Part shown: positions 1 to 64,000 of the stretch, in pieces | How the letters are laid out: each line of letters opens with the position of its first letter | Position numbering within the stretch: the stretch's first letter is position 1 | Assembly (NCBI GenBank): GCA_046590575.1 | Contig: JBKJUS010000107.1 | Location: forward strand, 9,934-73,933 | Origin: Mycobacteriales bacterium | GTDB lineage: Bacteria > Actinomycetota > Actinomycetes > BP-191 | Length of the DNA stretch: 64,000 nucleotides | Direction: 5' to 3' | Notes under the pieces: generated by a model | Database searches by the model: none | What the model was told of the DNA's origin: nothing | What the model saw: only the letters and a program-made list of their open reading frames with translations | Made by a program: the position numbers and the translations under genes

Positions 1-818
1 AGGTCTTCCCTCCGTCGGCAGAGCGACCCACGACCAAACCCCCGAGGTCCTGGTTCTTCCAGGCGAGGTAGATCGAGCCGTCGGCGCCGAAGGCGGGCCG
101 GGAGATCTCGCGAGCCGTCTGCCCCAACGGGCTGGCGGACGTCGGTGCCGACCACGACTCGCCCAGGTCGTCGGACACAGTGACGACGGCGCGGTAGGCC
201 TTGCCGGGACCGGTCCCGGCTTTGGCGATCGAGCTCCAGCCCTCCACCACGATGCGGTCGCCGCTCGGTCGCCGATGCACACCGACTTTGGGGCGGCTGT
301 AGATAGGCTCGACGAGTGGGCCACCAGGCAGCACGACGATGCCCGGGGCGAATGTGCGCCCCCCATCGACCGACGTAGCGAGGATCACCGAGTCGCCCTC
401 GTTGCCACGGATCGAAGAGAACACGGCGTAGACCGCGCCCGCGGAACCGAAGGCCACCCCGCCATCCATCCGGGAGTAACCACCGGAATCGAACTGGATG
501 CACGGCTTGCTGCCAAATCCCTCAGGCGCGCGGAAATCCCCGCCGACCCATGACCGGCCGGCGTCGAACGTGACGCGATACGTGCATTGCCCGGTATAGA
601 AGTTTTGGGCGACCACGACCATGTGTCGGGGGTCTGCCGGGTCGACCGCCAGGCCGGGCACGTCGAATCCCCGAGCCGCCGCCCGGTCACCGGCCACCCT
701 GAGGTTCGCGCTGACCCTGAACTGCGGAGAGCCGCCGCCCCATCCAGGAAGGGGGGCGAGCAGCGTCGCGCTGAGCAGGGCGGAGCCGAAAGCGACTCGG
801 ACCGTGTGGACGCGCATG
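1..818 (-). CDS. BNR/Asp-box repeat (sialidase-like beta-propeller) secreted protein, N-terminal part; gene runs off the window start
   Basis: Not in the ORF track because it is truncated. Reverse-strand translation from the ATG at 818..816 gives MRVHTVRVAFGSALLSATLLAPLPGW... (signal-peptide-like), then ...ATSVDGGRTF..., ...SDDLGESWS..., ...RSADGGKT... Asp-box (SxDxGxTW) motifs. It is paralogous to 2390..4741. Confidence 0.6.
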
Positions 819-819
819 A

Positions 820-2304
820 CTACTCCGGCTTGATCGTGACGGCGGCGAAAACGATGTCCTGCTTGTCGGTGTCGAGCGATCCGTTGCGCGTGTCGGTCCA
901 CACGGCGTACGCCGCCGTTGGGGTCGACACCACGCCGATCCGCGTGCCGGCATCTGCCTTGTCGAGCTCACTGCCCGGTCCGACCTTGGAGTCGAACAGC
1001 ACGTCGGACAGCGGGAGGTTCGTCCAGCTCTCACCCTCGTCGGCGCTCGCGGCGTAGTAGGCCGAGGTCAGCGTGTCGTTGTCGTCGTCATCGCGGCGGT
1101 CGAGGAAGACCACGTCGACGCGACCGGTTGGCGCCACCGACACCCTGGGCAGGTACTGCCGGGCACCAGAGCCGACCTTGTCGTCGTTGACCCGAGACGG
1201 GTTCGACCAGCTGCGCCCGCCGTCGGCGGAACGCCGGAGGAATACGTCGGAGTCGCCGTTGCGGCCGTCGGCCCAGGCGATGTAGAGCGATCCGTTGCGT
1301 GGGTCGATCGCAATGCTCGGGAACTGCGGGAGGTAGACGAGGAAGCGCTCGGTGGGCACCAAGTCGTCGTCGACGACCTCTTCGCTGTCGAAGGTCTTGC
1401 CGCTGTCGGTCGACCGGGCGAGGACCAGGCTGAAGCGGCCGTCGTGGACGGGCCCAGCCGTTCCTTGGAAGTCCGCCTCGTCGTCGCCGAAGTCCTGGTA
1501 GAGGACGTAGACCTCGTCGTCCGGCCCGACGACGGGAGTTGCCGCCCCGACGAGCGAGCGGTCGGCGCTGCTGACTTGGACGGGTTCGGAGAACGACGCC
1601 CCGGCGTCGGTAGACGTCGACATGACGACCGGGTTGGGAGGCGGCGGGAAGCCATTGGGGATGGGCTCGACGGCGTCGGTCGTCTGCACCCAGGTGATGT
1701 GTAAATCGCCGGTCCGGGGATTCACCGCAAGACGCGACTGGAATGCGTTGTCCCCGGTCACCTTGACTGGTGGGCCGAACGTCGTGCCGTCATCGGTGGA
1801 CTGCTCGAGCCAGACTGCGCCCGGGGAGTTGCCCTTGCCTTTCAGCGTTGTGAACACGACGAAGAGGGTGCCATCGGCGTCGTAGGCGACGTCGGGGGCG
1901 AAGGGCCGATCTTCACCTTCGGGCAGCACCAGCGAGGAGTCGGTCCACGTTTGCCCACCGTCGCGTGAAGTGTGCACCGCGGCGGAGAAGCGGGGACGGT
2001 CCACCCGGTCCACCGCGACCAGCGTGTTCGGGTCTGTGGGATTGATCGCAATCGTCGGCGAGTTGTGCGCCGCGATGGTCGTGGACGCTGACGTGATGAC
2101 GACGTTGTCCCCAGCGGTGAGGGCGACCTTCGCTGGAACGTCCCGCAACTGGGCGACCCCGATGCCGGCGGCGACGAGCACCAAGCCGGCCACAAGGGTC
2201 CAGGCGATCCACCGGCGGGGCTGGTCGCTCGACCCTGACGTGGATGGCTGGTCGACGCCCGGACCGTCTGGCGCCGCGTCAACCTCTGTTCGTGCCTGGG
2301 TCAT
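820..2304 (-). CDS. BNR/Asp-box repeat protein (sialidase/glycosyl-hydrolase-like beta-propeller), N-terminal signal-anchor TM
   Basis: 494-aa ORF with at least six Asp-box motifs (SRDGGQTWTD, STDDGTTFG, STDAGASF, STDSGKTFD, SADGGRSWS, SADEGESWT). A hydrophobic helix WIAWTLVAGLVLVAAGIGV follows a charged N-terminus. Confidence 0.75.
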   Translation of the reverse strand: MTQARTEVDAAPDGPGVDQPSTSGSSDQPRRWIAWTLVAGLVLVAAGIGVAQLRDVPAKVALTAGDNVVITSASTTIAAHNSPTIAINPTDPNTLVAVDRVDRPRFSAAVHTSRDGGQTWTDSSLVLPEGEDRPFAPDVAYDADGTLFVVFTTLKGKGNSPGAVWLEQSTDDGTTFGPPVKVTGDNAFQSRLAVNPRTGDLHITWVQTTDAVEPIPNGFPPPPNPVVMSTSTDAGASFSEPVQVSSADRSLVGAATPVVGPDDEVYVLYQDFGDDEADFQGTAGPVHDGRFSLVLARSTDSGKTFDSEEVVDDDLVPTERFLVYLPQFPSIAIDPRNGSLYIAWADGRNGDSDVFLRRSADGGRSWSNPSRVNDDKVGSGARQYLPRVSVAPTGRVDVVFLDRRDDDDNDTLTSAYYAASADEGESWTNLPLSDVLFDSKVGPGSELDKADAGTRIGVVSTPTAAYAVWTDTRNGSLDTDKQDIVFAAVTIKPE

Positions 2305-2389
2305 TGTGTGGTCCTTTCCCCCGTAGTGCGGACTCTGCCCGTTTGGCTGGGTGTGCCGTCGATAGAGGTGGCGCGCGTAGAGCTGGAAG

Positions 2390-4741
2390 TTAGGAGGCTC
2401 GGGCAGTCACATAGCGGTCAACGCGGTCGGTCAGCGTGAGGCGGGTGATGACCGTTCTGGCCGCCTGCTCGTCGGCGCCAGCCGTGAGGAGGAACAGTCC
2501 GCCAAGACGGGCCACGGCGGCGCCGAGGGCGGCAGCCTCGACGGCTCGGCGAGCGTCGGCGACGTACACGACGTTCACCGGGAAGCCCCGGGAGAGCGCG
2601 TGCCGGGCCACGACCTCCGAGGTTGCCGCCGCGCCATTGCCGCCCAGTCTCGTCGGCTTGGGCAGCTGCGCGAGCACTGCCTCACTGATTGCGGCCGGAC
2701 CTCCGATGACCAGCGTCGAGCTGACGCCGAGACGAGTCAACGAGTCGCGGGTCGCAGCCGGCAGGGCGTCACGATCGGTGAGCAGGACGGGCAGCCGTAG
2801 GGTGGCGGCCAAGCCCGCGGCAGCGCCCGCGTCGGCGCTGCGGGGATTGACGATCACGGCCTCGCTGAACGCGGGCTTTCCGACGAGCGGAAGCTTGTCC
2901 GTCTGGGTACGACGGTCGAGGAGGTCGGCGATGCGGACGGCGACGTCCACAGCAGGGCCAGCGAGCCGCACGATCTTGTCCTCGGGCACACCGGCCTGGG
3001 CCAGGTCGGCAATGACCCGATCAGACAGGGAATTCTGGTCGCCGAGCACGTAGGCACCGATCGGCCGCAGCCTGGTCACTTCCTTCTTCAGTGCGGGAGT
3101 GAGGCCGGACGCCGTCGACAGCAGCAACGGTCCGAGCTTGGCCCGGGCGAGCACTGCGCCTGCGGTCGCGGAGCCGACGTCAGTCGCGTTGGCGACGACG
3201 ACGTGGGTGGCGGGTGCGTTGGCGAACCCACCCGTGAGGATCGACTCCCCGCCGGCGGGGTAGGCGAGCCGCGAAAGCTGCACGGAGTAGGCGTCGATGC
3301 CCTGGCCCGCGATCCTGCGGATGGGCGGATTGCCGGCCCCGGTGACCTGAACCCGGTTGAGGTAGATGTCTTGGTTCTCTGAGTCGGCGTTGCCGTCGCG
3401 GGTGTCCATCCAGGCGACCAGGAGAGCATCGTCACCGAGTGGCACCGCCACCGGCCCGAACGACCAGTAGCTGCAGCACTTGTAGTCGAGGCCGAGGTCG
3501 TTGTTGATCGACCGGTCAGTCAGCCGGCGGTTGGGCGAGAACGTCTTGCCTCCGTCGGTCGACATCGACCAGTAGGTATCGCCGATACGCGGCTCGCCGT
3601 TGCCCGCGTGCGCGTCGCTCGGCGAGTTGTAGCCGTGCCTCCGGTCGTGCCAGACGATGTCGATCCGGCCGTTGCGGGCGACTGAGATATTGGGGTGGCG
3701 CTGAGTGATGACGTTGCCGAATCGGTCGTCGTTCACGCGCTGTTGGGGTGCGAAGGTTTTGGCGCCGTCGGTCGAGCGGAAGAACGTGACGTCGGAGTCC
3801 TTGGGGATGAAGTGGTCCTTGCCGGAGACCTGTCCCGGCCGCGGGACGGCGCCGTCGGAGCCGGCGGGTGGCGGTTGGCCGATGACGACATAGACCTGAC
3901 CCGGACGGATGCCGACGGCCAGCTGGGGGAACTTCGACCCGGCTGAGTCGATCGGCCCGGCAGGGGTCTGGGTCCACGTCCGGCCGAAGTCCGACGATCG
4001 GCCGACGACAACGAAGTTCTGAGCTCCGTTGTCGGCCGTGCGCCAGGCGAGGTACAGCGTGCCGTCCGGGCCGATCGCTGGCTGGCTGGCCTCGTCAGCG
4101 GTGGTCGTTGTGGTATTGGCCCGTCGCGGCGGGCTCCAGGTGCGCCCGCCGTCCTCGGACACTGTGACGAAGGCGGCGGTCGGGCTGCCACCGTCGGAGG
4201 CCACAACGATGCGGTCGCCCTGGGGGCGTCGCTGGACGGCGATCTTGGGATACGTGTACCCCGGCATAGTCTCGACGGCGCGGCCGAAGGTCGCACCACC
4301 ATCCGTCGACGTCGCCACCAGGACGAAGATCTCGTTTGCCGCGTTGCGTGCAGAGAACGTCGCGTAGACGCGCTGACCGGTCCCGAAGGCGACTCCACCG
4401 TCGATGTTGCCGAATCCGGCCCCACCGTTGCACGGGTGCTCGGCGTAGCCCACCGGTCCGCGCAGATGTCCGCTGCGCCAGGTGCGACCGCCGTCGCGGC
4501 TCACGTGGTGGTCGCAGTCTCTGCGTCCCACATCGCCGTCGACAGCGACCAGGTGCCGGGCGTCCGCCGGGTTGACCGCCAATCCGGGGGCCACGCGGGC
4601 GCGCCCCTGCGTCTTGTCGGCGCCGAGTCGGTAGTTGGTGCTGGTGCCGCGAGTCTGGCCGCCCTGCGCGCCTGCGGCGGTAGCAATGAGGCCGAGAGCG
4701 ACGCCGAGGGCTAAGGCGTGCCGGGAGGTGAAGGGGGACAT
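2390..4741 (-). CDS. secreted BNR/Asp-box repeat protein with three C-terminal putative cell-wall-binding (CWB2-like) repeats
   Basis: The ORF 2390..4879 is trimmed to an internal ATG that gives MSPFTSRHALALGVALGLIATAAGAQG (signal peptide). Asp-boxes are present (SRDGGRTW, STDGGATFG, SEDGGRTWS, SSDFGRTW, STDGAKTF, STDGGKTFS). The C-terminal ~300 aa is made of three ~100-aa repeats (LLLSTASGLTPALKKEV..., VIVNPRSADAGAAAGLAATLRLPVLLTDRD..., VVYVADARRAVEAAALGAAVARLGGLFLLT...), typical of CWB2 domains. Confidence 0.7.
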   Translation of the reverse strand: MSPFTSRHALALGVALGLIATAAGAQGGQTRGTSTNYRLGADKTQGRARVAPGLAVNPADARHLVAVDGDVGRRDCDHHVSRDGGRTWRSGHLRGPVGYAEHPCNGGAGFGNIDGGVAFGTGQRVYATFSARNAANEIFVLVATSTDGGATFGRAVETMPGYTYPKIAVQRRPQGDRIVVASDGGSPTAAFVTVSEDGGRTWSPPRRANTTTTTADEASQPAIGPDGTLYLAWRTADNGAQNFVVVGRSSDFGRTWTQTPAGPIDSAGSKFPQLAVGIRPGQVYVVIGQPPPAGSDGAVPRPGQVSGKDHFIPKDSDVTFFRSTDGAKTFAPQQRVNDDRFGNVITQRHPNISVARNGRIDIVWHDRRHGYNSPSDAHAGNGEPRIGDTYWSMSTDGGKTFSPNRRLTDRSINNDLGLDYKCCSYWSFGPVAVPLGDDALLVAWMDTRDGNADSENQDIYLNRVQVTGAGNPPIRRIAGQGIDAYSVQLSRLAYPAGGESILTGGFANAPATHVVVANATDVGSATAGAVLARAKLGPLLLSTASGLTPALKKEVTRLRPIGAYVLGDQNSLSDRVIADLAQAGVPEDKIVRLAGPAVDVAVRIADLLDRRTQTDKLPLVGKPAFSEAVIVNPRSADAGAAAGLAATLRLPVLLTDRDALPAATRDSLTRLGVSSTLVIGGPAAISEAVLAQLPKPTRLGGNGAAATSEVVARHALSRGFPVNVVYVADARRAVEAAALGAAVARLGGLFLLTAGADEQAARTVITRLTLTDRVDRYVTARAS

Positions 4742-4918
4742 GCGGATGGACTCGCTTTCACGTGCGTCTGGGTGGTGGGTATAGGTGCAGACTTCTGCGT
4801 TACGACCGTCACTCCTGCGCCGTGGGCGGAACGGGCCGCACAGCGATGAAGGGGCAGCCCAGGCGGGCTGCCCCTTCATCGGACGGTGCTGACGGTCCAG
4901 TGCGACCGCGTGGAGTGC

Positions 4919-5665
4919 CTAGCGGGAGGTGCGCGCCTCGGCCGGGCGGCGACGACGGCTGGCGACGGCGACGGTGCCGGCACCCACGGAGAGCGCGAGG
5001 CCGATGCCGACGAGGGAGAGGGCCAGGAGAAGGCCGTCACCGCGGGGTGCCATGGTGGTGGAACGCCGAGCCGCCGGAGCCGCTGCAGGAGCGCCCTGGA
5101 TGGCCGGGGCAGCTACCGCCGCCGGAGCCGCTGCAGGAGCCGGAGCGACGACGGCGGCAGGCGCCGGAGCGGCGATGCCGGGCTGAACAGCAGAGCCGCC
5201 CTGACGGGCCGGCGCCTGGGCCGGCGCGGCCGGCTGCTGGTTAGCGGCGGCGGGCTGGGCCGGGCGGGCAGCGACTGGCTTGGCGAGCACCTCGAACGGT
5301 GCGCGGGCCGGAGTGCCGCCGATAGGCTGGCCGTTCTGACCCATCTGGGTGGCGATCAGGACGTAATCGCCAGGGGCAGCCTGGGGCACGGTGAAGTTGA
5401 AGGCGATCTTGCCATCAACAGCCGGCCGACCCGACCACAGAACCTGACCATCGCGGGCGTTGAAGTGCACCTCGACCGGGCTGGACAGTGGACTGTTGCT
5501 GAAGCCGGCACCGGTACCGGCGACGTCGGCGCCGACCTGGGCCGCACTCTTGTCAACCTCGAGGGTGGCCAACGCCGTGCAGGCGTAGGCGAACGACATA
5601 GCGGCGAGCGGGACACCCACCAGTCCGGCGATGACGATTGACGATCGTCGGGTCCTGATCCGCAT
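4919..5665 (-). CDS. Pro/Ala-rich secreted, membrane-anchored hypothetical protein
   Basis: The internal ATG MRIRTRRSSIVIAGLVGVPLAAMSFAYA has a strong RBS (aaggagga). The protein has an N-terminal signal/TM, a globular segment, a long PA-rich low-complexity linker, then a C-terminal hydrophobic helix LLLALSLVGIGLALSVGAG followed by a RRRRP tail. The longer ORF start at 6118 has no support. Confidence 0.55.
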   Translation of the reverse strand: MRIRTRRSSIVIAGLVGVPLAAMSFAYACTALATLEVDKSAAQVGADVAGTGAGFSNSPLSSPVEVHFNARDGQVLWSGRPAVDGKIAFNFTVPQAAPGDYVLIATQMGQNGQPIGGTPARAPFEVLAKPVAARPAQPAAANQQPAAPAQAPARQGGSAVQPGIAAPAPAAVVAPAPAAAPAAVAAPAIQGAPAAAPAARRSTTMAPRGDGLLLALSLVGIGLALSVGAGTVAVASRRRRPAEARTSR

Positions 5666-5816
5666 TGCGTCCTCCTTTGGGGGAGACGATGTCTCCACAT
5701 ACTGCACGGCTGGGTGCAAACTGCACCTATTGTCCCGAATCGGGCACTCGGTTGTCAACCACGCGACTTCGCGGGCGCGGCGCGCCCAATCTGTGGCGCG
5801 CAGCCGACCGGTTACG

Positions 5817-7346
5817 GTGTGCGACGTGCCTCGATGTCGCCGCACTTGGCACCATTCAGCCGCCGTTCCTGCGATGGTGGCGGCCCTCCTTGGAGGCGTC
5901 GCCTGTACGCCGGCGACACCCGCTAGCGTCGCGGCGCCGAAGGCTGGGGTCGAGGTCTTCGTCAACACCCCGGGCGCCATCGACGCCAACAACACACCCA
6001 CAATCGTACGAAATCCGCGGCGCCCCAGCACATTGGTGGTCGTCCACCGGGTCGACCGGCCACGCTTCTCCGGGACGCTGCGCTGGAGCCAGGACGACGG
6101 CGCGACCTGGGGCAGCACTGCGCTGCCCTTGCCCTCGGGAAAGGACCGGCCGTTCCACCCGGACGCAGCGTTCGGGCCCGATGGTGTCCTCTACGTCGTA
6201 TACGGCAACCTCACCGGACCGCGCAACATGGGCGACGGGATCTGGGTCGCCACCTCGACGGACGGCGGCCGCACCCTGACGGAGCCCGTCCGCGTTGCCG
6301 CCGCTCGGTCCTTCCAGCCGCGGATCGCGGTGAGCCGCGGCGGCATGGTGCACGTGACCTGGTTGGCGGGCCGGGGCGTTTCGGTCCTCAAGCTTGTCGA
6401 CCCTCCGTCGCCGATCGTGACCGCCCGGTCGACCGACGGCGGCCGCACCTTCGGGAAGCCGGTTCAGGTCAGCGATCTGACGCGCGCGCGGGTGGGGGCC
6501 GGGAAGCCGTTCATTGACGGTCGTGGCGACCTCGCCGTGCTCTACATCGACTACAAGAACGACCGCAGAGACTTCGAGGACGAGCCGGGCCCGCCGTCGG
6601 ACGAGCGTTTCGCGCTGGTGCTTACTCGGTCCGGCGATGGAGGCAAGACGTTCGACCGCGGCGTTGAGATCGAGCGCGACGTGGTGCCGGCTCGTCGCTT
6701 CCTGGCCTTCGTGCCGGAATACGCCGACCTAGCGGTCGGGCCGGACAAGGCGATGTACGCCGTGTGGTCGAGCCGGCTCGACGGCGATGAGGATGTCTAC
6801 CTCCGCAAGTCCACTGACAACGGCGAGACCTGGTCCGAGGCGGTGAGGGTTGGCGCCGCGATGGACAACACCGCCGCCGACAAGTCGTCGCAGTACTTGC
6901 CGTCGGTTGACGTTGCGCCGGACGGGCGGGTGGACGTCCTGTATCTCGACCGCGCTCGTGATCCACGTGACGTGCTCGCGGACGCGACGCTAGCCACGTC
7001 GTACGACGACGGCCAGACATTTCAGGTTGTGCGCCTGTCCTCGAAGTCCTTCGACTCGACTGTCGGCTCGTCGGTCTCGCCCAACCTCCCCGCAGACTTC
7101 GGCAGCCGGCTGGCGCTGCTCAGCGAGACCGGCCGCGCGGTCGCAGCGTGGACCGACACGCGCATGGGGAACGCCGACACCGGTCGGCAGGACATTGCGC
7201 TTGTTCGCATCACGCTGGCTGAGAAACGCGCCGGGCGCGGGCCGCTCTGGAGCGTCGGGGCCGGCGTCGCCGCCGCTGCGCTGGCCGCGTTGGTGGGGAC
7301 ACTCATCTTGCGCCGTCGCAGGCGTCGGGGGAGGGTGGCGCGATGA
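5817..7346 (+). CDS. BNR/Asp-box repeat protein with C-terminal TM anchor (paralog of 820..2304)
   Basis: Asp-boxes are present (SQDDGATWGS, STDGGRTLTEP, STDGGRTFGKP, SGDGGKTFDRG, STDNGETWSEA, SYDDGQTFQ). The C-terminus is LWSVGAGVAAAALAALVGTLILRRRRRR. The start is uncertain: GTG at 5817 or 5826, or ATG at 5874, giving a lipoprotein-like MVAALLGGVAC. The track start at 5631 would overlap the upstream minus-strand gene. The stop overlaps the start of the next gene (ATGA). Confidence 0.7.
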   Translation: MCDVPRCRRTWHHSAAVPAMVAALLGGVACTPATPASVAAPKAGVEVFVNTPGAIDANNTPTIVRNPRRPSTLVVVHRVDRPRFSGTLRWSQDDGATWGSTALPLPSGKDRPFHPDAAFGPDGVLYVVYGNLTGPRNMGDGIWVATSTDGGRTLTEPVRVAAARSFQPRIAVSRGGMVHVTWLAGRGVSVLKLVDPPSPIVTARSTDGGRTFGKPVQVSDLTRARVGAGKPFIDGRGDLAVLYIDYKNDRRDFEDEPGPPSDERFALVLTRSGDGGKTFDRGVEIERDVVPARRFLAFVPEYADLAVGPDKAMYAVWSSRLDGDEDVYLRKSTDNGETWSEAVRVGAAMDNTAADKSSQYLPSVDVAPDGRVDVLYLDRARDPRDVLADATLATSYDDGQTFQVVRLSSKSFDSTVGSSVSPNLPADFGSRLALLSETGRAVAAWTDTRMGNADTGRQDIALVRITLAEKRAGRGPLWSVGAGVAAAALAALVGTLILRRRRRRGRVAR

Positions 7347-8107
7347 GAGTCGCCTTTGTGGGAAAGGGTGGGGCCGGCAAGTCGGCCATCGCCGGCACGT
7401 TCGCCCGGTCGCTCGCGCGTCGCGGCACATCGGTGCTCGCGTTGGACACCGATCCGCTCCCCGGCCTGGCGTTCTCGCTAGGCCTGCCCTCGACAGACGC
7501 GCCGATCCCGGAGGAAGCCACCGAGGAGAAGGCCGAAGGGGAGGATGGCCCGCGCTGGCGATTGCGCTCGGATCTGACGCCAGTAGAGGCAGTAGAGCGG
7601 TACGCCGCAACGGCGCCCGATGGCGTGCGCTTCCTGCAGTTCGGCAAGGTGCGGCGTCAGTGGACGGCGCCGGAGGTTCGCTCGCAGTTCGTCTTCCGGC
7701 AGATCGTTCATTTCCTCCCTGAGGAGCCGTGGAGCCTCGTCGGTGACCTTCCTGGTGGCACCCGACAGGCGTTCGGCGGGTGGGGGGGCTTCGCCCGCAC
7801 CATGCTCGTGGTGGTCGACCCCAGCGCCAAGTCGCTGCTTTCGGCTCGAAGGCTGGCCCGACTCGCCTCGATCGGCGAGGACCCGCCGCGGGTTGTTGCG
7901 GTGGTCAACCGCGTGCGTCAGGACGACGACGAGGCACTGGTGGCGCGGCGTAGTGGGCTCGATGTGGTGGGCGCGGTGCCATGGGACGAAGAATTCGCCG
8001 ATGCCGAACGTCGTGGCCTGGCGCCCATAGACGCCGCGCCGAACTGTCCGGCAGTGAAGGCAGTAGAGTCCCTCGTCGACCGACTGTGCGAGGAGTCCAG
8101 AGCATGA
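7343..8107 (+). CDS. CooC/MinD/ParA-family deviant-Walker-A P-loop ATPase, Cys-less paralog A
   Basis: N-terminus MRVAFVGKGGAGKSAIAGTFARSLARRG (KGGxGK[ST]). The conserved C-terminus is DAERRGLAPIDAAPNCPAVKAVESL. It has no CxC metal-binding motif and is closest to the paralog at 12846..13586. Confidence 0.8.
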   Translation: MRVAFVGKGGAGKSAIAGTFARSLARRGTSVLALDTDPLPGLAFSLGLPSTDAPIPEEATEEKAEGEDGPRWRLRSDLTPVEAVERYAATAPDGVRFLQFGKVRRQWTAPEVRSQFVFRQIVHFLPEEPWSLVGDLPGGTRQAFGGWGGFARTMLVVVDPSAKSLLSARRLARLASIGEDPPRVVAVVNRVRQDDDEALVARRSGLDVVGAVPWDEEFADAERRGLAPIDAAPNCPAVKAVESLVDRLCEESRA

Positions 8108-8844
8108 AGCTAGCCGTCGTCGGCAAGGGTGGGTCGGGCAAAACCACCACCTCCGCGATCATCGCGCGCACCTTCGCCCGAAACGGCGCGAACGTCGTCG
8201 GTCTCGACTGCGACTCCAACCCGAACCTCGGCATTTCGCTAGGTGTCGGCGACGACGAGACGGAGCGGCTTGAGTCCATGCGCCAGGCGCTCGACGAGGG
8301 CGACGAGGAGCACGCGCCGGGCTGGGACGAACTGATCGAGCGGTTCGGCTCCGACGCCCCTGACGGGGTTCGCCTCGCGGTGGTCACCCGCATTCAGAAC
8401 CCGGAGCCCGGCTGCCCTTGATGTGGTCTCTCTCCCGAGCAGTTGCTCGGGTCCGTGGACTTCACCGACACCGTCGTCGTCGCTGACCTCGAGGCCGGCA
8501 TCGGCACGTTGACCCGCATGGGTGACCAGAAGATTGACGTCGTACTCGTCGTCGTCGAGCCGACGCCGAAATCCGTCGAGGTCGGCGTACGGGCGTGCGC
8601 GCTCGTGCGGGAGAAGCAGTCGGCTGGGCAGCTCATCGTCGTGGCCAGCCGCGTGCGCAACGACGACGACCTGGCGATGGTGCGCAAGTCGTTCCCCGAC
8701 GAGGAGGTCGTGCCGATTCCTGACGACCCAGCCATCGTCGCCGCCGACCGCGAAGGGGTGGCCGCGCTGGACCGTACGCCGGACGCACCGGCCGTGCGCG
8801 CCCTGGTTGAACTGGCCGAGCGACTGCTGCCTGCAGGCGTCTAG
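8104..8844 (+). CDS. CooC-like P-loop ATPase with an in-frame TGA (8419..8421); candidate selenoprotein, read-through product 246 aa
   Basis: Track ORFs 7981..8421 and 8443..8844 are in the same frame with no other stop between them. The N-part is MKLAVVGKGGSGKTTTSAIIARTFARNG...NPEPGCP-TGA-CGLSPEQLLGSVDFTDTVVVADLEAGIGT..., so the two halves together equal one full-length paralog. The TGA lies inside the CxC-motif region that Cys paralogs have (GCLCSAHATV.., GCTCSGHATV.., ACVCCGSHAT..). A perfect 7-bp hairpin, cccgagc-agtt-gctcggg, sits at about 8434..8451, 12 nt after the TGA. selABCD are in this window. Confidence 0.6.
8434..8451 (+). promoter_or_regulatory. candidate SECIS-like hairpin 12 nt downstream of in-frame UGA 8419..8421
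   Basis: cccgagc-AGUU-gctcggg forms a 7-bp perfect stem. The spacing matches the roughly 11-nt UGA-to-stem distance of bacterial SECIS elements. Confidence 0.35.
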
Positions 8845-8848
8845 GCGG

Positions 8849-9232
8849 ATGGATTCTCGGCTCGCGCTTCCACTCGCCGGGTTAGCCGTCGGCGGCTGGG
8901 CGCTGCTGCCGCCGTATTCCGGTCCAGCGTTGAACACTGAGACACGCGTTGAGGTCATTGACCACGTCGTCCCCGGCATCGTGCTGCTCGCCGTAGCTGT
9001 GCTGTGCCTCGCTGTTCGTCGCGCCACGCTGCCGTCGGGGCTGATCGTGGCTCTCTGCGGCTTATGGATGGTCGCGACCCACGTGCCGCTGGTGCGCCAG
9101 GCCGCTGACGGCGCCGCGCCGTGGAGCGCCGTCGCCTACCACGCGGCGCCGTCGGTGGCAGTGTTGATGGTAGGTCTGTTGTGGGTGGTCCAGACATGGT
9201 CGGCTGAGGCGAACGAAAGCGCCCGGCACTAG
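8849..9232 (+). CDS. small polytopic membrane protein (about 127 aa, about four hydrophobic helices), hypothetical
   Basis: Internal ATG MDSRLALPLAGLAVGGWALLPPYSG... The sequence is strongly hydrophobic throughout. The longer ORF 8522..9232 would overlap the ATPase gene. Confidence 0.5.
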   Translation: MDSRLALPLAGLAVGGWALLPPYSGPALNTETRVEVIDHVVPGIVLLAVAVLCLAVRRATLPSGLIVALCGLWMVATHVPLVRQAADGAAPWSAVAYHAAPSVAVLMVGLLWVVQTWSAEANESARH

Positions 9233-9245
9233 CATCTGCGCCCTG

Positions 9246-10775
9246 ATGCCCAGCGTGTCGCTCCACCCTTCGCGGCTGCCCGCCGATGCCGACGGCGTTG
9301 CGTCGGGTGAACTGCGCATCCGGAACAACTCTCGTACGACGAAGACGTTCCGCCCGGAGGTGACCGGCGCCGCCGCCGACTGGGCGTCATTCTTTCCGCC
9401 GTCGGTCGCCGTCGGTCCGGGGCAAACCGGTGTGGTCCGATTGAACATGCGCGTGCGTCCCTCCCCGTCGACGCCAGTCGGGGTGGTCGACTTCGCGGTG
9501 GTGATCCACGGTGACGCGAGTGCGAAGCGCACGTTGTCTGTCAACGGGTCGATCGATGTTGCGGCACGGGCGGTGGTGGTGACCACCGTCGGCCCCATCA
9601 CCAACCCTTCGCCGTCTACCTCCATGCAGATGCTGCATATAGAGAACCGCGGAAACGGTGCGGGTCGGATGGCTGTGAGCGCCGCCGGTTCTGGCGTGCT
9701 CGTCGATGTCTCGCCGGAGCAAGCCGAACTGGCACCGGGTGAAGAGGTTGCGGTCGCCGTGCGTGCTCGGGCGGCGCGGCGGACATGGCGGGACAGTCGC
9801 GAGCTGCCCTTCCAGATCGACGTCGATGGCACGGGTGCGGCTCCCCGACGCATAAACGGCGCAGTCGCGCGGCGTCCGCTGCTGACGCGCCGCGCGGGTT
9901 GGGCGGCTACGGCCGGGCTGGCGGTGTTGCTGACGGCGGTCGTGCTGCGTACGACGGTTTTGGCTCCTGCTCCTGAAACGAAGCGGGTCATCGCGAAGGC
10001 GTGCCCGACGGCCGGCCACGAGCCGTCGTTGCGCAATGCGATCTCGTTTCCGCCCGGCCCGCTGAACAAACCGGCGACGGCGTACACCTACTACTCGCTT
10101 GAGCCTGGAAGCTGCGTAGCGCCGCGATTCAACCCGTGTGAGCCGTTGCGGTACGTGCTGAACTCGGACGCGGCACCCGCTGGAGGAGTGGCCGACGCGA
10201 AAGCCGCCCTCGCCATCGTCTCGGCGGCCACCGGCTTGTCCTTCGTCGAGGTCGGCTCGACCGACGAGAAGTTCAGCGCAGTGCGGTCGCCGTACCAGCC
10301 AGAGCGGTACGGCAACGAGTGGGCCCCTCTGCTGATCGGCTGGTACCGCCAAGGTGGCAGTGACAACCGGGTGATCCTCGGCCAGTCGCGCCCCTACGTT
10401 TCTCAAGGTGTTTACGTCAGCGGGTTCATCGGCCTCAATGTCGACGCCTACACCGAAGCCGAGACGAGGAGCCCGCTGAAGAGTGGGTTCGGCCCGGTGC
10501 CCGGCGCCGTGCGGGGACAGCCGATCGGCGCTCGAGGGGTCACTTGGGGCCGGGTGCTGCTGCACGAGCTGGTCCACCTGGTCGGTCTGGCCCACGTCGC
10601 GGACAGGTCACAACTGATGGTGTCCGAGCTCTCCCTGCACACCAATCCGCGGGCGGAGCTCGGCGCCGGAGACGTGGCCGGGCTGCGCACCCTCGGTCGG
10701 GCCGCAGGATGTCTTCCTACGCCGCCGGCGGGCTCACCCGGGCGCTACCCGGCGCCACCTCCTCCTTTCCTCTGA
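9246..10775 (+). CDS. membrane-anchored protein with C-terminal metzincin-type Zn-metalloprotease motif (HExxHxxGxxH)
   Basis: HELVHLVGLAHVAD is near the C-terminus. A single central TM (GWAATAGLAVLLTAVVLRTTVL) is present. The N-terminal region has two Ig/CARDB-like beta-rich segments. Downstream of the TM the protein is Cys-containing and Pro-rich. Confidence 0.65.
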   Translation: MPSVSLHPSRLPADADGVASGELRIRNNSRTTKTFRPEVTGAAADWASFFPPSVAVGPGQTGVVRLNMRVRPSPSTPVGVVDFAVVIHGDASAKRTLSVNGSIDVAARAVVVTTVGPITNPSPSTSMQMLHIENRGNGAGRMAVSAAGSGVLVDVSPEQAELAPGEEVAVAVRARAARRTWRDSRELPFQIDVDGTGAAPRRINGAVARRPLLTRRAGWAATAGLAVLLTAVVLRTTVLAPAPETKRVIAKACPTAGHEPSLRNAISFPPGPLNKPATAYTYYSLEPGSCVAPRFNPCEPLRYVLNSDAAPAGGVADAKAALAIVSAATGLSFVEVGSTDEKFSAVRSPYQPERYGNEWAPLLIGWYRQGGSDNRVILGQSRPYVSQGVYVSGFIGLNVDAYTEAETRSPLKSGFGPVPGAVRGQPIGARGVTWGRVLLHELVHLVGLAHVADRSQLMVSELSLHTNPRAELGAGDVAGLRTLGRAAGCLPTPPAGSPGRYPAPPPPFL

Positions 10776-10799
10776 CGGCGCAAGGGCATACTGGCCGCC

Positions 10800-11573
10800 A
10801 TGAAGCTGGGAGTGGCTGGCAAGGGCGGCGTGGGTAAGACGACGATCTCAGCGGTGCTCGCCCGTTCGCTGGCGCGGCGTGGTCACCGGGTGGTCGCTGT
10901 CGACTGCGACTCCGACCCCAACCTAGCCGCCAACACAGGACTCACTGAGGTCGAGGCGGCCGGTGTCCGCACCCTGCTCGACCAGTCTTCGGCGGTGCGC
11001 TCGGTGCCGGTCGGAGTAGGTCCCCGAGGGCTGCTTGCGGAGTACGGCCGGAGTGGACCGGACGACATCACTCTTCTGACTGCGGCGCGAGCAGAGCGAG
11101 CCGGCTCTGGTTGAACGGGTGCCGCCCACGTCACGGTCCGTGACTTCCTGCAGCAGTTCGACTCTGAGATCGCGTCGGGCGTCGTCATCGCCGACATGGA
11201 GGCAGGTCTTGAGCACCTGTCCTGGGCGGGCGGCACCCTGCGCCACATCGACCTGCTCCTCGTCGTGGTGCAGCCCTCGCCCAAGGTTCAGCTCACGGCG
11301 CGTCGAATCGTGGCGTTGGCCCGTCAGCTCGGCATCCCGCGCACCGCGTTCGTCGGCAACCGGCTGCGCGACGGCGACCTCGAACAGCTGCGCACTTTTG
11401 CCGGCGAATGTGGCGTCGAGCTGCTGGCCACCATCCCCGAGGACGTTGCGGTGCAGGCGGCTGACCGCGTCGGCGATTGCCTGCTCGACTCCGCCCCGGA
11501 CTCCGATCTGGTGCGGGCCGTAGACGGTCTAGCCGCGCGGCTCGAAGCGGACTTCCTCTCCGTCCTGTCGTAG
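10800..11573 (+). CDS. CooC-like P-loop ATPase with an in-frame TGA (11112..11114); candidate selenoprotein, read-through product 257 aa
   Basis: Track ORFs 10800..11114 and 11196..11573 are in the same frame with no other stops. The read-through sequence ...AARAERAGSG-U-TGAAHVTVRDFLQQFDSEIASGVVIADMEAGLEHLSWAGGTL... aligns residue for residue with paralog 13583..14338, ...NEAGAGCTCSGHATVRSFLGDALADQADITLVDMEAGLEHLSRAGGTL... The TGA falls exactly on the first Cys of the CxC motif. A 6-bp hairpin gtcacg-gtc-cgtgac with a GUC loop lies at about 11130..11144, 15 nt after the TGA. Confidence 0.65.
11130..11144 (+). promoter_or_regulatory. candidate SECIS-like hairpin 15 nt downstream of in-frame UGA 11112..11114
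   Basis: gucacg-GUC-cgugac forms a 6-bp stem with a GUC apical loop, which recalls the G/U apical loop of the E. coli fdhF SECIS. Confidence 0.35.
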
Positions 11574-11688
11574 CGGCGCCAGCACGCGAGCGCGCCGCTG
11601 GTATCCCTGTCCGCCTTGCTGGCACCAGTAGATGCCGTGCGCATATACTCGCGCCGGACTGCGCGGTGACCAGGTTGGTGGATGGCGG

Positions 11689-12069
11689 ATGGCGAACAGG
11701 GCTGGGGCCAGCGGGGAGTTCACGGTGAAGAGTCGTCGTGGCTCTTTCCTGACGCAGTCTCTGTTGCTCTTGCTCGAAGAGCGCCCCGACCACGGGTACG
11801 ACCTGCTTGACCGGATGGAGCACCTGGGTCTCGCGCGAGACTCCGGCGGGATGTACCGCACACTGCGCAGCCTCGAGGCGGAGGGGCTCGTCCGGAGCCA
11901 GCGCGCGCCCTCGCTGGCCGGACCGGAGCGGCGACACTACTCACTCACCCAGGACGGCCGACAGCGGCTCGACGAGGACGCCGGGGAGATCGCCGAGACC
12001 GTGCGCCTGCTTCAGCGATTCCTTCGGCGGCACCGGGCCGCAATCGCACTTCGGCACCCGACGGATTAG
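11689..12069 (+). CDS. PadR-family transcriptional regulator
   Basis: LLLLLEERPDHGYDLLDRMEHLGL...MYRTLRSLEAEGLV...RRHYSLTQDG matches the PadR winged-HTH signature. The start is taken at the internal ATG MANRAG. Confidence 0.8.
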   Translation: MANRAGASGEFTVKSRRGSFLTQSLLLLLEERPDHGYDLLDRMEHLGLARDSGGMYRTLRSLEAEGLVRSQRAPSLAGPERRHYSLTQDGRQRLDEDAGEIAETVRLLQRFLRRHRAAIALRHPTD

Positions 12070-12105
12070 CTCGGCACCCCGCAGATTGCCTGCACTGCAG
12101 TGCCG

Positions 12106-12849
12106 TCAGCCGTCGAGGAGCCGTGTCGTGAGCTCGTCGATGGCGACCATCGCCGGGGACCCCGCGTCGTGGTCCAACGGTGAGATGCCGAGATGGTCAG
12201 CCCGCTGCACGGAGGGGTCGTCCGGAATCGCGATGGTCTCCACGCCGAGCAGCTCCGAGAGCCGGACCCGCTCTGCCTCGGAGTGACAGCGCGCCGCGAC
12301 ACCGATGATCCTCTTGACGCCGAGGGTGTCGGCGATGTCGCGCGCCCGCCGGGCTACTTCGAACGCCTTCGCACTGGGCTCAGCGACCGCGATGACGACG
12401 TCCGTCGAGCCGGGCTTGGCCCAGATCAGGTCGTTGAGACCCGCCTCGAGATCGGCGATGACAGTGCGCCCGTCATCGGAGAGGGCACTGAAGAGCTCGC
12501 GAGTCGTCGCGTGCGAGCCGCAGCAGACGCAGGCATTGGGGATGCGCTCGATCTTGCCGGTCGCGACGAGGCGTACGCCGTCCGGGGTGTCGACGCCGTA
12601 CCGTTCGAGCAGCATCTCCGGGTCAGGGCGCGGGTCGTTGTGCGTGTGGCCGCTGCGGATCAGCCCGTTGAGCACCGCGTCCATCGACTCGACCGCATCG
12701 ATGGACAGGCCGAGCGTGACTCCGAGGTTGGGGCTCGGGTCGCAGTCGACGGCCACGACGCTCTGACCGCGGCGGGCGAGCAGCCGGGCCATGGTCCCGG
12801 AGACAGTGGTCTTGCCTGCTCCGCCCTTGCCGGTGACGACGACTTTCAT
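12106..12849 (-). CDS. CooC-like P-loop ATPase, Cys paralog D (CVCC motif)
   Basis: MKVVVTGKGGAGKTTVSGTMARLLARRG...IPNACVCCGSHATTRELF...VIADLEAGLNDL. The start overlaps the stop of the upstream gene. Confidence 0.85.
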   Translation of the reverse strand: MKVVVTGKGGAGKTTVSGTMARLLARRGQSVVAVDCDPSPNLGVTLGLSIDAVESMDAVLNGLIRSGHTHNDPRPDPEMLLERYGVDTPDGVRLVATGKIERIPNACVCCGSHATTRELFSALSDDGRTVIADLEAGLNDLIWAKPGSTDVVIAVAEPSAKAFEVARRARDIADTLGVKRIIGVAARCHSEAERVRLSELLGVETIAIPDDPSVQRADHLGISPLDHDAGSPAMVAIDELTTRLLDG

Positions 12850-13586
12850 AGTCGGACCTCCTCGCGCACCAGCAGGCCGGCGAGCGTCTCGATTGCGCCG
12901 ATGACGGGGGAGTCCGGGCAGGCGTCCAACGGAGCGAGACCGCGGCGTTCTGCGTCGGCCACGTCACGGTCGAATGGAATGCGAACGTCGGGCGCGAGGC
13001 CCTCGTGGTCCGACTCGCCGGTGAACTTGCTGGCCACCACGATGTAGGGGAGTCCGGGGAAGAGCCCGGCGAGGCGGCGGGCCGCCAGCGCGGACTTCCA
13101 CGCGGGTGTCACGACCAGCACCAGCCGCTGGGCGAAGCTGCTGTAGCCCTCGTACGGCGTCGTCGTACCCGCCTCGAGGTCGCCGATGACATCCCAGGAG
13201 GAGTCGGCCTCCCCGACGATCTGCCGCACTGCACCGAGGGAATGGCTGACCAGGTGGTTCGGCCTGTCGATCTTGCCGGGGCTGAGGTATCGCACCCCGT
13301 CGGGACTCTCGGTCGCGACCCGTTCCAGGATGTCTATGGAATTCACGTCCGGTGCCAGACCCCACCCGTAAAGTCCCTTGGGCACCTCGGCGATGAACTC
13401 ATCAGGAAGTCCCGCATCAGTGGGCTCGCTGCCTAAGCTCCACGCGAGGCCGGGGTTGGGGTCGAGGTCCACGGCGAGCACCTTCCGCCCGCGTCGGGCG
13501 AGGAGGCGGGCCAAGGTCCCGGAGATCATCGACTTGCCGGCGCCGCCGTTTCCCACGACGGCGACGCGCAGACCGACGCTGCTCAC
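12846..13586 (-). CDS. CooC-like P-loop ATPase, Cys-less paralog E with degenerate Walker A (GNGGAGKS, signature Lys replaced by Asn)
   Basis: A GTG start overlaps the upstream TGA (GTGA). The sequence is VSSVGLRVAVVGNGGAGKSMISGTLARLLARRG...VADAERRGLAPLDACPDSPVIGAIETL, similar to paralog A. The 150-aa Arg-rich N-terminal extension of the track ORF is spurious. Confidence 0.7.
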   Translation of the reverse strand: MSSVGLRVAVVGNGGAGKSMISGTLARLLARRGRKVLAVDLDPNPGLAWSLGSEPTDAGLPDEFIAEVPKGLYGWGLAPDVNSIDILERVATESPDGVRYLSPGKIDRPNHLVSHSLGAVRQIVGEADSSWDVIGDLEAGTTTPYEGYSSFAQRLVLVVTPAWKSALAARRLAGLFPGLPYIVVASKFTGESDHEGLAPDVRIPFDRDVADAERRGLAPLDACPDSPVIGAIETLAGLLVREEVRL

Positions 13587-14338
13587 CCGACCAGCGCCCC
13601 GTCGAGGTAGTCGAGGACCCGCTCCAGCTCGTCGCGCACAGCGTTGCCGCTCCCGAACTCCAGCCGGGCCCCGGAACGGTCGGCGTCGACGATGTCTGGT
13701 TCGAAGGGGATCACGCCGATGAGCGGTACGCCGTACTCGGCGCAGACGTCGCGGAAGAAGTCGCCGTCCTCGGGCATCCGGGCCTTGTTGCCGATGCCGT
13801 AGGTGCGGGGGATGCCGAGCTCTTCGGCGAGGGCGACGGTGCGCGCGCCGGTGAGGATCGACTTGCGGCTGGGTTCCATCACCATCAGCAGGACGTCGGC
13901 GTAGGCCAACGTGCCACCCGCGCGGCTCAGGTGCTCCAGACCGGCCTCCATGTCGACGAGGGTGATGTCGGCCTGGTCGGCGAGCGCGTCGCCGAGGAAA
14001 CTGCGGACGGTCGCGTGGCCCGAGCAAGTGCAGCCCGCACCGGCCTCATTGACCCGAATCGCCGAGAGCAGGGTCGCGCCTGACGGCGTGGGCCGGCCGT
14101 ACTCGCTGATCAGTTCTTCGGCGGTGGTGTCGCCCTTGGCGCCGACGATGAGCATGCGTGGCATGACCGGGACGGCCTCCATCTCCGCCATCGACAAGCC
14201 CAAGGAGAGCCCGAGGTTGGGGTTGGAGTCGGTGTCGATGGCCACCACCCGCTTGCCGCGCCTGGTGTAGGACTCCGCGATAAGGCCGGACATCGTGGTC
14301 TTGCCCACGCCGCCCTTGCCGACGATGCCGAGCTTCAT
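13583..14338 (-). CDS. CooC-like P-loop ATPase, Cys paralog F (GCTCSGH motif)
   Basis: Internal ATG MKLGIVGKGGVGKTTMSGLIAESYTRRG...AGAGCTCSGHATVRSFLGD...LVDMEAGLEHL. This is the closest Cys-containing homolog of the TGA-containing gene 10800..11573. Confidence 0.85.
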   Translation of the reverse strand: MKLGIVGKGGVGKTTMSGLIAESYTRRGKRVVAIDTDSNPNLGLSLGLSMAEMEAVPVMPRMLIVGAKGDTTAEELISEYGRPTPSGATLLSAIRVNEAGAGCTCSGHATVRSFLGDALADQADITLVDMEAGLEHLSRAGGTLAYADVLLMVMEPSRKSILTGARTVALAEELGIPRTYGIGNKARMPEDGDFFRDVCAEYGVPLIGVIPFEPDIVDADRSGARLEFGSGNAVRDELERVLDYLDGALVG

Positions 14339-14488
14339 GACCGGACCTCCACATGCTTGGCTGGCGATGACCCGCACTGGCGCGCACACTCTCACGAGAC
14401 CGTCTCATCGCACGGTGTCGCGGAAAGTTTGGCGCCGTGCCATCCTGCGGCTGAGGCGGGTGATGTGCAACCAAGGGAGCAGCTTCGA

Positions 14489-15268
14489 ATGAGAGTGGCC
14501 CTCGCCGGTAAGGGCGGCGCCGGCAAGACGTCCATCTCGGCCACGCTGGCCCGCTCGATAGCGCGGACCGGGGTGCAGGTCGTGGCGATCGACGCGGACA
14601 GCAATCCCAACCTCGCTCTCGCCCTCGGCATCCAGCGCGAAGCGGCGCTGAGCGCCGGCTACCTGCCCCACCAGCTCGTGTCGCGCAAGCTCACGGGGCT
14701 GTCGATGGTCGAGAGCGTGGACACCGTTCTGGCCCAGCACGCCTTGCCCGGTCCGGACGGTATCTCCGTGGTTCTGATGGGGGCACCCGCCCATGCCTCG
14801 GCCGGCTGCCTGTGCTCCGCGCACGCCACAGTGAGTGCGCTGCTCGGTGACCTGGGCGAGCGCCCCGAGATCGTCACCGTCGTGGACATGGAAGCCTCGC
14901 CTGAGCACCTGAGCCGGGGCACCGTGCAGCACGCCGACGTCTTGCTCCTCGTCGTGGAGAGCTACTTCCGCGCCCTGGAGTCCGGACGCCGGCTGGCCGT
15001 GCTCGCGGCCGAGCTGCCGATCCCGCGGGTCGCCGTCGTCGCCAACAAGGTGCGCTCATCGGAGGACTCCGCCGTCATCCGGGAGTTCTGCGAGCGGCAC
15101 GACATGGAGCTGATCGCCGAGGTGCCTTGGAGTGATTCGGTCACGTCGGCCGACGTCCGATCCGTCCCTGTCATCGATGCACCGGGCAACGAAGCGGTAG
15201 TCGCAGCGGTGCTCGGCCTAGCCAATAGGATCCTGCCCTCCCTTCCGCTAGTGGCGCCACGCACCTAG
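14489..15268 (+). CDS. CooC-like P-loop ATPase, Cys paralog G (GCLCSAH motif)
   Basis: The internal ATG has the RBS aagggagc. The sequence is MRVALAGKGGAGKTSISATLARSIARTG...ASAGCLCSAHATVSALLGD...VVDMEASPEHL. Confidence 0.85.
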   Translation: MRVALAGKGGAGKTSISATLARSIARTGVQVVAIDADSNPNLALALGIQREAALSAGYLPHQLVSRKLTGLSMVESVDTVLAQHALPGPDGISVVLMGAPAHASAGCLCSAHATVSALLGDLGERPEIVTVVDMEASPEHLSRGTVQHADVLLLVVESYFRALESGRRLAVLAAELPIPRVAVVANKVRSSEDSAVIREFCERHDMELIAEVPWSDSVTSADVRSVPVIDAPGNEAVVAAVLGLANRILPSLPLVAPRT

Positions 15269-15277
15269 GGTCGACGG

Positions 15278-16108
15278 ATGTCCCGGCTGCTCATCGTGAC
15301 GACCCGATCCCGGCTGCACGGCGTTCGATCGTTCCCGGCGATGCTGCTGGCTACCCGTCGGGTTCGGCGTCAGCTCCAGAACACCGAGGGGGTGGTGCGC
15401 TGGGCAAGCGTGGTCGCCAGTCCCACCGAGTTCTGGACCATCACGGCCTGGCGCAGCCGCCACGAGATGCAGGAGTTCATGCGCTCGGATGCGCACGGCG
15501 ACATCATGTGGCGTTTCTCCTCGCTGCTCAGCTCGCTCTGGCTGGTCCGCTGGCGGCCGACCGACCACGAGGTCGGCAGTTGGTCCGGCGTGCAGCTCGC
15601 ACCCGCCCATGCTGCCGAGCCGATCGAAGTTCCTACGGAGCGAGCTTCGGCCCGCCCCGCCCCCGAGGATCTGCCCCCGGAGCTGCGTGAAGTCATGGGC
15701 CCCGACGGCACGATCAGCTTCGAGGCGTCGCCGTACGCCCGCCGAGCGCGAGAGCAGCTCAAAGGGGTCGGGGGAGCGGTGCTCAGTGTCCAGTCCAGCC
15801 GGGTCGGCGCGCCGATTGCATTGTTTCGGCTGGCCCGCCATCGGCGGCGGCTCTTTCGGGACCCGGCGCTTCTGCGCAGCATCGTCGGCTTGGGCACCGG
15901 GGGCTCGGTCTACCTGCTGAGTGTCTGGCGCACCCCTGCGGACGCGGCTCGGATGCTCGAAAGCGACTGGGCCAGGCAGCAGCGACAACGGTACGGCGGC
16001 CGCTACTGGGCCAATGAGTGGGCGCCGGAGAGCGAGTTTGGGCATTGGGACGGCCTGCGGCTGCGCGGCGAGCAGCGGCGGGTACCGCACGCGCCGGACG
16101 CTGCCTGA
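15278..16108 (+). CDS. hypothetical protein with two tandem ~130-aa repeats (possible ABM/Dabb-like or DUF3291-like halves)
   Basis: Internal duplication: LLIVTTRSRLHGVRSFPAMLLATRRV...WTITAWRSRHEMQEF versus AVLSVQSSRVGAPIALFRLARHRRRL...LLSVWRTPADAARMLE. No catalytic motif was recognised. Confidence 0.4.
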   Translation: MSRLLIVTTRSRLHGVRSFPAMLLATRRVRRQLQNTEGVVRWASVVASPTEFWTITAWRSRHEMQEFMRSDAHGDIMWRFSSLLSSLWLVRWRPTDHEVGSWSGVQLAPAHAAEPIEVPTERASARPAPEDLPPELREVMGPDGTISFEASPYARRAREQLKGVGGAVLSVQSSRVGAPIALFRLARHRRRLFRDPALLRSIVGLGTGGSVYLLSVWRTPADAARMLESDWARQQRQRYGGRYWANEWAPESEFGHWDGLRLRGEQRRVPHAPDAA

Positions 16109-16216
16109 CTGGACCGATCGGAGCGGATGGGCAGGAGTGGACGAGCTGTTGGCGAAATGCAGCGATCAAGCGCGCGAGTCGACGACGGCCGGCGGCCAAC
16201 TCCAGGAGCTTTCATC

Positions 16217-17140
16217 ATGCGTAGGTCCCGCCTAGCCCTTGCGGGCGCAATGACGGTCAGCGTCCTCGTCCTCCCTGCTGCGTCCGGCGCGGCCCCGGTG
16301 CAGAACGGGCTGCTGGTCTGCGGTGGCAATGGGGAGGCCGGCAACTCGGACGTCTACACCATGAATCCAGACGGCAGTGGGCTGCGCTTCCTCACCAACA
16401 ACGAGGTGTCTGACAGCGACCCGTCGTGGTCCGCGGACGGCAAGCACATCGCGTTTTCAAGCAGTCGAGAGCTCGGCTCCGAGGCTTACCGGATGAAGGC
16501 CGACGGCAAGGCCCAGAGAATGCTCACGAAAAACGGCTCGGCGCCGGATACGTCCACCTCGTGGACCCGCGACGGCAAGCACATCGTATTCCAGAGCGCC
16601 CGCGACGGCGACTTCGAGGTCTACCGAATGAATGCCGACGGCACCAACCAGGTGAACCTCACTAACAGCCCCGACACCGAGGACAGCCTGCCGACGCTTT
16701 CGCCCGATGGCCGCAAGATCGCCTTCAACTCCACCCGCGACGACCCGCTCACCGACGTCTACGTGATGAACATCGACGGCGCCGAAGTTACCCGCATCAC
16801 GACGCTGCCCGGCCAGGATGCCGGCGCCTCGTGGTCGCCGGACGGCAAGCAGCTCGTCTTTCACAGCGGCGTGCCCGCCACGGTGCCCGGCGGCCTCGGC
16901 ATCTTCCGGATGAACGCCGACGGCACCGGGCGCACCCGACTCACGCCGTTCCCGGACCGGTACTTCAATGCGTTCGCGGTCTGGTCCCCTGACGGCAAGC
17001 GGATCGCGTGGACCAGCAACCGTAACGACGAGGGCGACTTCGAGGTCTACTCGATGAACGCCGCTGACGGCAGCGATATCCGCCGCCTCACGAACAACGC
17101 CGGGTTCGACGGTCGCTGCGACTGGGCGCGCCGGCGCTGA
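16217..17140 (+). CDS. secreted TolB-like beta-propeller protein (PD40/WD40-like repeats)
   Basis: The signal peptide is MRRSRLALAGAMTVSVLVLPAASGAAP. There are six or more repeats of the form DxxPSWSADGKHIAF, SWTRDGKHIVF, PTLSPDGRKIAF, SWSPDGKQLVF and WSPDGKRIAW. Confidence 0.8.
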   Translation: MRRSRLALAGAMTVSVLVLPAASGAAPVQNGLLVCGGNGEAGNSDVYTMNPDGSGLRFLTNNEVSDSDPSWSADGKHIAFSSSRELGSEAYRMKADGKAQRMLTKNGSAPDTSTSWTRDGKHIVFQSARDGDFEVYRMNADGTNQVNLTNSPDTEDSLPTLSPDGRKIAFNSTRDDPLTDVYVMNIDGAEVTRITTLPGQDAGASWSPDGKQLVFHSGVPATVPGGLGIFRMNADGTGRTRLTPFPDRYFNAFAVWSPDGKRIAWTSNRNDEGDFEVYSMNAADGSDIRRLTNNAGFDGRCDWARRR

Positions 17141-17156
17141 TTCCTCGAGCGGGCAG

Positions 17157-17558
17157 TCAGCTCTTGGGTGGCACGGCGGTCTTCTGCGACTCGCCGGGCG
17201 CGGACTCGGTGACGAAGTGGTCGTAGCGGTCGATGAAGCCGTCGATGGTCCGTCGGGCCTCTCGCAGCGTGCCGGCCCAGGCGTGCAGCCAGTCGGTGCC
17301 CTCGTCGCTGAGTCGGTAGGTGCGTCGCGGCGGGCCGAGGTCAGAGCTCTCCCAGCCGGATTCGATGAGACCTTCTTGTTCCATCGCACGGAGAGAGCGG
17401 TAGAGACCCCCGGGGTCGTTGCGTCGGAATCCCAGGTCGGCGAGGCGCACGAGCAGGTCGTAGCCGTGCGACGGAGCCTCGCCGATGAGCAACAGGAGAC
17501 AGGGGCGCAGGAAGTTGCGCGGTAGGCCTACCTGCAGGTCGTCGATGTCGCGGGTCAT
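17157..17558 (-). CDS. PadR-family transcriptional regulator
   Basis: LLLLIGEAPSHGYDLLVRLADLGF...LYRSLRAMEQEGLIES...RRTYRLSDEG. Confidence 0.8.
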   Translation of the reverse strand: MTRDIDDLQVGLPRNFLRPCLLLLIGEAPSHGYDLLVRLADLGFRRNDPGGLYRSLRAMEQEGLIESGWESSDLGPPRRTYRLSDEGTDWLHAWAGTLREARRTIDGFIDRYDHFVTESAPGESQKTAVPPKS

Positions 17559-17565
17559 GTCAGCC

Positions 17566-17958
17566 TCAGTGGTTGTGGGAGGGGTCGGCGAATCGTCGCT
17601 CGACGCAGGCTTCCGCCTCGTCCGGCGATGAGTGGCACCAGCAGTCCGCGCCGCACTCGCCGTGACCTGGCTTGGTCATGTCGGCGAAGTCCTCGGCAAA
17701 GACCCGCGCTCCGTGCGCCCGGCCAGTCTCGGTCAGTTCGTACAGACCGCCGAGGGAGTCGAGCAGACCCTCCTCGACCAATCGGTCCAGGTAACGCACG
17801 CCGACCCCGGCTTCGACGCCGAGGAACCGCTGCAGTAGCGAGGGGTCGACCTGGTCGCCGAACCCCTCGCCACGGATCCAGTACATGAGTTGAAGGATCT
17901 CGTCGCGCCAGAAGAGGGCGCGCATGGCCTCGGACTTGGGCTGGTGCAGCTCGTCCAT
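17566..17958 (-). CDS. hypothetical winged-helix-like protein with C-terminal Cys/His-rich motif (HGECGADCWCH...EAC); co-operonic with the PadR gene
   Basis: Internal ATG MDELHQPKSEAMRALFWRDEILQLMYWIRGEGFG... The stop is 8 nt upstream of the PadR start. The putative metal-binding cluster is at the C-terminus. Confidence 0.45.
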   Translation of the reverse strand: MDELHQPKSEAMRALFWRDEILQLMYWIRGEGFGDQVDPSLLQRFLGVEAGVGVRYLDRLVEEGLLDSLGGLYELTETGRAHGARVFAEDFADMTKPGHGECGADCWCHSSPDEAEACVERRFADPSHNH

Positions 17959-18039
17959 GCAGGCCTCCGGCGTACGACGGCGTCGTCGCCGTGGCACGAG
18001 TCTAGATGTTTGACACATCGACAGCATAGGGTCGCTGTC

Positions 18040-18555
18040 ATGGACTTCGACGAGCTGGCCGGCCGCCTAGAGGTGATGTTAGGCGAGCTGGACAGCCTGC
18101 CGCCGGATACCCGGGACATGGTGTTCGTCTTTCTTGATGACCTCGACACGCTGCACCGTCGGGCGGTGACCGGGCTCGCGACCGGGATCGAGCCGGCCGC
18201 GTTGGACGCCATGCGCGAGCGGGACCCGGCCGTCGCGTGGCTCTGCCACGCCTACGGGCTGGGGGTCGACGAGATCGAGGCGGCGGAGGCGGCGCTCGAG
18301 TCGATCCGGCCCTACATCGAGAGCCATGGGGGCAAGGTCGAGGTGCTCGGGGCAGCCGAAGGCGTTGTGCGCCTGCGGATGTCGGGCAGCTGTGCCGGCT
18401 GCTCGGCGTCGGCCGTGACACTCAGCCAGGGCATCGAAGAGGCTCTGCGTGAGCACTTCCCGGGCTATGCCGGCATGGAGGTGGCAGAAGACACCGCACC
18501 CAGTCATCCGCCGCCGGGCCCGACGCTGCTGCAGATCCAGCCGCGACCCACGTGA
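18040..18555 (+). CDS. NifU/Nfu-like Fe-S cluster assembly domain protein (hydrogenase-associated)
   Basis: The C-terminal half, HGGKVEVLGAAEGVVRLRMSGSCAGCSASAVTLSQGIEEALREHFPG, matches the Nfu domain CxxC signature. It is adjacent to a hydrogenase maturation protease gene. Confidence 0.7.
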   Translation: MDFDELAGRLEVMLGELDSLPPDTRDMVFVFLDDLDTLHRRAVTGLATGIEPAALDAMRERDPAVAWLCHAYGLGVDEIEAAEAALESIRPYIESHGGKVEVLGAAEGVVRLRMSGSCAGCSASAVTLSQGIEEALREHFPGYAGMEVAEDTAPSHPPPGPTLLQIQPRPT

Positions 18556-18575
18556 GGGCGCTTCTGCATGTGGCG

Positions 18576-19070
18576 TCAGCTCCAGGCGACGCCGGCCTCG
18601 GTCACGAGTCTGCGGACCTCAACCGCCGCCAGCGGCACCGCACGCCGTACGACGTGGGACAGCTCCTGCCCGACGCTCTGCGCGTCGACGGGCTGGCAGC
18701 CGACCAGCCAGCGCACGGCCGGCAGCACGCCGAGACCGCGGGCCAGCATCATCGCGCGCTCCGGAGTGGCGTAGTGCATGTCGCCGAGCTGGTCGTGACG
18801 CTCGGTCAGCGTCATCGCCCCGACGTCGACCACGGTCGGTTCGATCACCATCACGGTGCCCGGCGGCCGGCCGTGGTCGACCGCATCGACGATCACCAGG
18901 GCATCCGTGGTGTCGAAGAGCGCCTGGACGAGGTGAATGCCGCCGATGCCGATCTCCATGACTCGGACTCCCTCCGGGACGCCGAGGTCGATCAGATGGT
19001 GCGCGACCGCACAGCCGAATCCGTCGTCGCTTCGCAGCACGTTGCCGACGCCGGCGACCAGGATGTTCAT
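18576..19070 (-). CDS. [NiFe]-hydrogenase maturation endopeptidase (HyaD/HybD/HupD family)
   Basis: MNILVAGVGNVLRSDDGFGCAVAHHL... matches the conserved ILVLGIGNxLxxDDGxG N-terminus. Length 164 aa. Confidence 0.85.
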   Translation of the reverse strand: MNILVAGVGNVLRSDDGFGCAVAHHLIDLGVPEGVRVMEIGIGGIHLVQALFDTTDALVIVDAVDHGRPPGTVMVIEPTVVDVGAMTLTERHDQLGDMHYATPERAMMLARGLGVLPAVRWLVGCQPVDAQSVGQELSHVVRRAVPLAAVEVRRLVTEAGVAWS

Positions 19071-19111
19071 CTGCGCAGAATAGGGATTGCGATGGCTCGG
19101 GTAGGGACGCG

Positions 19112-20350
19112 ATGACCAGCGAGGCGATGCCGCTGGACGACACGGTGACTCAGCTGCGCAGCGACCTGCTGCGCTTCCCTGCCGACCGTTACCCCGTGCA
19201 GCATGCGACCGCGCAGTTCCACCTCGGCGTGATGCTCACCAACGCCGCGCGAGTCGAGGAGGCGGACACGGCGCTGCAAGTTGCCGTCGAGCTCTTCGAC
19301 CCGGCCGTGCTCCCCGGGGAGCACGGCAAGGCGCTCAACGCGTGGGGTGCTGCGCTGCGCATGGCCGGCCGCTTCGACGAGGCAGCCGCCGCCTTTGCCT
19401 CGGCCGCGGCTGCGCTGAAGACTGCGGGGCTGACCCCCGAGCGCGGTGCCGCCCTGTTCAACCTGGGCCTGGTTTTCCGCGACCTCGGGCTCGACCACAA
19501 GGCCGCAGGGGCGTGGGCGAAGGCCCGAGACCACCTCGACCCTGAGGTCGTCCCGGCCCAGGCGGCCGCCGTCCTGCGCGAGCTGGGCGTGCTGCGGCTG
19601 CACCTGGGGGACTTCGACGGCGCGCACGACGTGCTGACGAAAGCCGTCGAGCTCGCCATGCGCGCCTCCGACGAGTTCGGCCTCGCTGCCGCGTCGAACG
19701 CGCTGGGACTAGTCGAGCTGGCCCGCGGCCGACCCGAGAATGCGGTGACCGCTTTTCGGGACGTGGTCGCGGCCCATCCGCGCTCCGTGCGACCTGACGG
19801 ATACGCGATGGGGAAGGCTAACCTCGCGCTGGCCCACGAGCAGGCAGGGGAGCCCGAGCGCGCTCGACTGGCCGCGCGGCAGGCGCTCGGCTCACCGGTC
19901 ATTCCCGACGCGGTGCGCCAGCAGGCGCTCGCCCTGCTCGGGCGGGTCGGCGACGCGCCCGGCGGGATCTTCGCGGCCCTCGACGACGAGCGGATGGACC
20001 GGTGGCCGGCGCTGGTGCGCGAGGAGCTAGTCCGCTGGGTCGATGCCGACGAGACGGAACGTGTCGCGGAGAGCGCTGCCTGGATCGAGGGCCAGCTGGT
20101 CCGCCGCGAGGCCGCGCCGGACCTCGTCGAGGCGTGGCTGAACGCGCTGCTCGAGCTCCCGCCAGAGGCGATGCGGGCCGTCATGCACAGCACGCTGACC
20201 GCACTGGCGGATCGCGAGGAGGAGCACATCGCTCGATTCCGATCGGTGGTGATGCGTACGACGGCCCGCTTCCACGTCCCGCAGATGCAACGGCTCGAGG
20301 ACAGTTTCAGCCGCATCAGCGAGGAGCTGGGCCAAGATCCATGGACCTAG
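19112..20350 (+). CDS. TPR-like helical repeat protein, hypothetical
   Basis: 412 aa, Ala/Leu-rich with repeated helix-turn patterns (ALNAWGAALRMAGRFDEAAAAF..., AALFNLGLVFRDLGLDHKAAGAW...). Confidence 0.5.
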   Translation: MTSEAMPLDDTVTQLRSDLLRFPADRYPVQHATAQFHLGVMLTNAARVEEADTALQVAVELFDPAVLPGEHGKALNAWGAALRMAGRFDEAAAAFASAAAALKTAGLTPERGAALFNLGLVFRDLGLDHKAAGAWAKARDHLDPEVVPAQAAAVLRELGVLRLHLGDFDGAHDVLTKAVELAMRASDEFGLAAASNALGLVELARGRPENAVTAFRDVVAAHPRSVRPDGYAMGKANLALAHEQAGEPERARLAARQALGSPVIPDAVRQQALALLGRVGDAPGGIFAALDDERMDRWPALVREELVRWVDADETERVAESAAWIEGQLVRREAAPDLVEAWLNALLELPPEAMRAVMHSTLTALADREEEHIARFRSVVMRTTARFHVPQMQRLEDSFSRISEELGQDPWT

Positions 20351-20354
20351 CCCC

Positions 20355-21209
20355 GTGGACCTAGACGAGGATCTGAGCAGTGACGTGCTCGAGCGCGCGA
20401 TGCCGGGTCGAGCGCTCCGCTGCTATCCAGCGATGCTCTCGACGGAGTCCGACGCGCTCGGCTGGGCGAGGTCCGGGGGGCCAGCCGGTGCCGTCGTTGT
20501 TGCGGGCTACCAGGCATCACCGAGGGGGCGCGCCGGACTGACCTGGGAGGTACGTCCAGGGCTCGACCTGGGCTTCTCGCTCGTGCTTCGGCCGACGCTG
20601 ACCAGTCAACGGGAGGGCTGGGTCTACTCCACCTCCCTCCTCGGCGTCTGTGACGTGCTGGGCCAGGACCTGACGCTCAGCTGGCCGGACGAGGTCTATC
20701 AGGGAACGCGCCGGGTGGCGGCCATCGGGGCCCATGTCGAGCTCGGTCCGGACGGCGTGGCCTGGGCGGTCGTCAATGTCCTGGTGCCAGACGTCTCTCC
20801 ACCTCGCGGACGGCTGCTGGCTGAGCTCGTCGGAGCCATCGAGGCGCGGGCCCTTGCCGACCCCGACGGAACGCTCGCCGACTACAACGCCCGATGCGAC
20901 ACCATCGGCCGCGCGGTCTGCGCTCGGCTCATCCCGATGGGCTCTGCCGGGCCACAGGTGCGCGGCACGGCAGTGACCACACTGGCGGACGGGGCGCTGG
21001 TCATCCTCACCGCGAAGGGCAACCGGGTCGCCGTACCGCCGCACAACCTCGGGCTCCTCGACGACCTGTCGGAGGCCGGGTTGGCTGCCTCGGCACTAGA
21101 CCTGAGATTCGAGCGGCTGCAGCCGGTCGATCTCCTCGATGAGCGCCCACCACAGGCCCCAGTCGACGTGGTCCATCCCCTCGCCGGTGAGCCCCTCGGC
21201 GATCTGTAG
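20355..21209 (+). CDS. biotin/lipoate protein ligase (BPL/LplA/BirA catalytic-domain) family protein
   Basis: QASPRGRAGLTWEVRPG is like the BirA GRGRRGRxW motif, and LTLSWPDEVYQG...AIGAHVELG resembles KWPNDL...GIGIN. The 3' end overlaps the convergent gene 21096..21791 by 114 nt, so one of the two ends is uncertain. Confidence 0.55.
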   Translation: MDLDEDLSSDVLERAMPGRALRCYPAMLSTESDALGWARSGGPAGAVVVAGYQASPRGRAGLTWEVRPGLDLGFSLVLRPTLTSQREGWVYSTSLLGVCDVLGQDLTLSWPDEVYQGTRRVAAIGAHVELGPDGVAWAVVNVLVPDVSPPRGRLLAELVGAIEARALADPDGTLADYNARCDTIGRAVCARLIPMGSAGPQVRGTAVTTLADGALVILTAKGNRVAVPPHNLGLLDDLSEAGLAASALDLRFERLQPVDLLDERPPQAPVDVVHPLAGEPLGDL

Positions 21210-21791
21210 GCGCAGCCGGTCGCGGAGGGCGAACGTCGTACCCCAGCGCCCGTCATCGTCGAGAGTGCGCAGCTCGTCGAGCAGCGCACGGAGGGTGACG
21301 ACCGCTGGGACCTCCTCGAGGCGGTCCCCCTCGACCAGCCCACGAAGCACAGTGGCGAGGCTCAGCAGGGGAGTGCGGCGCACCTCGGCCCGAACCAGCT
21401 CCAGCACCTCCGGCAGGGCGGCCTGGGCCAGCGGGGACAGCCGTTCGGCCAGCCGGCCGTTGACGCGGTCGTCGGCTGGCTCGACCTCGATCGCCACCGT
21501 GCGCTCCGGCAGCCGACCCAGGCCCGCGCAGACCTCGACGAGCAGGTCGATGGTGACGTAGCCGGTGCCGGCGTCGTTCATCGCGAGCTGCACCTCGGCG
21601 GGTGACAGGTGCAGATCGCGCACCCGGCGCCGGGTGACCGTCCCGGGCGGTAGCCCACGCGGAATGGCTCCGACCAGGATCAAGCCCTCCGGACACAGCT
21701 CCTCGAGGCGCTGTGCTACGGCAAGCGCGCCGTAGTGCAGCTCCTCGACCAGAGCGAGCGGCCCGAGGTCCTCGCCGGCGAGCATCTCCAC
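21096..21791 (-). CDS. hydrogenase-associated protein with hydrogenase-maturation-protease-like C-terminal-half motif
   Basis: It lies immediately downstream of the hydrogenase large subunit in the same operon. The segment LLVEVCAGLGRLPERTVAIEVEPADDRVNGRLAERLSPLAQAALPEV resembles the conserved C-terminal half of HybD/HupD endopeptidases (LGRLPERIVLFGIQP...LSPPV). The N-terminal half is atypical. Confidence 0.5.
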   Translation of the reverse strand: MEMLAGEDLGPLALVEELHYGALAVAQRLEELCPEGLILVGAIPRGLPPGTVTRRRVRDLHLSPAEVQLAMNDAGTGYVTIDLLVEVCAGLGRLPERTVAIEVEPADDRVNGRLAERLSPLAQAALPEVLELVRAEVRRTPLLSLATVLRGLVEGDRLEEVPAVVTLRALLDELRTLDDDGRWGTTFALRDRLRLQIAEGLTGEGMDHVDWGLWWALIEEIDRLQPLESQV

Positions 21792-21859
21792 CGCGACTCG
21801 ACCGAGGTCGAGGTCGCCCTGCAGCAGCTCGCCGACGCCGCCGACGAGGACCGACGGGC

Positions 21860-23761
21860 TCAGTCGGCGCCGCAGGAGCAGGTGTTGACCTCGCGCACGA
21901 CGGTGCCGTCACCGGTGTCGACGTGCGTCGTACACGGCATGCACGGGTCGAAGCTACGGATCGCCCGGAGCATGTCGATCGAGGTGAACTTGGACGGGTC
22001 GGAGACGTCTTCGATGATCGGCGTGTTCATCACGGCCTCCTCGTACGGACCTGGCTGGTCCCACGGGTCGCGCGGCGACGCGTTGATCGTCGAGGGTGTG
22101 CAGATCTGGTAGTTGGTGATCTTGCCCTTGTCCATAACCATGTGGTGCGTGAGCCAGCCGCGGCCGGCCCCCCACCAGCCGACGCTGATCTGCTCGTCCT
22201 TGGGGATGTGCTTGTCCAGCTCGTCCGGGGGAATCGCGGCGACCTGACGCTCGCCGGACTTGAACAGCTTGTAGGCCTCCAGCAGGCTGATCAGGCCGAC
22301 GAGCTGCGAGAACACGTAGTGGTAGGCCCGACCGCGGTTGCGCTCCAGGGCGTTCCAGTGCTCCGGGATGTGCCACTCGACCTCGAGCTCCGGCGTCAGA
22401 CCCTTGGGGATGAACATCCGCAGGCTGTGGCCGGTGGACTCGATGTAGTCGTTCTGCGGGATCTTCTGCGCCATGGCGGTCATGAACAGCCGGGCGTAGC
22501 AGCCGGCCTCCACCACCTCGCGGTCCCATCGCGGCGCGCAGGACCAGGTGTACTTGTCCTTCCAGGACCGCTCACCCGGCTTGGGGATCGTCACCTTGTT
22601 CCAGGGGTGGTACGGGCTGATCGGGTTGCCGAGCGGGTCGGTGGGGTAGCGGTCGCCCTTCCACTGCTCGTAGTAGGAGTGCTCGATGAACTCCTCCCAC
22701 CCGATGTTGATGTCAGTCAGGCGCGTGGTGCGCAGCTTGCCGTCGATGATGACGCCGGGAGTGGAGAAGCGCTTCTCACCCCACTCGTTGCAGTTCTCAT
22801 ACGTCGCGTCGTAGGCGTAGGGGTCGTCCCAGAAGCCCGGGTCGATGAGGTTGACCTTGCGGGCACCGACCTGGGTGTAGCGCTCGTCGCACTCGTAGAA
22901 GAAGTCCGGGATGTCGTTCCACACCGCGAGCATCCGCTGGGCGTAGTCGAAGAGCCGACCCAGCTTGGCCTGGTACTCGTTCAGGGTCTGCAGCGTGACG
23001 GTGGACGAAACGCCGCCGGGCACCACGGTCTGCGGGTGCGGGTACTTGCCGGCGAGAATCACGAACATCTCACGGGAGAAACGGGTGAACTCCAGGCCCT
23101 CGCGGTAGAGCGACCCGGTGAGCGGGTTGAGGGCGACCATCAGGTCGGCCATGGTCTTGAAGCCGTGCTGACGCACCCCCGGGCAGAGCCACTTCTCGGC
23201 CTTTGGCCAGAGCTCGGGGTTGACCGCCTTGATGACGGCCTCGGAGTAGTCAGGTCCGCAGAGCAGGTAGAGGTGCAGCGGGTTGTCGTAGCCCATCTCC
23301 GCGGCTTCCTGCATGTTGCGGATGACGGTGCCCAGTGGCGGCGGCTTAAGGCCCATCGCCATCTCGATGGCATAGGCCGCGGCGTGCGCGTGCACTCCGC
23401 CGCACACCCCGCACGCGCGGGATGATACGAAGATCGCGTCCCGCGGGTCACGGCCCATGAGGATGATCTCGTAGCCGCGGAAGAGCGTGGCCTGCGAGTG
23501 CGCGTCCAGATAGCGCTTGTTCTTCATGTCCGCGGTGACGTGGATGGCCAGCGCGCCGGCGACCCGGGTGACCGGGTCCATGTTGAGGTCCTTGATGTGG
23601 CCGTTGCGGGCCATCAGCTTCTGGATCTGCGCCTCGCGGTCGGCATCGGTCATGTCGACGGAAGGCTTGGCGATCTCTACGTCGTACGGATTGGGAATGC
23701 CTCCGCGCAAGGACGCCGAGCCGCTGGAGTCGAAGTCAACGAGCAGGTTCTTGAAGCACAT
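21860..23761 (-). CDS. [NiFe]-hydrogenase large subunit (Cys-type; no Tat partner; actinobacterial uptake type, group 1h/2a-like)
   Basis: The L1 motif is RACGVCGGVHAHAA. The C-terminal motif DPCMPCTTH is followed by a cleavable extension. Length 633 aa. The RBS gaaggagc is 9 nt upstream of the ATG. Confidence 0.9.
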   Translation of the reverse strand: MCFKNLLVDFDSSGSASLRGGIPNPYDVEIAKPSVDMTDADREAQIQKLMARNGHIKDLNMDPVTRVAGALAIHVTADMKNKRYLDAHSQATLFRGYEIILMGRDPRDAIFVSSRACGVCGGVHAHAAAYAIEMAMGLKPPPLGTVIRNMQEAAEMGYDNPLHLYLLCGPDYSEAVIKAVNPELWPKAEKWLCPGVRQHGFKTMADLMVALNPLTGSLYREGLEFTRFSREMFVILAGKYPHPQTVVPGGVSSTVTLQTLNEYQAKLGRLFDYAQRMLAVWNDIPDFFYECDERYTQVGARKVNLIDPGFWDDPYAYDATYENCNEWGEKRFSTPGVIIDGKLRTTRLTDINIGWEEFIEHSYYEQWKGDRYPTDPLGNPISPYHPWNKVTIPKPGERSWKDKYTWSCAPRWDREVVEAGCYARLFMTAMAQKIPQNDYIESTGHSLRMFIPKGLTPELEVEWHIPEHWNALERNRGRAYHYVFSQLVGLISLLEAYKLFKSGERQVAAIPPDELDKHIPKDEQISVGWWGAGRGWLTHHMVMDKGKITNYQICTPSTINASPRDPWDQPGPYEEAVMNTPIIEDVSDPSKFTSIDMLRAIRSFDPCMPCTTHVDTGDGTVVREVNTCSCGAD

Positions 23762-23789
23762 GGGCTAAGGGCTCCTTCGTGCGCTGGGA

Positions 23790-25154
23790 TCAGCGCTTAC
23801 CGGACGTCTTGGCTTGCTCGCTACGGATCTCCTTCGCCGACTTCACGCCGGCCTTGCCCCACTCGTTGCCGCGCTTCTTGCTGGTGTCGGTGCTGCGACG
23901 GAGTACGTCGTAGAACTTGTGCGTGATGTCGTTGAACTTGTTGTCTTCCACGGTCTCTCGAGACCAGCCACTGGAGGTCTCTCCGAGCTCATCCCAGCGC
24001 CGCTCGCGGTTGAGGTTGTTGTTGCTGAACTTGCGCAGGGGCCGAACGATGCCGCCCATCATCCGGGCCATCGTCGAGGAGACAAGCGAGCCGGGAGCAC
24101 TCTTGTAGAACGGCGTGAACTTGTCCGGGAAGCCGGGCATCGTGCAGCCGATGCAGGCAGCGCCGGCGTTCATGCAGCCGCCGACGTGGTTGATCGCGCC
24201 GCGAGAGGCGATGTTGCAGTTGACGACCGGCCCCCAGCACCCGATCTCGACGAGGCACTCTGGGTCGCCGAACTCCTTGGCGAAGGAGCCTTCCTCGTAG
24301 TACGCGCCGCGGACGCAGTGCCGGTGCACGGTCTCGCCGAACAGCCAGGCCGGCCGGCCGAGTGCGTCGAACTCCGGCAGCGGACCGAAGCCCTGCAGGA
24401 AGTAGCAGATCGCGGCGATCGTCTCGGTGATGTTGTCGCCGACCGGAGAGCAGCCGGGGATGTTGACCACCGGGACGCCGAACGAGCTGCGGTAGTCCTT
24501 GCCGAGGAAGTCCATGAGTCCCATGGACCCGGTCATGTTGCCCTCGGCGGCGGGGATGCCACCCCAGGTGGCGCACGTGCCGACCGCGATCGCGGCGGCT
24601 GCACCCGGGGCTAGGCGGGCGATCCACTCGCAGGTCGACACCTGGCGCAGTTCGCCATTGTGTCCCCACGGCTCTTCGCCTTGGCCGGAGAAGTAACCGC
24701 CGGGCGTGACATCCATCGCGAGCGTCTCGTCAGAGGCAGAGCCCTCGAGGATGATGACGTAGGGCGCGTTGAGCGTGCCCTTGATCGCGTCCTCGTGCGC
24801 TCGGAGGTAGTGCGCTCCGGACTCGATGTTGAGCACCGGGTGGTGGAGGATCACCCGGGGCAGCCCGGGGTGCGCGCCGAGCAGCAGGCCCTCGACCGAC
24901 GGGGAGGTGGCGCCGGTGGCGGCCACCGAGCAGCCGTCGCAGCTCATGCCGGCGAACCAGAACGCGTGCACAGCCTCAAGCGGGCCCAGCCGGCTACGCG
25001 GGCTCGCCTTCGCGATCGGCTCGAGGTAGGCCTCCATGGTGACCCGCGCGGGCATCCCGAAGTCGCCGAGCTCCTCGAAGTCGTGCCACTGGTCGACCGG
25101 ACCGAGCCGGTCGAGTAGCTCCTCGGCCGGCGTGCGACGGACCGTCACTGCCAT
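23790..25154 (-). CDS. [NiFe]-hydrogenase small subunit without twin-arginine signal, long C-terminal tail
   Basis: FWFAGMSCDGCSVA (CxxC), IPGCSP, and distal Fe-S Cys clusters CLVEIGCWGPVVNC...GGCMNAGAACIGC. There is no RRxFxK motif. Length 454 aa. Confidence 0.9.
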   Translation of the reverse strand: MAVTVRRTPAEELLDRLGPVDQWHDFEELGDFGMPARVTMEAYLEPIAKASPRSRLGPLEAVHAFWFAGMSCDGCSVAATGATSPSVEGLLLGAHPGLPRVILHHPVLNIESGAHYLRAHEDAIKGTLNAPYVIILEGSASDETLAMDVTPGGYFSGQGEEPWGHNGELRQVSTCEWIARLAPGAAAAIAVGTCATWGGIPAAEGNMTGSMGLMDFLGKDYRSSFGVPVVNIPGCSPVGDNITETIAAICYFLQGFGPLPEFDALGRPAWLFGETVHRHCVRGAYYEEGSFAKEFGDPECLVEIGCWGPVVNCNIASRGAINHVGGCMNAGAACIGCTMPGFPDKFTPFYKSAPGSLVSSTMARMMGGIVRPLRKFSNNNLNRERRWDELGETSSGWSRETVEDNKFNDITHKFYDVLRRSTDTSKKRGNEWGKAGVKSAKEIRSEQAKTSGKR

Positions 25155-25309
25155 GGGCGGAACCCCTTACGTATGTGACCGCTGCACCTACTGGCGAGGA
25201 CCTTACAACGCGCGGCTCGCATTGTGAACGTAGGTGGACTATCCGTTTCGACCGAACATGAGCGACACTGAGTGCCGGACACATCCACTGACCTCGGACG
25301 GAGTTTTGC

Positions 25310-25582
25310 ATGTGCCTCGGCATCCCCGGTGAGATCGTCGAGCTCGGGCCGGCAGACGAGCTCGCCATGGTCAATGTGGGTGGCGTGCGCCGGCAGGTGA
25401 ACGTTGGACTGCTGACGGGTGAGGACGCCGTCGGCGTCGGCGACTGGGTGCTGATCCACGTCGGCTTCGCGATGAGCAAGATCGACGAGGCCGAGGCCGC
25501 GTCGACATTGGAGTTCCTCCACAGCCTTGGGGCGACCTTCGACGAAGAGCTGGCCGCCCTGATTGAGAGCCAGATCGAATGA
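25310..25582 (+). CDS. hypC: hydrogenase maturation factor HypC/HupF
   Basis: Begins MCLGIPGEIVEL, the invariant MC(L/I)(G/A)(I/V)P start. Length 90 aa. Confidence 0.9.
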   Translation: MCLGIPGEIVELGPADELAMVNVGGVRRQVNVGLLTGEDAVGVGDWVLIHVGFAMSKIDEAEAASTLEFLHSLGATFDEELAALIESQIE

Positions 25583-26712
25583 AGTACGTCGACGACTTCA
25601 GGGACACCGGGACCGCGCGGGTGCTGCAAGCCCAGATCGCCAAGCTGGTTGATCCCGTCCGTCACTACAAAGTCATGGAGGTGTGCGGAGGACACACGCA
25701 CACCATCTACAAGCACGGCCTCGAAGATTTCCTGCCCGACAACGTCGAGCTGGTTCATGGCCCGGGCTGCCCGGTGTGCGTCATCCCGATGGGTCGGGTC
25801 GATGACGCCATCGCTCTCGCGCTGCGACCTGAGGTCACCCTCTGCTGCTTCGGCGACATGATCCGGGTGCCCGGCGGTGACGGCAGCCTGCTCGACGCCA
25901 AGGCGAGGGGGGCCGACGTACGCGTCGTGTACTCACCGCTTGACGCGCTGCGTATCGCCCGGTCCGAGCCGGACCGGCAGGTCGTCTTCCTCGCCATCGG
26001 GTTCGAGACCACGGCCCCGTCCACCGCGATGACTCTGCTGCGGGCCAGAGCGGAGGGCATCGGCAACTTCTCAGTGTTCTGCAACCACGTGACGATCGTT
26101 CCGCCGCTCAGAGCGATCCTCGAGTCGCCGGACCTGCGCCTGGACGGCTTTCTCGGCCCGGGCCACGTCGCCGTCGTCGTCGGCTGTCGGCCACTGGAGT
26201 TCGTGGCCACCGAGTGGCACAAGCCGATCGTCGTCACGGGTTTCGAGCCGTTGGACATCCTGCAGGCCGTGTACCTGGTCCTCAAGCAGGTGGCTGAAGG
26301 GCGTGCCGAGCTGGAGAACCAGTATTCGCGCGTGGTGCCCTACGCCGGCAACCCCCGGGCGCTGCAGGTGATGTCCGAGGTGTTCGAGCTGCGCCCGCAC
26401 TTCGAGTGGCGGGGGTTGGGCTTCATTGCGCGGTCGGCGCTGGCGCTGTCCGAGGTGTGGGCGGACTTCGACGCGGAGCAGCGCTTCGGCGTGCCCGGTG
26501 TGCGGGTGGCCGATCCGAAGGCCTGCCAGTGCGGCGAGGTGCTCAAGGGCGTCCTGAAGCCCTGGGAGTGCAAGGTGTTCGGCACGGCGTGCACTCCGGA
26601 GACGCCGATCGGCACCTGCATGGTGTCCTCCGAGGGAGCGTGCGCGGCGTACTACAACTTCGGCCGCTTCGCCCGCGAACGGATGCCCGTGCACGTCGAG
26701 ATCGGGCGATGA
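25579..26712 (+). CDS. hypD: hydrogenase maturation factor HypD
   Basis: Contains CGGHTH, GPGCPVC and IGFETTAP motifs. Length 377 aa. The start overlaps the hypC stop. Confidence 0.9.
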   Translation: MKYVDDFRDTGTARVLQAQIAKLVDPVRHYKVMEVCGGHTHTIYKHGLEDFLPDNVELVHGPGCPVCVIPMGRVDDAIALALRPEVTLCCFGDMIRVPGGDGSLLDAKARGADVRVVYSPLDALRIARSEPDRQVVFLAIGFETTAPSTAMTLLRARAEGIGNFSVFCNHVTIVPPLRAILESPDLRLDGFLGPGHVAVVVGCRPLEFVATEWHKPIVVTGFEPLDILQAVYLVLKQVAEGRAELENQYSRVVPYAGNPRALQVMSEVFELRPHFEWRGLGFIARSALALSEVWADFDAEQRFGVPGVRVADPKACQCGEVLKGVLKPWECKVFGTACTPETPIGTCMVSSEGACAAYYNFGRFARERMPVHVEIGR

Positions 26713-27782
26713 GCCGGACCGAGTCCGAGGTGCAGGCCGGCATCGAGCGCGCTCGTCGGGCGCGGCCCCGATTGCGTGACGAGCGCATCACGATGGCGCA
26801 CGGCGCGGGAGGCAAGGCCAGCGCGACGCTGATCGAGGCCCTCTTCCTGCCGGCGTTGCACAATCCTTCGCTCGCCATGCTGTCCGATGCTGGGCTGGTC
26901 GATGTGCCGGGCGGCACGCTGGCGATGTCGACCGACGCGTACGTCGTACGCCCGCTGCGTTTCCCAGGTGGCTCCATCGGCGAGCTCGCCGTCAATGGCA
27001 CGATCAACGACTTGGCTGTCTCTGGAGCCCGAGCACTCGCACTCTCGCTGGCCTTCGTGCTCGAAGAGGGCTTGGACATGGAGGTGCTCAGGGCAGAGGT
27101 GGCTGCCGTTGCTAGCGCCGCAGCAGCCGCGGGCGTGCCGGTTATCACCGGGGACACCAAGGTGGTCGAGCGCGGAAAGGCCGATGGGATGTACGTCGTC
27201 ACCACGGGTGTCGGCGTAGTCGAGCTCGCCGGCCTCGGTGCCACGGCGATGCGCCCGGGTGACAAGGTCCTCCTCTCCGGGGCGGTCGGTGACCACGGGA
27301 TCGCCATCCTGCTGGCCCGCGGTGACCTCGGTCTCGAGGCCGACGTCGAGTCCGACACGAAGCCACTGTGGTCGGCGGTGAAGACGCTGGGGGAGGCGGC
27401 TGGCTCGGGGTTGCGAGTCATGCGCGACGCGACCCGGGGCGGGGTTGCGACAGTCCTCAACGAGCTGGCCCAGGCGGCTGACCTCGGCGTCGTGGTCGAC
27501 GAAGGTGCCGTGCCCGTGCACACCGCCGTACGTGGGGCGTGCGAGCTGCTCGGCCTTGATCCACTCTACGTCGCCAACGAGGGCTTGTTGGTGGCTGTCG
27601 TCGCGCCCGGGGTCGCCGATGAGGCTCTGGCGGCACTGCAGGCGATGCCCCGCGGAGGGGAGGCAGCTGTGGTCGGAGAGATCGCCGCTGAGCCGCCTGG
27701 GATGGTGCTGGTCCGCACTGAGGTTGGTGGGCACCGAATCATGGACATGCTGATCGGCGACCCGCTGCCCCGGATCTGCTGA
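26709..27782 (+). CDS. hypE: hydrogenase maturation factor HypE (carbamoyl dehydratase)
   Basis: AIR-synthase-like fold ending in PRIC. The ATG overlaps the hypD stop (ATGA). The track ORF 26406..27782 has a spurious N-terminal extension. Confidence 0.9.
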   Translation: MSRTESEVQAGIERARRARPRLRDERITMAHGAGGKASATLIEALFLPALHNPSLAMLSDAGLVDVPGGTLAMSTDAYVVRPLRFPGGSIGELAVNGTINDLAVSGARALALSLAFVLEEGLDMEVLRAEVAAVASAAAAAGVPVITGDTKVVERGKADGMYVVTTGVGVVELAGLGATAMRPGDKVLLSGAVGDHGIAILLARGDLGLEADVESDTKPLWSAVKTLGEAAGSGLRVMRDATRGGVATVLNELAQAADLGVVVDEGAVPVHTAVRGACELLGLDPLYVANEGLLVAVVAPGVADEALAALQAMPRGGEAAVVGEIAAEPPGMVLVRTEVGGHRIMDMLIGDPLPRIC

Positions 27783-28762
27783 TGTCGATCGTGGCGGCCG
27801 CCCGCAAGGTGGCCGAGCGGCTGGGCGGTGGAGGGACGCTGCTCGTGCACGGCGAGGGCGAGTGGGCGCTCGACGCGCACCACGTCTCCGTCGAGTTCGT
27901 CCACCCGGTAATCGTCGGGAAGCGGTCCTTTCCGGCGATGGTCGTGACGGACCCAGCCGCCCTCGTCGTGGTCGCGCGGCCGGGTGACGTCGTGCTGACT
28001 CTCGGGGCAGCGCTGGAGATGGTCGATGCGGCGCGTCGGGCCGATCTGCCGGTGGTCCCCTTGGTGGCGCAGCGCAAGGACGACATGGTGGCGCAGTACC
28101 ACCTGCTCTGGGAGCTGGCCCACCTCTTTCTCGAAGATGGGGGGATCACTGAGGACGCGGATCTGGCGTTTCTCTACGGCAGCGCCGACGCGGCGGACCT
28201 CGAGCGCGGCGCGGAGCAGTCGTGCGCGGCAAAGTCACGCGAAATCGGAGAGCTTCGCCGCCAGGTTTTGGAGCAGCAGGACGCCGCGCTCGACGCGTGC
28301 GCCCGGTTGATCGCCGGTCGTGTCCGCGAGGGTGGGCGAGTGCTGACCTTCGGCAACGGCGGCAGTGCCACGGACGCCGCGTCGGTCGCTGCTGCGTTCC
28401 GCCGCTGCGGAGTGGCCGCGCACTGCCTCACCGATGAGCCGGCGGTGCTGACTGCACTAGCCAACGACGTGGGCTTTGAGGTCGTCTTCGCCCGTCAGGT
28501 GGCAACGTTCGGGGGAGCGCTCGACGTGGCCATCGGGCTCTCGACGAGCGGCGGGTCAACCAACCTGCTCGCAGCGTTTGTCCAGGCACGAGAGCGCGGG
28601 TTGCTCACCGTGGGCTTTGCCGGGTACGACGGTGGTGCGATGGCGTCCGCTGGCACCATTGACCACCTGTTCGTCGTGCCTTCGGAGAGTGTCCACCGGA
28701 TCCAAGAAGCGCAGAGCTCGCTCTATGCCGAGCTGGTCGAGCGGGCGGCGGCGCTCAGGTAG
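27782..28762 (+). CDS. tandem SIS-domain protein (phosphoheptose-isomerase-like), hyp-operon associated
   Basis: FGNGGSATDAAS and LSTSGGSTNLL are SIS signatures. The start overlaps the hypE stop. Confidence 0.7.
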   Translation: MSIVAAARKVAERLGGGGTLLVHGEGEWALDAHHVSVEFVHPVIVGKRSFPAMVVTDPAALVVVARPGDVVLTLGAALEMVDAARRADLPVVPLVAQRKDDMVAQYHLLWELAHLFLEDGGITEDADLAFLYGSADAADLERGAEQSCAAKSREIGELRRQVLEQQDAALDACARLIAGRVREGGRVLTFGNGGSATDAASVAAAFRRCGVAAHCLTDEPAVLTALANDVGFEVVFARQVATFGGALDVAIGLSTSGGSTNLLAAFVQARERGLLTVGFAGYDGGAMASAGTIDHLFVVPSESVHRIQEAQSSLYAELVERAAALR

Positions 28763-29396
28763 CGGCAGCCACTGCTGCAGCAGGCTCCTCGACGGCCACC
28801 AGTCCGACGGCGTCCGGGTCGAATTCCGCTGATCCCCGACCGGTGAGCCGGTCGAACTCATCCAGCAGCTCGGTGAGAAAGGAGACCAGGGCAGCGGCGT
28901 ACGCGGCGGCGTGGGCGGCGGCGAAGAGGAACAGGTCGTCGTAGGCGTCGGCCCGCACCCGCGCCGCGGCCAGGTCGGCAGCGGCTTGGCACTCCCGTTC
29001 CACGAAGCTGTCGTCGTACCACCCGCGTTCCGCGTCGGTGCTCCGCGACCACCATGCCTGCGAGGTGGACCGCACCCGACCCCGCGTCCGGTCGGCGCAC
29101 CAGCGAGCGAGGCCCGCGTCGACCGTTTCGTCGATCCGTGCGGTGCCGGTCAGGCGAGGGATGAGGGGGACCAGCAGGTCGCGATGTTCGTCGTCCAGTC
29201 GGTCATTGATGATTTGCGCGGCGCGAGCAATCCGCGGGTGCGTGCAGGCGGGATGGTCACTCCACTGCTCACCAGCGAGGAAGCTGACCAGCTCCATGAC
29301 GCACCCACCGTCATCGACGGCCGGGTGCGCACCGGCTGACAGCATTGGTGCACGACGTCCTTCGACCATGGGGCACTCCACCTTGTCGTCGACCAC
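28755..29396 (-). CDS. hypothetical protein
   Basis: 213-aa ORF convergent with the SIS gene. No recognised motif, and the start is uncertain. Confidence 0.3.
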   Translation of the reverse strand: MVDDKVECPMVEGRRAPMLSAGAHPAVDDGGCVMELVSFLAGEQWSDHPACTHPRIARAAQIINDRLDDEHRDLLVPLIPRLTGTARIDETVDAGLARWCADRTRGRVRSTSQAWWSRSTDAERGWYDDSFVERECQAAADLAAARVRADAYDDLFLFAAAHAAAYAAALVSFLTELLDEFDRLTGRGSAEFDPDAVGLVAVEEPAAAVAAAT

Positions 29397-29464
29397 GTGA
29401 AGCCACCATGCGCGACTCGGGTCCTCCTGACAAGGGGGGTATTTCCTGGCCTCGTTCGGAGTGG

Positions 29465-31492
29465 TTAGCCGGTGAGCGCTCGGCGGACGAATCGGTCCAG
29501 CCGGATCTCGGAGTATGACGCGAGCCCACGCTCGACAGAGGCGACATCGCGCTCGGCGAGGCCGTTCACTCGCTGCGCCTCGGTGAGCTCGCGGACCAGT
29601 CGCTCTCGGACTAGCGCCGCCTTGTGGCGACCCCCTGATGCGTGGCGGTCCAACCGTGACTGCCGGACGGCCTCCCGGCGGCGCACCGACGCCGCGTAGG
29701 TCGCGGCGTCGGCGGGCAGCTGCGCATTGCGTTCGTCCAGCACCTTCGCTTGCCGGTAGTACTTGGCCCGGATCGCAGCCGCGAGAGCGCTCGGGAGCGC
29801 GGCGGGCTGCGTGGCACGTGCTGCAGTTTCGGTATCACGGCGCCAGGCGCGGATCGTCTGGATCCGGTCGAAGCCGAAGCCGGGCACCCGCCTCGTCTGG
29901 CCGGACCGAATCCAGAAGAACGCGCTGTGGTCGAATCGACCCTCCACCCGCGCGGGAGTCACCGTCGTGAAGTCCGCCGCCGTCCGGATGCCGGACGCGG
30001 CGAGCGCGCGGAGGGAGCGGGACGGAAGTCCCTGCAGATGTCGAGGGTCCAGCGGCGTAGCGGCGAGCGCGCCGATCACGTGAGCACGCTGCAGCAGCCT
30101 CAGGGAGTTGGCGAGCTCGCTGAGCTCGGCACCGCGCAAGGCAGCGCGCTCCATCTCGTACGCCGTGCGTCGGTGTGCGACCCAGCGCTCAATGTCGGCG
30201 AGCTCAGCGCGCTGCTGCTCAGTCTGGTCGGTGGATCGTGAACCACGAGGGCCGTCACGACGGTCCCATTCGCGATCGTGGGCGCGCAGGGCCACTTCGG
30301 CGGCCTCAACGGCGATGGATGCGAGACGGGCTGTCCGGCGACGATCGCGCACTACGGCGCCCTGGCATCGGCGACGGCGGTACTCGGGCGTGGATAAGAA
30401 GAACAGCCACTGAGTGACCGTGCTCGCGACCGCGACGAGCGCGACCAGGAGTGCAGCCGCACTCCCCGCAACAATGCCTGACACTGCGAGAATGAGGACG
30501 ATCGCAGCCAGCACCGGCATCGCCCATGCCGCGGTTCTAGTCGGCGCCCCGACCTCGCGGAACCGGACGGTGAGGTCGGCGGGAACCATCCCCGCTGTGG
30601 AGTCGAGTGGGGGGACGCTGCCGCGCTGCGCCTCCTCGCAGATCCGGCGCAAGGCATCTCCGGCGTCGCGCAAAGGGGGCAGGTCATGCTCCTGCAGGGC
30701 GCGGCGGGCTGGCGTGGTAGGCCCTCCGAAGTCGGTCTGGCGGAATAGGAGGCAGTCGTCACCCCCATCGAGCGCGATCCACAGACTGGGGTCGTGCACC
30801 AAGGCGACGAGGCAGAGGTGGATGACCCAGCACGAGAAGGCATCGACCTGCGGGCCGAAGTCCTCGAGCCGACGGCCCGGCGGCTGGTAGTGCGGGTGCC
30901 CGCGCTCGGTGCCCGTGCACCCGTCGAGTGCGGGCACGTACATCCCGTCGTAGTCGATGAGGCGCAGAGTGCCGTCCTCGGTCACCAGCAGGTTGCCGTG
31001 CTGCAGGTCGCCGTGTGCCAGGCCGTCCAACCGTAGTGAGCCCACGAGAGCGCCGAACTGCTTGGCGAGGGCGGCCAGCCGCTCCGGCTCCCACAGATGC
31101 GTTTCGATGTAGCCGATGAGGCTCTGAGCTTCGACCCACTCCATCTTCAGCGCTGGATACCAGCGGCCGTACACCCGGACACCGCGCTCGAGCAGCTCGA
31201 AGCCGACGGCCCACGGACGTGGTCGCGCTCGCAGCTCCTCGCCGATCGCGGCGTAGCGCCGCTGCTGGTCCGGGGCGAACCGGGTGAAGCACTTCACCGC
31301 GAAACGCTGGCCGGTCGGCGTCACGACCCGGAAGACGCTGGCGAAGTTGCCGCTGCGCGGCCGCGGGAGACCAATGGAGTCCAGCTCGACGACGCCCGCT
31401 GCCAGGTCCGGGTCGGCAAAACAGGACGCCGGGTTCTGCAGCGCGTCGCGGTAGTCCGCGCCCGTCGGGAAGCTGGTCGGCAGGAGTGTCAT
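29465..31492 (-). CDS. membrane-anchored Ser/Thr protein-kinase-like protein (TerY-P triad kinase)
   Basis: Kinase core: FAVKCF (VAIK-like), HGDLQHGNLLV (catalytic loop) and IDYDG (DFG-like). A central TM helix is followed by a long coiled-coil tail. The start overlaps the stop of the PP2C gene. Confidence 0.7.
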   Translation of the reverse strand: MTLLPTSFPTGADYRDALQNPASCFADPDLAAGVVELDSIGLPRPRSGNFASVFRVVTPTGQRFAVKCFTRFAPDQQRRYAAIGEELRARPRPWAVGFELLERGVRVYGRWYPALKMEWVEAQSLIGYIETHLWEPERLAALAKQFGALVGSLRLDGLAHGDLQHGNLLVTEDGTLRLIDYDGMYVPALDGCTGTERGHPHYQPPGRRLEDFGPQVDAFSCWVIHLCLVALVHDPSLWIALDGGDDCLLFRQTDFGGPTTPARRALQEHDLPPLRDAGDALRRICEEAQRGSVPPLDSTAGMVPADLTVRFREVGAPTRTAAWAMPVLAAIVLILAVSGIVAGSAAALLVALVAVASTVTQWLFFLSTPEYRRRRCQGAVVRDRRRTARLASIAVEAAEVALRAHDREWDRRDGPRGSRSTDQTEQQRAELADIERWVAHRRTAYEMERAALRGAELSELANSLRLLQRAHVIGALAATPLDPRHLQGLPSRSLRALAASGIRTAADFTTVTPARVEGRFDHSAFFWIRSGQTRRVPGFGFDRIQTIRAWRRDTETAARATQPAALPSALAAAIRAKYYRQAKVLDERNAQLPADAATYAASVRRREAVRQSRLDRHASGGRHKAALVRERLVRELTEAQRVNGLAERDVASVERGLASYSEIRLDRFVRRALTG

Positions 31493-32256
31493 CGGCTGCT
31501 TGCCGGCTCGAGCACCAGGGCGGTCACGTCGTCGTCGCGCATCTCACCGGTACGCCGCAGTCCGCTTGCCCAGGCGCGCTGGGCCGTCCGACCCTCCCGG
31601 GCAACCTCAGTGAGGTGGTCGACCGGGGGTGAGTTCTGCTCGCACTGCGCAAGAAACCACTGCGCCACCGCGTCGGTGGCTAACACGAATCGGTCCCCGG
31701 TCATCCACGCACCTTGCATCAATTCGACCTCTGGTGCAGCACCGAGGCTCGACACGAGCGCGGGTCGGTTGCCGAAATCCGCCGCCGCCGTGAGCGGAAA
31801 AGCGGTCAGGAGACGACCGTCACGGAGGTGGAACAGGCAAGCGTCGCCGACCGCGGCGCAGCTGAACTGGCCCCCAGCCGCGTCGGCTTCAGAAGTCAGC
31901 TCCAGTGACAGCACGGTCGCCCAGGCGCCGCGCTCCAGCTTCGCCTGCTCGTACCAGCGGATCGGTGTGCCGCGCCGGGCCCGGGCGTCGCGGTAGCGAC
32001 CGACGGCTGCGGGCCACGCGGCGACCGCGCGTTCGACCGCAATGTGGATGTCCGCTGGGGTTGCCCGGGTGCAGCAGCGGACCAGCAGCTGCGCCCACAG
32101 GCCGGCCAGCACGCTCTCGGTCGCACCGTCGGCCACCGCTGCCTGGAGACGGGGAACCGCCTCCTCCACGATTCGGTGGGGCCAGGAGGCGTCTTCGTAC
32201 TCGCGGTCGGTGCTGCCCTCTTTGGGAACCCGGACGCGTGCCAGCTGGGCGCGCAC
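31489..32256 (-). CDS. PP2C-family (PPM) protein phosphatase (TerY-P triad phosphatase)
   Basis: ...DASWPH..., FSCAAVGDACLFH, DRFVLATDAV and DDVTALVL are PP2C-like motifs. It is translationally coupled between the vWA and kinase genes. Confidence 0.65.
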   Translation of the reverse strand: MRAQLARVRVPKEGSTDREYEDASWPHRIVEEAVPRLQAAVADGATESVLAGLWAQLLVRCCTRATPADIHIAVERAVAAWPAAVGRYRDARARRGTPIRWYEQAKLERGAWATVLSLELTSEADAAGGQFSCAAVGDACLFHLRDGRLLTAFPLTAAADFGNRPALVSSLGAAPEVELMQGAWMTGDRFVLATDAVAQWFLAQCEQNSPPVDHLTEVAREGRTAQRAWASGLRRTGEMRDDDVTALVLEPASSR

Positions 32257-33095
32257 TAGCGAACGTCGCCGGCCTGGGTGCCGATGTCGAGGAACTGCAC
32301 CACAGCGGTCACGTCCGCGTTGAACACGAAGCCGCGGGTGGCTTCGGAGACCCGGTATCCCTGCTGCTCGGCGAAGGTGCGCATGTGCCCCGGGAGCAGG
32401 CTCGACATCGCGAAGAGGGTGCGGGCATATGGATCGGGAAGACCGACCTCGGTGTCGGGGAAGGCCACCGGAGCGGAGCGGTCGGAGGAGACGTGCAGGT
32501 TGAAAAGCAGCACCCGGCCGTCCTCGCTGCTGAGCTCACGAACAGCTTCAGCTGCTGGTGAGGGGTCACCCTCGGACGACTCGCCGTCGGTCAGGTTGAG
32601 CACGACCGGCGGGAAGCAGCGGGGGTGCTCCGCAAGCCACCCAGCAAGGGTGGTCCGAGCTAGCTCGAGAGCTTGCGGCATCGGGGTTCCGCCGTCGGCC
32701 CGCGGCTCTACCCACGTCGGGAACTGCACAGTGGTGGCGACCAGGCCCCCGGCGCCGTCCGGCACCATCTTCTTGCGCTCCTCGAGCCGGGTGGGTGAGT
32801 CGGCAACCTCGCTGAGTGGGACGAGCAGCCGGTCTGCGAGAGACCCGCCGAGAGCGGGTCCCAGAGTGGCGCCGTACCCAATGACCCCGATGTGGAAGTA
32901 GTCGCGCACGCCCTCTTCCTTGGCACATTTGACTGATAGCTCGGACAACAGCCGGTTGAGGGAATCAGCGACGACATCAGACTTGCGCTGCGGCACCTCG
33001 CCGCCGCCGATCCGATCGGACATCGACGCGGACTGGTCGAGCAAGAATAAGAAGCACGTCGGATTGCCGCGGCTGATCTGCGCCGTGTACGCCAT
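32256..33095 (-). CDS. von Willebrand factor A (vWA) domain protein, TerY-like
   Basis: The MIDAS motif is FLLDQSASM and NLTDGES. A cytosolic vWA sits upstream of the PP2C and kinase genes. Confidence 0.8.
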   Translation of the reverse strand: MAYTAQISRGNPTCFLFLLDQSASMSDRIGGGEVPQRKSDVVADSLNRLLSELSVKCAKEEGVRDYFHIGVIGYGATLGPALGGSLADRLLVPLSEVADSPTRLEERKKMVPDGAGGLVATTVQFPTWVEPRADGGTPMPQALELARTTLAGWLAEHPRCFPPVVLNLTDGESSEGDPSPAAEAVRELSSEDGRVLLFNLHVSSDRSAPVAFPDTEVGLPDPYARTLFAMSSLLPGHMRTFAEQQGYRVSEATRGFVFNADVTAVVQFLDIGTQAGDVR

Positions 33096-33158
33096 GGTCC
33101 TGCCTCTCGCAGCGGCTGGCCGAGTGGCCAGGGTAACCCGAGGTTCAGCCGCTTGCCG

Positions 33159-34964
33159 CTACGGCAGGGGGCCAGGAGCAGCCACCACCACGCGCTGGGA
33201 GTCGTCAATGCGGCGGGTGAGACCGAGTCGGTCGAGGTGCTCGAGCAGCGGGACCGCAACCCGACGTGTGGTGCCCAGCGCTTGGCGCGCCTGGCTCATG
33301 GAGAAGGGCTGAGGAAGCGCTGCAAGCGTCGGCAGTGCCGATTCGACGGCGTCCGGGAGAAGGTAGATCCCGTCCGTCAGCGCCAGCAACATCCCGTGCC
33401 GCACCGCCGTCGCAAGAACGGTTGCGGTCAATCCGAGTGAGTCGAGATCCGCGGCGGCCGGCGCGGCGTACGGCGTCTCCGCAAGACGTCGGGCAACCTG
33501 GCTCAGCGCGTCGCTTTGGCCGTCAGTGAAGCCAGGCGCGGCGCCGGCCCGGCGTACCAAGCCGCCGCTCGACTCCAGAGTCGGCACATCGGCGGCCAAC
33601 GCCGAAAGCAGCCTGGCGTCAGGGGCACCGACGGCTTGCCGTGCTGCCTCTGTCGGCAGACCACCGCGCAGCGGGTGCCGGTGTTCGTCATCTGCCACCG
33701 CGGCCACCAGTAAGTGCTGCCATTGCTGCCATTGCGCGGCGGAGATCAACCAGTTCCCCACCTCCACCGTGTCCTCGGGGGCTGGGTCGTCCTGGTGGAT
33801 CACTCCCCACGCCGCGAGCTCTTCCCGGCGGACCGCACCGCGTCGGCGCACCTCGCCAGCCGGGTCCGGTGCGCCGCTCATGCCCTGCAGAGACGTGGCG
33901 CGCCTCGCCGCCCCGCCGCGCCGTGACAGCGGCTCCGGCGCGGCGTCGAGAACGACCACTCCGGCGACCACCCGCTGCTCTCCTGGGTCACGCAGCAGGG
34001 CCCGATCGCCGGGCTGAAGCGGTAGTGCCGCTGTGAGGTGCAGCCGGGCGGTGTCATCGCCGAGTCGGCGTACGTCGACGGCCACAGCGGCGGATCCGAC
34101 GTGCATCAGCAGGGTGGCCGGCAAGCGGGCCGAGCCTTCCGACCCAGCGTCCAGCCGCACGTCGACCAGGTCGGTGGTTCGCCAGCCGCCGACGGTCACC
34201 AGCGCATTGCCCCGGCGTACGTCGGAGACATCGACACCTCGCAGGTTGACCGCGACGCGAGCTACGGCCTCGACCTGGTCGGCATGACGTTTGAGGCTCT
34301 CCAGCCCGCGGACCCGTACCTGGAGGCCCTGCGGGGAGATCTGCAGCGTGTCTCCCACGCGCAGGGTTCCCGCGCCGAGCGTGCCGGTCACCACCGTGCC
34401 GCTGCCCCGGATGGTGAACGCCCGGTCGACCCACAAGCGAACGCGCGCAGCAGGGTCCGGCTCCGGGAGATCACCTACTAGACGATCGAGCGCACTCCGC
34501 AGGTCGTCGACACCTGCACCGGTGACTCCGCTCACCGCTACCGCTTCGACATCACCGAGAGCCGTGGCCCGGAGGTGCTCCAACGCTTCCGCCATGGCCG
34601 GGCCGGGGCTGGCGAGGTCGCAGCGGGTGATCGCGAGCACGCCATGCCGGACCTGAAGTGCGTCCAGCGCTGCCAAGTGCTCGACCGACTGCCGACTCCA
34701 ACCTTCGTCAGCAGCCACGACGAAGAGGACCGCCGGCGCCGGCCCGACGCCGGCGAGCATGTTGGGCACGAAGCGCTGGTGCCCCGGAACGTCGACGAAG
34801 GCGATCTCCACTCCGGACGGCAACGTGGTCCAGCCGAATCCGAGGTCGATCGTCATGCCCCGCCGGCGTTCCTCCGCCCAGCGGTCAGGCTCCATGCCGG
34901 TGAGCGCGCGGACCAACGTCGACTTGCCGTGATCCACATGGCCTGCTGTCGCGACGACGTGCAA
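33159..34964 (-). CDS. selB: selenocysteine-specific translation elongation factor SelB
   Basis: MHVVATAGHVDHGKSTLVRALTGMEPDRWAEERRRGMTIDLGF...FVDVPGHQRF is collinear with E. coli SelB (GHVDHGKTTL...RGMTIDLGY...DVPGHEKF). Length 601 aa with a long C-terminal SECIS-binding extension. Confidence 0.9.
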   Translation of the reverse strand: MHVVATAGHVDHGKSTLVRALTGMEPDRWAEERRRGMTIDLGFGWTTLPSGVEIAFVDVPGHQRFVPNMLAGVGPAPAVLFVVAADEGWSRQSVEHLAALDALQVRHGVLAITRCDLASPGPAMAEALEHLRATALGDVEAVAVSGVTGAGVDDLRSALDRLVGDLPEPDPAARVRLWVDRAFTIRGSGTVVTGTLGAGTLRVGDTLQISPQGLQVRVRGLESLKRHADQVEAVARVAVNLRGVDVSDVRRGNALVTVGGWRTTDLVDVRLDAGSEGSARLPATLLMHVGSAAVAVDVRRLGDDTARLHLTAALPLQPGDRALLRDPGEQRVVAGVVVLDAAPEPLSRRGGAARRATSLQGMSGAPDPAGEVRRRGAVRREELAAWGVIHQDDPAPEDTVEVGNWLISAAQWQQWQHLLVAAVADDEHRHPLRGGLPTEAARQAVGAPDARLLSALAADVPTLESSGGLVRRAGAAPGFTDGQSDALSQVARRLAETPYAAPAAADLDSLGLTATVLATAVRHGMLLALTDGIYLLPDAVESALPTLAALPQPFSMSQARQALGTTRRVAVPLLEHLDRLGLTRRIDDSQRVVVAAPGPLP

Positions 34965-34967
34965 ACG

Positions 34968-36269
34968 TCAGCCCGCCGCTCCGGCAACAGCCAACACCGC
35001 GTCGCAGAGCTCGGCATCACGCGCAGCGGGAACGCAGCGGAGGTCGAGCAGACAACGGTCGCGCTCGACCCGGCCGACGACACAGGGGTCGCCGAGCCGC
35101 AGCGGCTCGGCAAAGCCAGGAGGCAGGGTGACCGCGGCGCCGGGCAGCACGAGACCGGGCGCGCCGCCGCCCCCGACCGCACCGTCGGAGTCCTCCACGG
35201 TGGCGTCGACACCGCGGCTCACCAAGTCGGCGACCATGGCCGCTGCCCGGAGACGCAACCCATCCTGGCTCTCCGCGAGCGCCGATTGGGTCGGCGTAGC
35301 CGGCCCGCGGATAGTTGCTTCGAGAGCTGCGAGGGTGAGCTTGTCGACACGCAGCGCGCGGGCCAGCGGATGCCGTCGTAGTCGTTCAACCAGGTCCGCG
35401 CGGCCGAGGATCAGACCGGCCTGCGGTCCGCCGAGCAGCTTGTCGCCGCTGCACGTCACCAAGCCAGCACCGGCCTCAAGCGCAGAGGTCGCATCCGGCT
35501 CCGCCGGCAGGATGGGATCGGGGTGGAGCAACCCAGAGCCGATGTCGACGACGAGCGGTGGGCCGAGCGCGGCGAGCGCAGCCACGCTGACCGAGCTGGT
35601 GTAGCCCACGACGGCAAAGTTCGACGGGTGAATCTTCACGATGCACCCGGTGGATTCGTTGACCGCGTCGGCGTAGTCCTCAGCCGAGGTCCGGTTGGTA
35701 GTGCCCACCTCACGGATCCGCGCTCCGGTCGAGCAGATCAGCTCCGGCAGGCGGAACCCGTCCCCGATCTCCACCAGCTCACCCCGGCTGACGACAACCT
35801 CGCGTTCGGCAGCCAGGGCGGTGACCGCAAGGACAAGGGCTGCTGCTCCGTTGTTGACGGTGAGGGCTGCCTCTGCGGCGGGCACTGCCGAGAGCAGCGC
35901 TGACGTCGTGCCGCGTCCCCGCGACGCGCGACGTCCGGTGGCCACGTCGTACTCAAGGTCGACGTAGCCCGCGGCCATCGTGACGGCGGCCACCGCCTGG
36001 TCCGAGAGAGCGGCCCGGCCAAGATTGGTGTGCAGCACGACGCCGGTTGCGTTCAGCACCGGGCGCATCCGCACCGGCACGCCGGCCAGGGCGCGGGCGA
36101 CCTCGTCGGCGACCTGATCGGGTGCGATCTCTCCGGCGCGGGCGCGGGCCACGGTATCGATCACGACCCGTTTTGCTTCCGTCCGGTTCACGCGCTCGAG
36201 CGCGGCGAGCACGCGGGGCTCGGCGAGCACGGAGTCGACACGTGGCAGCTGACGCCTGCTGTCTGTCAT
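34968..36269 (-). CDS. selA: L-seryl-tRNA(Sec) selenium transferase SelA
   Basis: LPRVDSVL, NATGVVLHTNLGRA and the PLP-fold region match SelA. The stop abuts the selB start, and the start is the ATG at 36269. Confidence 0.9.
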   Translation of the reverse strand: MTDSRRQLPRVDSVLAEPRVLAALERVNRTEAKRVVIDTVARARAGEIAPDQVADEVARALAGVPVRMRPVLNATGVVLHTNLGRAALSDQAVAAVTMAAGYVDLEYDVATGRRASRGRGTTSALLSAVPAAEAALTVNNGAAALVLAVTALAAEREVVVSRGELVEIGDGFRLPELICSTGARIREVGTTNRTSAEDYADAVNESTGCIVKIHPSNFAVVGYTSSVSVAALAALGPPLVVDIGSGLLHPDPILPAEPDATSALEAGAGLVTCSGDKLLGGPQAGLILGRADLVERLRRHPLARALRVDKLTLAALEATIRGPATPTQSALAESQDGLRLRAAAMVADLVSRGVDATVEDSDGAVGGGGAPGLVLPGAAVTLPPGFAEPLRLGDPCVVGRVERDRCLLDLRCVPAARDAELCDAVLAVAGAAG

Positions 36270-36567
36270 GAGCTCCCTCGGCCACACCGGTTTTGAAGCC
36301 TGACCTTACCGATTTCGGCGACCCTGCTGAGCGGCGCAGCCTTGGCCGTGACGGCGGAACTCGGACAGGAAACCTCCACCGTTGGGCGGACGCTTCCGCG
36401 CCGGGCGCGATGCATCCTGTGCTGATGCCGTCCTCGGGACTCTCGCCAGTCACCCTGTCCGCATCCACGCTCCGGACGCATCCATCGGAGACCCCGTGAA
36501 GCTTCCTGTTCGTTCCGCACTCGTCGTCGCCGCGGCTTCCGCTCTGGTGTTCCGTAGTCAGAGCATG

Positions 36568-36663
36568 TGGCGGAGGCGGACGGGAATCGAACCCGCCTGA
36601 CCGAGATCCTCGGCCACACCGGTTTTGAAGACCGGGAGGGCCACCAGGCACCTGTACGCCTCC
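36568..36663 (-). tRNA. selC: tRNA-Sec (selC), anticodon UCA, 96 nt, CCA encoded
   Basis: The reverse complement reads GGAGGCGTACAGGTGCCTGGTGGCCCTCCCGGTCTTCAAAACCGGTGTGGCCGAGGATCTCGGTCAGGCGGGTTCGATTCCCGTCCGCCTCCGCCA. The anticodon loop CUUCAAA carries UCA, there is a long variable arm, the GTTCGATTC T-loop is present, and it has an extended acceptor stem. It lies between selA and selD. Confidence 0.85.
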
Positions 36664-36725
36664 AGCGCAGGAGCCTATTGCAGCGGCGCGACACACATCG
36701 TGGCCATCGACATAGCATCGCGGCT

Positions 36726-37739
36726 ATGACGGTGACGGAGAGCGCGAAAACGTATCGGCTGACGCAGTTTGCCCACGGGGGTGGCTGTGCCTGCAAGATC
36801 CCGCCCGGCGAGCTCGAGCAGATCGTCGCCGGTCTGGTCGGACTTGATCCGTCCGACGGGACCGCGGAGCTGCTCGTCGGTCTGGACGGGGGTGACGACG
36901 CTGCAGCGGTGCGCATCGATGCGAAGACCGCGGTGCTGTCGACGGCCGACTTCTTCACCCCCGTCGTCGACGACGCCTACGACTGGGGCCGGATCGCTGC
37001 CGCCAACGCGTTGTCGGACATCTACGCGATGGGCGGCACCCCTCTGCTCGCCATCAACTTGCTCGCGTGGCCGCGAGACGTCCTGCCCCTGGAGCTGGCG
37101 ACCGAAGTGCTCAGAGGCGGTTTGGATGTTGCCCGCGAGGCACGCTGCCACGTGGCCGGCGGACACAGCATCGACGATCCCGAGCCGAAGTACGGCATGG
37201 CCGTCACCGGGGTCGCCCATCCCGATCGCCTGTTCCGCAATGACGCGGGACGCCCGGGCGACGTGCTCTCGTTGACCAAGCCGCTGGGCATCGGCGTGCT
37301 TAACAGCCGGCACAAGCAGACGGGGGAGGTTTTTCCCCAGGCCATCGACGCTATGACTTCTTTGAACCGCGATGCGGCAGGTCACGCGCTGGCTGCCGGT
37401 GTCCGTTGCGCGACGGATGTGACTGGCTTCGGCCTGCTGGGCCATCTGTACAAACTCGCGCGCGCCAGTGGAGTCACCGCCGAGATCGACTCCAGCGCTG
37501 TGCCCTATCTCGACGGCGCAGTGGCCGCGGCGCGCGACGGCTTTGTTAGTGGTGGGACGCGCCGCAACCTCGACTGGGTCGACCCGCACGTCGACTTCGG
37601 CACCATGGATGAGGTGCAGCGGCTGCTCTTGGCCGACGCGCAGACGTCAGGGGGCCTCCTCGTCGCCGGTGAGGTGCCGGGCGCGCCGATCATCGGACGC
37701 CTGGTCGCGCGCGACGGAGTGACCGTTCGGGTCCGGTGA
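36726..37739 (+). CDS. selD: selenide, water dikinase SelD (selenophosphate synthetase), Cys-type
   Basis: MTVTESAKTYRLTQFAHGGGCACKIPPG... is collinear with E. coli SelD (RLTQYSHGAGCGCKISP). The active-site residue is Cys, not Sec. Confidence 0.9.
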   Translation: MTVTESAKTYRLTQFAHGGGCACKIPPGELEQIVAGLVGLDPSDGTAELLVGLDGGDDAAAVRIDAKTAVLSTADFFTPVVDDAYDWGRIAAANALSDIYAMGGTPLLAINLLAWPRDVLPLELATEVLRGGLDVAREARCHVAGGHSIDDPEPKYGMAVTGVAHPDRLFRNDAGRPGDVLSLTKPLGIGVLNSRHKQTGEVFPQAIDAMTSLNRDAAGHALAAGVRCATDVTGFGLLGHLYKLARASGVTAEIDSSAVPYLDGAVAAARDGFVSGGTRRNLDWVDPHVDFGTMDEVQRLLLADAQTSGGLLVAGEVPGAPIIGRLVARDGVTVRVR

Positions 37740-37858
37740 AAGGGCGGACGACGTCGACGCGAAGATTCCCGGTGATCAAGACTTGTCTCGACCGCCGCCG
37801 AAGGCGATAGTGCCTATATGTGATCGGCCCATAGGGCCGCCGTTCGCGAGGAGCCGCC

Positions 37859-38107
37859 GTGGTGCTGTGGTGGATCGGCAACGCCGTCCTACTGCTGGTT
37901 GTGGTCCCGCTCGTCGTCATTCTTGCGGACCGACTGCTCAAGCCAGTGCGCGAGATCCGCGCTTACGCCGACGACATCCTCGACCACGGGGTCAGCCTGA
38001 CCAGCGCCCTCGACTCCGTGCCTAAGCTGGTGACGACCACTGAGCTGACGGGCGTCGCTAAGGGCCTCGTCGGTCGCTACGGTGCGGCGCTGCAAAAACT
38101 GCTGTGA
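37859..38107 (+). CDS. small single-pass membrane protein, member 1 of a 5-gene paralogous family
   Basis: 82 aa with an N-terminal TM (WWIGNAVLLLVVVPLVVILA) and a ~50-aa helical tail similar to the following ORFs. Confidence 0.5.
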   Translation: MVLWWIGNAVLLLVVVPLVVILADRLLKPVREIRAYADDILDHGVSLTSALDSVPKLVTTTELTGVAKGLVGRYGAALQKLL

Positions 38108-38150
38108 ACAGCCCCGGCGCCACCATGACAGCCACCCCGGAAGGGACACG

Positions 38151-38429
38151 ATGAGCGCGGCCGCGATTACCACCCTGGTCGGCGTCGGACTGCTCGCCGG
38201 CGCACTGGTGCTCTACCTCAGCATCGTCGCCTACCACCTGTCGAAGGTGAACTTCGCTCTCGGCACCGTCGTCATTGGGGTGCGGGCGATTGCCAACCAG
38301 ACCCAGCCGGTCGAGGCCGTCGTCGGCAGCATCGCCGGCGACGTGGCCGCAATCGACGACGCGCTCAAGGCCTTGGTAGTGCTCGCGACCACTCCGAAGC
38401 CGGGCGTTCGCGCCCGGGCATCCCGCTGA
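38151..38429 (+). CDS. small single-pass membrane protein, family member 2
   Basis: The internal ATG has the RBS aagggacacg. The sequence is MSAAAITTLVGVGLLAGALVLYLSIVAY... followed by a helical tail. Confidence 0.5.
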   Translation: MSAAAITTLVGVGLLAGALVLYLSIVAYHLSKVNFALGTVVIGVRAIANQTQPVEAVVGSIAGDVAAIDDALKALVVLATTPKPGVRARASR

Positions 38430-38454
38430 CCGAACGCTGACGAGAGGACGCCGC

Positions 38455-38631
38455 ATGGCTTACAAGTGGGGTTGACGGGATTCCGACCACACCTGCAGGT
38501 GGCAGGCCAAGGGCGAGACCGAAGAAGAGTTGTTGGCGAAGATCGCTGAGCACGTGAAGAAGAAGCACGCCGTTCACACCGTGTCGGACACCATCGTCAA
38601 CTTCGTGGTTCAGGACGTGAAGAAGACGTGA
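38455..38631 (+). CDS. DUF1059-like mini-protein with in-frame TGA at codon 7 (38473..38475); candidate selenoprotein
   Basis: The RBS gagagga is 6 nt upstream of the ATG. The translation is MAYKWG-U-RDSDHTCRWQAKGETEEELLAKIAEHVKKKHAVHTVSDTIVNFVVQDVKKT. It resembles the DUF1059 layout (Mxx-aromatic-xCxD...C...TEEEL...HAKxxHG) with the TGA at the first conserved Cys. A GC hairpin cacc-tgca-ggtg starts about 14 nt after the TGA. Not in the ORF track because it is under the size cutoff. Confidence 0.5.
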
Positions 38632-38652
38632 GCTCGCCGAAGGAGAGTTCGG

Positions 38653-38922
38653 ATGGATGACCTTGTTGCGGTCAGCCTCAGGGGCTGGTACATCGGATTC
38701 GCCATCGCCGGTGTCGCGATCGCGGTGGTCGTCGTGCTCGTCGCGATCATCATGACGATGGCTCGTCGGATCGCGATCCAGGCGGCGGCCATCACCGAGG
38801 GGCTCGACCAGGCGCGGGTGCACACGCTTGCGCTGTGGGATGTCGCGAAGGTCAACGAAGGCCTGACGAGCATCGTGGGTAGCGCCGCAGCCGCGCGAGG
38901 GGTCTTGGAGGCAAAGCTGTGA
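38653..38922 (+). CDS. small single-pass membrane protein, family member 3
   Basis: 89 aa, TM at IGFAIAGVAIAVVVVLVAIIM. The stop overlaps the next start. Confidence 0.5.
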   Translation: MDDLVAVSLRGWYIGFAIAGVAIAVVVVLVAIIMTMARRIAIQAAAITEGLDQARVHTLALWDVAKVNEGLTSIVGSAAAARGVLEAKL

Positions 38923-39200
38923 ACGTCGCGCTGGCCGACAACGAGATCACCATCTGGTGGGTGACCCTTGGCCTTGGTCTTACCGTCGCGCTCGTGGTCA
39001 TCATCCTGCTCTCACTGCTGACGGGTCTGGTGCGCGACATCGACCACAACGTCGACGACGTGTGGCAGACCGCGACCCGCGTCGCCCGTAACACCACGAC
39101 GGTGTGGATACTTGGTCAGACAGCCGGCCTATCGGCGGCGTTGCGCGACGAGGTCGCCCAGCATGCCGCTCTCTTCGAGGCTAACAAGAGGCGACGATGA
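38919..39200 (+). CDS. small single-pass membrane protein, family member 4
   Basis: 93 aa, TM at IWWVTLGLGLTVALVVIILLSLL. ATGA overlap with the next gene. Confidence 0.5.
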   Translation: MNVALADNEITIWWVTLGLGLTVALVVIILLSLLTGLVRDIDHNVDDVWQTATRVARNTTTVWILGQTAGLSAALRDEVAQHAALFEANKRRR

Positions 39201-39451
39201 CACTGCGCATCACCTTGTCGGTGCTGGAGATCGTTCTGGTCGTCGCGATCCTCGCCTTCTTCCTCATCCGCATCTCTCGCCTGCTCCGGCGCATCTCGAT
39301 CACGCTCGCAAGGGTGACGTGGGGGGTGCGCACCGTGGAGAAGCAGTGCTTCCAGATCGGCCCGGCTGCCGACCGCATCAACGCCAATCTGGCCACTGCT
39401 GCGGCCGGTCTCGAGAGCGCCGCAGTGATGGCCGAGCGTCTCGGTCGCTGA
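39197..39451 (+). CDS. small single-pass membrane protein, family member 5
   Basis: 84 aa, TM at LSVLEIVLVVAILAFFLI. Confidence 0.5.
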   Translation: MTLRITLSVLEIVLVVAILAFFLIRISRLLRRISITLARVTWGVRTVEKQCFQIGPAADRINANLATAAAGLESAAVMAERLGR

Positions 39452-39455
39452 TGCC

Positions 39456-40589
39456 ATGACCGATGGGGACGCGGAGCCAAGCCGCCCCCCCGACGATGAC
39501 GACGTCGCACTTTCCTTCATCCGAGGTGAGTCGGGGAGGTCATCGTCGGACCTCTCGATCGCCGATGACGTCTTGCTCGCCGCAGGGAAGGTGGCGGCGG
39601 CCTTGCGAGTCGGAGCAGCGACGGTGTTCGTGCGCGCGGACCTGCCCGATGAGTTGGCTCATGCGAAGCTTGCTGTCGAGCGGGCGCTGAGCACAGATGG
39701 TCTGCTTCCGCTCGATCAGAACACCGCCCTCGCCTTGCCGGTGGCTCGACGCCTCGCCAGCGTGGAAGCAGCGAGTTGGGACCTCTGGGGCCGGGACCTG
39801 GCCGACGTCTTCGCGTCGCTGCAGGCGCAGGAACCGGCGGGGGTGGCGACCGCGGGCCCGCCGACCGACGACGTCTCGCTGCCCGAGACGGCCGAGGCGA
39901 GTCAGGTCCCGGTCGAGGAGGCGCCACCCGCGATCCTCGCGGATGAGGAGCTGGCTCGGGACTCGCCGGCCGGGGGTCGCACTCTGGTGGTCGCTGGGAT
40001 CGCGGGTGTCCTCCTGCTGGCGGCGCTGGGTGGCACGTTGACCTATGCACTGCGGGAGCGCGACGCAGCACGCGACGGCGCCAACCCCGGCCCCACGGCC
40101 AGCTCAGGCACAGGCGCGTCCACTGCGCCGGAGGCGCTGGTCGACTACACCGACCCGCGTGGGCGATTCACGATGAGTTACCCCGCCAGTTGGCAGCAGG
40201 TGCAGTCAGACGACACCGACATCGCCCTGCTGCTGCTGGCCGGCGGCAGCGACTCGATGCTCGTTCGCCTCGTCCAGTTGCAGCGAGCCATCGACCCTGC
40301 GGATATCGCTGATGTGAAGTCGGTGACTGATGTCATCGTGCAAACCTCGACGGTCCGGGTTCTGGAGGAGAAGCCGATCACCCTGGGGCCAGGAGTGCAG
40401 GGCTACTACTACCTCTACACGTTCACTGACCCAGTCACGAAGCAGGAGGGGGTGCACTCGCACTTCTTCCTCTTCGAAGGCGCGGTGATGCACACGCTGG
40501 TCTTCCAGGCCCTGCCAGGGGATGGCTTCGGAGCCCTCGCTCCTGACTTCGACCGGATCGCTCTGAGCTACCGCCCCGCGAAGACCTGA
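39456..40589 (+). CDS. membrane-anchored hypothetical protein with extracytoplasmic C-terminal domain
   Basis: 377 aa with an acidic N-terminus, a central TM (LVVAGIAGVLLLAALGGTLTYAL) and a C-terminal globular domain. The start is 5 nt after the previous stop. Confidence 0.5.
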   Translation: MTDGDAEPSRPPDDDDVALSFIRGESGRSSSDLSIADDVLLAAGKVAAALRVGAATVFVRADLPDELAHAKLAVERALSTDGLLPLDQNTALALPVARRLASVEAASWDLWGRDLADVFASLQAQEPAGVATAGPPTDDVSLPETAEASQVPVEEAPPAILADEELARDSPAGGRTLVVAGIAGVLLLAALGGTLTYALRERDAARDGANPGPTASSGTGASTAPEALVDYTDPRGRFTMSYPASWQQVQSDDTDIALLLLAGGSDSMLVRLVQLQRAIDPADIADVKSVTDVIVQTSTVRVLEEKPITLGPGVQGYYYLYTFTDPVTKQEGVHSHFFLFEGAVMHTLVFQALPGDGFGALAPDFDRIALSYRPAKT

Positions 40590-40607
40590 CCTGACCTGAC
40601 CTGACCT
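40583..40607. repeat. (GACCT)5 pentanucleotide microsatellite spanning the stop codon of 39456..40589
   Basis: aagacctgacctgacctgacctgacctta is visible directly in the sequence. Confidence 0.8.
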
Positions 40608-40624
40608 TAGGCGGGCGTGACCGG

Positions 40625-41242
40625 CTAGCGGGCGCAGGCCTGCCCGCGAACCGCTGCGCTGCAGTCGATGGAGTTGGCGTGCTCGTTGACGTTGGTGGCT
40701 TGGGCCAGGATGTTGCCCGTGTCGGTCTTGATTCCGCGCACCAGAGAGATGACGACGTCCGCGCGTTGGTTGATCCCCTGCACCCCGTTGTTGATCGATG
40801 TGACGACGGGTGACAGGGACTGGAACGAGCCGAGGATGGACGACGCATTGCGGTTGATCGCCGACGCGGTGGAGTTGATCTGCATCACAGTCGAATTGAT
40901 CGCGGAGGCATTGCCGAGGATCGCCTCGACGTTGCCGTCGATCGCCGTTGCCGCGTCGATGATCTGACCCGCTTGGGCTGAAAGGGGCTCGGCTGCTGCC
41001 AGGATCTCAGCAGTCAACCGGTCTGTGTCGTCGAGCACCGCAGTGCCCGCAGTCTCGATGTCTACTGGGTCCACCGACGTGACGATGTCCTTCACCCGGT
41101 CGTCGATCTGCGCAGCGGCGATCGTCGTCCGGGTCAACGTCGTGACGGCGAAGAGGGCGAAGGCGACCACCACAGTCATGTGCGTGGCAATGATGCCGTC
41201 GTCATTGCGCACGACCCGCAGGCGAGAGGTCATCGATTGCAC
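40625..41242 (-). CDS. single-pass membrane protein with heptad-like xINSTAx repeats and C-terminal Cys pair, paralog 1 of 3
   Basis: TM at VVVAFALFAVTTL. Repeats include AINSTV, INSTASAINRNASSILG and GINQRA. The C-terminus is SIDCSAAVRGQACAR. An alternative start at 41233 would give an ATGA overlap. Confidence 0.5.
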   Translation of the reverse strand: MQSMTSRLRVVRNDDGIIATHMTVVVAFALFAVTTLTRTTIAAAQIDDRVKDIVTSVDPVDIETAGTAVLDDTDRLTAEILAAAEPLSAQAGQIIDAATAIDGNVEAILGNASAINSTVMQINSTASAINRNASSILGSFQSLSPVVTSINNGVQGINQRADVVISLVRGIKTDTGNILAQATNVNEHANSIDCSAAVRGQACAR

Positions 41243-41904
41243 GAGGGCCCCCCGCGGACGGCAGCCGAGTTGCAGATGCTCTCGAGGTGGACGTTGACGT
41301 CCTTCAGCCTGACCAGGATGTTCGCCGTGTCCTGCCGGGCCGGCGCCAGCACGCTGTTGGCGACCGCGACTCGACGGTGGATGTTCTGCACGCCCAGCTT
41401 GTCAGCGGGGTCGTCGGCGTCGATCAGGGTGCCCCGGATGCCCGTGGCCAGCCTGAGCACGGAGACGAGAACGCTGGAGGTGTCCTTCAGCGACCCGTCG
41501 GTGTCCTGCAGGGAGCCGTCGGTGTTCTTCAGCGAGCTGTCGACCGAACTGAGGCGGCCGTTGATCGAGCCAAGAGCGCCGACGATCTGGTCAGCCTGAC
41601 CGGAGATCGGCTTTAGCGCCGTGTCGATGCCGGTCAGGTTCTTGTTCGCGATCTCGATCTGGTCCGGGAGCGTCTTGACGTTGCCGCCGGCACCGGTCAC
41701 CGAACGGTCAGCGACGCCGAGGTTCTTATTGATCGAGGCCAGTGAGTTGGTGATGACCACGAGGTAGACGACGACCACCAGGGTGACCAGTGTCAGCAGG
41801 ACGACCCAGATCTTGATCCAGCGGTCGTAATAGCTCTTGTCAGCGTTGCGGGCGGCCGGTCGGGCGGTGAGCGAACGCTCGTCAGGTGCAGTCGCAATAG
41901 GCAT
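41230..41904 (-). CDS. single-pass membrane protein with repeats and C-terminal Cys pair, paralog 2
   Basis: The internal ATG at 41904 has the RBS agggggac. TM at IWVVLLTLVTLVVVVYLVVI. The C-terminus is SICNSAAVRGGPSCNR. Confidence 0.5.
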   Translation of the reverse strand: MPIATAPDERSLTARPAARNADKSYYDRWIKIWVVLLTLVTLVVVVYLVVITNSLASINKNLGVADRSVTGAGGNVKTLPDQIEIANKNLTGIDTALKPISGQADQIVGALGSINGRLSSVDSSLKNTDGSLQDTDGSLKDTSSVLVSVLRLATGIRGTLIDADDPADKLGVQNIHRRVAVANSVLAPARQDTANILVRLKDVNVHLESICNSAAVRGGPSCNR

Positions 41905-41914
41905 CAGGGTCCCC

Positions 41915-42526
41915 CTAGGCGCAATCGCCGTCGGCGCCACGGGCGCCGCCGAGTCCACGGTCGATGCAGGCGGCCTTCACGTGGGCGCGCTGTGCCTCGG
42001 TGACCAAATTGGTCGTATCGCTGCGAATCAGCTTGGCAATGGCGATGGTGCGGTCGAGGTTGAGGTTGATGAGCTCGACTCCACGGTTGATCCGTTTGGC
42101 GACGTCGAGGATCTGCGCTGCCTCGTTGTTGATCCCGCCGGCCGTGCTGTTAATCGCTCCGGCCGTGCTGTTAATGCTGCGGGCGGTGGAGTTGATGCTG
42201 CCGGCGCTGCCATTGATCGTCCCGGCGAGACCGTTGACCGAGCCGGCTAGGCGGACGATCTCCGCTAGCTTGCCCTGCAGTGGTGAGGCTGAGTCGAGGA
42301 TTGATGTCGCGAGCGCGTTGGTCTTCTCCAGCTGGATGATCGCGTCGGTCGACTCGTTGATGCCGCGCCCGGTGCGGGCGATCCGCTCCGCCTTCTCGTT
42401 GATGCGCTCCGCAGTCCAGGCCGTGCGCTGCAGCAGGCCGGCGGCTGCCACCACCACGACCAGCGTCGCGATCAGCCCGAGGACCGCAAGTCCGGAGTCA
42501 CCTTGAGGACGTGGTCGCGATCGCAT
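41915..42526 (-). CDS. single-pass membrane protein with SINSTAx heptad repeats and C-terminal Cys pair, paralog 3
   Basis: TM at LAVLGLIATLVVVVAAAGLL. Repeats are GTINGSAGSINSTARSINSTAGAINSTAGGINNEAA. The C-terminus is AACIDRGLGGARGADGDCA. Confidence 0.55.
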   Translation of the reverse strand: MRSRPRPQGDSGLAVLGLIATLVVVVAAAGLLQRTAWTAERINEKAERIARTGRGINESTDAIIQLEKTNALATSILDSASPLQGKLAEIVRLAGSVNGLAGTINGSAGSINSTARSINSTAGAINSTAGGINNEAAQILDVAKRINRGVELINLNLDRTIAIAKLIRSDTTNLVTEAQRAHVKAACIDRGLGGARGADGDCA

Positions 42527-42683
42527 GGGTCCAACCTCTCGCAGAGGACGTTCGACACATGCTCGTTACGTCCGTGTTAGCAGTGGCCGAACACTAGGAC
42601 ATAACGGCATATGTGTGAAGCATCTACGAGGGTGATTTGCACCAATCCCACGATTCTTCCCTCTAACGGGGGAGGAGCGGGGC

Positions 42684-42751
42684 CGGCTTACGGTGCGTCC
42701 GGCATCGTGTGCACGCCCGGCTTACGGTGCGTCCGGCATCGTTTACACGCC
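42684..42751. repeat. 34-bp tandem direct repeat, two copies with two mismatches (ccggcttacggtgcgtccggcatcgtgtgcacgc / ...gtttacacgc)
   Basis: Read from the sequence. It lies about 160-225 nt upstream of the start of the minus-strand gene 41915..42526. Confidence 0.8.
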
Positions 42752-43092
42752 CGGGACCGGGAGCGGACTAGCGGGCACGACGCGCTCGCCCGGGGCGTGG
42801 GCAGCGCCCTCGACGCCCGTAGCGCTGTCGTTCTCCATCTGCTCCGCGGCCTCGGCGGCGTCTGCCTTGTCCTCTGCCGTCGGCGGCAGGTTGTCCATCT
42901 GCAGGGGGGGCGGCGGTGGGCTAGGTGTGGAATCTGATTCGGTCACAGGTCCTCCATAGCGTGCCAGTTGGCGGGAGTCTGCCCATTCGCGGTGGCTGAC
43001 AACCGCCGGGTATCCTCGCAATCCCGCACGGGGTAGGTCCGCTCGGGAAATGTCCGCAGGCGCGACCAAAAAGCTGAGGGAGTACCTAGGCC

Positions 43093-43494
43093 ATGGCTGT
43101 GATGCAAGTGGAGTTGGTGTCCGCTGAGCGGCGCCTTTGGTCTGGCGAGGCCGAGATGGTCGTGGCGCGCACGACCGAAGGCGAGATCGGCATCTTGCCC
43201 GGTCACGCCCCGGTGCTCGGCGAGTTGGCCAGCGGGCTGCTGCGCGTGATCCAGGCGGGCGGCTCGGAGGTCGTCGCGGCTATCCACGGCGGCTTCCTGT
43301 CCGTGTCGGCGACCGGCGTGTCGGTGCTTGCTGACATCGCCGAACTTGCTGATGACATCGACCTGGCGCGTGCGCAGGAGGCCTACGACCGGGCCCAGCA
43401 TTCGATCTCAGGCGACGACGACCCTGAGGCGAAGGCCGCCCTGGACCGCGCCGCCACCCGGCTCAAGGCCAAGGGCGTTGCCGTCCCGGCGTAG
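43093..43494 (+). CDS. atpC: F0F1 ATP synthase epsilon subunit
   Basis: [45 protein letters not shown] is the canonical epsilon N-terminus. The RBS is gagggagta. No atpD lies upstream in this window. Confidence 0.85.
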
Positions 43495-43503
43495 GGCCCG
43501 CCC

Positions 43504-44082
43504 TCAGGCGCCGGTGCCCGGCTTCCAGAGGACATCGGCGCGACCGTCGTCGTTCGCTATCCGAGCGAGGATGAAGAGCAGGTCCGAGAGCCGGTTGAGG
43601 TACGTGGCCGGCGTACGGCTAGTCCGCACCGGTTCGGCCTCGACGAGCGCCCAGGTGAGTCGCTCGGCGCGGCGTACGACGGTGCGTGCAACGTGTAGCA
43701 GCGCTGCCCCGGCGGAGCCGCCCGGCAGAATAAAGCTGTCGAGCGGCGTGAGCCGGGCGTTGAACGTGTCGCATGCCTGTTCGAGTCGAGCGACATAGGC
43801 GTCGGTGACCCGCAGCGGTGCCCACTCCGGATCGGGTACCACCGGGGTGCAGAGGTCGGCACCGACGTCGAAGAGGTCGTTCTGCACCTGGCTGAGCACC
43901 TTGCGTACGTCCTCGGGTAGCTCGCTGAGGGCAAGAGCGACGCCGATAGCGGAGTTGGCCTCGTCCACGTCGGCGAAGGCAGCCAGTCTCGGGTCGGTCT
44001 TGGCCACCCGGCTCATGTCGCCGAGCGCCGTGGTGCCGTCGTCACCGGTCTTCGTATAGATCTTGGTCAGGTGGATCGCCAT
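43504..44082 (-). CDS. PduO-type ATP:cob(I)alamin adenosyltransferase
   Basis: MAIHLTKIYTKTGDDGTTALGDMSRV matches the IYTKTGDxGxT signature. Length 192 aa. The position after atpC matches mycobacterial synteny. Confidence 0.8.
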   Translation of the reverse strand: MAIHLTKIYTKTGDDGTTALGDMSRVAKTDPRLAAFADVDEANSAIGVALALSELPEDVRKVLSQVQNDLFDVGADLCTPVVPDPEWAPLRVTDAYVARLEQACDTFNARLTPLDSFILPGGSAGAALLHVARTVVRRAERLTWALVEAEPVRTSRTPATYLNRLSDLLFILARIANDDGRADVLWKPGTGA

Positions 44083-44111
44083 ACCGCCAGCCTAATGCCG
44101 AGCCCGACCAG

Positions 44112-44188
44112 CCCGACTTCACCCACTAAAACCACCGGGATCGGGCCATTTCGACGAGTTTTGGGTGGTTTTAGTGGGTGAAGTCGGG
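44112..44188. repeat. perfect 25-bp inverted repeat (cccgacttcacccactaaaaccacc / ggtggttttagtgggtgaagtcggg) with 27-nt spacer in the divergent PduO-murA intergenic region
   Basis: Read directly from the sequence. The arms are exact reverse complements and the region is locally AT-rich in a roughly 70 percent GC genome. Confidence 0.8.
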
Positions 44189-44298
44189 TGGGTGGGGCGT
44201 GGTCAGTCTTCGCTGGCCAGGTCGATGGGTCCGTCGACCGTCCGTCGATGTGGGCTCGCAGGTTGCATCGCAGGTGATGCGGCACTCACCATGCCCGG

Positions 44299-45591
44299 AT
44301 GGAGCGGATTCGAGTGGTCGGCGGGGCCCGCCTAGTCGGCGACGTGGCGGTCACGGGCGCCAAGAACAGCGTGCTCAAGCTCATGGCGGCGAGCCTGCTG
44401 GCGCGTGGAGTCACCACGGTCGCGGACGTGCCAGGCATTCTCGACGTCGACGACATGGGAGTGGTGCTGACCCGCCTCGGCGCCGAGGTCGTGCATGACG
44501 GCACCAGCGTGCGCATCGATGTGCCGGACAACCTCGGCTCGGACATCGACTACTCGCTCGTACGCCGGATGCGGGCAGCCATCAATCTCCTCGGCCCGTT
44601 GCTCGCCCGCTGCGGGCGGGCCCGGGTCGCGCTGCCGGGTGGCGACAACATCGGCTCGCGGGCGCTGGACCTGCACATCGCCGGTCTGGCCAAGATGGGC
44701 GCCGAGATCGAGAGCGCGCACGGCTACCTCATCGCGCACGCACCAACCCTCAGCGGCGCCCAGGTCTTCCTCGACTTCCCCAGCGTCGGCGCGACCGAGA
44801 ACCTCCTGATGGCGGCCGTGTTGGCCAAAGGGACGACGGTCATCGACAACGCGGCTCGCGAGCCGGAGATCGTCGACCTCTGCACGATGCTGATCCAGAT
44901 GGGCGCCCAGATCGGCGGCGCCGGCTCCTCGACGCTGGAGATCGACGGAGTCGAGTCACTGTCGCCGGTCACGCATGCCACGGTGCCGGATCGCATAGTG
45001 GTCGGCACGTTTGCGATGGCTGCAGCTATGACGCAGGGCGACGTCTCCATCCGTGGAGCACGTCCGGAGCACTTGGAGCTGGTGCTCTACAAGCTGGCTG
45101 AAGCAGGTGCGGCCGTCGAAGCCCTCGGTGACGGAGTCCGCGTGTCGATGGACCGGCGACCCCTCGCGGTCGACATCGTCACGTTGCCCTACCCAGGCTT
45201 CCCCACCGATCTGCAGCCGATGGCGATGGCGTTGGCGGCGGTGTCCGACGGCGCAGCGATGATCACCGAGAACATCTTCGAGTCGCGCTTCATGTTCGTC
45301 GATGAGCTGATCCGGCTTGGCGCCGACGTCCGTACCGACGGCCACCATGCCGTCGTGCGGGGGCGCGAGCGGCTCTCGGGGGCGCCGGTGCGAGCGACCG
45401 ACGTACGCGCCGGTGCCGGTCTCGTCCTTGCCGGCATCGTTGCGGACGGCGTCACCGAGGTCTCCGAGGTCTACCACGTCGACCGCGGCTACGCGGGCTT
45501 CGCCGAGCAGCTCTGCGGCCTCGGGGCTGATGTCACGCGAGTTCAAGGAGAAGACGACGTGGACTTCTCGACCCCAGCCTGGCTTCGGTGA
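44299..45591 (+). CDS. murA: UDP-N-acetylglucosamine 1-carboxyvinyltransferase
   Basis: [35 protein letters not shown]... Length 430 aa with MurA-wide collinearity. Confidence 0.9.
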
Positions 45592-45654
45592 CTGACGGCC
45601 ATAGGTGCTGCATTAGGGTGACGTCGTCGTCGATGCGCCAGTCAGGAGCAGTTC

Positions 45655-46509
45655 GTGGGCAAGAAGCTGGCCGTCGTCGGTGCCGGGCTGATGGGATCAG
45701 GAATCGCCCAGGTCGCCGCCCAGGCCGGGTTTGACGTCGTTCTTCGCGACGTGTCCGACGCCTCGCTCGAGCGCGGCATGGCCGGCATCCGCTCGTCGTA
45801 TGGGAAGTTCGTGGACAAGGGTCGGCTCAGCGCTGACGATCGCGACGCTGCGCTGGCTCGCATCGTCACCACCACGGACCTCGATGCCGCAGCAGATGCA
45901 GACTTGGTGGTCGAGGCGATTTTCGAGCGTCTCGACGTCAAGCGTGAGCTCTTCTCGACGCTCGACAAGCTCTGCAACCCGGAGGCGGTGCTCGCAACCA
46001 ACACCAGCGCGCTGCCCATCACGCAGATTGCCGCGGCTACCTCGCGACCGGAAAGCGTTGTCGGGACGCACTTCTTTTCACCGGTGCCGATGATGCGGCT
46101 CTGCGAACTCGTCCGCGGTTTGAAGACGAGCGATCACACCCTCGCCAAAGCGCGAGCGTTCGCCGAGGACGTCGGCAAGACGTGCATCGTCGTCAACCGT
46201 GACGTCGCCGGCTTCGTGACGACGCGGTTGATCGCTGCGCTGTCGGTCGAAGCCGCCAAGTTGGTGGAGAGCGGAGTAGCAAGCGCAGAGGACGTCGACC
46301 TCGCCTGCCAGCTCGGATTCGGCCATGCGATGGGTCCGCTGCGGACGATGGACATGACCGGCGTCGACATCATGGTCAACGCGGCACGCAACATCTATAC
46401 GGAGACCCAGGACGAGAAGTTCTTTCCTCCAGAGGTGCTGGCCCGGATGGTCGCTGCAGGAGACCTCGGCCGCAAGACCGGCCGCGGTTGGTATTCCTAC
46501 GACGCTTGA
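45655..46509 (+). CDS. 3-hydroxybutyryl-CoA dehydrogenase (Hbd/FadB2-like)
   Basis: A GTG start gives KKLAVVGAGLMGSGIAQVAAQAGFDVVL, an NAD Rossmann fold. Length 284 aa with the C-terminal dimerisation domain. Confidence 0.85.
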   Translation: MGKKLAVVGAGLMGSGIAQVAAQAGFDVVLRDVSDASLERGMAGIRSSYGKFVDKGRLSADDRDAALARIVTTTDLDAAADADLVVEAIFERLDVKRELFSTLDKLCNPEAVLATNTSALPITQIAAATSRPESVVGTHFFSPVPMMRLCELVRGLKTSDHTLAKARAFAEDVGKTCIVVNRDVAGFVTTRLIAALSVEAAKLVESGVASAEDVDLACQLGFGHAMGPLRTMDMTGVDIMVNAARNIYTETQDEKFFPPEVLARMVAAGDLGRKTGRGWYSYDA

Positions 46510-46521
46510 GGAGAGGTCCGC

Positions 46522-46950
46522 ATGCCACAGTTCCCCAGCCCGGAATGGCTGGCTGAGTTTCAGGAAGTGGTCAACGCGTCGGCCGAGTACGCCGACGCAG
46601 CCGCTACGTGGGAGGGCGACCTTGTCTTCGTCTACGAGAAGGAGCCGGACAAGGGGGTGCCGGTCGATGTCTACGCATGGCTCGACCTGTGGCACGGCAA
46701 GTGCCGTGACTCGGCGATCCTCGACGGTCCCGAGGACCCGCGGGCGGTAGCCGCGCAGTTCACCATCACGGCGCCTTACAGCCGGTGGAAGTCGGTGATG
46801 AAGAAGGAGCTGGACCCGGTTAAGGCGATGATGCAGGGAAAGCTGAAGGTCAAGGGCGACCTGCCGACGATCGTGCGCTACGTCCGTGCCTCCAACGTGC
46901 TGACCGATCTCACCACCCAGCTCGACACGCAGTTCATCGACGAGCAGTAG
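46522..46950 (+). CDS. SCP2 sterol-carrier-like domain protein
   Basis: MMQGKLKVKGDLPTIVRY matches the SCP2 signature. Confidence 0.65.
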   Translation: MPQFPSPEWLAEFQEVVNASAEYADAAATWEGDLVFVYEKEPDKGVPVDVYAWLDLWHGKCRDSAILDGPEDPRAVAAQFTITAPYSRWKSVMKKELDPVKAMMQGKLKVKGDLPTIVRYVRASNVLTDLTTQLDTQFIDEQ

Positions 46951-46952
46951 CG

Positions 46953-47363
46953 GTGGCGCACGTCGTCCTCGCCGACCCTGACGCGGCGGGACTCGATGCC
47001 ATGCTGGCGGGCCTCATCGAGGCGGCTATCGCTGATCCCGCCAAGGCTGCGGTGCTGGACGCCATGCGAGGCACCATCACGATCAGCGTGCCGGACGCCG
47101 GCGTCGAGGTGGGGCTTCGCTTCGCCCATGGCACCTGTCGGGTGGAGTCCGGTCCGATCCCCGGCGCCACCGTATTGCTCTCGATGCCGTCGGACGTCCT
47201 GCTCGACCTGCCGAGCGTGCCGCTGCTCGCCGGTCTCCCGTCGGTCCTCACTCCCGGCGGACGCGCCTTCGCCCGCAAGGTGCTGACCAGAGAAGTGACG
47301 ATCGGTGGTCTCCGGCACATCGGACTGCTGACCCAGCTCAACCGGCTGCTGACATTGGTCTGA
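46953..47363 (+). CDS. hypothetical protein (possibly SCP2-like)
   Basis: 136-aa ORF adjacent to the SCP2 gene. No motif recognised. Confidence 0.35.
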   Translation: MAHVVLADPDAAGLDAMLAGLIEAAIADPAKAAVLDAMRGTITISVPDAGVEVGLRFAHGTCRVESGPIPGATVLLSMPSDVLLDLPSVPLLAGLPSVLTPGGRAFARKVLTREVTIGGLRHIGLLTQLNRLLTLV

Positions 47364-47394
47364 GTGGGCCGGCGCGCGCCGTACGATCGAGCAC

Positions 47395-47616
47395 ATGGAC
47401 GCCCCAGACCGCACGGCGATCGAGCGCGCGCTCGACGAAGTCCGTCCGCACCTACACGGCGAGATCGAGCTCGTCGACGTCGTCGGCGCCGAGGTGCAGG
47501 TGCGGCTGCTCGGTCGTTGCGCGGACTGCACGATGCAGCAGCACACGCTGCGGGCCGGCGTGGAGCAGGTGCTATTGGCCCGGGTGCCCGGCGTCGGCGC
47601 GGTGGTGGCTGTCTAA
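47395..47616 (+). CDS. Nfu/NifU C-terminal domain Fe-S cluster protein
   Basis: HGGEIELVDVVGAEVQVRLLGRCADCTMQQHTLRAGVEQ carries the Nfu CxxC motif. Length 73 aa. Confidence 0.7.
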   Translation: MDAPDRTAIERALDEVRPHLHGEIELVDVVGAEVQVRLLGRCADCTMQQHTLRAGVEQVLLARVPGVGAVVAV

Positions 47617-47646
47617 GGACCGTCTCGCCCCGTCTAGACTCGCGCT

Positions 47647-49662
47647 GTGCCAGACAAGCCCTGGGTGATGCGCACATACGCCGGCCACTCGTCGCCCGCG
47701 GAGTCCAACGCGTTGTACCGGCGAAACCTCGAGAAGGGTCAGACCGGCCTCTCGGTGGCCTTCGACCTGCCCACGCAGACCGGATACGACCCCGACCACG
47801 AGCTGGCCCGCGGAGAGGTCGGCAAGGTCGGCGTCCCTGTCAGCCACCTCGGCGACATGCGCGCCCTCTTCGACGGGATTCCGCTGGCCGGGATGAACAC
47901 GTCGATGACCATCAACGCCACTGCGATGTGGCTGCTGGCGCTTTACCAGGTGGTGGCGGAGGAGCAGGGTGCGGAAATCTCGCAGCTCACTGGCACCACG
48001 CAGAACGACATCATCAAGGAGTACTTGTCGCGGGGAACCTATGTGTTCCCGCCAGCGCCGTCGCTGCGCCTCATCACGGACATCGTTGCCTACACGGTCG
48101 CGGTGATGCCGCGGTGGAACCCGATCAACATCTGCAGCTACCACTTGCAGGAGGCCGGTGCGACACCGGTGCAGGAGATCGCGTACTCGATGTGCACGGC
48201 GATCGCCGTGCTCGACGCGGTACGTGACGCCGGCCAGGTGCCAGCTGAACGATTCGGTGAGGTCGTCGCACGGATGAGTTTCTTCGTCAATGCCGGCGTG
48301 CGCTTCGTCGAGGAGATGTGCAAGATGCGCGCGTTCGGCGCCCTATGGGACGAGATCACGCAGGAGCGGTACGGCGTCACTGACGAGCACCAGCGGCTGT
48401 TCCGATACGGCGTGCAGGTCAACTCGCTGGGCCTCACTGAGGCGCAGCCGGAGAACAACGTTCAGCGGATCGTCTTGGAGATGCTCGCGGTCACCTTGTC
48501 CAAGGACGCACGGGCACGGGCGGTGCAGTTGCCGGCGTGGAACGAAGCGCTCGGTCTGCCGCGACCTTGGGACCAGCAGTGGTCACTCCGGCTGCAGCAG
48601 GTGCTGGCCTACGAGACTGACTTGCTGGAATACGACGACCTCTTCATTGGCAGCCTTGTCGTTGAGAACAAGGTCAACGAGCTGCTGGTTGGCGCGCGAG
48701 AGGAGATCGCGCGGGTGCAGGACCAGGGGGGAGCTGTGGCTGCGGTGGAGAACGGCTACATGAAGTCTGCGCTGGTCCGCTCTCATGCTGAGCACCGGTC
48801 TCGGGTGGAGTCCGGCGAGCGGGTGGTGGTCGGGGTGAACCGCTTTACCACCACGGAGCCCAACCCGCTGACCGCCGACCTTGATGCGGCGATCATGACG
48901 GTCGACCCGGCGGTGGAGAAGAAAGCTGTTGTGGCGCTCGAGGAGTGGCGGGCACACCGCAACGATGCCGCCGCTCAGACGGCCTTGCGGGCGCTTGAAG
49001 AGGCAGCCGGCACCGAGACCAACCTCGTTGGGCCCACGCTGGACTGCGTGCGCGCTGGGGTGACCACCGGCGAGTGGGCGGCCGCCCTGCGGACGGTGTT
49101 CGGGGAGTATCGGGCACCGACAGGCGTCGGGGGGACGGCGGGCACCGCGACATCCAGTACCGAGATTGCGCAGGTACGCGAGCTCGTCCGGCGTACCGGC
49201 GAAGAGCTCGGGCGCCGGCTGAAACTGCTCGTCGGCAAGCCGGGTCTCGACGGTCACTCCAACGGTGCTGAGCAGATCGCGGTCCGCGCCCGGGACGTCG
49301 GCTTCGAGGTCGTCTACCAGGGCATCCGGCTGACGCCAGCGCAGATCGTGGCAGCGGCGGTGGAGGAGGACGTGCACTGCGTGGGGCTCTCCATCCTGTC
49401 CGGGAGCCACCTCGAGCTGATCCCGAAAGTGCTGACCGGTCTTCGAGATGCTGGTCTGGAGGACGTGCCGGTCATCGTAGGAGGCATCATTCCGGACGCC
49501 GACGCCCGTGTCCTCGAAGCGGCTGGCGTAGCCCGGGTCTTCACCCCCAAGGACTACGCCATGAGCACGATCATGGCCGAGATCGTCAGTGTCATTCGAT
49601 CTGCCCACGGTCTCGCGAATGCGGCGGAGTCGCTCGGTTTGGTTACCCCAATATCGGGGTAA
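47647..49662 (+). CDS. B12-dependent acyl-CoA mutase (methylmalonyl/ethylmalonyl-CoA mutase family), catalytic plus B12-binding domains fused
   Basis: MRTYAGHSSPAESNALYRRNLEKGQTGLSVAFDLPTQ is the MCM N-terminus. The C-terminal B12 domain has DGHSNGAEQIAVRARDVGFEVVYQG. Length 671 aa. Confidence 0.85.
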   Translation: MPDKPWVMRTYAGHSSPAESNALYRRNLEKGQTGLSVAFDLPTQTGYDPDHELARGEVGKVGVPVSHLGDMRALFDGIPLAGMNTSMTINATAMWLLALYQVVAEEQGAEISQLTGTTQNDIIKEYLSRGTYVFPPAPSLRLITDIVAYTVAVMPRWNPINICSYHLQEAGATPVQEIAYSMCTAIAVLDAVRDAGQVPAERFGEVVARMSFFVNAGVRFVEEMCKMRAFGALWDEITQERYGVTDEHQRLFRYGVQVNSLGLTEAQPENNVQRIVLEMLAVTLSKDARARAVQLPAWNEALGLPRPWDQQWSLRLQQVLAYETDLLEYDDLFIGSLVVENKVNELLVGAREEIARVQDQGGAVAAVENGYMKSALVRSHAEHRSRVESGERVVVGVNRFTTTEPNPLTADLDAAIMTVDPAVEKKAVVALEEWRAHRNDAAAQTALRALEEAAGTETNLVGPTLDCVRAGVTTGEWAAALRTVFGEYRAPTGVGGTAGTATSSTEIAQVRELVRRTGEELGRRLKLLVGKPGLDGHSNGAEQIAVRARDVGFEVVYQGIRLTPAQIVAAAVEEDVHCVGLSILSGSHLELIPKVLTGLRDAGLEDVPVIVGGIIPDADARVLEAAGVARVFTPKDYAMSTIMAEIVSVIRSAHGLANAAESLGLVTPISG

Positions 49663-49695
49663 ACACATGCCGCGTGAACTCAGCCGAGGGGACAT

Positions 49696-50187
49696 GTGGG
49701 ACTGACCGAGCCAGTTCGCCATGCGGTGCTGGTGCTGGCCGCGTCGCCGGGCAGTGCGGCCCGGGCTCGTCGATTCACCAAGGATTCGCTGCGGGGCATG
49801 CGCGGCGTGCTACCAATGGACGATCTGCTTCTCGTCGTCAGCGAGCTGGTGACCAACGCCGTCCGCTACGGCAGGGGTGCGCCGACGCTGTCTCTCCACG
49901 CGGGTCATGACTGGGTTCGTGTCGAGGTCACCGACAACGGCGAACTGCTGCCGAGAGGCGCCAGTCCGTCCGATGAGGAGCGCGGGCGCGGCTTGCATCT
50001 CGTCGACGCGTTGACGAGGAAGTGGGGCATCGAAGAGCGTACGCGCGGCAAGACCATCTGGGCGGAACTCGCCGCTGGAGCCCAACTAGTCCTCGATCGT
50101 GAACATGCGGGTCATCCCGGTCAGGGCGAGAAGCTTGCGCACGGAAGCGCTGGGCTGCCGCAGAACGAGAGAATTCTCGGCGGGTAG
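49696..50187 (+). CDS. anti-sigma factor / serine protein kinase (RsbW-like HATPase)
   Basis: VSELVTNAVRYG...VEVTDNG...GRGLHLVDALTRKWG are HATPase_c motifs. The 3' end overlaps the convergent STAS gene by about 100 nt, so the true stop is uncertain. Confidence 0.6.
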   Translation: MGLTEPVRHAVLVLAASPGSAARARRFTKDSLRGMRGVLPMDDLLLVVSELVTNAVRYGRGAPTLSLHAGHDWVRVEVTDNGELLPRGASPSDEERGRGLHLVDALTRKWGIEERTRGKTIWAELAAGAQLVLDREHAGHPGQGEKLAHGSAGLPQNERILGG

Positions 50188-50454
50188 GAGTTGGCGAGCG
50201 GCGATCAACGCGCCGAGGCCACTCGAGTCACAGAACGTCACGTGGCTCAGATCGATCACCGCGGGCGGACCGCCTGCACTCGCCAACTCGGTCACCGCCG
50301 CCATGAGCGACGGAGCGGTAGCGAGGTCAAGCTCGCCGCTGACGGTCAGCATGACTAGGCCGTCGATTTCACCGGAAGACACCGTGAAGCCGTCGGATTC
50401 TGCTGCGGGCACTGACCCTCCTGCGTCCCGTTGGAACAGAGGTGCCAGACGCAC
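50086..50454 (-). CDS. STAS-domain anti-sigma-factor antagonist (SpoIIAA-like)
   Basis: LVMLTVSGELDLATAPSLMAAV...FCDSSGLGALIAARQ. Length 122 aa. Confidence 0.7.
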   Translation of the reverse strand: MRLAPLFQRDAGGSVPAAESDGFTVSSGEIDGLVMLTVSGELDLATAPSLMAAVTELASAGGPPAVIDLSHVTFCDSSGLGALIAARQLLPAENSLVLRQPSASVRKLLALTGMTRMFTIED

Positions 50455-50530
50455 CCTGCCGGTGACTGAAGGGCTGTGTGCTCAACCGCTCGACGTATGT
50501 CTATCTCACCTGCGCCGATACGAGGAAGTC

Positions 50531-51202
50531 TCAGTGGTCCGGCAAGGCGTCCACGACAGCCTGGGCGATCTCGCGGAGTTTGCGGTTGGTGCGCTGCGAC
50601 ATCTCAGTGAGGCGCTGAAAAGCCGCATCGGCTGAGCAGCGGTACTCAGTCATGAGCGAGCCCTTTGCCTGCTCGATGACAGCTCGATGCTCCATCGCCT
50701 CCTGCAGCTGAGCGTTCAACGTACTCGCGCTGCGGTAGACCTGGGCGTTAGCTAGGGCGGCTCCGGCCTGGCCGGCGAAGAGTGAGATCATGGCTTCGTC
50801 GAGCTTGTCGAAGCCTCGCGGAAGCCGGCTGTACAGGTTGAGCGCGCCGATTACGTGGTCTCGCACCTCAAGGGGCGCGGCGAGGAAGCTGGCGATCCCG
50901 TGCTGCTCAGCGAGCCGGCAGAAGTCTGGCCACCTCGCCTCGGCGGTGACCTCGTCGACCCGGTTGGTACGGCGACTGCGGATGGCGTCCAGGCACGGTC
51001 CGTCATCCACGCGGTACTGATCCTCGTCCACGGTCCGGGCCGTCGAGCTGGTGCTGGCCGCGGTGATGAAGCCGTCGCCGGATCGAATGGTCACGCTGCA
51101 CGCATCACACCCATCGATGACCTGGGCGGCCAGGTCTGCCACTCGCTGAAGAGTGGTCTCTAAGGTCTCCTCGCTGAGCAGCAGACCACCCAACTCGGTC
51201 AT
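50531..51202 (-). CDS. GAF-ANTAR RNA-binding antitermination regulator
   Basis: A GAF segment is followed by the ANTAR helix AVIEQAKGSLMTEYRCSADAAFQRLTEMSQRTNRKLREIAQAV. The start is set at the internal ATG (MTELGG); the upstream part of the track ORF is unsupported. Confidence 0.7.
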   Translation of the reverse strand: MTELGGLLLSEETLETTLQRVADLAAQVIDGCDACSVTIRSGDGFITAASTSSTARTVDEDQYRVDDGPCLDAIRSRRTNRVDEVTAEARWPDFCRLAEQHGIASFLAAPLEVRDHVIGALNLYSRLPRGFDKLDEAMISLFAGQAGAALANAQVYRSASTLNAQLQEAMEHRAVIEQAKGSLMTEYRCSADAAFQRLTEMSQRTNRKLREIAQAVVDALPDH

Positions 51203-51367
51203 GCGCAGTGCAAGCGAGTCCTCGATCACATCGACCCCCCGGGTGCGAACTCCGCCGACCCGTCGTGGGCCGTGGGAGGCAAGGTACCGCGCGCCGGGCC
51301 GGGATTCGCGGGCGCCATCCGTCGACTGAGAGACTGCCAGCATCAGTGGCGACGGCGAGGAGCAAGC

Positions 51368-53143
51368 GTGGCACGAGATTTCGTCAAGGTGGGCGTAGTC
51401 GGCCTGGGCACGATGGGTGCGGGCATCGCGGAGGTCCTCGCTCGTTCGGGTATCGACGTCGTGGGGGTCGAGGTCAGCGACGAGTCCCTCACTCGAGGTC
51501 GTGGTCACGTGCAGCACTCAACCGACCGCGCGGTACGCCGGGGCAAGCTCACGGAGGCTGAGCAGGGGGCGGTAGTCGGCCGGATCGAGTTCACGACCGA
51601 CCTCGAGCGGCTCTCCGACGTCGACCTCGTCGTCGAGGCCATTCCAGAGCGGTTGGAACTCAAGACCGACCTCTTCGTCAAGCTGGACCGCATCTGCCCG
51701 CCGGACACCGTGCTCGCCACCAACACCTCGGCCCTCTCGGTCACCCAGATTGCCGTCGCGACCCAGCGCCCGAGCCGCGTGCTGGGGATGCATTGGTTCA
51801 ATCCAGCGCCGGTCATGGGCCTGGTCGAGATCATCCGCACTGTCGTGACCGACCAAGCCGTTGTCGACGACGTCGAGGCTCTGGTCGCGAAGGTCGGCAA
51901 AACCGATGTCACCGCGGGCGACAAGGCCGGCTTCATCGCCAACGCGCTTCTCTTCGGTTACCTCAACAACGCCGTGCGGATGCTCGAGTCGCGTTATGCG
52001 ACGCGCGAGGACATCGACGCGGCGATGCGGTTCGGCTGTGGGCACCCCATGGGTCCGCTGGCGCTGCTCGACCTCATCGGACTGGACTCGGCGTACGAGA
52101 TCCTCGACACGATGTACCACCAGAGCCGCGACCACCTGCATGCCCCGGCACCGATTCTCAAGCAGTTGGTCACTGCGGGGTACCTCGGCCGCAAGACAGG
52201 TCGCGGCTTCTATGTGTACGCCGCCCCCGACTCGCCCGACGTGGTGGACGCAGCCTCCACGACCGAGGACGTCGGCGAGACGGCACGCGCCGTACGCCGG
52301 ATCGGCGTCGTCGGCACCGGCACGATGGCAACCGGCATCGTCGAGGTATGCGCCAAGGCGGGGTACGACGTGGTCTACCGGGCCCGGAGCGCCGATAAGG
52401 TATCCGCCGTCCGCGCCGCGATCGAGAAGAGCCTCGAGAAGGCAGTGCAGCGCGGCAAGCTCGACGAAGTCGGCCGTGGTGCTGCGTTGGGGCGCATCGT
52501 CGGCACAGTCGAGCTTGACGACCTCGCCGACTGTGACCTCGTCGTCGAGGCGGTGGTCGAGGACCTGCCGACCAAGCGCGCGCTCTTCGCCGCGCTGGAC
52601 GAGGTCGTCAAGCCAGGCGCGGTGCTTGCGACGACCACCAGCAGTCTCCCCGTCATCGAGTGCGCCGCTGCGACGAGTCGCCCGGCTGACGTCGTCGGGA
52701 TGCACTGGTTCAACCCGGCAAATCTGATGAAGCTGGTCGAGATCGTGCCCACCGTCCGGACGGCACCCGACGTCGTGGCCACCATCAAGAGCGTGTGCGC
52801 AACCGCCGGGAAGCATGCGGTGGTGTGCGGTGACCGGGCCGGGTTCATTGTCAATGCCCTGCTCTTTCCCTACCTCAACGACGCCGTGAAGATGCTGGAG
52901 GAGCACTACGCCACTGTCGACGACATCGACTTCGCGATGAAGCTCGGGTGCGGGCACCCGATGGGTCCCTTCGAGCTGCTCGACGTCGTGGGCCTCGATG
53001 TCGCCCTCGCGATCGAAGAGACTCTCTACCTGGAGTTCCGTGAGCCCGGATTCGCGCCTGCGCCCTTGTTGGAGCACCTCGTGACCGCCGGCTACCTGGG
53101 GCGCAAGAGCGGTCGCGGGTTCCGCGACTACTCCGCACGCTGA
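51368..53143 (+). CDS. fused tandem 3-hydroxyacyl-CoA dehydrogenase (two complete HBD units)
   Basis: Two Rossmann starts (VGVVGLGTMGAGIAEV and IGVVGTGTMATGIVEV), each followed by a dimerisation domain. A GTG start has the RBS ggcgaggag. Confidence 0.8.
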   Translation: MARDFVKVGVVGLGTMGAGIAEVLARSGIDVVGVEVSDESLTRGRGHVQHSTDRAVRRGKLTEAEQGAVVGRIEFTTDLERLSDVDLVVEAIPERLELKTDLFVKLDRICPPDTVLATNTSALSVTQIAVATQRPSRVLGMHWFNPAPVMGLVEIIRTVVTDQAVVDDVEALVAKVGKTDVTAGDKAGFIANALLFGYLNNAVRMLESRYATREDIDAAMRFGCGHPMGPLALLDLIGLDSAYEILDTMYHQSRDHLHAPAPILKQLVTAGYLGRKTGRGFYVYAAPDSPDVVDAASTTEDVGETARAVRRIGVVGTGTMATGIVEVCAKAGYDVVYRARSADKVSAVRAAIEKSLEKAVQRGKLDEVGRGAALGRIVGTVELDDLADCDLVVEAVVEDLPTKRALFAALDEVVKPGAVLATTTSSLPVIECAAATSRPADVVGMHWFNPANLMKLVEIVPTVRTAPDVVATIKSVCATAGKHAVVCGDRAGFIVNALLFPYLNDAVKMLEEHYATVDDIDFAMKLGCGHPMGPFELLDVVGLDVALAIEETLYLEFREPGFAPAPLLEHLVTAGYLGRKSGRGFRDYSAR

Positions 53144-53159
53144 CGGGCAGGACCTCGTC

Positions 53160-53633
53160 ATGGCAATGGACAAGGCGCGGTTAAGGTCACTGGCTCGCGA
53201 GGCAGGAGCGTTCCTGCCTGATGTTGTCAGGCTCTTCCGTGATGTAGCTCGTGACGAGCGGGTGCCACGCCGGGTGAAGGTCGAGGTCGGTCTGGCCGCG
53301 GGCTACCTCTTGATGCCCATCGACGTCATCCCGGACTTCCTTCCCGGCATCGGCCAGCTGGACGACGTGGCGGTCATCGGCTGGGCAGTGCGGAGACTGC
53401 TGTTGGGAGCGGGCGAAGGAATCTTGCGGGAGCACTGGCACGGAAGCGACCGCGGGCTGGAGGTGCTCCTGCAGATCGCGTCGGCTGGTTTCAACCCCAG
53501 ACGGCTTCTCGCTGGGCTCGCGTTGGGCGGGCTGGCCGGTCGTTCCGGTCCCGGCCAGAGCGGACCGAGTGTCGTGGAGGGGGAGGTCGTCAAGGACCCG
53601 ACGCCAGCGCGACCGGAGGGCTCTCGCGGGTGA
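53160..53633 (+). CDS. DUF1232/YkvA-like membrane protein
   Basis: VPRRVKVEVGLAAGYLLMPIDVIPDFLPGIGQLDDVAVIGWAV. Confidence 0.6.
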   Translation: MAMDKARLRSLAREAGAFLPDVVRLFRDVARDERVPRRVKVEVGLAAGYLLMPIDVIPDFLPGIGQLDDVAVIGWAVRRLLLGAGEGILREHWHGSDRGLEVLLQIASAGFNPRRLLAGLALGGLAGRSGPGQSGPSVVEGEVVKDPTPARPEGSRG

Positions 53634-53878
53634 AGGACGAGTTTGTCGACGGGCCCGACGGTCGGGAGTACGTCGAGCGCCGGGTGACCGGAGCGGCATC
53701 GACGAAGGCCTACCGATGCCCGGGTTGTGATCAGCAGATCCGGCCGACAACACCTCACGTCGTCGCGTGGCCGGTGGCGGATGTAGCGGACCGCCGGCAC
53801 TGGCACACGGCGTGCTGGGGTACTCGGGGCAGTCGGCGCCCGAAGCAGTTCCGGGGTCGCGGTGCGCCGCGCTACTGA
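53630..53878 (+). CDS. small CxxC zinc-ribbon-like hypothetical protein
   Basis: 82 aa with the motif YRCPGCDQ...HTACW. Confidence 0.4.
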   Translation: MKDEFVDGPDGREYVERRVTGAASTKAYRCPGCDQQIRPTTPHVVAWPVADVADRRHWHTACWGTRGSRRPKQFRGRGAPRY

Positions 53879-53890
53879 GAGGGTGCTCCC

Positions 53891-54601
53891 GTGACCGAGA
53901 TTCGCGCCAACACCGTCCTGCCGGCGGATCGTCGCCCGGTCACTCTGCACACGGCAGACGGCCTCTCGCTCGAGGGTGAGCTTGCTCTCCCGGTTCTTGC
54001 AGCTCCAGTTGCCACCGTCGTCTGCCTGCACCCGTTGCCTACGCACGGCGGGAGCATGGACAGCCACCTGCTGCGCAAGATGGGGTGGCGGCTGCCAGCT
54101 CTCGCTGAGATGGCGGTGCTGCGCCTGAACACCCGGGGGACCGGAGCGAGCCAGGGTTCCTATGACGCGGGCGATGCCGAACGTCTCGACATCGCCGCTG
54201 CTCTCGACGTCGTCGAGGCCGAGAGTCTGCCGGCGCCGTGGCTGGTGGGCTGGTCTTTCGGCTCCGAGCTTGCCCTGATGTACGGCGCCGCCGATCCGTC
54301 CGTTGTCGGCGCGGTGCTGCTGGCACCGCCGCTGAAGCGCTCCGGAGACGAGCATCTGGAGCAGTGGGCGCAGTCCGGCAAGCCGCTGGTGGCGATCGTG
54401 CCGGAGCACGACGACTACCTGCAGCCGGCGGCGGCGATCGTGCGATTTGCCGCTGTGCCACAGGCAGTCGTCGTCCCGGTACCAGGTTCCAAGCACTTGT
54501 TCGTGGGCTTCGCCGAGGAGGTTCTCGACGAGGTCGTCCGGTACGTCGCGCCGGCCCACTTCCCCCTGCCTACCAGCTGGCCGCCAAGGGAGTCTTCATG
54601 A
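53891..54601 (+). CDS. alpha/beta hydrolase (dienelactone-hydrolase-like)
   Basis: The nucleophile elbow is GWSFG. Length 236 aa. Confidence 0.7.
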   Translation: MTEIRANTVLPADRRPVTLHTADGLSLEGELALPVLAAPVATVVCLHPLPTHGGSMDSHLLRKMGWRLPALAEMAVLRLNTRGTGASQGSYDAGDAERLDIAAALDVVEAESLPAPWLVGWSFGSELALMYGAADPSVVGAVLLAPPLKRSGDEHLEQWAQSGKPLVAIVPEHDDYLQPAAAIVRFAAVPQAVVVPVPGSKHLFVGFAEEVLDEVVRYVAPAHFPLPTSWPPRESS

Positions 54602-55356
54602 TTGCTGATCTTCAGGGCAAAGCCGCCCTCGTCACGGGTGCGAGTCGAGGGATCGGCCGGGCGATTGCGGTCGGACTGGCTCGGGCTGGCGTCGACGTGG
54701 CGATCAACGCACGCTCCGCGGAAGCACTCGAGGACACTCGGATGGCGGTCGAGGCGCTCGGACGGCGGGCTGTCGTGGTGCCGGCTGATGTGACTGACCG
54801 CGATGCCGTCATCGCCATGGTTGCGGGCTCCATCGAGGGACTTGATCACCTCGACATCGTCGTCAACAACGCCGGTGGGACATCGTTCATCGTGCCCTTC
54901 ACCGACTTGCGCTTCTCCGGCTGGGACAAGGTCATGGCGCTCAACACGTCGTCGGTCGTGCACGTGTGCCAGGCAGTTGGTCCGCATCTGCTCGAACGTG
55001 GGCGGGGATCCGTCATCAACGTCGCCTCTGTCGCTGGGCTCGGTGGTACGCCGGCGCTCGCGCCGTACGGCGCCTCCAAGGCAGCTGTGATCAGCCTCAC
55101 CAGGTCGCTGGCGATGGAGTGGGCGCACGCGGGCGTCCGGGTCAATGCGCTCTGTCCAGGATGGACCGCGACAGATCTCAACTCGTCCATTCGGGAGGAC
55201 CCAGCTGCGGCGGCGAGGTTCGTGGAGCGCGTGCCGTTGCAACGTTGGGGGACCGCCGAGGAAATGGTGGGTCCGACCCTCTTTCTCGCCAGCGACGCGT
55301 CGTCGTACATGACCGGCCAGGCGCTGATCGTCGACGGTGGCATGACGGCAGGGTGA
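54598..55356 (+). CDS. SDR-family oxidoreductase (FabG-like)
   Basis: MIADLQGKAALVTGASRGIGRAIA, then NNAG and YGASKAA. The ATG overlaps the previous stop. Confidence 0.85.
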   Translation: MIADLQGKAALVTGASRGIGRAIAVGLARAGVDVAINARSAEALEDTRMAVEALGRRAVVVPADVTDRDAVIAMVAGSIEGLDHLDIVVNNAGGTSFIVPFTDLRFSGWDKVMALNTSSVVHVCQAVGPHLLERGRGSVINVASVAGLGGTPALAPYGASKAAVISLTRSLAMEWAHAGVRVNALCPGWTATDLNSSIREDPAAAARFVERVPLQRWGTAEEMVGPTLFLASDASSYMTGQALIVDGGMTAG

Positions 55357-55388
55357 CCCCGGACTATGGTGCGGCCTGAGGAGGCGTT

Positions 55389-56186
55389 GTGCGGGTCGAG
55401 CCCTATGTGATCGAGACCGGCCGAGGCCGCCCGGTCGTCCTGCTTCACGCCTTCCCTCTCAATGCGTCGATGTGGATGCCGCAGCGCGAGGCAATTGGGA
55501 TCACTCACCGGGTGATCACCCCGGATCAGCGAGGTTTCGGCGGCACGCAGCTCGGCCACGACCAGCCATCACTCGACGAGGTCGCCGATGACCTTGCCGC
55601 GATGCTCACCGCGCGCAAGATCGACCGCGTGGTCCTCGGCGGACTGTCGATGGGCGGCTACGTGGCGATGGCGTTCCTCCGTCGGCATCCAGAACGCGTT
55701 GCGGCTCTGGTGCTCGCTGACACAAAGATCGGCGCGGATTCCCCTGAGGCAGCGGAGAACCGACGCCGCATCGCCAGTGAGGTGATCGCCTCCGGAACGT
55801 CATCTCAGCTCGTCGAGGAGATGCTGCCGTCGCTGCTCGGTCGGACGTCGTTGGACAGACGTGCCCTTGTGCTCGGGCGAGTGAAGGCGCTGCTCGAGAA
55901 GGCACCGCCGTACGCCGTCGCCTGGGCGCAGCGGGCGATGGCGCTGCGGCCGGACTCCACCGCCGACCTTGCCGCGGTCTCCGTGCCGACTCTGGTCGTC
56001 GTCGGCGAAGAAGACACCATCTCGCCGCCCGAGGAGGCCGAGCTGATTGCGAAGACGGTGCCGGGCGCCGAGCTCGTGCGGATCCCCGACGCCGGGCATC
56101 TCAGTGCGATCGAGGCTCCGGCGGAGTTCAACGAGGCGTTGGCCGGCTTCCTCGCCGGACTACCAGCGGACAACCCGCCTGACTAG
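55389..56186 (+). CDS. alpha/beta hydrolase fold protein
   Basis: VVLLHAFPLNASMW, a GLSMGG elbow and a C-terminal His. Confidence 0.75.
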   Translation: MRVEPYVIETGRGRPVVLLHAFPLNASMWMPQREAIGITHRVITPDQRGFGGTQLGHDQPSLDEVADDLAAMLTARKIDRVVLGGLSMGGYVAMAFLRRHPERVAALVLADTKIGADSPEAAENRRRIASEVIASGTSSQLVEEMLPSLLGRTSLDRRALVLGRVKALLEKAPPYAVAWAQRAMALRPDSTADLAAVSVPTLVVVGEEDTISPPEEAELIAKTVPGAELVRIPDAGHLSAIEAPAEFNEALAGFLAGLPADNPPD

Positions 56187-57229
56187 CTGCCGGGCTGCTC
56201 GACGACGACGCGAATCGGATTTCCCTCTTTGGTCTCCAGCACTCGTAAGGCGCGGTCGAAATCTTGGAGACCGAAGCGGTGGGTGATGGTCCCGGTCAGG
56301 TCGAGCGCCCCACCTGCGACCAGCGCGACTAACTCTGCCAGCTCATCCTGTCCGCACCCGAATGAGCCCTGCACCCGCAGCTCGTTCGCGACCAGCAGAG
56401 CCTGAGGTAGCAGGCTGAGCGGCTCCGGCGTCACACCGACGACCGTGCAGGTGCCACCGGGTCGAAGTGACTTGACTGCCTGGTCGACCACGGCGGCGCT
56501 GCCGACGAACTCGAAGGCGTGATCAGCTCCGCCACCGGTGAGTACGCGAATGGCGTTGGCCGGTCTGCCCCCCGTCGCGTCGACGACGTCATCCGCACCG
56601 AAGCGGAGAGCGCGCTCCAGCGCCCCCGGATAGCGATCCACCCCGATCACGTGTGCGCCGACCACCTGCTTGAGGATGGTGAGGGCATGCAGGCCCAGGC
56701 CGCCTAGACCGAAGACCGCGGCAGTGTGCCCACGGGTCACACCAGACCTCTTGATGGCGTGAAACGGCGTCGACACCGCGTCCATCAGGATGGCACCGGT
56801 CGCGAAGTCGACATGGTCGGGCAAAGCGATGAGGGTGCGAGCAGGTACGACGACGTAGGTCGCTTGCGATCCGTCCCGAGTGATGCCAGGGATCTCCAGG
56901 CGCGGGCAGATGTTGCTGTGCCCTGCGTCGCATGCGGGACAGTTGCCGCACCCGTAGCCGGCTGCGATGCATACACGGTCGCCGATCGACCAGTCCGTGA
57001 CGTTTTCGCCCAGTTGGTCGACGATGCCGGCCGGCTCGTGGCCGAGGACGAGCGGCAGTGGACCGGTCGGCGTCGATCCGCGGACGATGTGCACGTCGGA
57101 GCCGCACAGACCGCACGCGCGGACGGCGACGCGTACCTCGTTGGGGCCGGGCTCCGGCACGGGAACTTTGTCCAGCGTCGGTCTCTGTCCCACTGCGTGC
57201 AGCCGGACGGCCTCCATCATGGCCGTCAC
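56183..57229 (-). CDS. Zn-dependent alcohol dehydrogenase (MDR superfamily)
   Basis: CGLCGSDVH, GHEPAG, CGNCPAC and GLGGLG motifs. Confidence 0.85.
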   Translation of the reverse strand: MTAMMEAVRLHAVGQRPTLDKVPVPEPGPNEVRVAVRACGLCGSDVHIVRGSTPTGPLPLVLGHEPAGIVDQLGENVTDWSIGDRVCIAAGYGCGNCPACDAGHSNICPRLEIPGITRDGSQATYVVVPARTLIALPDHVDFATGAILMDAVSTPFHAIKRSGVTRGHTAAVFGLGGLGLHALTILKQVVGAHVIGVDRYPGALERALRFGADDVVDATGGRPANAIRVLTGGGADHAFEFVGSAAVVDQAVKSLRPGGTCTVVGVTPEPLSLLPQALLVANELRVQGSFGCGQDELAELVALVAGGALDLTGTITHRFGLQDFDRALRVLETKEGNPIRVVVEQPGS

Positions 57230-58611
57230 ATGGCGTCCTGTCGGGGGAGCACGACCTCATTGCTGATGAGCTGCACGGCTGCGGCGACCGGGATCGCGAG
57301 CAGTGCGCCGATCACGCCGAGCAGGCTGCCTCCGATGAGCACCGCGATGATGGTGGTGATCGGCGAGACGTCGACGGTGCGCTGCATCACTCTCGGCACC
57401 AGCACGTAGTTCTCGAACTGCTGGTAGGTCAGGAAGAAGGCGGCTGTGATCAGGCCCACCGGCACGGATACGAAGAAGGCTACGACGACGCAGACCAACG
57501 CAGCGAGCGATGCGCCGATGAGCGGAATCAGGTCGAGGAATGCGACCAGCACCGCCAAGGCCACGGGATAGGGCACTCCGGCGATCAGCAGGTAGACGAA
57601 GGCGACCACACCGGCGACGAGAGACGTCGCGATGTTGCCAAGAACGTAGCCGCCGACCCGGGAGAGGATCTCGTCGGCGAGCAGCCCCACTCTCGGACGT
57701 CGGGACCGTGGCACGACGCGGTACGCCGACCGCTTCATGCTCGGATAGGAGCTCAGGAAGTAGAGCGTCAGGATCAGCACCGTGAGGATGCTGAAGATGG
57801 CGTTGAAGATGCCCTTCACGACGCCGAAGGCGCCCCCGAGGAGCCCGATGCCGTTCTCCGGCGCCTTATCTACTTGCATCTGCAGCTTCGCGACGAGGTC
57901 GTACTTGTCGTCGAGCTCTCGGAACTGCTTGTTGTCGCGGAGCCGCTCGCCGTACTCCGGCAGCTGTTCGAACAGACCCGTGCCCTGATCGGCGATCGGC
58001 GGGACGACCGCAGCGCCGAAGCCGATGAAGACCAACAGGATCCCGGCGAAGACCGCGAGGACCGCTCGGTTGCGGCGTAACCCGCGAGCCTGGAACCACT
58101 CGACGACGGGGTTGAAGCCGATGGCGAGGAAAGCGGCGATCAGGATCAGGACCAGAATCTGGCGAACGGCAACGAGTGCGGTGAGCAACGCGTAGGCGAG
58201 CGCGACGCCGAGGGCGGCCGAGAAGGCGATGCGAAACGGGGAGCGCGGCGCGATCGGTCGGCCGGGCTCTCCGAACGGCTTCTCCTCGGTCGCGCCAGCC
58301 TCGATCTGGCGGATCGCCGTGTCCAGCAGCGGGTCGTCCTCGTCGGCGTCGGACTCAGCCCGCATCGCCGCTGCCGCCGCCCGTCGGGACTCGTCCTCCG
58401 CGTCGACGGTCGGGATCTTCGCGGCCTTGCTGCTTGCGGTGCCGGCAGCAGAGGTGGCGCGTTTCGCCGCGACCTTTCGCCGCGCCTTACCGACATCTGG
58501 GTCCTTGGCGTCAACGGAGGCGCTGCTCGCCTGATCGGCGGCCAGGCTGACCTCGTCCTCGGCCTTACTGATCCTGTCCTTGCGGGTCGCCACGTGCTCG
58601 CTCCTGGTCAT
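57226..58611 (-). CDS. AI-2E family transporter (PerM/UPF0118)
   Basis: Eight hydrophobic helices after a low-complexity N-terminus, plus the C-terminal motif LIPLIGASLAALVCVVVAF. Confidence 0.7.
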   Translation of the reverse strand: MTRSEHVATRKDRISKAEDEVSLAADQASSASVDAKDPDVGKARRKVAAKRATSAAGTASSKAAKIPTVDAEDESRRAAAAAMRAESDADEDDPLLDTAIRQIEAGATEEKPFGEPGRPIAPRSPFRIAFSAALGVALAYALLTALVAVRQILVLILIAAFLAIGFNPVVEWFQARGLRRNRAVLAVFAGILLVFIGFGAAVVPPIADQGTGLFEQLPEYGERLRDNKQFRELDDKYDLVAKLQMQVDKAPENGIGLLGGAFGVVKGIFNAIFSILTVLILTLYFLSSYPSMKRSAYRVVPRSRRPRVGLLADEILSRVGGYVLGNIATSLVAGVVAFVYLLIAGVPYPVALAVLVAFLDLIPLIGASLAALVCVVVAFFVSVPVGLITAAFFLTYQQFENYVLVPRVMQRTVDVSPITTIIAVLIGGSLLGVIGALLAIPVAAAVQLISNEVVLPRQDAM

Positions 58612-58636
58612 GACTCGGGGGCGCTACCGTAGTCGC

Positions 58637-59479
58637 TCAGGCGCTGGCGCTGGTGAACGTCACCTCCCGCGATTCGGTCACCCACTCGTAGCCCAGCCGC
58701 TGGTAGAGGGCGTTCGACGTCGGGTTGTCTAGGTCGGTATAGAGGAAGCAACGCTCTGCGCCCTGGTCGAAGCAGCGCCGGGTAACCGCGGCGGTCGCCG
58801 CGCCGGCGTACCCGCGCCCGCGGTACTGCTCCGGCGTGAAGACCGGACCGACGCGCGCGCCGCGAGGGGTGCGCCCGGCGACGCCGGCCGTCGACACCGG
58901 AACCCCGTCGACGGACCAGAGCACGATGTCTCCGGCGGCGATCCGGGCCGCGGTCATCTCCCGTCGAATTGCGGCACCCAGACCGACCTCGTCGTGGAAG
59001 GCCGTGAACCAGGCGAAGACGAGGTCCCCGTCCGCGTCGGTCGCCACTCGGGCGGCGCCATGCACGGGTGCTGGCGGAGTGAGCGCCCGGACGGCGTAGA
59101 TCCCCTGGCGGCGGACGCGGTCGACTCCGGCACCGGTGCGCAGGCGCCACTCGTCGACCACCAGGTCGACGTCTTCCGGTGGTCCGATCACCAGCGGCGG
59201 GGTGTAGCCACGAGCCAGAACGGCGTCGACCAGAGGGCCGGCGGCACCGCCGGGCAGCCCGGTCAGGAGCAGCCCGTGTGGCGGGGTGTGCAGGACAGCA
59301 AACTCGTCCGGTCCATCACTCACGACGGCCAGCAGCGGTATTGCGGTGGGGGTCAGCCGGCCAGTCCGCAGCGAGTCGATGACGGTCAGGGCCATGTTGA
59401 ACCGCGCTTCGTCGGCGACGAGACGCGGTAGTACGCGGGCGGCGTACTCAGCAGCGTCGGAAAAGGTAGTGATCTCCAT
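58637..59479 (-). CDS. GNAT-family N-acetyltransferase with N-terminal extra domain
   Basis: QYRGRGYAGAATAAVT...YTDLDNPTSNALYQRLGY is GNAT motif A/B. Confidence 0.7.
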   Translation of the reverse strand: MEITTFSDAAEYAARVLPRLVADEARFNMALTVIDSLRTGRLTPTAIPLLAVVSDGPDEFAVLHTPPHGLLLTGLPGGAAGPLVDAVLARGYTPPLVIGPPEDVDLVVDEWRLRTGAGVDRVRRQGIYAVRALTPPAPVHGAARVATDADGDLVFAWFTAFHDEVGLGAAIRREMTAARIAAGDIVLWSVDGVPVSTAGVAGRTPRGARVGPVFTPEQYRGRGYAGAATAAVTRRCFDQGAERCFLYTDLDNPTSNALYQRLGYEWVTESREVTFTSASA

Positions 59480-59503
59480 CGCGACGCCGGGGAATCTCGG
59501 CGA

Positions 59504-60847
59504 TCAGGCGTCGCGGAAGCGGTTGATCGCGTCGAGGTGTAGCGCGCGACGCGTGTCATCGCGTACGCCTAGCTCGGGCTCGGGCGCGAGGCAGAGGACG
59601 CCGACCTTGCCCTGATGGGCGTTGCGATGGACGTCGTACGCCGCCTGCCCCACCTCTTCCATCGGATAGGCCCTCGACAGGGTCGGGTGGATGGCGCCTT
59701 TGGCGATGAGTCGGTTGGCCTCCCACGCCTCGCGGTAGTTGGCGAAATGCGAGCTCTTGATGGTCTTGAGATTCATCCAGAGGTAGCGGTTGTCGTATTG
59801 GTGCAGGTAGCCGCTGGTCGAGGCGCAGGTCACGATCATGCCGCCCTTGCGCGCCACGTAGACGCTCGCGCCGAAGGTCTCCCGACCCGGATGCTCGAAC
59901 ACGATGTCGGGATCCTCACCACCGGTGAGCTCGCGGATCTTCGCGCCGAAGCGCTGCCACTCCTTCGGGTCCTGGTTGTGCTCGTCCTTCCAGAAGGTGT
60001 ACGCCTCCGCACTGCGGTCGATCACATGCTCGGCGCCCATCCGTCTGCAGATCTCAGCCTTCTCGGGCGACGAGACGACACAGACCGGGATCGCGCCGCC
60101 ATTGAGGGCAAACTGCGTGGCGTAGGAGCCGAGCCCGCCGCTCGCGCCCCAGATGAGGACGACGTCGCCTTGCTTCATGTTCGCCCCGTTGGCGGACACC
60201 AGCTGCCGGTACGCCGTGGAGTTGACGAGGCCCGGGCAGGCTGATTCCTCCCAGGTCAGGTGAGCCGGCTTGGGCATGAGCTGGTTGGCCTTGACGAGGG
60301 CGAGCTCGGCCAGCCCACCGAAGTTGGTCTCGAATCCCCAGATGCGCTGCTCCGGGTCCAGCATTGTGTCGTTGTGCCCGTCCGGACTCTCCAGCTCGAC
60401 GGAGAGGCAGTGCGCGACCACCTCGTCGCCGGGCTTCCACGCGTGGACGCCGGGTCCCGTGCGCAGCACGACGCCTGAGAGGTCGGAGCCGACCACGTGG
60501 TAGGGCAGGTCGTGGCGCTTGGTGAGCGGCGAGAGGCGGCCGTAGCGCTCCAGGAATTTGAACGTCGACACCGGCTCGAAGATCGACGTCCAAACGGTGT
60601 TGTAGTTGATCGCGCTGGCCATCACCGCGACGACCGCTTCGCCCGGGCCGAGCTCGGGGGTGGGCACCTCATCGATGTGCAACGACTGGCGGGGGTCCTT
60701 GTCCCGCGTGGCGAGATCGGCGAACATCTCCTGCTCCTCGCGGCGCACCACGACGCCTCGGTAGGACTCAGGGATGGCCAGTGCCGCGTACTCCTCGCCT
60801 GTCGTGTCGCCGGCCAGGATCGCCTCGCGGATCTCCTTCACGTGCAT
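59504..60847 (-). CDS. ccr: crotonyl-CoA carboxylase/reductase
   Basis: The sequence is collinear with Ccr: KDPRQSLHIDEVPTPELGPGEAVVAVMASAINYNTVWTSIF...GFETNFGGLAE...IWGASGGLGSY. The start is at the internal ATG MHVKEI. Confidence 0.85.
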   Translation of the reverse strand: MHVKEIREAILAGDTTGEEYAALAIPESYRGVVVRREEQEMFADLATRDKDPRQSLHIDEVPTPELGPGEAVVAVMASAINYNTVWTSIFEPVSTFKFLERYGRLSPLTKRHDLPYHVVGSDLSGVVLRTGPGVHAWKPGDEVVAHCLSVELESPDGHNDTMLDPEQRIWGFETNFGGLAELALVKANQLMPKPAHLTWEESACPGLVNSTAYRQLVSANGANMKQGDVVLIWGASGGLGSYATQFALNGGAIPVCVVSSPEKAEICRRMGAEHVIDRSAEAYTFWKDEHNQDPKEWQRFGAKIRELTGGEDPDIVFEHPGRETFGASVYVARKGGMIVTCASTSGYLHQYDNRYLWMNLKTIKSSHFANYREAWEANRLIAKGAIHPTLSRAYPMEEVGQAAYDVHRNAHQGKVGVLCLAPEPELGVRDDTRRALHLDAINRFRDA

Positions 60848-60997
60848 GCCTCCTACCGTGGTCACGCCGTTGGGTTCCGGCGATGTTACTCATGGGTACG
60901 GTCGGGGTAGCAAACCCGGGGTTTCGACCGATTCCGGCAGGAATGGTCACCGGTACGGCGAATTCGACTGCATTGCCCCGACTTTCGGAGGTGCCTG

Positions 60998-61834
60998 ATG
61001 CGCGCTCGCCCATGGGTCGGTGCCGCCTTGCTCGTTGGCCTCGTCGCCGTACCCCCCCTCGCGTGGGCCGACCACGACTGCGGCAACGGCAAGAGTCAGG
61101 ACCAGCACGACGAGGACAAGGACTGCAAGAAGGACCGTGACGAGCACCGGCGTCAGCGCGGTGGACGTTCGACCCCACCACCGCCGCCGCGGGAGGAGTG
61201 GACCGAGCGTGGAGCCGCCCGCACAGAGTTCCGGCTGTCCGTCCAGGCCTCCGTCGTCGCGCCGTATGTGCCAGCGCGCTACCAGGTCGCGCTGAGCGGC
61301 GACCGGGCCACCGTGGTGGTGACGGCCCGCTCGTTCGAGGGCGACACCGCTGACTCGTCCACCGTCCTGCACGAGGCGTCCGTGCTCGTCACCGCTCCAG
61401 ACGCCTCGGCAGGCGTTCACGCCTACGTGATGTGGCAGGTCACCGACAGCAGCGGGCTCGCTGCGAAGCTGCGTCGGATGGGCCTGCCGGTCACTCAGTT
61501 GGCGGCGCCGTACTCCTCCACCTCTGCCGGCGTTGCCGCCCATCTTCGGGGTGACGTCGACTTGGCCGGTGCGAGCTACTCCTTCGTCGGCTCGGTCAGC
61601 GAGTCGGCCGGGGCCTCGACCGGCACTCCGGCGGTGCTCTGGTACGACGGCGCACTGGGCACCGTGCGGGTGACCACCACCTGCGCACCATGCGGGACGC
61701 CTGGCACGGGCGCCGTGGCACTGAGCGCCTCGGCCGATTCGAGAGTCGCTACTTTCATGTCCGCAGAAGCGAACGTCACGCCTGCCTCTTTCGTCCGGTC
61801 GTCCGGGACCAGCGTCGCTCTGGTCGTTAGTTAG
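60998..61834 (+). CDS. secreted hypothetical protein
   Basis: Signal peptide MRARPWVGAALLVGLVAVPPLAWA, a charged low-complexity segment, then a beta-rich domain. Confidence 0.45.
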   Translation: MRARPWVGAALLVGLVAVPPLAWADHDCGNGKSQDQHDEDKDCKKDRDEHRRQRGGRSTPPPPPREEWTERGAARTEFRLSVQASVVAPYVPARYQVALSGDRATVVVTARSFEGDTADSSTVLHEASVLVTAPDASAGVHAYVMWQVTDSSGLAAKLRRMGLPVTQLAAPYSSTSAGVAAHLRGDVDLAGASYSFVGSVSESAGASTGTPAVLWYDGALGTVRVTTTCAPCGTPGTGAVALSASADSRVATFMSAEANVTPASFVRSSGTSVALVVS

Positions 61835-61880
61835 GAACTTCCGATCCGGCCGATCCATGCGGCCCGCTAAAGGATGCCCA

Positions 61881-63422
61881 ATGAGGAACCCCCGGCTCGT
61901 ACTCGCCGCTATGTCCGTCGCCCTGTTGGCCGGCGCCCTCGTGGCTCCCTCCACCGCTGCGCCGGCCCCGACCACGACAGACGGGTGCCTGGAGTCGGTG
62001 CCGGAGACGCCGGGCGGCGCGCCGGTGCGGATTTGCTACTCGATCCACAAGCCCGCCACCGCCAGCAAACTCAGGAAAGTGCCGATGGTCCTGCACAGCC
62101 ACGGTTGGGCGGGCGCACGCAACAAGTCAGCTGACTCCTTCACCAGCTGGCTCGACCAGGGGTTCGGCATCCTCTCGATCGACCAGCGTGGGTTCGGCGA
62201 GAGCGGTGGTCAGGCCCACGTCGAGGACCCGGACTTCGAGGGCCAGGACATCATGCGCATCGTCGACGTCGTCGCCGGCCTGGACTGGGTGGCTCAGCAG
62301 CGCAAGGGCGACCCCGTCCTTGGGGCGATCGGCGGGTCCTACGGCGGCGGCTACCAGCTCGTCGGCGCCTTCACCGAGCTGATGACCAAGGGCAAGACCC
62401 GATTCGACGCCCTGGCGCCGGAGATCACCTGGTGGAGCCTCTCCGAGAGCCTCGCTCCCAACGCCGTACCGAAGAGCACCTGGAGCTCCGCCCTCTACGC
62501 CGCAGGCATGGCGTCGGACGCACACACCGCCACGGTGCACCAGGGCTTGGCCTACGCCACCACCACAGGTCAGTGGCCAGACGGCACCGTGCCCGGCTTC
62601 GACCTTGAGTCCTACTTCGAGAACAACGGGCCGGCCTGGCATGTGGCGCAGGGCCGCAAGCTGGACATCCCGGTGCTCTTCCGCCAAGGCGTCACCGACT
62701 CGCTCTTCCCGCTTGACCAGGGGCTGAAGATCTTCGACCAGGCGCTGACCAAGCGGGCTCGGGCCAAGAGCATCTTCACCGGCTACAACGGCGGCCACGT
62801 GCTGCCCGCGACCTTCCCGCTCGGCCTGGCCACCGGGGCGGACACCTGTTCGGCCAAGCTCGGCAGCAAGAGCTTCACCGACTTGGCGCAGCGCTTTATG
62901 AAGACGCACCTCTTGGGCCTCGCCGCCGGCCTCAAGGGCGTCGGGAAGTACCACCTCACCACCGCGGATGGCGTTGGCTGCCTCACTGTCGACTCGGTGA
63001 AAGCCGACGCGACGTACAAGGTCGGCATGGTCGCGTCCACCGCAGGGGCCGGCGCACCGGTGTCGATCAAAGTCGCGGACGGCCCCATCTCCATCGCCGG
63101 TACGCCGACGCTGCAGGCGCTGGTCACCTCGGCCGGCATCGACAACCGCGTCTTCACCGCGCTGTCCGTCGGCACCAGCCCGGCTGACGCGCGCACCGTG
63201 CAGGGCGTCATGCAGCCGCAGCGCGAGTTGTTGCCGGTGCAGGGGGCGCAACGCACCTGGACGCTGCCGTCGGTGAGCATCTCGGTGCCGGCTGGGCAGT
63301 CGTTGTTCCTGACGCTGTCACCGGTGTCGGAGATGTTCGCCATGCACGGCAGCCGCACCCCGGGAGCCTGGCTGCTCCAGGATGCCGTCGTGTCCCTGCC
63401 GCTCGTGGAGCAGGTCCGCTAA
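61881..63422 (+). CDS. secreted alpha/beta hydrolase of the CocE/NonD (X-Pro dipeptidyl-peptidase S15) family
   Basis: Signal peptide MRNPRLVLAAMSVALLAGALVAPSTAAP, then IDQRGFGESGG and the elbow GGSYGGG. Confidence 0.75.
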   Translation: MRNPRLVLAAMSVALLAGALVAPSTAAPAPTTTDGCLESVPETPGGAPVRICYSIHKPATASKLRKVPMVLHSHGWAGARNKSADSFTSWLDQGFGILSIDQRGFGESGGQAHVEDPDFEGQDIMRIVDVVAGLDWVAQQRKGDPVLGAIGGSYGGGYQLVGAFTELMTKGKTRFDALAPEITWWSLSESLAPNAVPKSTWSSALYAAGMASDAHTATVHQGLAYATTTGQWPDGTVPGFDLESYFENNGPAWHVAQGRKLDIPVLFRQGVTDSLFPLDQGLKIFDQALTKRARAKSIFTGYNGGHVLPATFPLGLATGADTCSAKLGSKSFTDLAQRFMKTHLLGLAAGLKGVGKYHLTTADGVGCLTVDSVKADATYKVGMVASTAGAGAPVSIKVADGPISIAGTPTLQALVTSAGIDNRVFTALSVGTSPADARTVQGVMQPQRELLPVQGAQRTWTLPSVSISVPAGQSLFLTLSPVSEMFAMHGSRTPGAWLLQDAVVSLPLVEQVR

Positions 63423-63423
63423 G

Positions 63424-63825
63424 TCAGCGGGACTGAACGAGCTCGGTCAGGACGCCGCCCATGCCTTTGGGGTGCAGGAAGGCGATTGCGGCGCCCATCG
63501 AGCCGTGCCGCGGGCGTTGGTCGACGAGGGGCACACCCTGCAGGCCGAGCTGCTCGAGCGACGCGGCGATGTCGTCGACGCCGTACCCGACGTGGTGCAC
63601 ACCCTCGCCGTGACGCGCTAAGAACTTCCCGACAGGGGAATCCGGGCGGGTGGGCTGCAGCAGCTGAACGTACGAGCCGGGAGCGACCAGCAACATGGCT
63701 TCGTGAACGCCCTGCTCCTCGTTGGTCTCGCGGTGCGCGACGGTCAGTCCGAAGGTCGTCTCGTAGAAATCGATCCGCTCCTCAAGGTCGTGGCAGGCGA
63801 TTCCAACGTGGTCGATGCGGGTGAG
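63424..63825 (-). CDS. methylmalonyl-CoA epimerase (VOC/glyoxalase family)
   Basis: MLTRIDHVGIACHDLEERIDFYETTFG...EGVHHVGYGVDD. Length 134 aa from the internal ATG. Confidence 0.75.
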   Translation of the reverse strand, partial: LTRIDHVGIACHDLEERIDFYETTFGLTVAHRETNEEQGVHEAMLLVAPGSYVQLLQPTRPDSPVGKFLARHGEGVHHVGYGVDDIAASLEQLGLQGVPLVDQRPRHGSMGAAIAFLHPKGMGGVLTELVQSR

Positions 63826-63936
63826 CATGGCTGCCTGCTTTCCCTCGGATACGGCGGACCTCGTATTCTTGCCGCACATTCCACGACTCGCTCTTCAGTT
63901 GGCCCGCGGGGCCACTCAAAAGCAGGGAGGCCCCTG

Positions 63937-64000
63937 TGGCCGGTTCCGTCATCGTCTCCGGTGCTCGCACCCCGATCGGCAAGTTGCAAGGGTCGCTGGC
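63937..64000 (+). CDS. acetyl-CoA acetyltransferase (thiolase), N-terminal fragment running off the window
   Basis: A GTG start with the RBS agcagggagg gives VAGSVIVSGARTPIGKLQGSLA, the thiolase N-terminal signature. Confidence 0.6.

Follow-up and report, generated by a model that had tools for sequence, protein, structure and literature searches.

A canonical selenocysteine-decoding gene cluster, probably functional, in an uncultured Mycobacteriales-like actinobacterium

The window analyzed here, which is the whole stretch of 64,000 nucleotides of DNA, contains selD, selC (the gene for tRNA-Sec), selA and selB as one contiguous cluster, and all four genes are intact with their catalytic motifs kept. 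A sequence-only reading of the same DNA had placed a complete selenocysteine (Sec) toolkit at this position, and each of its four components was indeed found there. selC lies on the minus strand together with selA and selB and is divergent from selD. The features of the locus are as follows.

33159..34964, minus strand: selB, Sec-specific elongation factor of 601 aa (TIGR00475, Pfam, E. coli alignment)
34968..36269, minus strand: selA, L-seryl-tRNA(Sec) selenium transferase of 433 aa (TIGR00474, Pfam, E. coli alignment)
36270..36440, minus strand: selA leader, the stretch conserved with the related locus L001 (two-sequence alignment)
36276..36298, minus strand: 23-nt exact copy of tRNA-Sec positions 34-56 (100% identity to 36608-36630)
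36368..36397, minus strand: leader hairpin GGAAGCG-UCCGCC-CAAC-GGUGGA-G-GUUUCC (MFE fold; also picked up as terminator-like)
36497..36567, plus strand: 5' remnant of a secreted-protein gene (VKLPVRSALVVAAASALVF...), cut off against the tRNA 3' end
36568..36663, minus strand: selC, tRNA-Sec (UCA), 96 nt, CCA end encoded (ARAGORN, Rfam, covariation)
36672..36677, minus strand: TAGGCT, putative -10 box of the selC promoter, 8 nt ahead of the mature tRNA 5' end
36713..36718, plus strand: putative -10 box TAGCAT of selD, 7 nt ahead of the start codon
36726..37739, plus strand: selD, selenide water dikinase of 337 aa, Cys-type (TIGR00476, NF002098, E. coli alignment)

SelA, SelB and SelD had been recognized from collinear matches to the E. 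coli proteins; they aligned over almost their whole length with the solved proteins of E. coli, and in profile searches all three exceeded the curated NCBIfam equivalog cut-offs. SelB (276 bits against TIGR00475, cut-off 242) showed the Pfam domains GTP_EFTU, GTP_EFTU_D2, Beta-barrel_SelB and SelB-wing_3, the last at residues 547-590 (E=6e-16), and its residues 3-587 of 601 aligned with E. coli SelB (5lzb, E=8e-59). Its N-terminus reads HVVATAGHVDHGKS, with the GTPase G1 motif kept, and by its domains the protein would be an EF-Tu-like GTPase with a C-terminal winged-helix extension of the SECIS-binding type. SelA scored 412 bits against TIGR00474 (cut-off 268), matched PF03841 and Se-cys_synth_N (PF12390), and aligned with E. 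coli SelA (8uzw, E=4e-77) with the PLP-lysine motif SGDKLLGGPQAG kept; it has the make-up of a PLP-dependent Sec synthase, with an N-terminal tRNA-binding domain and the catalytic lysine. The selA open reading frame spans 34968-36287 on the minus strand, and the true start is most likely the ATG at 36269, which has GAGGGAG ahead of it and gives 433 aa; a database protein of 433 aa (P0121) is 100% identical to the window SelA translation. selD lies within an open reading frame at 36567-37739 on the plus strand, its real start being the ATG at 36726. SelD scored 394 bits against TIGR00476 (cut-off 125) and 357 bits against NF002098 (cut-off 299), and in the alignment with E. coli SelD (3u0o, E=2e-75) 'HGGGCACKIPP' stands opposite 'HGAGCGCKISP', so that the N-terminal Cys/Sec-x-x-Lys motif is 'GCACK' opposite 'GCGCK'. 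As had been claimed, both SelD ('HGGGCACK') and the [NiFe]-hydrogenase large subunit (which ends in 'DPCMPCTTH') are of the Cys type.

The 96-nt tRNA with anticodon UCA and a long variable arm, described earlier between selA and selD, was called as tRNA-Sec by both ARAGORN (36568-36663, minus strand, 96 nt, anticodon tca) and Rfam (RF01852, 78.6 bits against a gathering score of 47, E=1.7e-14). Its minimum free energy fold is the cloverleaf (-50.2 kcal/mol, z=-3.3), and when 11 actinobacterial homologues were examined for covariation, 95% of cells paired and 14 pairs had changed on both sides, while none of 500 shuffles did as well and slid controls gave 40-55% pairing. The tRNA averages 90% identity across related actinobacterial loci. 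Besides the UCA anticodon we found a 13-bp acceptor/T stack, a 6-bp D stem, a 4-nt D loop and a long variable arm of 8 bp. The extended acceptor stem ascribed to this tRNA is in fact the 13-bp acceptor/T stack, and the eighth acceptor pair is a U-C mismatch, invariant in the clade, where E. coli tRNA-Sec has C-G. The stack can be read in two ways, either as 7 bp followed by the U8-C85 mismatch and a 5-bp T stem, or as 7+6 with G67:C85. The mismatch at this pair is an observation that counts against a canonical reading of the cluster.

The order of the genes, with selD pointing one way and tRNA-Sec, selA and selB the other, is shared with at least 12 related loci, and the cluster is therefore typical of actinobacteria. 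At the selA-selB junction (TGA-CGT-TTG) the TTG start of selB lies only 3 nt after the selA stop, which suggests that the two genes are translationally coupled, and they lie behind the conserved leader of ~170 nt. A TANNNT hexamer is present 7-8 nt upstream of the tRNA-Sec 5' end in 10 of 11 loci, and the TAGGCT box of the window probably represents the promoter element with which selC appears to be provided on its own account. The arrangement TAGCAT-N7-ATG/GTG is found in the window, in L001 and in L017; since the putative -10 box lies only 7 nt before the start codon, it suggests, by analogy with known actinobacterial leaderless promoters, that selD is transcribed divergently as a leaderless mRNA. 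A sigma-70 consensus scan found no promoter, and therefore it is the TANNNT pattern by itself that carries these promoter assignments. Going by homology, SelD would convert selenide and ATP to selenophosphate, a seryl-tRNA synthetase encoded elsewhere would put serine on tRNA-Sec, and SelA, with PLP, would turn Ser-tRNA-Sec into Sec-tRNA-Sec. SelB-GTP would then bind Sec-tRNA-Sec as well as a hairpin located shortly downstream of an in-frame UGA, and would bring the tRNA to the ribosome.

The stretch between tRNA-Sec and selA departs from this common layout. It measures 298 nt in the window, while selA follows tRNA-Sec after 49-90 nt in L039 and most relatives, and the inserts themselves differ, being about 300 nt in the window, 1700 in L001 and 570 in L017. 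Within the window insert lies the 23-nt copy of tRNA-Sec, which covers the anticodon loop, the 3' strand of the anticodon stem and the 5' strand of the variable arm. This copy overlaps with the Shine-Dalgarno region of selA and stops 6 nt short of the ATG. The number of such matches expected by chance is 0.00, therefore the copy is not coincidental. It is partly kept in L001, with a 4-nt gap and several substitutions, and is not present in L017, L039 or more than 10 other, canonical loci. Read from the DNA, the interval between tRNA-Sec and selA in L001 has two apparent tandem genes of ~0.7 kb each, encoded on the opposite strand; they begin with sequence homologous to the window remnant at 36497..36567, their products have hydrophobic, signal-like N-termini, and the two genes fill the L001 insert. 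As in tRNA-targeted integration, there is a direct repeat (23 nt, 332 nt from the tRNA copy) and the insert is variable and missing in L039. No integrase-size open reading frame fits the 298-nt insert, however, the L001 insert consists of the two tandem genes, and the copy is limited to tRNA positions 34-56 and does not reach the tRNA 3' end as an att-type repeat would. Because the window, L001 and L017 carry differing inserts where most relatives have 49-90 nt, and because the window insert holds a truncated gene remnant, the most likely origin of the tRNA-like copy on the ribosome-binding site of selA is a past insertion or rearrangement of DNA in the selC-selA interval, of which it would be a relic. 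It may be noted, against a simple relic, that the 23-mer is still a perfect copy and that conservation of the selA leader far exceeds that of silent sites.

It could be argued instead that the copy acts together with the conserved leader as a cis-regulatory element coupling selA-selB translation to the Sec system, either through a factor that recognizes this part of tRNA-Sec and binds the copy, or through an alternative pairing by which the Shine-Dalgarno sequence is masked, a logic which would be comparable to that of the SECIS-like element of the E. coli selAB leader. We consider this unlikely, and equally doubtful the wider proposal that the last ~170 nt before selA are a regulatory leader which is specific to the lineage and derives in part from a tRNA-Sec gene fragment. 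If it were true, the 23-nt copy and the upstream hairpin would adjust the production of SelA and SelB to the status of the Sec system, and a tRNA-fragment mimic would act as a translational operator. The exact 23-mer does sit, not by chance, on the selA ribosome-binding site, and the leader alignment (window 36255-36470 against L001, first 15 nt of selA included) has 85% mean column identity against 58% third-position identity in identical-amino-acid selA codons of the same two genomes. The hairpin has a counterpart in L001, GAAAGCG-UCCGUC-GAAG-GGUGGA-G-GUUUUC, with one double change (G-C to A-U) and one single change (C-G to U-G), and pairing is kept both times. Autoregulation of selAB through an RNA mimic reportedly has a precedent in work by Thanbichler and Bock (2002). 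However, the leader is common to two genomes only, the 23-mer is degraded in one of them and missing from the other loci named above, and the 91-nt leader segments fold no more stably than shuffled sequence (z 0.0 and 0.44). Moreover, the hairpin loops (CAAC in the window, GAAG in L001) lack the GU of the SECIS-like loops of the client genes described below (AGUU and GUC), and the leader has no Rfam match at E<=1. We thus continue to favour the relic of an insertion or rearrangement.

With regard to the genes that this machinery may serve, three in-frame TGAs in the window had been taken as Sec codons; just two of them (8419 and 11112) are credible and the third is without support. The expectation that the Sec clients are genes other than selD and the hydrogenase was borne out, as both TGAs (8419-8421 and 11112-11114) lie in genes for CooC-like NTPases, next to a [NiFe]-hydrogenase and BNR-repeat gene cluster.

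8104..8844, plus strand: client 1, CooC-type NTPase, TGA at 8419-8421 ('PGCPUCG') (orthologues, CooC1 alignment, hairpin)
8434-8451, plus strand: SECIS-like hairpin of client 1, CCCGAGC-AGUU-GCUCGGG, -13.5 kcal/mol
10800..11573, plus strand: client 2, CooC-type NTPase, TGA at 11112-11114 ('GSGUTGAAH') (orthologues, CooC1 alignment, hairpin)
11130-11144, plus strand: hairpin of client 2, GUCACG-GUC-CGUGAC, the same in L040, L041 and L042

Both genes have the deviant Walker A motif (GKGGxGKT) and a CxC motif that aligns with that of CooC1, with U opposite its second Cys in client 1 and its first Cys in client 2; neither reaches the cut-off of any NCBIfam model. Each has an in-frame UGA, a SECIS-like hairpin within about 10-20 nt of it, and Cys homologues, the TGA sites aligning with a conserved Cys in paralogues and orthologues ('GSGCTG' in those of client 2). 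The client 1 hairpin is not formed in the Cys orthologue L036, nor is there a client 2 hairpin in the Cys orthologue L043 (-0.6 kcal/mol). The Cys in homologues, the hairpins specific to the TGA forms and the recurrence of one TGA in three other genomes support the reading that in both clients Sec stands in for one of the metal-binding Cys residues of the CxC motif, and that the window machinery would serve at least two such genes. A single base change makes TGC or TGT into TGA, and in client 1 all 12 full-length orthologues retrieved (63-76% identity) have Cys, reading 'GCPCCG', with no second TGA form seen; both TGAs might on these grounds be nonsense mutations in pseudogenes, and the toolkit would then serve no more than classical clients, formate dehydrogenase for instance, in other parts of the genome. 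This is very improbable, for the two TGAs coincide precisely with the two Cys positions that bind metal in the CooC CxC motif, the coding signal stays in frame for 140-150 codons beyond each, and the client 2 TGA recurs at the same codon (105) in L040, L041 and L042 with the downstream peptide and hairpin kept. Scans of the window open reading frames against Pfam and NCBIfam gave neither a formate dehydrogenase nor any other classical selenoprotein gene, a result that weighs against the main reading of the cluster. CODH, too, was not seen among the window open reading frames scanned.

Taken together, we regard the sel genes of the window, judging from their sequences, as a functional canonical bacterial Sec-decoding cluster of a high-GC uncultured Mycobacteriales-like actinobacterium, with a probability of about 0.92. 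The earlier statement that the locus proves Sec translation holds in that the gene content shows the capacity for it, but the word is too strong, as the genes do not show insertion itself. SelD is common to all three selenium traits (PMC1794560, PMC5029168) and might mainly serve tRNA 2-selenouridine or a selenium cofactor, which is extremely improbable given that selD adjoins selC, selA and selB in the window and in at least 12 related loci, that the window open reading frames scanned against Pfam or NCBIfam included no homologue of selU/ybbB or yqeB/yqeC, and that among the Actinobacteria sequenced by 2006 none was found to have the selenouridine trait (PMC1794560). The Sec trait is documented in many Actinobacteria (PMC1794560, PMC5029168). 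The cluster is real but ordinary, with four standard Sec-insertion genes in the layout usual for actinobacteria, and the toolkit itself offers little that is new; its chief worth is that it backs the Sec reading of the two in-frame UGA codons elsewhere in the window.

Compared with known systems, the cluster has the same four components as the Sec system of E. coli, collinear with the structures 8uzw, 5lzb and 3u0o, and shares with it the catalytic motifs, a Cys-type SelD, the UCA anticodon, the long variable arm and the 13-bp acceptor/T stack. In E. coli, selAB, selC and selD are at separate loci, whereas here all four genes are contiguous and selB begins at a TTG 3 nt past the selA stop. Other actinobacterial clusters (L039, L016, L005 from a Cellulomonas MAG and L006 from a Marmoricola MAG) are identical to the window in gene order and orientation; the window differs in that its 298-nt gap is occupied by the gene remnant, the conserved leader and the 23-nt repeat derived from the tRNA. 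Like the SECIS-like element of the E. coli selAB leader, which mediates translational repression through SelB, the window has a conserved structured element 5' of selA near the ribosome-binding site, but this one resembles a part of the tRNA and not a SECIS, has loops without GU and occurs in two genomes only. For the clients, neither the 2016 selenoprotein family table nor the 2026 review text was found to list CooC, CbiA or P-loop proteins; catalogued selenoproteins do include CobW-related (COG0523) proteins whose Cys-rich motif contains Sec, and these are a precedent for the clients, not for the sel toolkit. The best solved-structure match of both clients is CooC1 of Carboxydothermus hydrogenoformans (PDB 3kje, E=1e-14 and 9e-21), with which their P-loop and CxC motif align, and from which they differ in the predicted Sec in place of one CxC Cys and in their hydrogenase and BNR-repeat surroundings.

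The genes for selenocysteine (Sec) synthesis and decoding lie together in the window, with selB, selA and the tRNA-Sec gene (selC) on the minus strand and selD diverging from them on the plus strand. An ORF listing of the interval 33159-37739 gave three ORFs, and ARAGORN called the sole tRNA of the whole window between them:

33159-34964, minus strand: selB; NCBIfam equivalog TIGR00475, 276 bits against a cut-off of 242
34968-36287, minus strand: ORF of selA; NCBIfam equivalog TIGR00474, 412 bits against a cut-off of 268
36568-36663, minus strand: tRNA-SeC, anticodon tca, 96 nt; Rfam tRNA-Sec model, 78.6 bits against a gathering score of 47
36567-37739, plus strand: ORF of selD; TIGR00476, 394 bits against 125, and NF002098, 357 bits against 299

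SelA, SelB and SelD each exceed their curated NCBIfam cut-offs, and together with the ARAGORN and Rfam calls this confirmed the complete toolkit that the sequence-only reading had recognised here. Pfam domains were as expected of these names, namely GTP_EFTU, EF-Tu domain 2, the SelB beta-barrel and the third SelB winged helix in SelB, the SelA domain with the N-terminal Sec-synthase domain in SelA, and AIRS with AIRS_C in SelD. Against solved E. coli structures, SelA (8uzw, E=4e-77) and SelD (3u0o, E=2e-75) aligned nearly end to end and SelB over residues 3-587 (5lzb, E=8e-59), and these alignments kept the PLP-lysine motif 'SGDKLLGGPQAG' of SelA, the GTPase G1 motif 'AGHVDHGKS' of SelB and the 'GCACK' motif of SelD, which bears out that SelD is of the Cys type. 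The selA start is most likely the ATG at 36269 with GAGGGAG ahead of it, and the translation from this codon is identical to a recorded protein of 433 aa (P0121); selD starts with the ATG at 36726 and selB with a TTG 3 nt past the selA stop.

The minimum-energy fold of the tRNA is a cloverleaf (-50.2 kcal/mol, z=-3.3) with a D stem of 6 bp closed by a 4-nt loop and a variable arm of 8 bp, and the gene encodes the CCA end. When it was aligned with ten genes from related loci (alignment A2, n=11 actinobacterial sequences), standard pairing was found in 95% of cells and changes on both sides in 14 of the 32 pairs, a covariation reached by none of 500 shuffles, while slid registers paired at 40-55% only. 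All 11 sequences have U8 and C85, so the eighth acceptor pair is either a U-C mismatch or is replaced by G67:C85; the stack can accordingly be read as 7 acceptor pairs, the mismatch and 5 T-stem pairs, or as 7+6. Under either scheme the acceptor/T stack totals 13 bp, a hallmark of tRNA-Sec, whereas the textbook E. coli molecule has an 8+5 stack.

Relatives were sought by a SelA scan of genome and metagenome collections. Among the closest is a Mycobacteriales MAG, L001 (78% identity in SelA, 90.5% in SelD and 75.6% in SelB), and SelA of three further loci is 72% (L017) or 71% (L038 and L039) identical to that of the window. The order of selD pointing one way and tRNA-Sec, selA and selB the other was found in at least 12 loci, which marks it as the layout usual for actinobacteria; the Sec trait itself is well documented across Actinobacteria (PMC1794560, PMC5029168). 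A TANNNT hexamer lies 7-8 nt 5' of the mature tRNA-Sec end in 10 of 11 loci and may represent the selC promoter, and TAGCAT-N7-start ahead of selD in the window, L001 and L017 is a putative leaderless promoter of selD. A sigma-70 consensus scan returned no promoter, a result which we discount since high-GC actinobacterial promoters fall outside its scope. The window has a G+C of ~68%, uniform along its length. It may be noted that selD is followed on the plus strand (37835-40589) by a series of small ORFs without significant family match, including 39456-40589, and that an apparent DUF1059-like ORF lies at 38476-38628 (plus strand); in L036 a DUF1059 gene adjoins the NTPase/hydrogenase cluster. 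Farther along, atpC for the ATP synthase epsilon subunit (43090-43494, plus strand) has no recognisable atpD immediately 5', and 41.2-43.0 kb carries no coding signal on the plus strand; in L043 the epsilon gene is directly 3' of the beta subunit gene.

The gap between tRNA-Sec and selA is 298 nt in the window as against 49-90 nt in most relatives. It amounts to ~1.7 kb in L001, apparently occupied by a tandem pair of genes (2430-3800) that lie on the opposite strand and encode hydrophobic, signal-like N-termini, and to ~570 nt in L017, where a different gene fills it. The window retains one feature of this kind:

36497-36567, plus strand: truncated 5' gene remnant with a signal-peptide-like N-terminus, abutting the tRNA-Sec 3' end

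This remnant preserves ~20 codons from the start of the L001-type gene, joined to the tRNA-Sec 3' end, and because L001 apparently holds tandem copies where the window holds a remnant, the selC-selA spacer appears to be an insertion/deletion hotspot in the clade, a small, datable case of insertion and decay beside a tRNA gene. Directly ahead of the selA ATG, 36276-36298 exactly repeats 36608-36630 (minus strand), that is, tRNA-Sec positions 34-56, in direct orientation, and the 3' end of this 23-mer provides part of the Shine-Dalgarno sequence. A degraded version is present in L001 and none in L017, L039 or the other loci. Most simply, the 23-mer would have been left behind when an insertion or rearrangement parted selC from selA.

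Alternatively, the 23-mer and the ~170-nt selA leader (36270-36440, minus strand) could act as a regulatory element, which we regard as improbable. What keeps a functional role alive is that the leader alignment of the window with L001 (3815-4000) shows 85% identity, compared with only 58% at silent third positions of selA, and that a leader hairpin at 36368-36397 (minus strand) remains paired despite a compensatory double change from G-C to A-U; this comparison, however, involves two genomes only, and the hairpin loops are unlike the two SECIS-like loops described below. Moreover, an Rfam search of 36100-36800 at a permissive E-value matched only the tRNA, 91-nt segments of the leader fold no more stably than shuffled sequence, and a 146-nt segment gave z=-2.5 in the window against 0.09 for its L001 equivalent. 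A terminator role of the hairpin was rejected, as its U-rich tract belongs to the extended stem and in L001, with no same-strand gene upstream, there is nothing to terminate. A clean att-type duplication was likewise rejected for the 23-mer, there being no integrase and the repeat stopping short of the tRNA 3' end.

We argue that the importance of the cluster lies in two genes for CooC-type NTPases, each of which carries an in-frame TGA:

8104-8844, plus strand: client 1, TGA at 8419-8421, reading '...NPEPGCPUCGLSPEQLL...'
10800-11573, plus strand: client 2, TGA at 11112-11114, reading '...AGSGUTGAAHVTVRD...'

At the client 1 site all 12 full-length orthologues retrieved (63-76% identity) have 'GCPCCG', and 12 nt past the UGA begins a perfect hairpin of 7 bp with an AGUU loop (8434-8451, -13.5 kcal/mol), which the Cys orthologue in L036 does not form. 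Full-length orthologues of client 2 have 'GSGCTG' at its site, and in three public MAGs the orthologue is annotated as two genes, of 104 aa and 146-155 aa; read through, these are:

L040, 5665-6441: client 2 orthologue
L041, 5665-6444: client 2 orthologue
L042, 2458-3246: client 2 orthologue

All three have the TGA at codon 105 in an unchanged peptide context, and the hairpin of client 2 (11130-11144) recurs in them as GUCAC(N)GU(N)(N)GUGAC, 15 nt past the UGA; it is absent at the corresponding site of the Cys orthologue in L043 (-0.6 kcal/mol). Comparative evidence of this kind makes both TGAs well supported as predicted Sec codons. The top solved-structure match of both proteins is the nickel chaperone CooC1 (3kje), whose CxC motif binds metal at the dimer interface; in the alignment, Sec takes the place of the second Cys in client 1 and of the first in client 2.

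Both genes belong to an array of seven paralogous CooC/MinD-like NTPase genes (7343-15268); the CxC motif or its Sec variant is present in five of them and missing from the other two. The array has BNR-repeat proteins (820-7346) on one side and a [NiFe]-hydrogenase/hyp cluster (21096-27782) on the other, and similar neighbourhoods were found in L036 and L041; a Cys orthologue of client 1 sits in a comparable hydrogenase neighbourhood and one Sec orthologue of client 2 among comparable BNR-repeat genes. Interspersed with the paralogues are a PadR regulator and a FixG_C/Cep192-domain protein that weakly matches Matrixin. The hydrogenase large subunit (21860-23761, minus strand) ends in 'DPCMPCTTH' and is of the Cys type, as had been proposed. 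Three in-frame TGAs had also been claimed; two of them stand, and window scans with differing coding measures and motif filters gave no credible third. The TGAs at 38629, 46507, 59506, 34970 and 10773 are ordinary stop codons with a neighbouring gene beyond them in the same frame, that at 27780 belongs to the 'PRIC' C-terminus of HypE, and the remaining candidates lie in non-coding frames. No classical selenoprotein gene, such as one for FDH or glycine reductase, turned up in Pfam searches of ~40 ORFs from all along the window.

By homology, SelD would provide selenophosphate, SelA would convert Ser-tRNA-Sec to Sec-tRNA-Sec, and SelB would deliver the latter to a UGA with a SECIS hairpin on its 3' side, so that the established pathway is expected to apply in the source organism. 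The toolkit had been taken to prove that the organism can translate UGA as Sec, which is too strong; it shows the capacity. With intact selA, selB, selC and selD nearby, annotators can treat the two NTPase TGAs as Sec codons instead of calling the genes split pseudogenes. As a further example of a well-known system, the cluster by itself adds nothing new to Sec biology; its practical value is as the evidence that underpins recoding in this genome. The by-product that deserves attention is a putative family of Sec-containing CooC-type NTPases, with Sec in place of a metal-binding Cys of a metallochaperone, which current annotation splits into two genes, as gene callers did for client 2 in at least three public MAGs. 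Entries for CooC, CbiA or P-loop NTPases were not found in the 2016 selenoprotein family table (PMC5029168 Table S3), text searches of a 2026 review and the BSepDB paper gave no Sec-containing CooC/CbiA/P-loop NTPases, and a literature search for Sec-containing CooC/MinD/ParA proteins returned nothing relevant. The nearest precedent is a CobW-related metallochaperone, already catalogued as a selenoprotein (PMC5029168 Table S3).

Follow-up and report, generated by a model that had tools for sequence, protein, structure and literature searches.

The selA leader of a Mycobacteriales genome carries an exact 23-bp copy of the middle part of the neighbouring selenocysteine tRNA gene, selC. We analysed this copy in a 64-kb stretch of DNA (the window) and in the sel loci of related genomes. 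The reading that we favour, with a probability of roughly 55%, is that a segment of selC was inserted in front of selA by an old templated event, was taken over as the selA 5′ UTR and ribosome-binding site, and was later re-homogenised with the tRNA gene by conversion. On this reading, the arrangement shows no new principle in the regulation of selenocysteine synthesis.

The features of the locus are listed in Table 1. The tRNA-Sec gene was recognised by Rfam RF01852 with 78.6 bits (E = 1.6e-15, gathering score 47). The spacing between selC and selA is 298 bp (36270-36567), including a terminator-like hairpin, and the selA AUG occupies 36269-36267 of the reverse strand. An in-frame GTG at 36285-36287 on the same strand lies inside the repeat, and a longest-ORF rule adds six codons (MWPREL-) to selA. 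Alignment of the homologues and the position of the apparent Shine-Dalgarno sequence agree in supporting the ATG at 36269 as the start. Owing to the GTG in the repeat, automated annotation may mis-call the start of selA.

Table 1. Positions of the sel genes and of the elements between selC and selA (numbering of the 64-kb window)
Feature	Position	Strand	Evidence or remark
selB	33159..34964	-	NCBIfam TIGR00475, 276 bits, cut-off 242.25
selA, 433 aa	34968..36269	-	NCBIfam TIGR00474, 411.9 bits, cut-off 267.9
Putative Shine-Dalgarno sequence GAGGGAG, followed by CUC and AUG	36273..36279	-	Read from the sequence
Repeat copy 2 (selA leader)	36276..36298	-	Almost the entire putative selA 5′ UTR (CUUCAAAACCGGUGUGGCCGAGG)
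TAAGGT, putative -10 box, 33 nt before the AUG	36303..36308	-	Sole TANNNT within 60 nt upstream of selA
Terminator-like hairpin UCCGCC-CAAC-GGUGGA with U-rich tail	36365..36390	-	Between selC and the putative selA promoter
Remnant of a secreted-protein gene (start codon and signal peptide only)	36496..36552	+	BLAST against L001, L001 ORFs, protein family
selC, tRNA-Sec, anticodon UCA; putative donor of the copied segment	36568..36663	-	ARAGORN; Rfam RF01852
Repeat copy 1 (inside selC)	36608..36630	-	tRNA positions 34-56; Rfam alignment structure
selD, divergent from selC	36726..37739	+	NCBIfam TIGR00476, 394.8 bits, cut-off 125

The sequence CCTCGGCCACACCGGTTTTGAAG was found as two exact copies in the 64-kb window, and no third copy was detected there with up to three mismatches allowed. 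This confirmed the exact tRNA-Sec copy in the selA leader that had been described in the initial annotation. A repeat finder returned the same 23-bp pair, 332 bp apart from start to start. None of 100 dinucleotide shuffles contained two matches to CCTCGGCCACACCGGTTTTGAAG, and the duplication far exceeds chance. As a control, we searched 11 other tRNA-Sec loci for matches of the tRNA in its own flanks (several kb, about 2-9 kb per locus), and the longest exact matches were only 11-12 nt.

According to the structure line of the Rfam alignment, the first base of the repeat coincides with that of the anticodon loop. The copy inside selC comprises the anticodon loop CUUCAAA, ACCGGU from the anticodon stem (3′ strand), G47, UGGCCGAG from the variable stem (5′ strand) and G56, which is the first base of the variable loop. 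Neither the 5′ strand that completes the anticodon stem nor the 3′ strand that completes the variable stem is present in the leader copy. Having one strand per helix, the leader is unable to rebuild either tRNA arm. The anticodon loop named in the initial annotation is present with all of its 7 nt, but with a single strand of each stem the leader copy does not amount to an anticodon or variable 'arm'.

On the selA strand the order is ...CGGUAAGGUCAGG-CUUCAAAACCGGUGUGGCCGAGG-GAGCUC-AUG. The copy had been placed 7 nt before the start codon; this is correct when counted from the end of the repeat to the A of the AUG, but the spacer itself is 6 nt (GAGCUC). The repeat ends in GAGG, and with these four bases the apparent Shine-Dalgarno sequence begins; the proposal that GAGG acts in ribosome binding agrees well with this placement.

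Relatives were collected by SelA scans of genome and metagenome contigs, by protein search and by contig look-ups. The closest was L001, with 78% SelA identity; no relative above 78% was found in the genome, metagenome and protein collections searched. In 7 of the 9 relatives with called starts, the only TANNNT in the upstream 60 nt, taken upstream of selA or of the first gene of its operon, was located 6-7 nt before the start codon. The placement in L016 and L006 was similar. The background frequency of TANNNT in the compared loci is 0.00047 per base. A TANNNT at 6-7 nt is the usual signature of leaderless genes in the transcription-start maps of mycobacteria and streptomycetes. This pattern points to a leaderless mRNA as the usual template for SelA synthesis in the actinobacterial relatives. 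A single TANNNT motif (often TA[AG]GGTC) 6-8 nt before the start, without a Shine-Dalgarno sequence, was observed in L036, L043, L003, L021, L038, L037, L044, L016 and L006.

The TAAGGT box of the window also occurs in L036 and L016. In the window and in L001 it is located further from the start codon, at 33 and 29 nt, respectively, and the extra length fits tRNA-like segments of 23 and 20 nt plus a few bases. As the excess roughly corresponds to the length of the tRNA-like segment, the segment seems to have been inserted between the -10 box and the start codon. We infer the promoter role of TAAGGT, the transcription start and the leaderless state of the relatives from sequence motifs.

Only L001 has a leader that is homologous to that of the window. 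It reads CTTCGAACCGAGGACCGAGG, with 16 of the 23 positions matched to the tRNA, UCG in place of UCA and 3 nt fewer. In a position-specific global alignment with tRNA positions 34-56, this 20-nt patch scored better than 99.93% of shuffles (p = 0.0007), and just 2 of 6868 genomic 20-mers scored as high. As the L001 patch is still tRNA-like, the tRNA-like segment appears to be older than the split between the window lineage and L001. Our view that the window has the derived and sole tRNA-like state was dropped, the L001 patch being itself tRNA-like in this test. The window and L001 do not differ in the 18 nt upstream (TCGGTAAGGTCAGGCTTC) or on the GGAGCTCATG side. The repeat interior is the most divergent patch of the conserved block, with 9 of 20 positions identical as against 19 of 20 on each side. 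L017 retains just the last ~12 nt at the same place (GACCGAGAACTC-ATG). A Shine-Dalgarno-like sequence is found at the same position in both, GAGGAG in L001 and GAGAA in L017.

No significant similarity to tRNA-Sec was detected in about 20 other selA leaders. Two further candidate similarities were rejected. One, a tRNA-like stretch upstream of the GNAT-selA operon in L044, scored 7.5, below the 95% background level of 10. A likeness of the L001 leader to the T-arm (GGTCAGGC, a three-position gap and TTCGA) was not significant (p about 0.05-0.16).

The exactness of the window copy requires an account of its own. At four-fold degenerate sites, selA of the window and that of L001 are 49% identical, compared to 37% expected from composition, and the branch lengths of the two lineages are similar. 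With neutral sites so near saturation, the perfect identity of the 23-mer is not a neutral relic. The initial annotation had offered a scar of a partial selC duplication as its second explanation. This comes close to the reading that we favour, except that the scar would now serve as 5′ UTR and Shine-Dalgarno sequence and that neutral persistence does not explain its exact identity.

The identity probably reflects short-tract gene conversion with selC, 332 bp off. Features of gene conversion are present: the donor is located upstream on the same strand and is identical at 23 of 23 positions, and the differences of L001 are clustered between conserved flanks. The leaders of L001 and L017 have GACCGAG, which is the present state of the L017 tRNA, while the window leader has GGCCGAG, the present state of its own tRNA. 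Sharing this state, the window copy tracks the current tRNA and not an ancestral copy. The polarity and conversion arguments draw on the three species with any trace of the segment and on essentially one site, tRNA position 50, which is A in the leaders of L001 and L017 and G in both leader and tRNA of the window, and at which the alternative histories are equally parsimonious. We also considered conversion of the tRNA by the leader at position 56; this case was ambiguous, as the tRNA has G only in the window and L017, and the L017 leader has A. Homogenisation is favoured because the copy tracks the current tRNA, the UTR interior of L001 tolerates change, and a deletion has shortened the distance between the copies.

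This deletion is seen in the comparison with L001, relative to which the window is short of about 1.4 kb, so that the repeat copies are now 332 bp apart. The junction (36553-36567) is located 15 bp past the 3′ end of tRNA-Sec. Of a secreted-protein gene still intact in both L001 and L044, the window retains only a remnant. The family of this protein has about 30 members, mostly from metagenome-assembled genomes of Mycobacteriales, and no Pfam domain was recognised in it.

With 23 bp and unrelated flanks, the repeat does not exceed the shortest length at which RecA-dependent recombination usually operates. Since this length is marginal for RecA, conversion would need an event of the template-switch type. 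Template switching is known to homogenise short repeats (PMC8604942, PMC8794818).

Conversion has to be weighed against simple conservation, in which an old insertion was kept by ordinary purifying selection on the promoter-proximal region, the UTR and the Shine-Dalgarno sequence, with neither conversion nor any tRNA function. Purifying selection on the exact sequence in the window lineage would give the same pattern, and the identical flanks of the patch in the window and L001 fit it well, as does an intergenic block of ~190 nt that is far more conserved than the four-fold sites. Much of the difference of L001 could also come from one complex event making CCGAGG-A-CCGAGG. However, L001 has changed in ~10 nt of the interior, which is therefore not strictly constrained, and at tRNA position 50 the window leader has the G of its own present tRNA and not the A of the L001 and L017 leaders. 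We consider conservation of a frozen copy unlikely, though well short of negligible.

The history that would follow from templated insertion and re-homogenisation is as follows. selA would originally have been leaderless, with its TANNNT -10 box 6-7 nt before the start codon. In the ancestor of the window genome and L001, and probably of L017, some 23-28 nt from the tRNA-Sec gene would have been inserted into the gap between -10 box and start codon, by templated insertion or template switch. The insert would have given selA a leadered mRNA, the CCGAGG of the variable arm supplying the Shine-Dalgarno GAGG. If TAAGGT is the -10 box and transcription starts about 7 nt after it, the 5′ end of the transcript would roughly coincide with that of the 23-mer, and the copy would constitute essentially the whole 5′ UTR. 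It would then have decayed in L001 and been mostly overwritten in L017. In the window, short-tract gene conversion or template switching would have made it identical again to the tRNA gene of today, a change that the ~1.4-kb deletion would have favoured by bringing the copies to 332 bp from each other. The extra G after the 23-mer (GAGGGAG, compared to GAGGAG in L001) is not accounted for by tRNA copying.

If this reading is right, templated insertion of a short piece of a neighbouring tRNA gene can give a leaderless gene a leader, and a ready-made Shine-Dalgarno sequence comes with the insert. A 23-bp copy could also stay identical to its donor while neutral sites saturate. The relevance is modest and concerns the evolution of promoters and 5′ UTRs in actinobacteria, as well as the annotation of selA starts.

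A different meaning had been given to the copy in the initial annotation, namely that of a tRNA mimic for autoregulatory binding of SelA or SelB. In a broader form, the leader would be bound by SelA, SelB, SerRS or a modification enzyme and would exert feedback on selAB translation. An exact copy in spite of near-saturated neutral sites means that the identity is somehow maintained, which speaks for such a function, as do the contact and overlap of the copy with the Shine-Dalgarno sequence and the strong conservation of the entire leader region between the window and L001. In placement it also resembles two E. coli elements, the SECIS-like hairpin before selAB and the operator of thrS (PMC13449736). 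The folding of the leader, however, gave no support. RNAfold in contexts of 36, 49, 101 and 328 nt yielded z-scores of -0.5 to -1.3 and no arm-like hairpin, so that the leader RNA showed neither excess stability nor a tRNA-like arm, in keeping with its single strand of each helix. A permissive Rfam scan of 33000-39000 (E <= 1) returned only the true tRNA-Sec and a chance s2m match, and nothing in the leader. The only local partner strand, GGUCA, overlaps the putative -10 box and would stay untranscribed. The L001 counterpart has UCG as its 'anticodon' and lacks 3 nt, and no other part of the leader is less conserved.

Recognition by the candidate proteins is also difficult to reconcile with a mimic. 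SelB and SerRS require the acceptor/T helix or a complete variable arm. For SelA, the account in PMC11047290, citing Itoh 2013, has the N-terminal domain binding the D-arm and the T-loop, and in that account it makes no contact with the anticodon or the extra arm. The initial annotation had named lack of conservation among relatives as evidence against its proposal, and the comparison of leaders gave this result: the copy is degenerate in L001 and lacking in the others, about 20 selA leaders being without tRNA similarity. With no partner strands and no excess folding stability in addition, the autoregulatory mimic for SelA or SelB was not supported, and we regard a functional tRNA-Sec mimic as very improbable. 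We infer that the tRNA likeness of the leader is a by-product of its origin and not a regulatory device.

A variant of this idea does without tRNA structure. Selection would have kept tRNA positions 34-56 as a single-stranded decoy or operator for a factor reading that part of tRNA-Sec, for example SerRS (through the variable-arm strand), a modification enzyme of the anticodon loop, or SelB. We give this variant just as little credence. If it were true, binding beside the Shine-Dalgarno sequence would make selAB translation responsive to the state of the tRNA-Sec pool, through an operator made by copying from the tRNA gene itself. It would then bear on selAB regulation in Mycobacteriales, whose leaders have yielded no SECIS-like element (PMC13449736).

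We also considered and rejected a leader hairpin GGUCA...UGGCC as a permuted tRNA hairpin or circular junction. Directly 5′ of the copy is the 8-mer GGTCAGGC, which has the sequence of the variable-arm 3′ strand and of the C that follows it. However, GGTC belongs to the TA[AG]GGTC -10 motif, which is also found in relatives without a tRNA copy, GGUCA is located upstream of the putative transcription start, and the stability of the hairpin was not significant.

Direct repeats of part of a tRNA gene can also be left by integration. The two 23-mers would then be attL/attR-type repeats from an integrase-driven insertion between selC and selA, with the crossover in the anticodon loop. In favour of this, tRNA genes are well-known targets of integration, the repeat and the anticodon loop begin at the same base, and the cargo between selC and selA differs by lineage (L001, L017, L038 and L044). 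The repeat of the tRNA segment brackets 309 bp in the window and about 1.7 kb with two genes in L001. Several observations argue against this origin. Identity with the tRNA ends at position 56 and is followed by GAGCTC-ATG, and the displaced 3′ part of the tRNA is absent. No integrase was found between or beside the repeats in the window or in L001: the ORFs between the L001 repeats encode two paralogous secreted proteins of an unknown family, and the 309 bp of the window contain no integrase ORF. L017, L038 and L044 have insertions, yet no tRNA-derived repeat at the far end. The putative selA promoter would be located within the 'island', and a scan of viral contigs for the 22-mer core gave no match. 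In addition, the reconstructed empty site, in which tRNA-Sec is joined directly to GAGCTCATG, is impossible for a functional tRNA. An attachment-site scar is therefore improbable in our estimation. We judged an assembly artefact in the metagenome-assembled contig to be extremely unlikely. The window apparently comes from a single NCBI contig (107 kb, one cluster member) with no second assembly found, but assemblers collapse or break at repeats and do not generate a 23-bp duplication 332 bp off, and a homologous tRNA-like leader is also seen in L001, which is another species and was assembled independently.

Next, we compared the selA leader with known systems. The E. coli thrS operator is likewise a tRNA-like sequence with an anticodon triplet beside the ribosome-binding site of a gene that handles that tRNA. 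The selA leader shares with it the overlap with the ribosome-binding site (GAGG), with the AUG 6 nt later. Unlike the selA leader, which has one strand per helix, the thrS operator folds as a complete anticodon-arm stem-loop whose anticodon is read by ThrRS. The selA leader element is moreover not conserved, and reading of the anticodon or extra arm is not part of SelA recognition as described in PMC11047290.

In E. coli, selAB is preceded by a SECIS-like hairpin, located 3 nt from the Shine-Dalgarno sequence, at which bound SelB represses expression (PMC13449736). Both elements belong to the same operon and are found directly upstream of the selA Shine-Dalgarno sequence. The E. coli element is, however, a hairpin of the SECIS type, and the selA leader of the window has neither such a hairpin nor an Rfam SECIS match. 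It also differs from the only SECIS-like hairpin of the window, CCCGAGC-AGUU-GCUCGGG after the UGA at 8419. A 2026 survey likewise found the SECIS-like structure to be absent from mycobacterial selA leaders (PMC13449736). The same work proposed a role of the tRNA-Sec sequence in selAB expression in mycobacteria, through co-transcription of selC and selAB. The order-level group and the gene neighbourhood are the same here. In that model, however, the whole tRNA gene is directly upstream of selA, whereas in the window 298 bp lie between them and the leader has only a 23-nt fragment.

In enterobacteria selC is a classical site of genomic islands. As with the att repeats of islands, part of a tRNA is repeated directly on both sides of a stretch beside selC that is variable and specific to the lineage. 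Unlike them, the identity stops short of the tRNA 3′ end, there is no displaced 3′ fragment, and no integrase was found within or beside the bracketed DNA. Cases of template switching and short-tract conversion (PMC8604942, PMC8794818, PMC7202029) share the clustered difference, the identical flanks and a derived state equal to a nearby donor. They mostly concern inverted repeats, whereas here the repeat is direct, the donor is a tRNA gene and the recipient is an mRNA leader. In its position the selA leader would act like any 5′ UTR that carries a Shine-Dalgarno sequence; with the two E. coli elements it has in common only the placement beside the ribosome-binding site, and with att repeats only the direct repetition of tRNA sequence. 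Templated multinucleotide events between nearby quasi-repeats are the best fit among the compared systems.

The interval between selC and selA varies among the relatives. It is only about 50-90 nt in L037, L042, L005, L006 and L016. A bPH_3/SHOCT gene is found in L017 (= L039-L041), two MFS genes in L038, one secreted-protein gene and a GNAT gene in L044, and two tandem paralogous secreted-protein genes on the opposite strand in L001 (2428-3856). The interval is a hotspot of lineage-specific gene gain, as seen from L001, L017/L039, L038 and L044 in comparison with L037/L042. No integrase or repeats were recognisable in these variable intervals.

The terminator-like hairpin is kept in L001, with a C to U change that retains a G-U pair, and in L044. 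Its G-U pairs are possible on the selA strand only. The intergenic block 36363-36460, which holds this hairpin, is more conserved than the flanking genes. It shares 82% DNA identity with L044, where SelA identity is only 55%, and about 83% with L001. The block had no match in Rfam.

No FdhA-type selenoprotein (with a U-H motif), sought as a source of a reference SECIS, was detected in the window. A GC3-filtered scan pointed instead to a gene for a CooC-like P-loop ATPase (Pfam CbiA) at 8106-8844 on the forward strand, with a single in-frame TGA at 8419-8421. Its homologues are named 'CO dehydrogenase maturation factor', and we found no description of a Sec-containing CooC in the literature. 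A nonsense pseudogene or a sequencing error is an alternative explanation of the TGA. In an alignment with 11 full-length homologues (61-75% identical), the TGA falls on a nearly invariant Cys of the metal-binding motif PGCPCCG(L/I)SPEQLL, and the 7-bp SECIS-like hairpin mentioned above begins 13 nt past the UGA. The CooC-like protein is a candidate Cys-to-Sec selenoprotein in a selABCD genome.

Follow-up and report, generated by a model that had tools for sequence, protein, structure and literature searches.

A conserved five-gene cassette of small single-pass membrane proteins accompanies hydrogenase and CO dehydrogenase genes in Actinobacteria

A large share of the H2 and CO that soils draw from the atmosphere is consumed by trace-gas oxidation, and trace-gas microbiology has yet to settle how soluble high-affinity hydrogenases and the molybdenum CO dehydrogenase (Mo-CODH) are coupled to respiration. 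The prior literature records unnamed small transmembrane (TM) open reading frames (ORFs) in two hydrogenase groups and explains membrane access of CODH through CoxG. For group 1l hydrogenase clusters, the supplement of a preprint describes five single-pass proteins with 12–30% mutual identity, HylTM1–5 of Hymenobacter roseosalivarius, and proposes them as a membrane anchor (bioRxiv 10.1101/2020.08.06.239558); AlphaFold predicts tube-like scaffolds from these proteins (PMC13554262). In group 1m clusters, DUF1059 ‘typically’ occurs together with two single-TM proteins of 82–92 aa (Ray et al. 2022, PMC9561532). In the case of Mo-CODH, CoxG is a quinone-extracting membrane tether (Kropp et al. 2025, PMC12202499).

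We analysed a 64,000-nt stretch of DNA from a Mycobacteriales bacterium (assembly GCA_046590575.1, contig JBKJUS010000107.1, positions 9,934–73,933), hereafter the window, and compared it with related loci, referred to by number (L001 and so on). The window encodes five small membrane proteins, S1 to S5, in an operon with a larger protein, L6. A [NiFe]-hydrogenase lies 13 kb from this cassette, with the genes of its large (HydL, 21860–23761) and small (HydS, 23790–25154) subunits, assigned with Pfam, on the reverse strand. Like HylTM1–5, S1–S5 are encoded by five consecutive small single-pass TM ORFs, and their mutual identity covers a similar range (16–30% in colinear alignments). Each set has a genetic link to a hydrogenase of high affinity that faces the cytoplasm and has a long C-terminal extension on its small subunit, and the HylTM clusters contain DUF1059, CbiA, PadR, SIS and TPR genes, as does the window. 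The arrangement differs: the HylTM ORFs are interposed between the small- and large-subunit genes, whereas HydS and HydL are adjacent in the window and the cassette stands apart from them; in L103 and L104 it precedes hydS. The C-terminal tri-cysteine motif of HylTM4 is missing from every S1–S5 member (0 of 53 S5 sequences show the pattern), none of which has three or more cysteines. S1–S5 may best be read as analogous to HylTM1–5, themselves experimentally uncharacterised, in a comparison made by description and not by sequence.

The group 1m clusters are matched in other respects. S1 (82 aa) and S2 (92 aa) fit the published sizes and a DUF1059 gene adjoins them; HybD/HycI, TPR, BirA-like, CooC-type ATPase and FeS-assembly genes, adjacent small- and large-subunit genes and the affiliation with Actinobacteriota also agree. 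Judged by gene content, the group 1m accessory set is present both in the window and around the cassette in L099. Ray et al. list two proteins, whereas five are found here, and their account leaves the paralogy, the candidate selenocysteine codon, the version in CODH operons and the L6/M neighbours unmentioned (PMC9561532). What is new is that the ‘two small proteins’ known from group 1m clusters belong to a larger conserved cassette of five paralogous genes. CoxG, a gene neighbour of the derived cassette clade, likewise concerns the access of a soluble trace-gas enzyme to quinone in the membrane. However, it is a START/SRPBCC lipid-binding protein, non-homologous to S1–S5, and the CoxG paper makes no mention of the cassette (PMC12202499). 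In Mycobacterium smegmatis, the organism of that study, the space that follows coxG seems too short to hold the cassette.

Five small genes and their protein family

All five genes lie on the forward strand and encode bitopic proteins: S1 (37859–38107, 82 aa, GTG start), S2 (38151–38429, 92 aa), S3 (38653–38922, 89 aa), S4 (38919–39200, 93 aa) and S5 (39197–39451, 84 aa). The starts of S4 and S5 overlap the preceding stops by 4 nt each (GTGA and ATGA, respectively), the remaining gaps in the operon measure 4–43 nt, and purine-rich stretches resembling ribosome-binding sites are found upstream of the genes. A promoter and terminator scan of the operon gave no signal above chance. This layout bears out the initial annotation, which had described five consecutive single-TM genes of 82–93 aa, several with overlapping stop and start.

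Long spurious ORFs are numerous in high-GC DNA, as seen across the window, and small ORFs could be chance open frames. For S1–S5 we give this reading practically no credence, as codon-position GC, substitution rates, homologues and synteny all refute it. GC3 in the small genes is 0.82–0.86 against a GC2 of 0.38–0.50, as in coding sequence. Compared with two relatives, dN/dS is 0.09–0.38 overall (S1, 0.09–0.17; S2, 0.27–0.36; S3, 0.13–0.30), and purifying selection acts on each of the five genes. NCBI gene calls with identical products exist for S1–S5, homologues number in the thousands, and orthologues of all five are present in many loci. The compact S1–S5 block recurs in every related locus of sufficient length, often translationally coupled, with synteny kept across three actinobacterial classes; gene calls in related high-GC loci were GC3-filtered to guard against conserved shadow frames.

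Each protein contains a single hydrophobic helix near its N terminus. S1 opens with the signature M-V-L-W-W-I-G-N, its TM segment covers approximately residues 5–23, and the helical tail that follows is predicted to be cytoplasmic. The AlphaFold2 model of S1 consists of an unbroken helix (residues 2–51), which would extend from the membrane into the cytoplasm, and two shorter helices. In S5, the juxtamembrane stretch is strongly basic (RISRLLRR). By the positive-inside rule alone, an N-out/C-in topology is predicted for 92–100% of members across all five families.

Profile–profile comparison with hhalign gave probabilities of 97.5% for S2–S5 (P = 5e-12), 96.6% for S3–S4, 91% for S1–S4, 79% for S1–S3 and 69% for S2–S4, with the remaining cross-pairs below 18%; reversed sequences, used as a control, scored at most 16.5%. 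At the profile level, the proteins fall into two groups, S2/S5 and S1/S3/S4, weakly joined. The paralogy noted earlier thus stands for these groups but is not uniform across the five, and the tail motif quoted as their common pattern (VxxIxxxAxxIxxxGxxLTSAL) is found in S1 only.

The S1 family comprises at least 5,883 clusters at 90% identity and 373 clusters at 50% identity, whose named matches carry only ‘hypothetical protein’ or automatic labels. It is also new that a family of this size, counted in thousands of clusters, is covered by neither a Pfam nor an NCBIfam model. No family in Pfam or NCBIfam fits S1–S5, in agreement with the initial annotation, which had recognised none. We rejected an assignment to DUF948, YtxH, holins or YhcB, as nothing reaches a Pfam gathering score: YtxH (PF12732) gave no match in the Pfam search, and Phage_holin_3_6 gave single weak matches (E = 0.0089; E = 0.0004 at 20.9 bits against a cut-off of 28.4). 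A HAMP reading of S1 was considered because the protein weakly matched TM2–HAMP regions of CpxA and MCPs; it was rejected, with no Pfam HAMP match and NCBIfam whole-protein models matching only at E = 0.005–0.04. A PDB sequence search with S1 returned nothing below E = 0.39.

Hydrogenase and CO dehydrogenase contexts

In L103, a [NiFe]-hydrogenase small-subunit gene begins 8 nt downstream of the cassette, and its product is 71% identical to the small subunit of the window. The cassette of L104 also precedes a small-subunit gene, with a 4-nt overlap, and in both loci the gene upstream of the cassette is not a hydrogenase large subunit. Such potential for translational coupling between the cassette and the small-subunit gene is a new observation. 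L099 holds the cassette within a ‘group 1m’-type cluster encoding HycI, CbiA, NifU, TPR and BirA-like proteins as well as both NiFe subunits, large and small. Elsewhere the cassette abuts HydL (L019 and L022) or, directly after S2, HypC (L081, L100 and L101), or has a CooC-like ATPase beside S1 (L008 and L010). No hydrogenase or cox genes were found within 8 kb of the cassette in L001, L002, L005 and L011.

The second context is form I CO dehydrogenase. Among the 27 soil metagenome loci of at least 6 kb, 24 carry the cassette after coxM–coxS–coxL(AYRCSFR)–xdhC/coxI–coxG, with a gap of 12 nt between coxG and the cassette. In cox loci, CoxD/CoxE are convergent with it. S1 subtypes follow context: for 36 of 37 members, the nearest neighbour has a matching context. 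The 24 CODH-linked loci form one tight clade (S1 identity 70–98%) and therefore represent approximately one evolutionary event: the CODH-linked cassettes are a derived clade, recruited into form I Mo-Cu CODH operons. This sister clade, embedded in cox operons right after coxG, adds to the published picture.

Genes for cox, RuBisCO and PRK are all missing from the window, which rules out CODH as the partner here; the [NiFe]-hydrogenase of the window is the likely enzyme partner of its cassette. Going beyond the initial annotation, the cassette is most likely a hydrogenase/CODH accessory module.

A candidate membrane anchor and its alternatives

The position of the cassette beside H2- and CO-oxidising enzymes of soil actinobacteria suggests that it most likely tethers these enzymes to the membrane. 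On balance, we favour, with moderate confidence, the view that trace-gas oxidoreductases of the cytosol are anchored to the membrane by a hetero-oligomer of N-out/C-in proteins. S1–S5 would be the five subunits of this small anchor, each with one predicted TM helix, a short uncharged N terminus predicted to lie outside and an amphipathic helical tail of 50–60 residues predicted to lie in the cytoplasm. The five tails may bundle into a stalk or platform, on which a soluble, cytoplasm-facing trace-gas oxidoreductase would dock, and docking would bring the distal electron-transfer site of the enzyme near the membrane quinone pool. In the window genome, the docked enzyme would be the ‘group 1m’-type high-affinity [NiFe]-hydrogenase encoded 13 kb upstream. 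As S1–S5 have no conserved metal- or cofactor-binding residues, their role would be structural and not that of an electron relay. Some observations weigh against this reading: in the window, the cassette shares its operon with L6 and stands 13 kb from the hydrogenase genes, L001, L002, L005 and L011 lack hydrogenase and cox genes within 8 kb, the CODH-linked loci count as roughly one event, the HylTM4 cysteine motif is missing, and M. smegmatis seems to lack the cassette after coxG. The cassette is nonetheless a specific candidate, amenable to testing, for a membrane anchor common to both enzymes. We hold more tentatively, and with some doubt, the wider proposal that S1–S5 form a universal hetero-pentameric dock, of which enzyme-specific versions would let two unrelated enzymes, high-affinity [NiFe]-hydrogenase and Mo-Cu CODH with CoxG, reach menaquinone, with the candidate DUF1059 selenoprotein as an extra redox or metal-handling subunit in one lineage. 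If true, such a dock would supply the membrane subunit that has been missing from the picture of how Actinobacteria oxidise atmospheric H2 and CO.

The operon ends with L6 (39456–40589, forward strand, 377 aa), a bitopic protein in which the outer domain described initially is confirmed. A conserved N-terminal domain (residues ~10–125, predicted cytoplasmic) is followed by a disordered linker, a TM helix (177–206) and the outer domain (225–377), which has a PsbP/Mog1 fold in the AlphaFold2 model (pLDDT ~94) and matches PsbP 2xb3 in Foldseek (E = 1.5e-8, TM 0.73). The Pfam PsbP match of L6 is below the cut-off (18.2 against 23.5), and its homologues P0015 and P0016 have PF01789/PF18933 matches on record. 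Convergent with L6, on the reverse strand, lie M1 (40625–41242), M2 (41230–41958) and M3 (41915–42526), paralogous genes for longer bitopic helical proteins with a C-terminal cysteine pair. They accompany L6 in 16 of 16 L6-anchored loci, and their predicted topology is opposite to that of S1–S5. L6 is missing from the CODH-linked loci and lies on the opposite strand in L019. We conclude that L6 is a lineage-specific addition outside the core cassette and that M1–M3 are an associated module, no part of the cassette.

Three other explanations bear on the role of S1–S5. The neighbours of the cassette are often maturation genes, including those for CooC-like ATPases (L008 and L010) and HypC (L081, L100 and L101), for NifU, TPR and HycI proteins around the cassette of L099, and for CoxD/CoxE in cox loci. 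These would suit a maturation or metal-insertion platform, not a respiratory one, that holds apo-enzyme together with the CooC/CbiA ATPase, HypC, NifU and CoxD/E/F. We consider this unlikely: both the translational coupling to the small-subunit gene (L103 and L104) and the location behind coxG point towards a protein set that pairs stoichiometrically with mature enzyme, and metal-binding residues are not conserved. Slightly less likely still is a nine-protein envelope complex of S1–S5, L6 and M1–M3, serving for example in architecture or transport, unrelated to hydrogenase or CODH and merely sharing their islands. All nine genes are contiguous in the window, L001 and L002 and co-occur in L005, L008, L010, L011, L019, L022 and L102, and the N-terminal 80–110 residues of the M proteins resemble S proteins at the profile level (S2/S5–M2, 96%; S3–M3, 95%). 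However, L099, L103, L104 and each of the 24 CODH-linked loci lack L6 and the M genes, while L6 and M1–M3 occur without S genes in the available flanks of L007, L009 and L012–L016. Because the predicted topologies of S and M are opposite, their similarity may reflect a shared TM-plus-amphipathic-helix pattern and not common descent.

It is also improbable, more so than either of these roles, that S1–S5 lack a specific enzyme partner and serve generally in membrane stress or organisation, as small proteins of the DUF948/YhcB/YtxH architectural class. DUF948 (PF06103) and YhcB/DUF1043 proteins share the architecture of an N-terminal TM helix and a helical tail of ~60 residues, and one JGI cluster carries the automatic name ‘YhcB (DUF1043 family)’. 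Weak DUF948 matches were obtained at E ≤ 0.01 for 2 of 53 S2–S5 members (best E = 0.0021, below the gathering score) and for M3 (E = 0.0015). Against this, the similarity stays sub-threshold throughout: none of the five window proteins reaches the DUF948 gathering threshold of 37.2 bits, and none of 121 S1 members matches DUF948/YhcB/YtxH-type families. DUF948 and YhcB/DUF1043 have neither five-gene cassettes nor an enzyme-operon context, and an invariable five-gene set in hydrogenase and cox operons would be unexpected for general stress proteins.

The candidate selenocysteine mini-gene between S2 and S3

Between S2 and S3, the window carries a mini-gene (38456–38631, forward strand, 58 aa) with an in-frame TGA at codon 7 (38474–38476). 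With U read as C, its product matches Pfam DUF1059 (PF06348) over positions 3–55 of 56, at 47.8 bits against a cut-off of 21.1 (E = 1.8e-12); a PDB sequence search with the mini-protein gave nothing significant. The candidate selenocysteine codon yields a U-x6-C motif. TGA occupies the identical codon in L001 and L002, giving three genomes with the window, which supports the candidate selenocysteine gene proposed from the initial reading, and the window also encodes tRNA-Sec, selA, selB and selD. A SECIS-like hairpin (CCUGC-AGGUG-GCAGG, 38493–38507, forward strand) begins 16 nt after the UGA. At the corresponding place, L001 and L002 show a hairpin of 7 bp with compensatory changes. The folds score only weakly (z of −0.5 to −1.5), and the hairpin coincides with conserved codons.

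The synteny of these genes was followed across the related loci. The selD gene (36726–37739) does end 119 nt upstream of S1, as had been noted, but this adjacency is unique to the window: 0 of 102 related loci have a SelD homologue, and the link is an accident of the window genome. The DUF1059 gene is found among the related loci only in the window, L001 and L002/L004. The gene was inserted between S2 and S3 in a particular lineage and, like L6, belongs to the operon of the window, as initially annotated, but lies outside the core cassette.

A five-gene cassette of bitopic helical proteins

The small genes S1 to S5 lie on the forward strand at 37859–38107, 38151–38429, 38653–38922, 38919–39200 and 39197–39451. 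As the initial annotation had described, a DUF1059 mini-gene (38456–38631, forward strand; 58 codons, TGA in frame at codon 7) sits between S2 and S3, and L6 (39456–40589, forward strand), a 377-codon gene for a larger bitopic protein, comes next after S5. The S3/S4 and S4/S5 pairs each share a 4-nt overlap, the remaining intergenic gaps are 4–43 nt, and Shine–Dalgarno-like purine-rich stretches lie 5′ of the cassette genes. S1–S5 are real genes on four grounds: GC content by codon position (0.82–0.86 at third versus 0.38–0.50 at second positions), dN/dS of 0.09–0.38 across all five genes relative to the related loci L001 and L002, products identical to NCBI gene calls on a 107-kb contig, and orthologues of each in many loci. 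That they are spurious open reading frames is practically negligible as an explanation.

No known family had been recognised for these proteins, and none emerged here. Pfam and NCBIfam searches of S1–S5 gave no match at curated thresholds, which rejects a DUF948, YtxH or holin identity at that level. When 53 diverse S2–S5 members and 121 S1 members were scanned one by one, DUF948 was matched by 2 of the 53 (best E = 0.0021) and a holin family by 1 of the 53; YtxH was matched by none of the members scanned, and the 121 S1 members gave no relevant family match. The S1 family is very large, with at least 5,883 clusters at 90% identity (among 8,000 candidates scored) and 373 clusters at 50% identity at E ≤ 1e-3 in an exhaustive HMMER scan. 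Named S1 relatives among the matches were labelled 'hypothetical', 'predicted small secreted protein' or, once, automatically as YhcB.

Mutual pairwise identity among S1–S5 is just 16–30%. Profile–profile comparison with hhalign, using 25–41 non-redundant orthologues per family, gave probabilities of 97.5% for S2–S5 (P = 5e-12, 97 columns), 96.6% for S3–S4, 91% for S1–S4, 79% for S1–S3 and 69% for S2–S4; S1–S2, S1–S5, S2–S3, S3–S5 and S4–S5 reached 2–18%, and reversed-sequence controls at most 16.5%. These probabilities therefore define two clear subgroups, S2/S5 and S1/S3/S4, weakly bridged. The earlier description of five paralogues is plausible, with direct support for some pairs and not every pair.

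Each protein carries one strongly hydrophobic 19-residue segment close to its N-terminus. Across 35–85 members per family, the N-terminal flank is almost free of Lys/Arg (mean 0–0.22) and the 15 residues past the helix contain 1.4–3.4, so that charge predicts an N-out/C-in topology for 92–100% of members. The predicted arrangement, a single N-terminal transmembrane helix with a helical tail, bears out the architecture first proposed and would place the tail in the cytoplasm. An AlphaFold2 model of S1 (121-sequence alignment; mean pLDDT 82.6) shows a continuous single helix over residues 2–51, followed by short helices at 54–58 and 64–81. Given the unbroken helix and the predicted topology, the transmembrane helix of S1 would extend ~28 residues into the cytoplasm.

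Linkage to hydrogenase and CO dehydrogenase genes

The window encodes a [NiFe]-hydrogenase large (21860–23761) and small (23790–25154) subunit. No cox, RuBisCO or PRK genes were found across its 64 kb, so the hydrogenase is the only plausible cassette partner there. The surrounding island (18576–28762) holds genes for a HycI-type protease, a TPR protein, a BirA-like protein, a second protease-like 231-aa product, both subunits, HypC, HypD and an SIS protein; assigned by cluster composition and not by phylogeny, it corresponds to the group 1m cluster of the literature. At the N-terminus of the small subunit no Tat motif is obvious. A stretch of 8 kb contains four CooC/ParA/CbiA-type P-loop ATPase genes (7343–8107; 12106–12849 and 13583–14395, both reverse strand; 14357–15268), with PadR-like regulators near; this multiplicity of putative nickel-insertion ATPases is unusual.

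We compared related loci, mostly from MAG or metagenome contigs. L6 homologues led to 16 loci (Mycobacteriales, Pseudonocardia and Acidimicrobiia MAGs). A complete S1–S5 set, in differing gene order, is present in the window, L001, L002/L004, L005, L008, L010 and L011, and S3–S5 in L006. Neighbours include phosphoribulokinase, FBPase and aldolase genes in L001, RuBisCO-cbbX-PRK in L008, hypCDEF in L007, L013 and L015, and CbbY-like phosphatases and CooC-like ATPases.

When metagenomes were scanned with an alignment of S1, 438 of 600 matched stretches were relatives, from which 80 loci were retained; S1–S5 form a single compact block in every S1-anchored locus with enough contig. Of these, 27 are 6 kb or longer; in 24 of the 27, coxM-coxS-coxL-xdhC/coxI(YHS)-coxG precedes the block on its own strand, the gap typically being 12 nt, with coxD and coxE convergent beyond it. 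Every complete coxL adjoining a cassette has the form I signature AYRCSFR, and independent gene calls with Pfam labels confirmed the layout in L097 and L098. In two of the 27 (L019 and L022) the block abuts hydrogenase structural genes, and L6 and M1–M3 lie on its other side; one has neither arrangement. Among loci with divergent S1, the cassette of L099 lies within a cluster of HycI, CbiA-type ATPase, DUF4383, NifU, TPR, BirA-like and NiFe large and small subunit genes, and in L103 and L104 the gene next after S1-S2-S3-S4-S5 encodes a [NiFe]-hydrogenase small subunit (8-nt gap and 4-nt overlap, respectively). The small subunits of L103 and the window share 71% identity over 295 residues.

The cassette is thus conserved as five genes and recurrently shares operons with a high-affinity-type hydrogenase; one derived clade is linked to form I CO dehydrogenase (CODH), after coxG. 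CODH-linked S1 proteins form a single tight clade (84–87 aa; mean identity 82%, minimum 70%), so the 24 cox loci amount to about one recruitment event, since then very abundant in soils. S1 proteins from loci linked to hydrogenase or L6 are diverse (82–83 aa; mean identity 42%), and identity between the two sets is 38%. Links to hydrogenase recur in several classes and in several arrangements; this state is probably the older one. The nearest neighbour of an S1 protein matches it in context in 36 of 37 cases, and such context-specific subtypes suggest partner specialization, not passive hitch-hiking. The distance from coxG to the next detected gene in M. smegmatis is only 1.19 kb, with one annotated gene in between; with so little space, the cassette is apparently not universal among CoxG-bearing actinobacteria.

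Two further features of these loci were observed. The CoxG just 5′ of the cassette (L023, L056, L061, L090, L097 and other cox-linked loci) is ~193 aa and ends with a conserved Arg-rich amphipathic helix, GLRAALMALxRVFRRFFxPY, whose KD19 of 1.0–1.6 is below that of a typical transmembrane helix; this helix may dock on an S1–S5 complex rather than span the membrane. L019 (13674–15855, reverse strand), like the equivalent region of L022, has genes for a CoxD-like MoxR AAA ATPase and a CoxE-like VWA protein between two pairs of hydrogenase structural genes; a CODH-type maturation pair thus occurs in hydrogenase clusters too.

A possible membrane-docking role

Group 1m hydrogenases, as defined by Ray et al. 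(2022, PMC9561532), are found only in Actinobacteriota. Their clusters typically carry DUF1059 and two 82–92-aa proteins with a single transmembrane helix, which the mini-gene and S1 (82 aa) and S2 (92 aa) fit. In group 1l, five single-pass proteins with 12–30% mutual identity, HylTM1–5, are encoded between HylS and HylL; HylTM4 carries a tri-Cys motif, the proposed role is membrane anchor and electron relay, and the cluster figure legend names CbiA, DUF1059, PadR, SIS and TPR (Ortiz et al., bioRxiv 10.1101/2020.08.06.239558). An AlphaFold model shows HylTM1–5 wound around one another as tube-like scaffolds, by which the cytosolic enzyme is kept at the membrane (2026, PMC13554262). CoxG extracts menaquinone for Mo-CODH in a study that leaves small transmembrane genes unmentioned (Kropp et al. 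2025, PMC12202499), and we found no paper linking such proteins to cox clusters.

By analogy, we somewhat favour a reading in which the five S proteins would assemble into a hetero-oligomer, with a soluble enzyme docking at the membrane on its cytoplasmic stalk, as proposed for HylTM1–5. Cys is rare in S1–S5 and a search of the families for a conserved metal-binding pattern found none; as no cofactor ligands are conserved, we infer a structural role. In L100 and L101 (divergent S1) the order is S3-S4-S5-S1-S2, then HypC, and in L103 and L104 the next gene encodes a structural subunit; that the cassette is a maturation platform seems unlikely. A nine-protein envelope complex of S1–S5 with L6 and M1–M3 would suit the L6-anchored loci, in all 16 of which L6 and the M1–M3 triplet occur together; L6 is not in the cox-linked loci and is on the opposite strand in L019, and is therefore not core to the cassette, making this complex distinctly unlikely. 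S1–S5 might also be generic small membrane proteins, a reading that we regard as very improbable.

Neighbouring genes

The AlphaFold2 model of L6 (18-sequence alignment) comprises a folded cytoplasmic N-domain (~10–125; pLDDT ~83), a disordered linker, a transmembrane helix (177–206) and a C-terminal domain (225–377; pLDDT ~94). The last matches the PsbP structure 2xb3 (E = 1.5e-8, TM 0.73) and, among secreted proteins of mycobacteria, Apa, MTC28 and LpqN; this fold is a common extracytoplasmic scaffold and gives no indication of function. A separate 151-aa gene in L010 (6247–6702, reverse strand), adjoining S5, resembles the L6 N-domain, which can therefore occur as a stand-alone protein.

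M1–M3 (40625–42526, reverse strand), convergent with L6, encode three paralogous bitopic helical proteins of 203–242 aa, each with a transmembrane helix, a long helical region in which 7-residue 'I-N' repeats occur, and a Cys-x7-10-Cys pair at the C-terminus. They often lie, with the PsbP-like L6, near hypCDEF or a CbbY-like phosphatase gene. Over their N-terminal 110 residues, hhalign finds M2 similar to S2/S5 (96%) and M3 similar to S3 (95%). The M topology is predicted as N-in/C-out, with M1 and M2 N-in, unlike S1–S5, and the similarity is possibly architectural rather than due to common descent.

Among L6-anchored loci, the mini-gene is confined to the window, L001 (about 6723–6899) and L002/L004 (about 6813–6989 in L002), always between S2 and S3 and with TGA at the identical codon 7. 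Its putative product has a U-x6-C motif (U, selenocysteine). A SECIS-like hairpin (38493–38507) begins 16 nt past the UGA; L001 and L002 preserve it through compensatory changes, although fold z-scores are weak. Given the conserved TGA, the hairpin and our finding no paper linking DUF1059 to selenoproteins, the mini-protein may represent an unreported selenoprotein family.

Complete selenocysteine machinery lies 5′ of S1 within 33159–37739: selB and selA (reverse strand), tRNA-Sec (36568–36663, reverse strand) and selD (36726–37739, forward strand). The noted position of the cassette directly downstream of selD is correct for the window but does not extend to synteny elsewhere, with no SelD homologue in 102 fetched loci; the adjacency is incidental, or serves only the inserted Sec gene. 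The window SelD carries Cys in place of Sec within the GGGCACK motif. Between the hydrogenase island and the sel genes (29465–33095, reverse strand) lie a protein-kinase-domain gene (675 aa), a 255-aa ORF and a VWA-domain gene (279 aa).
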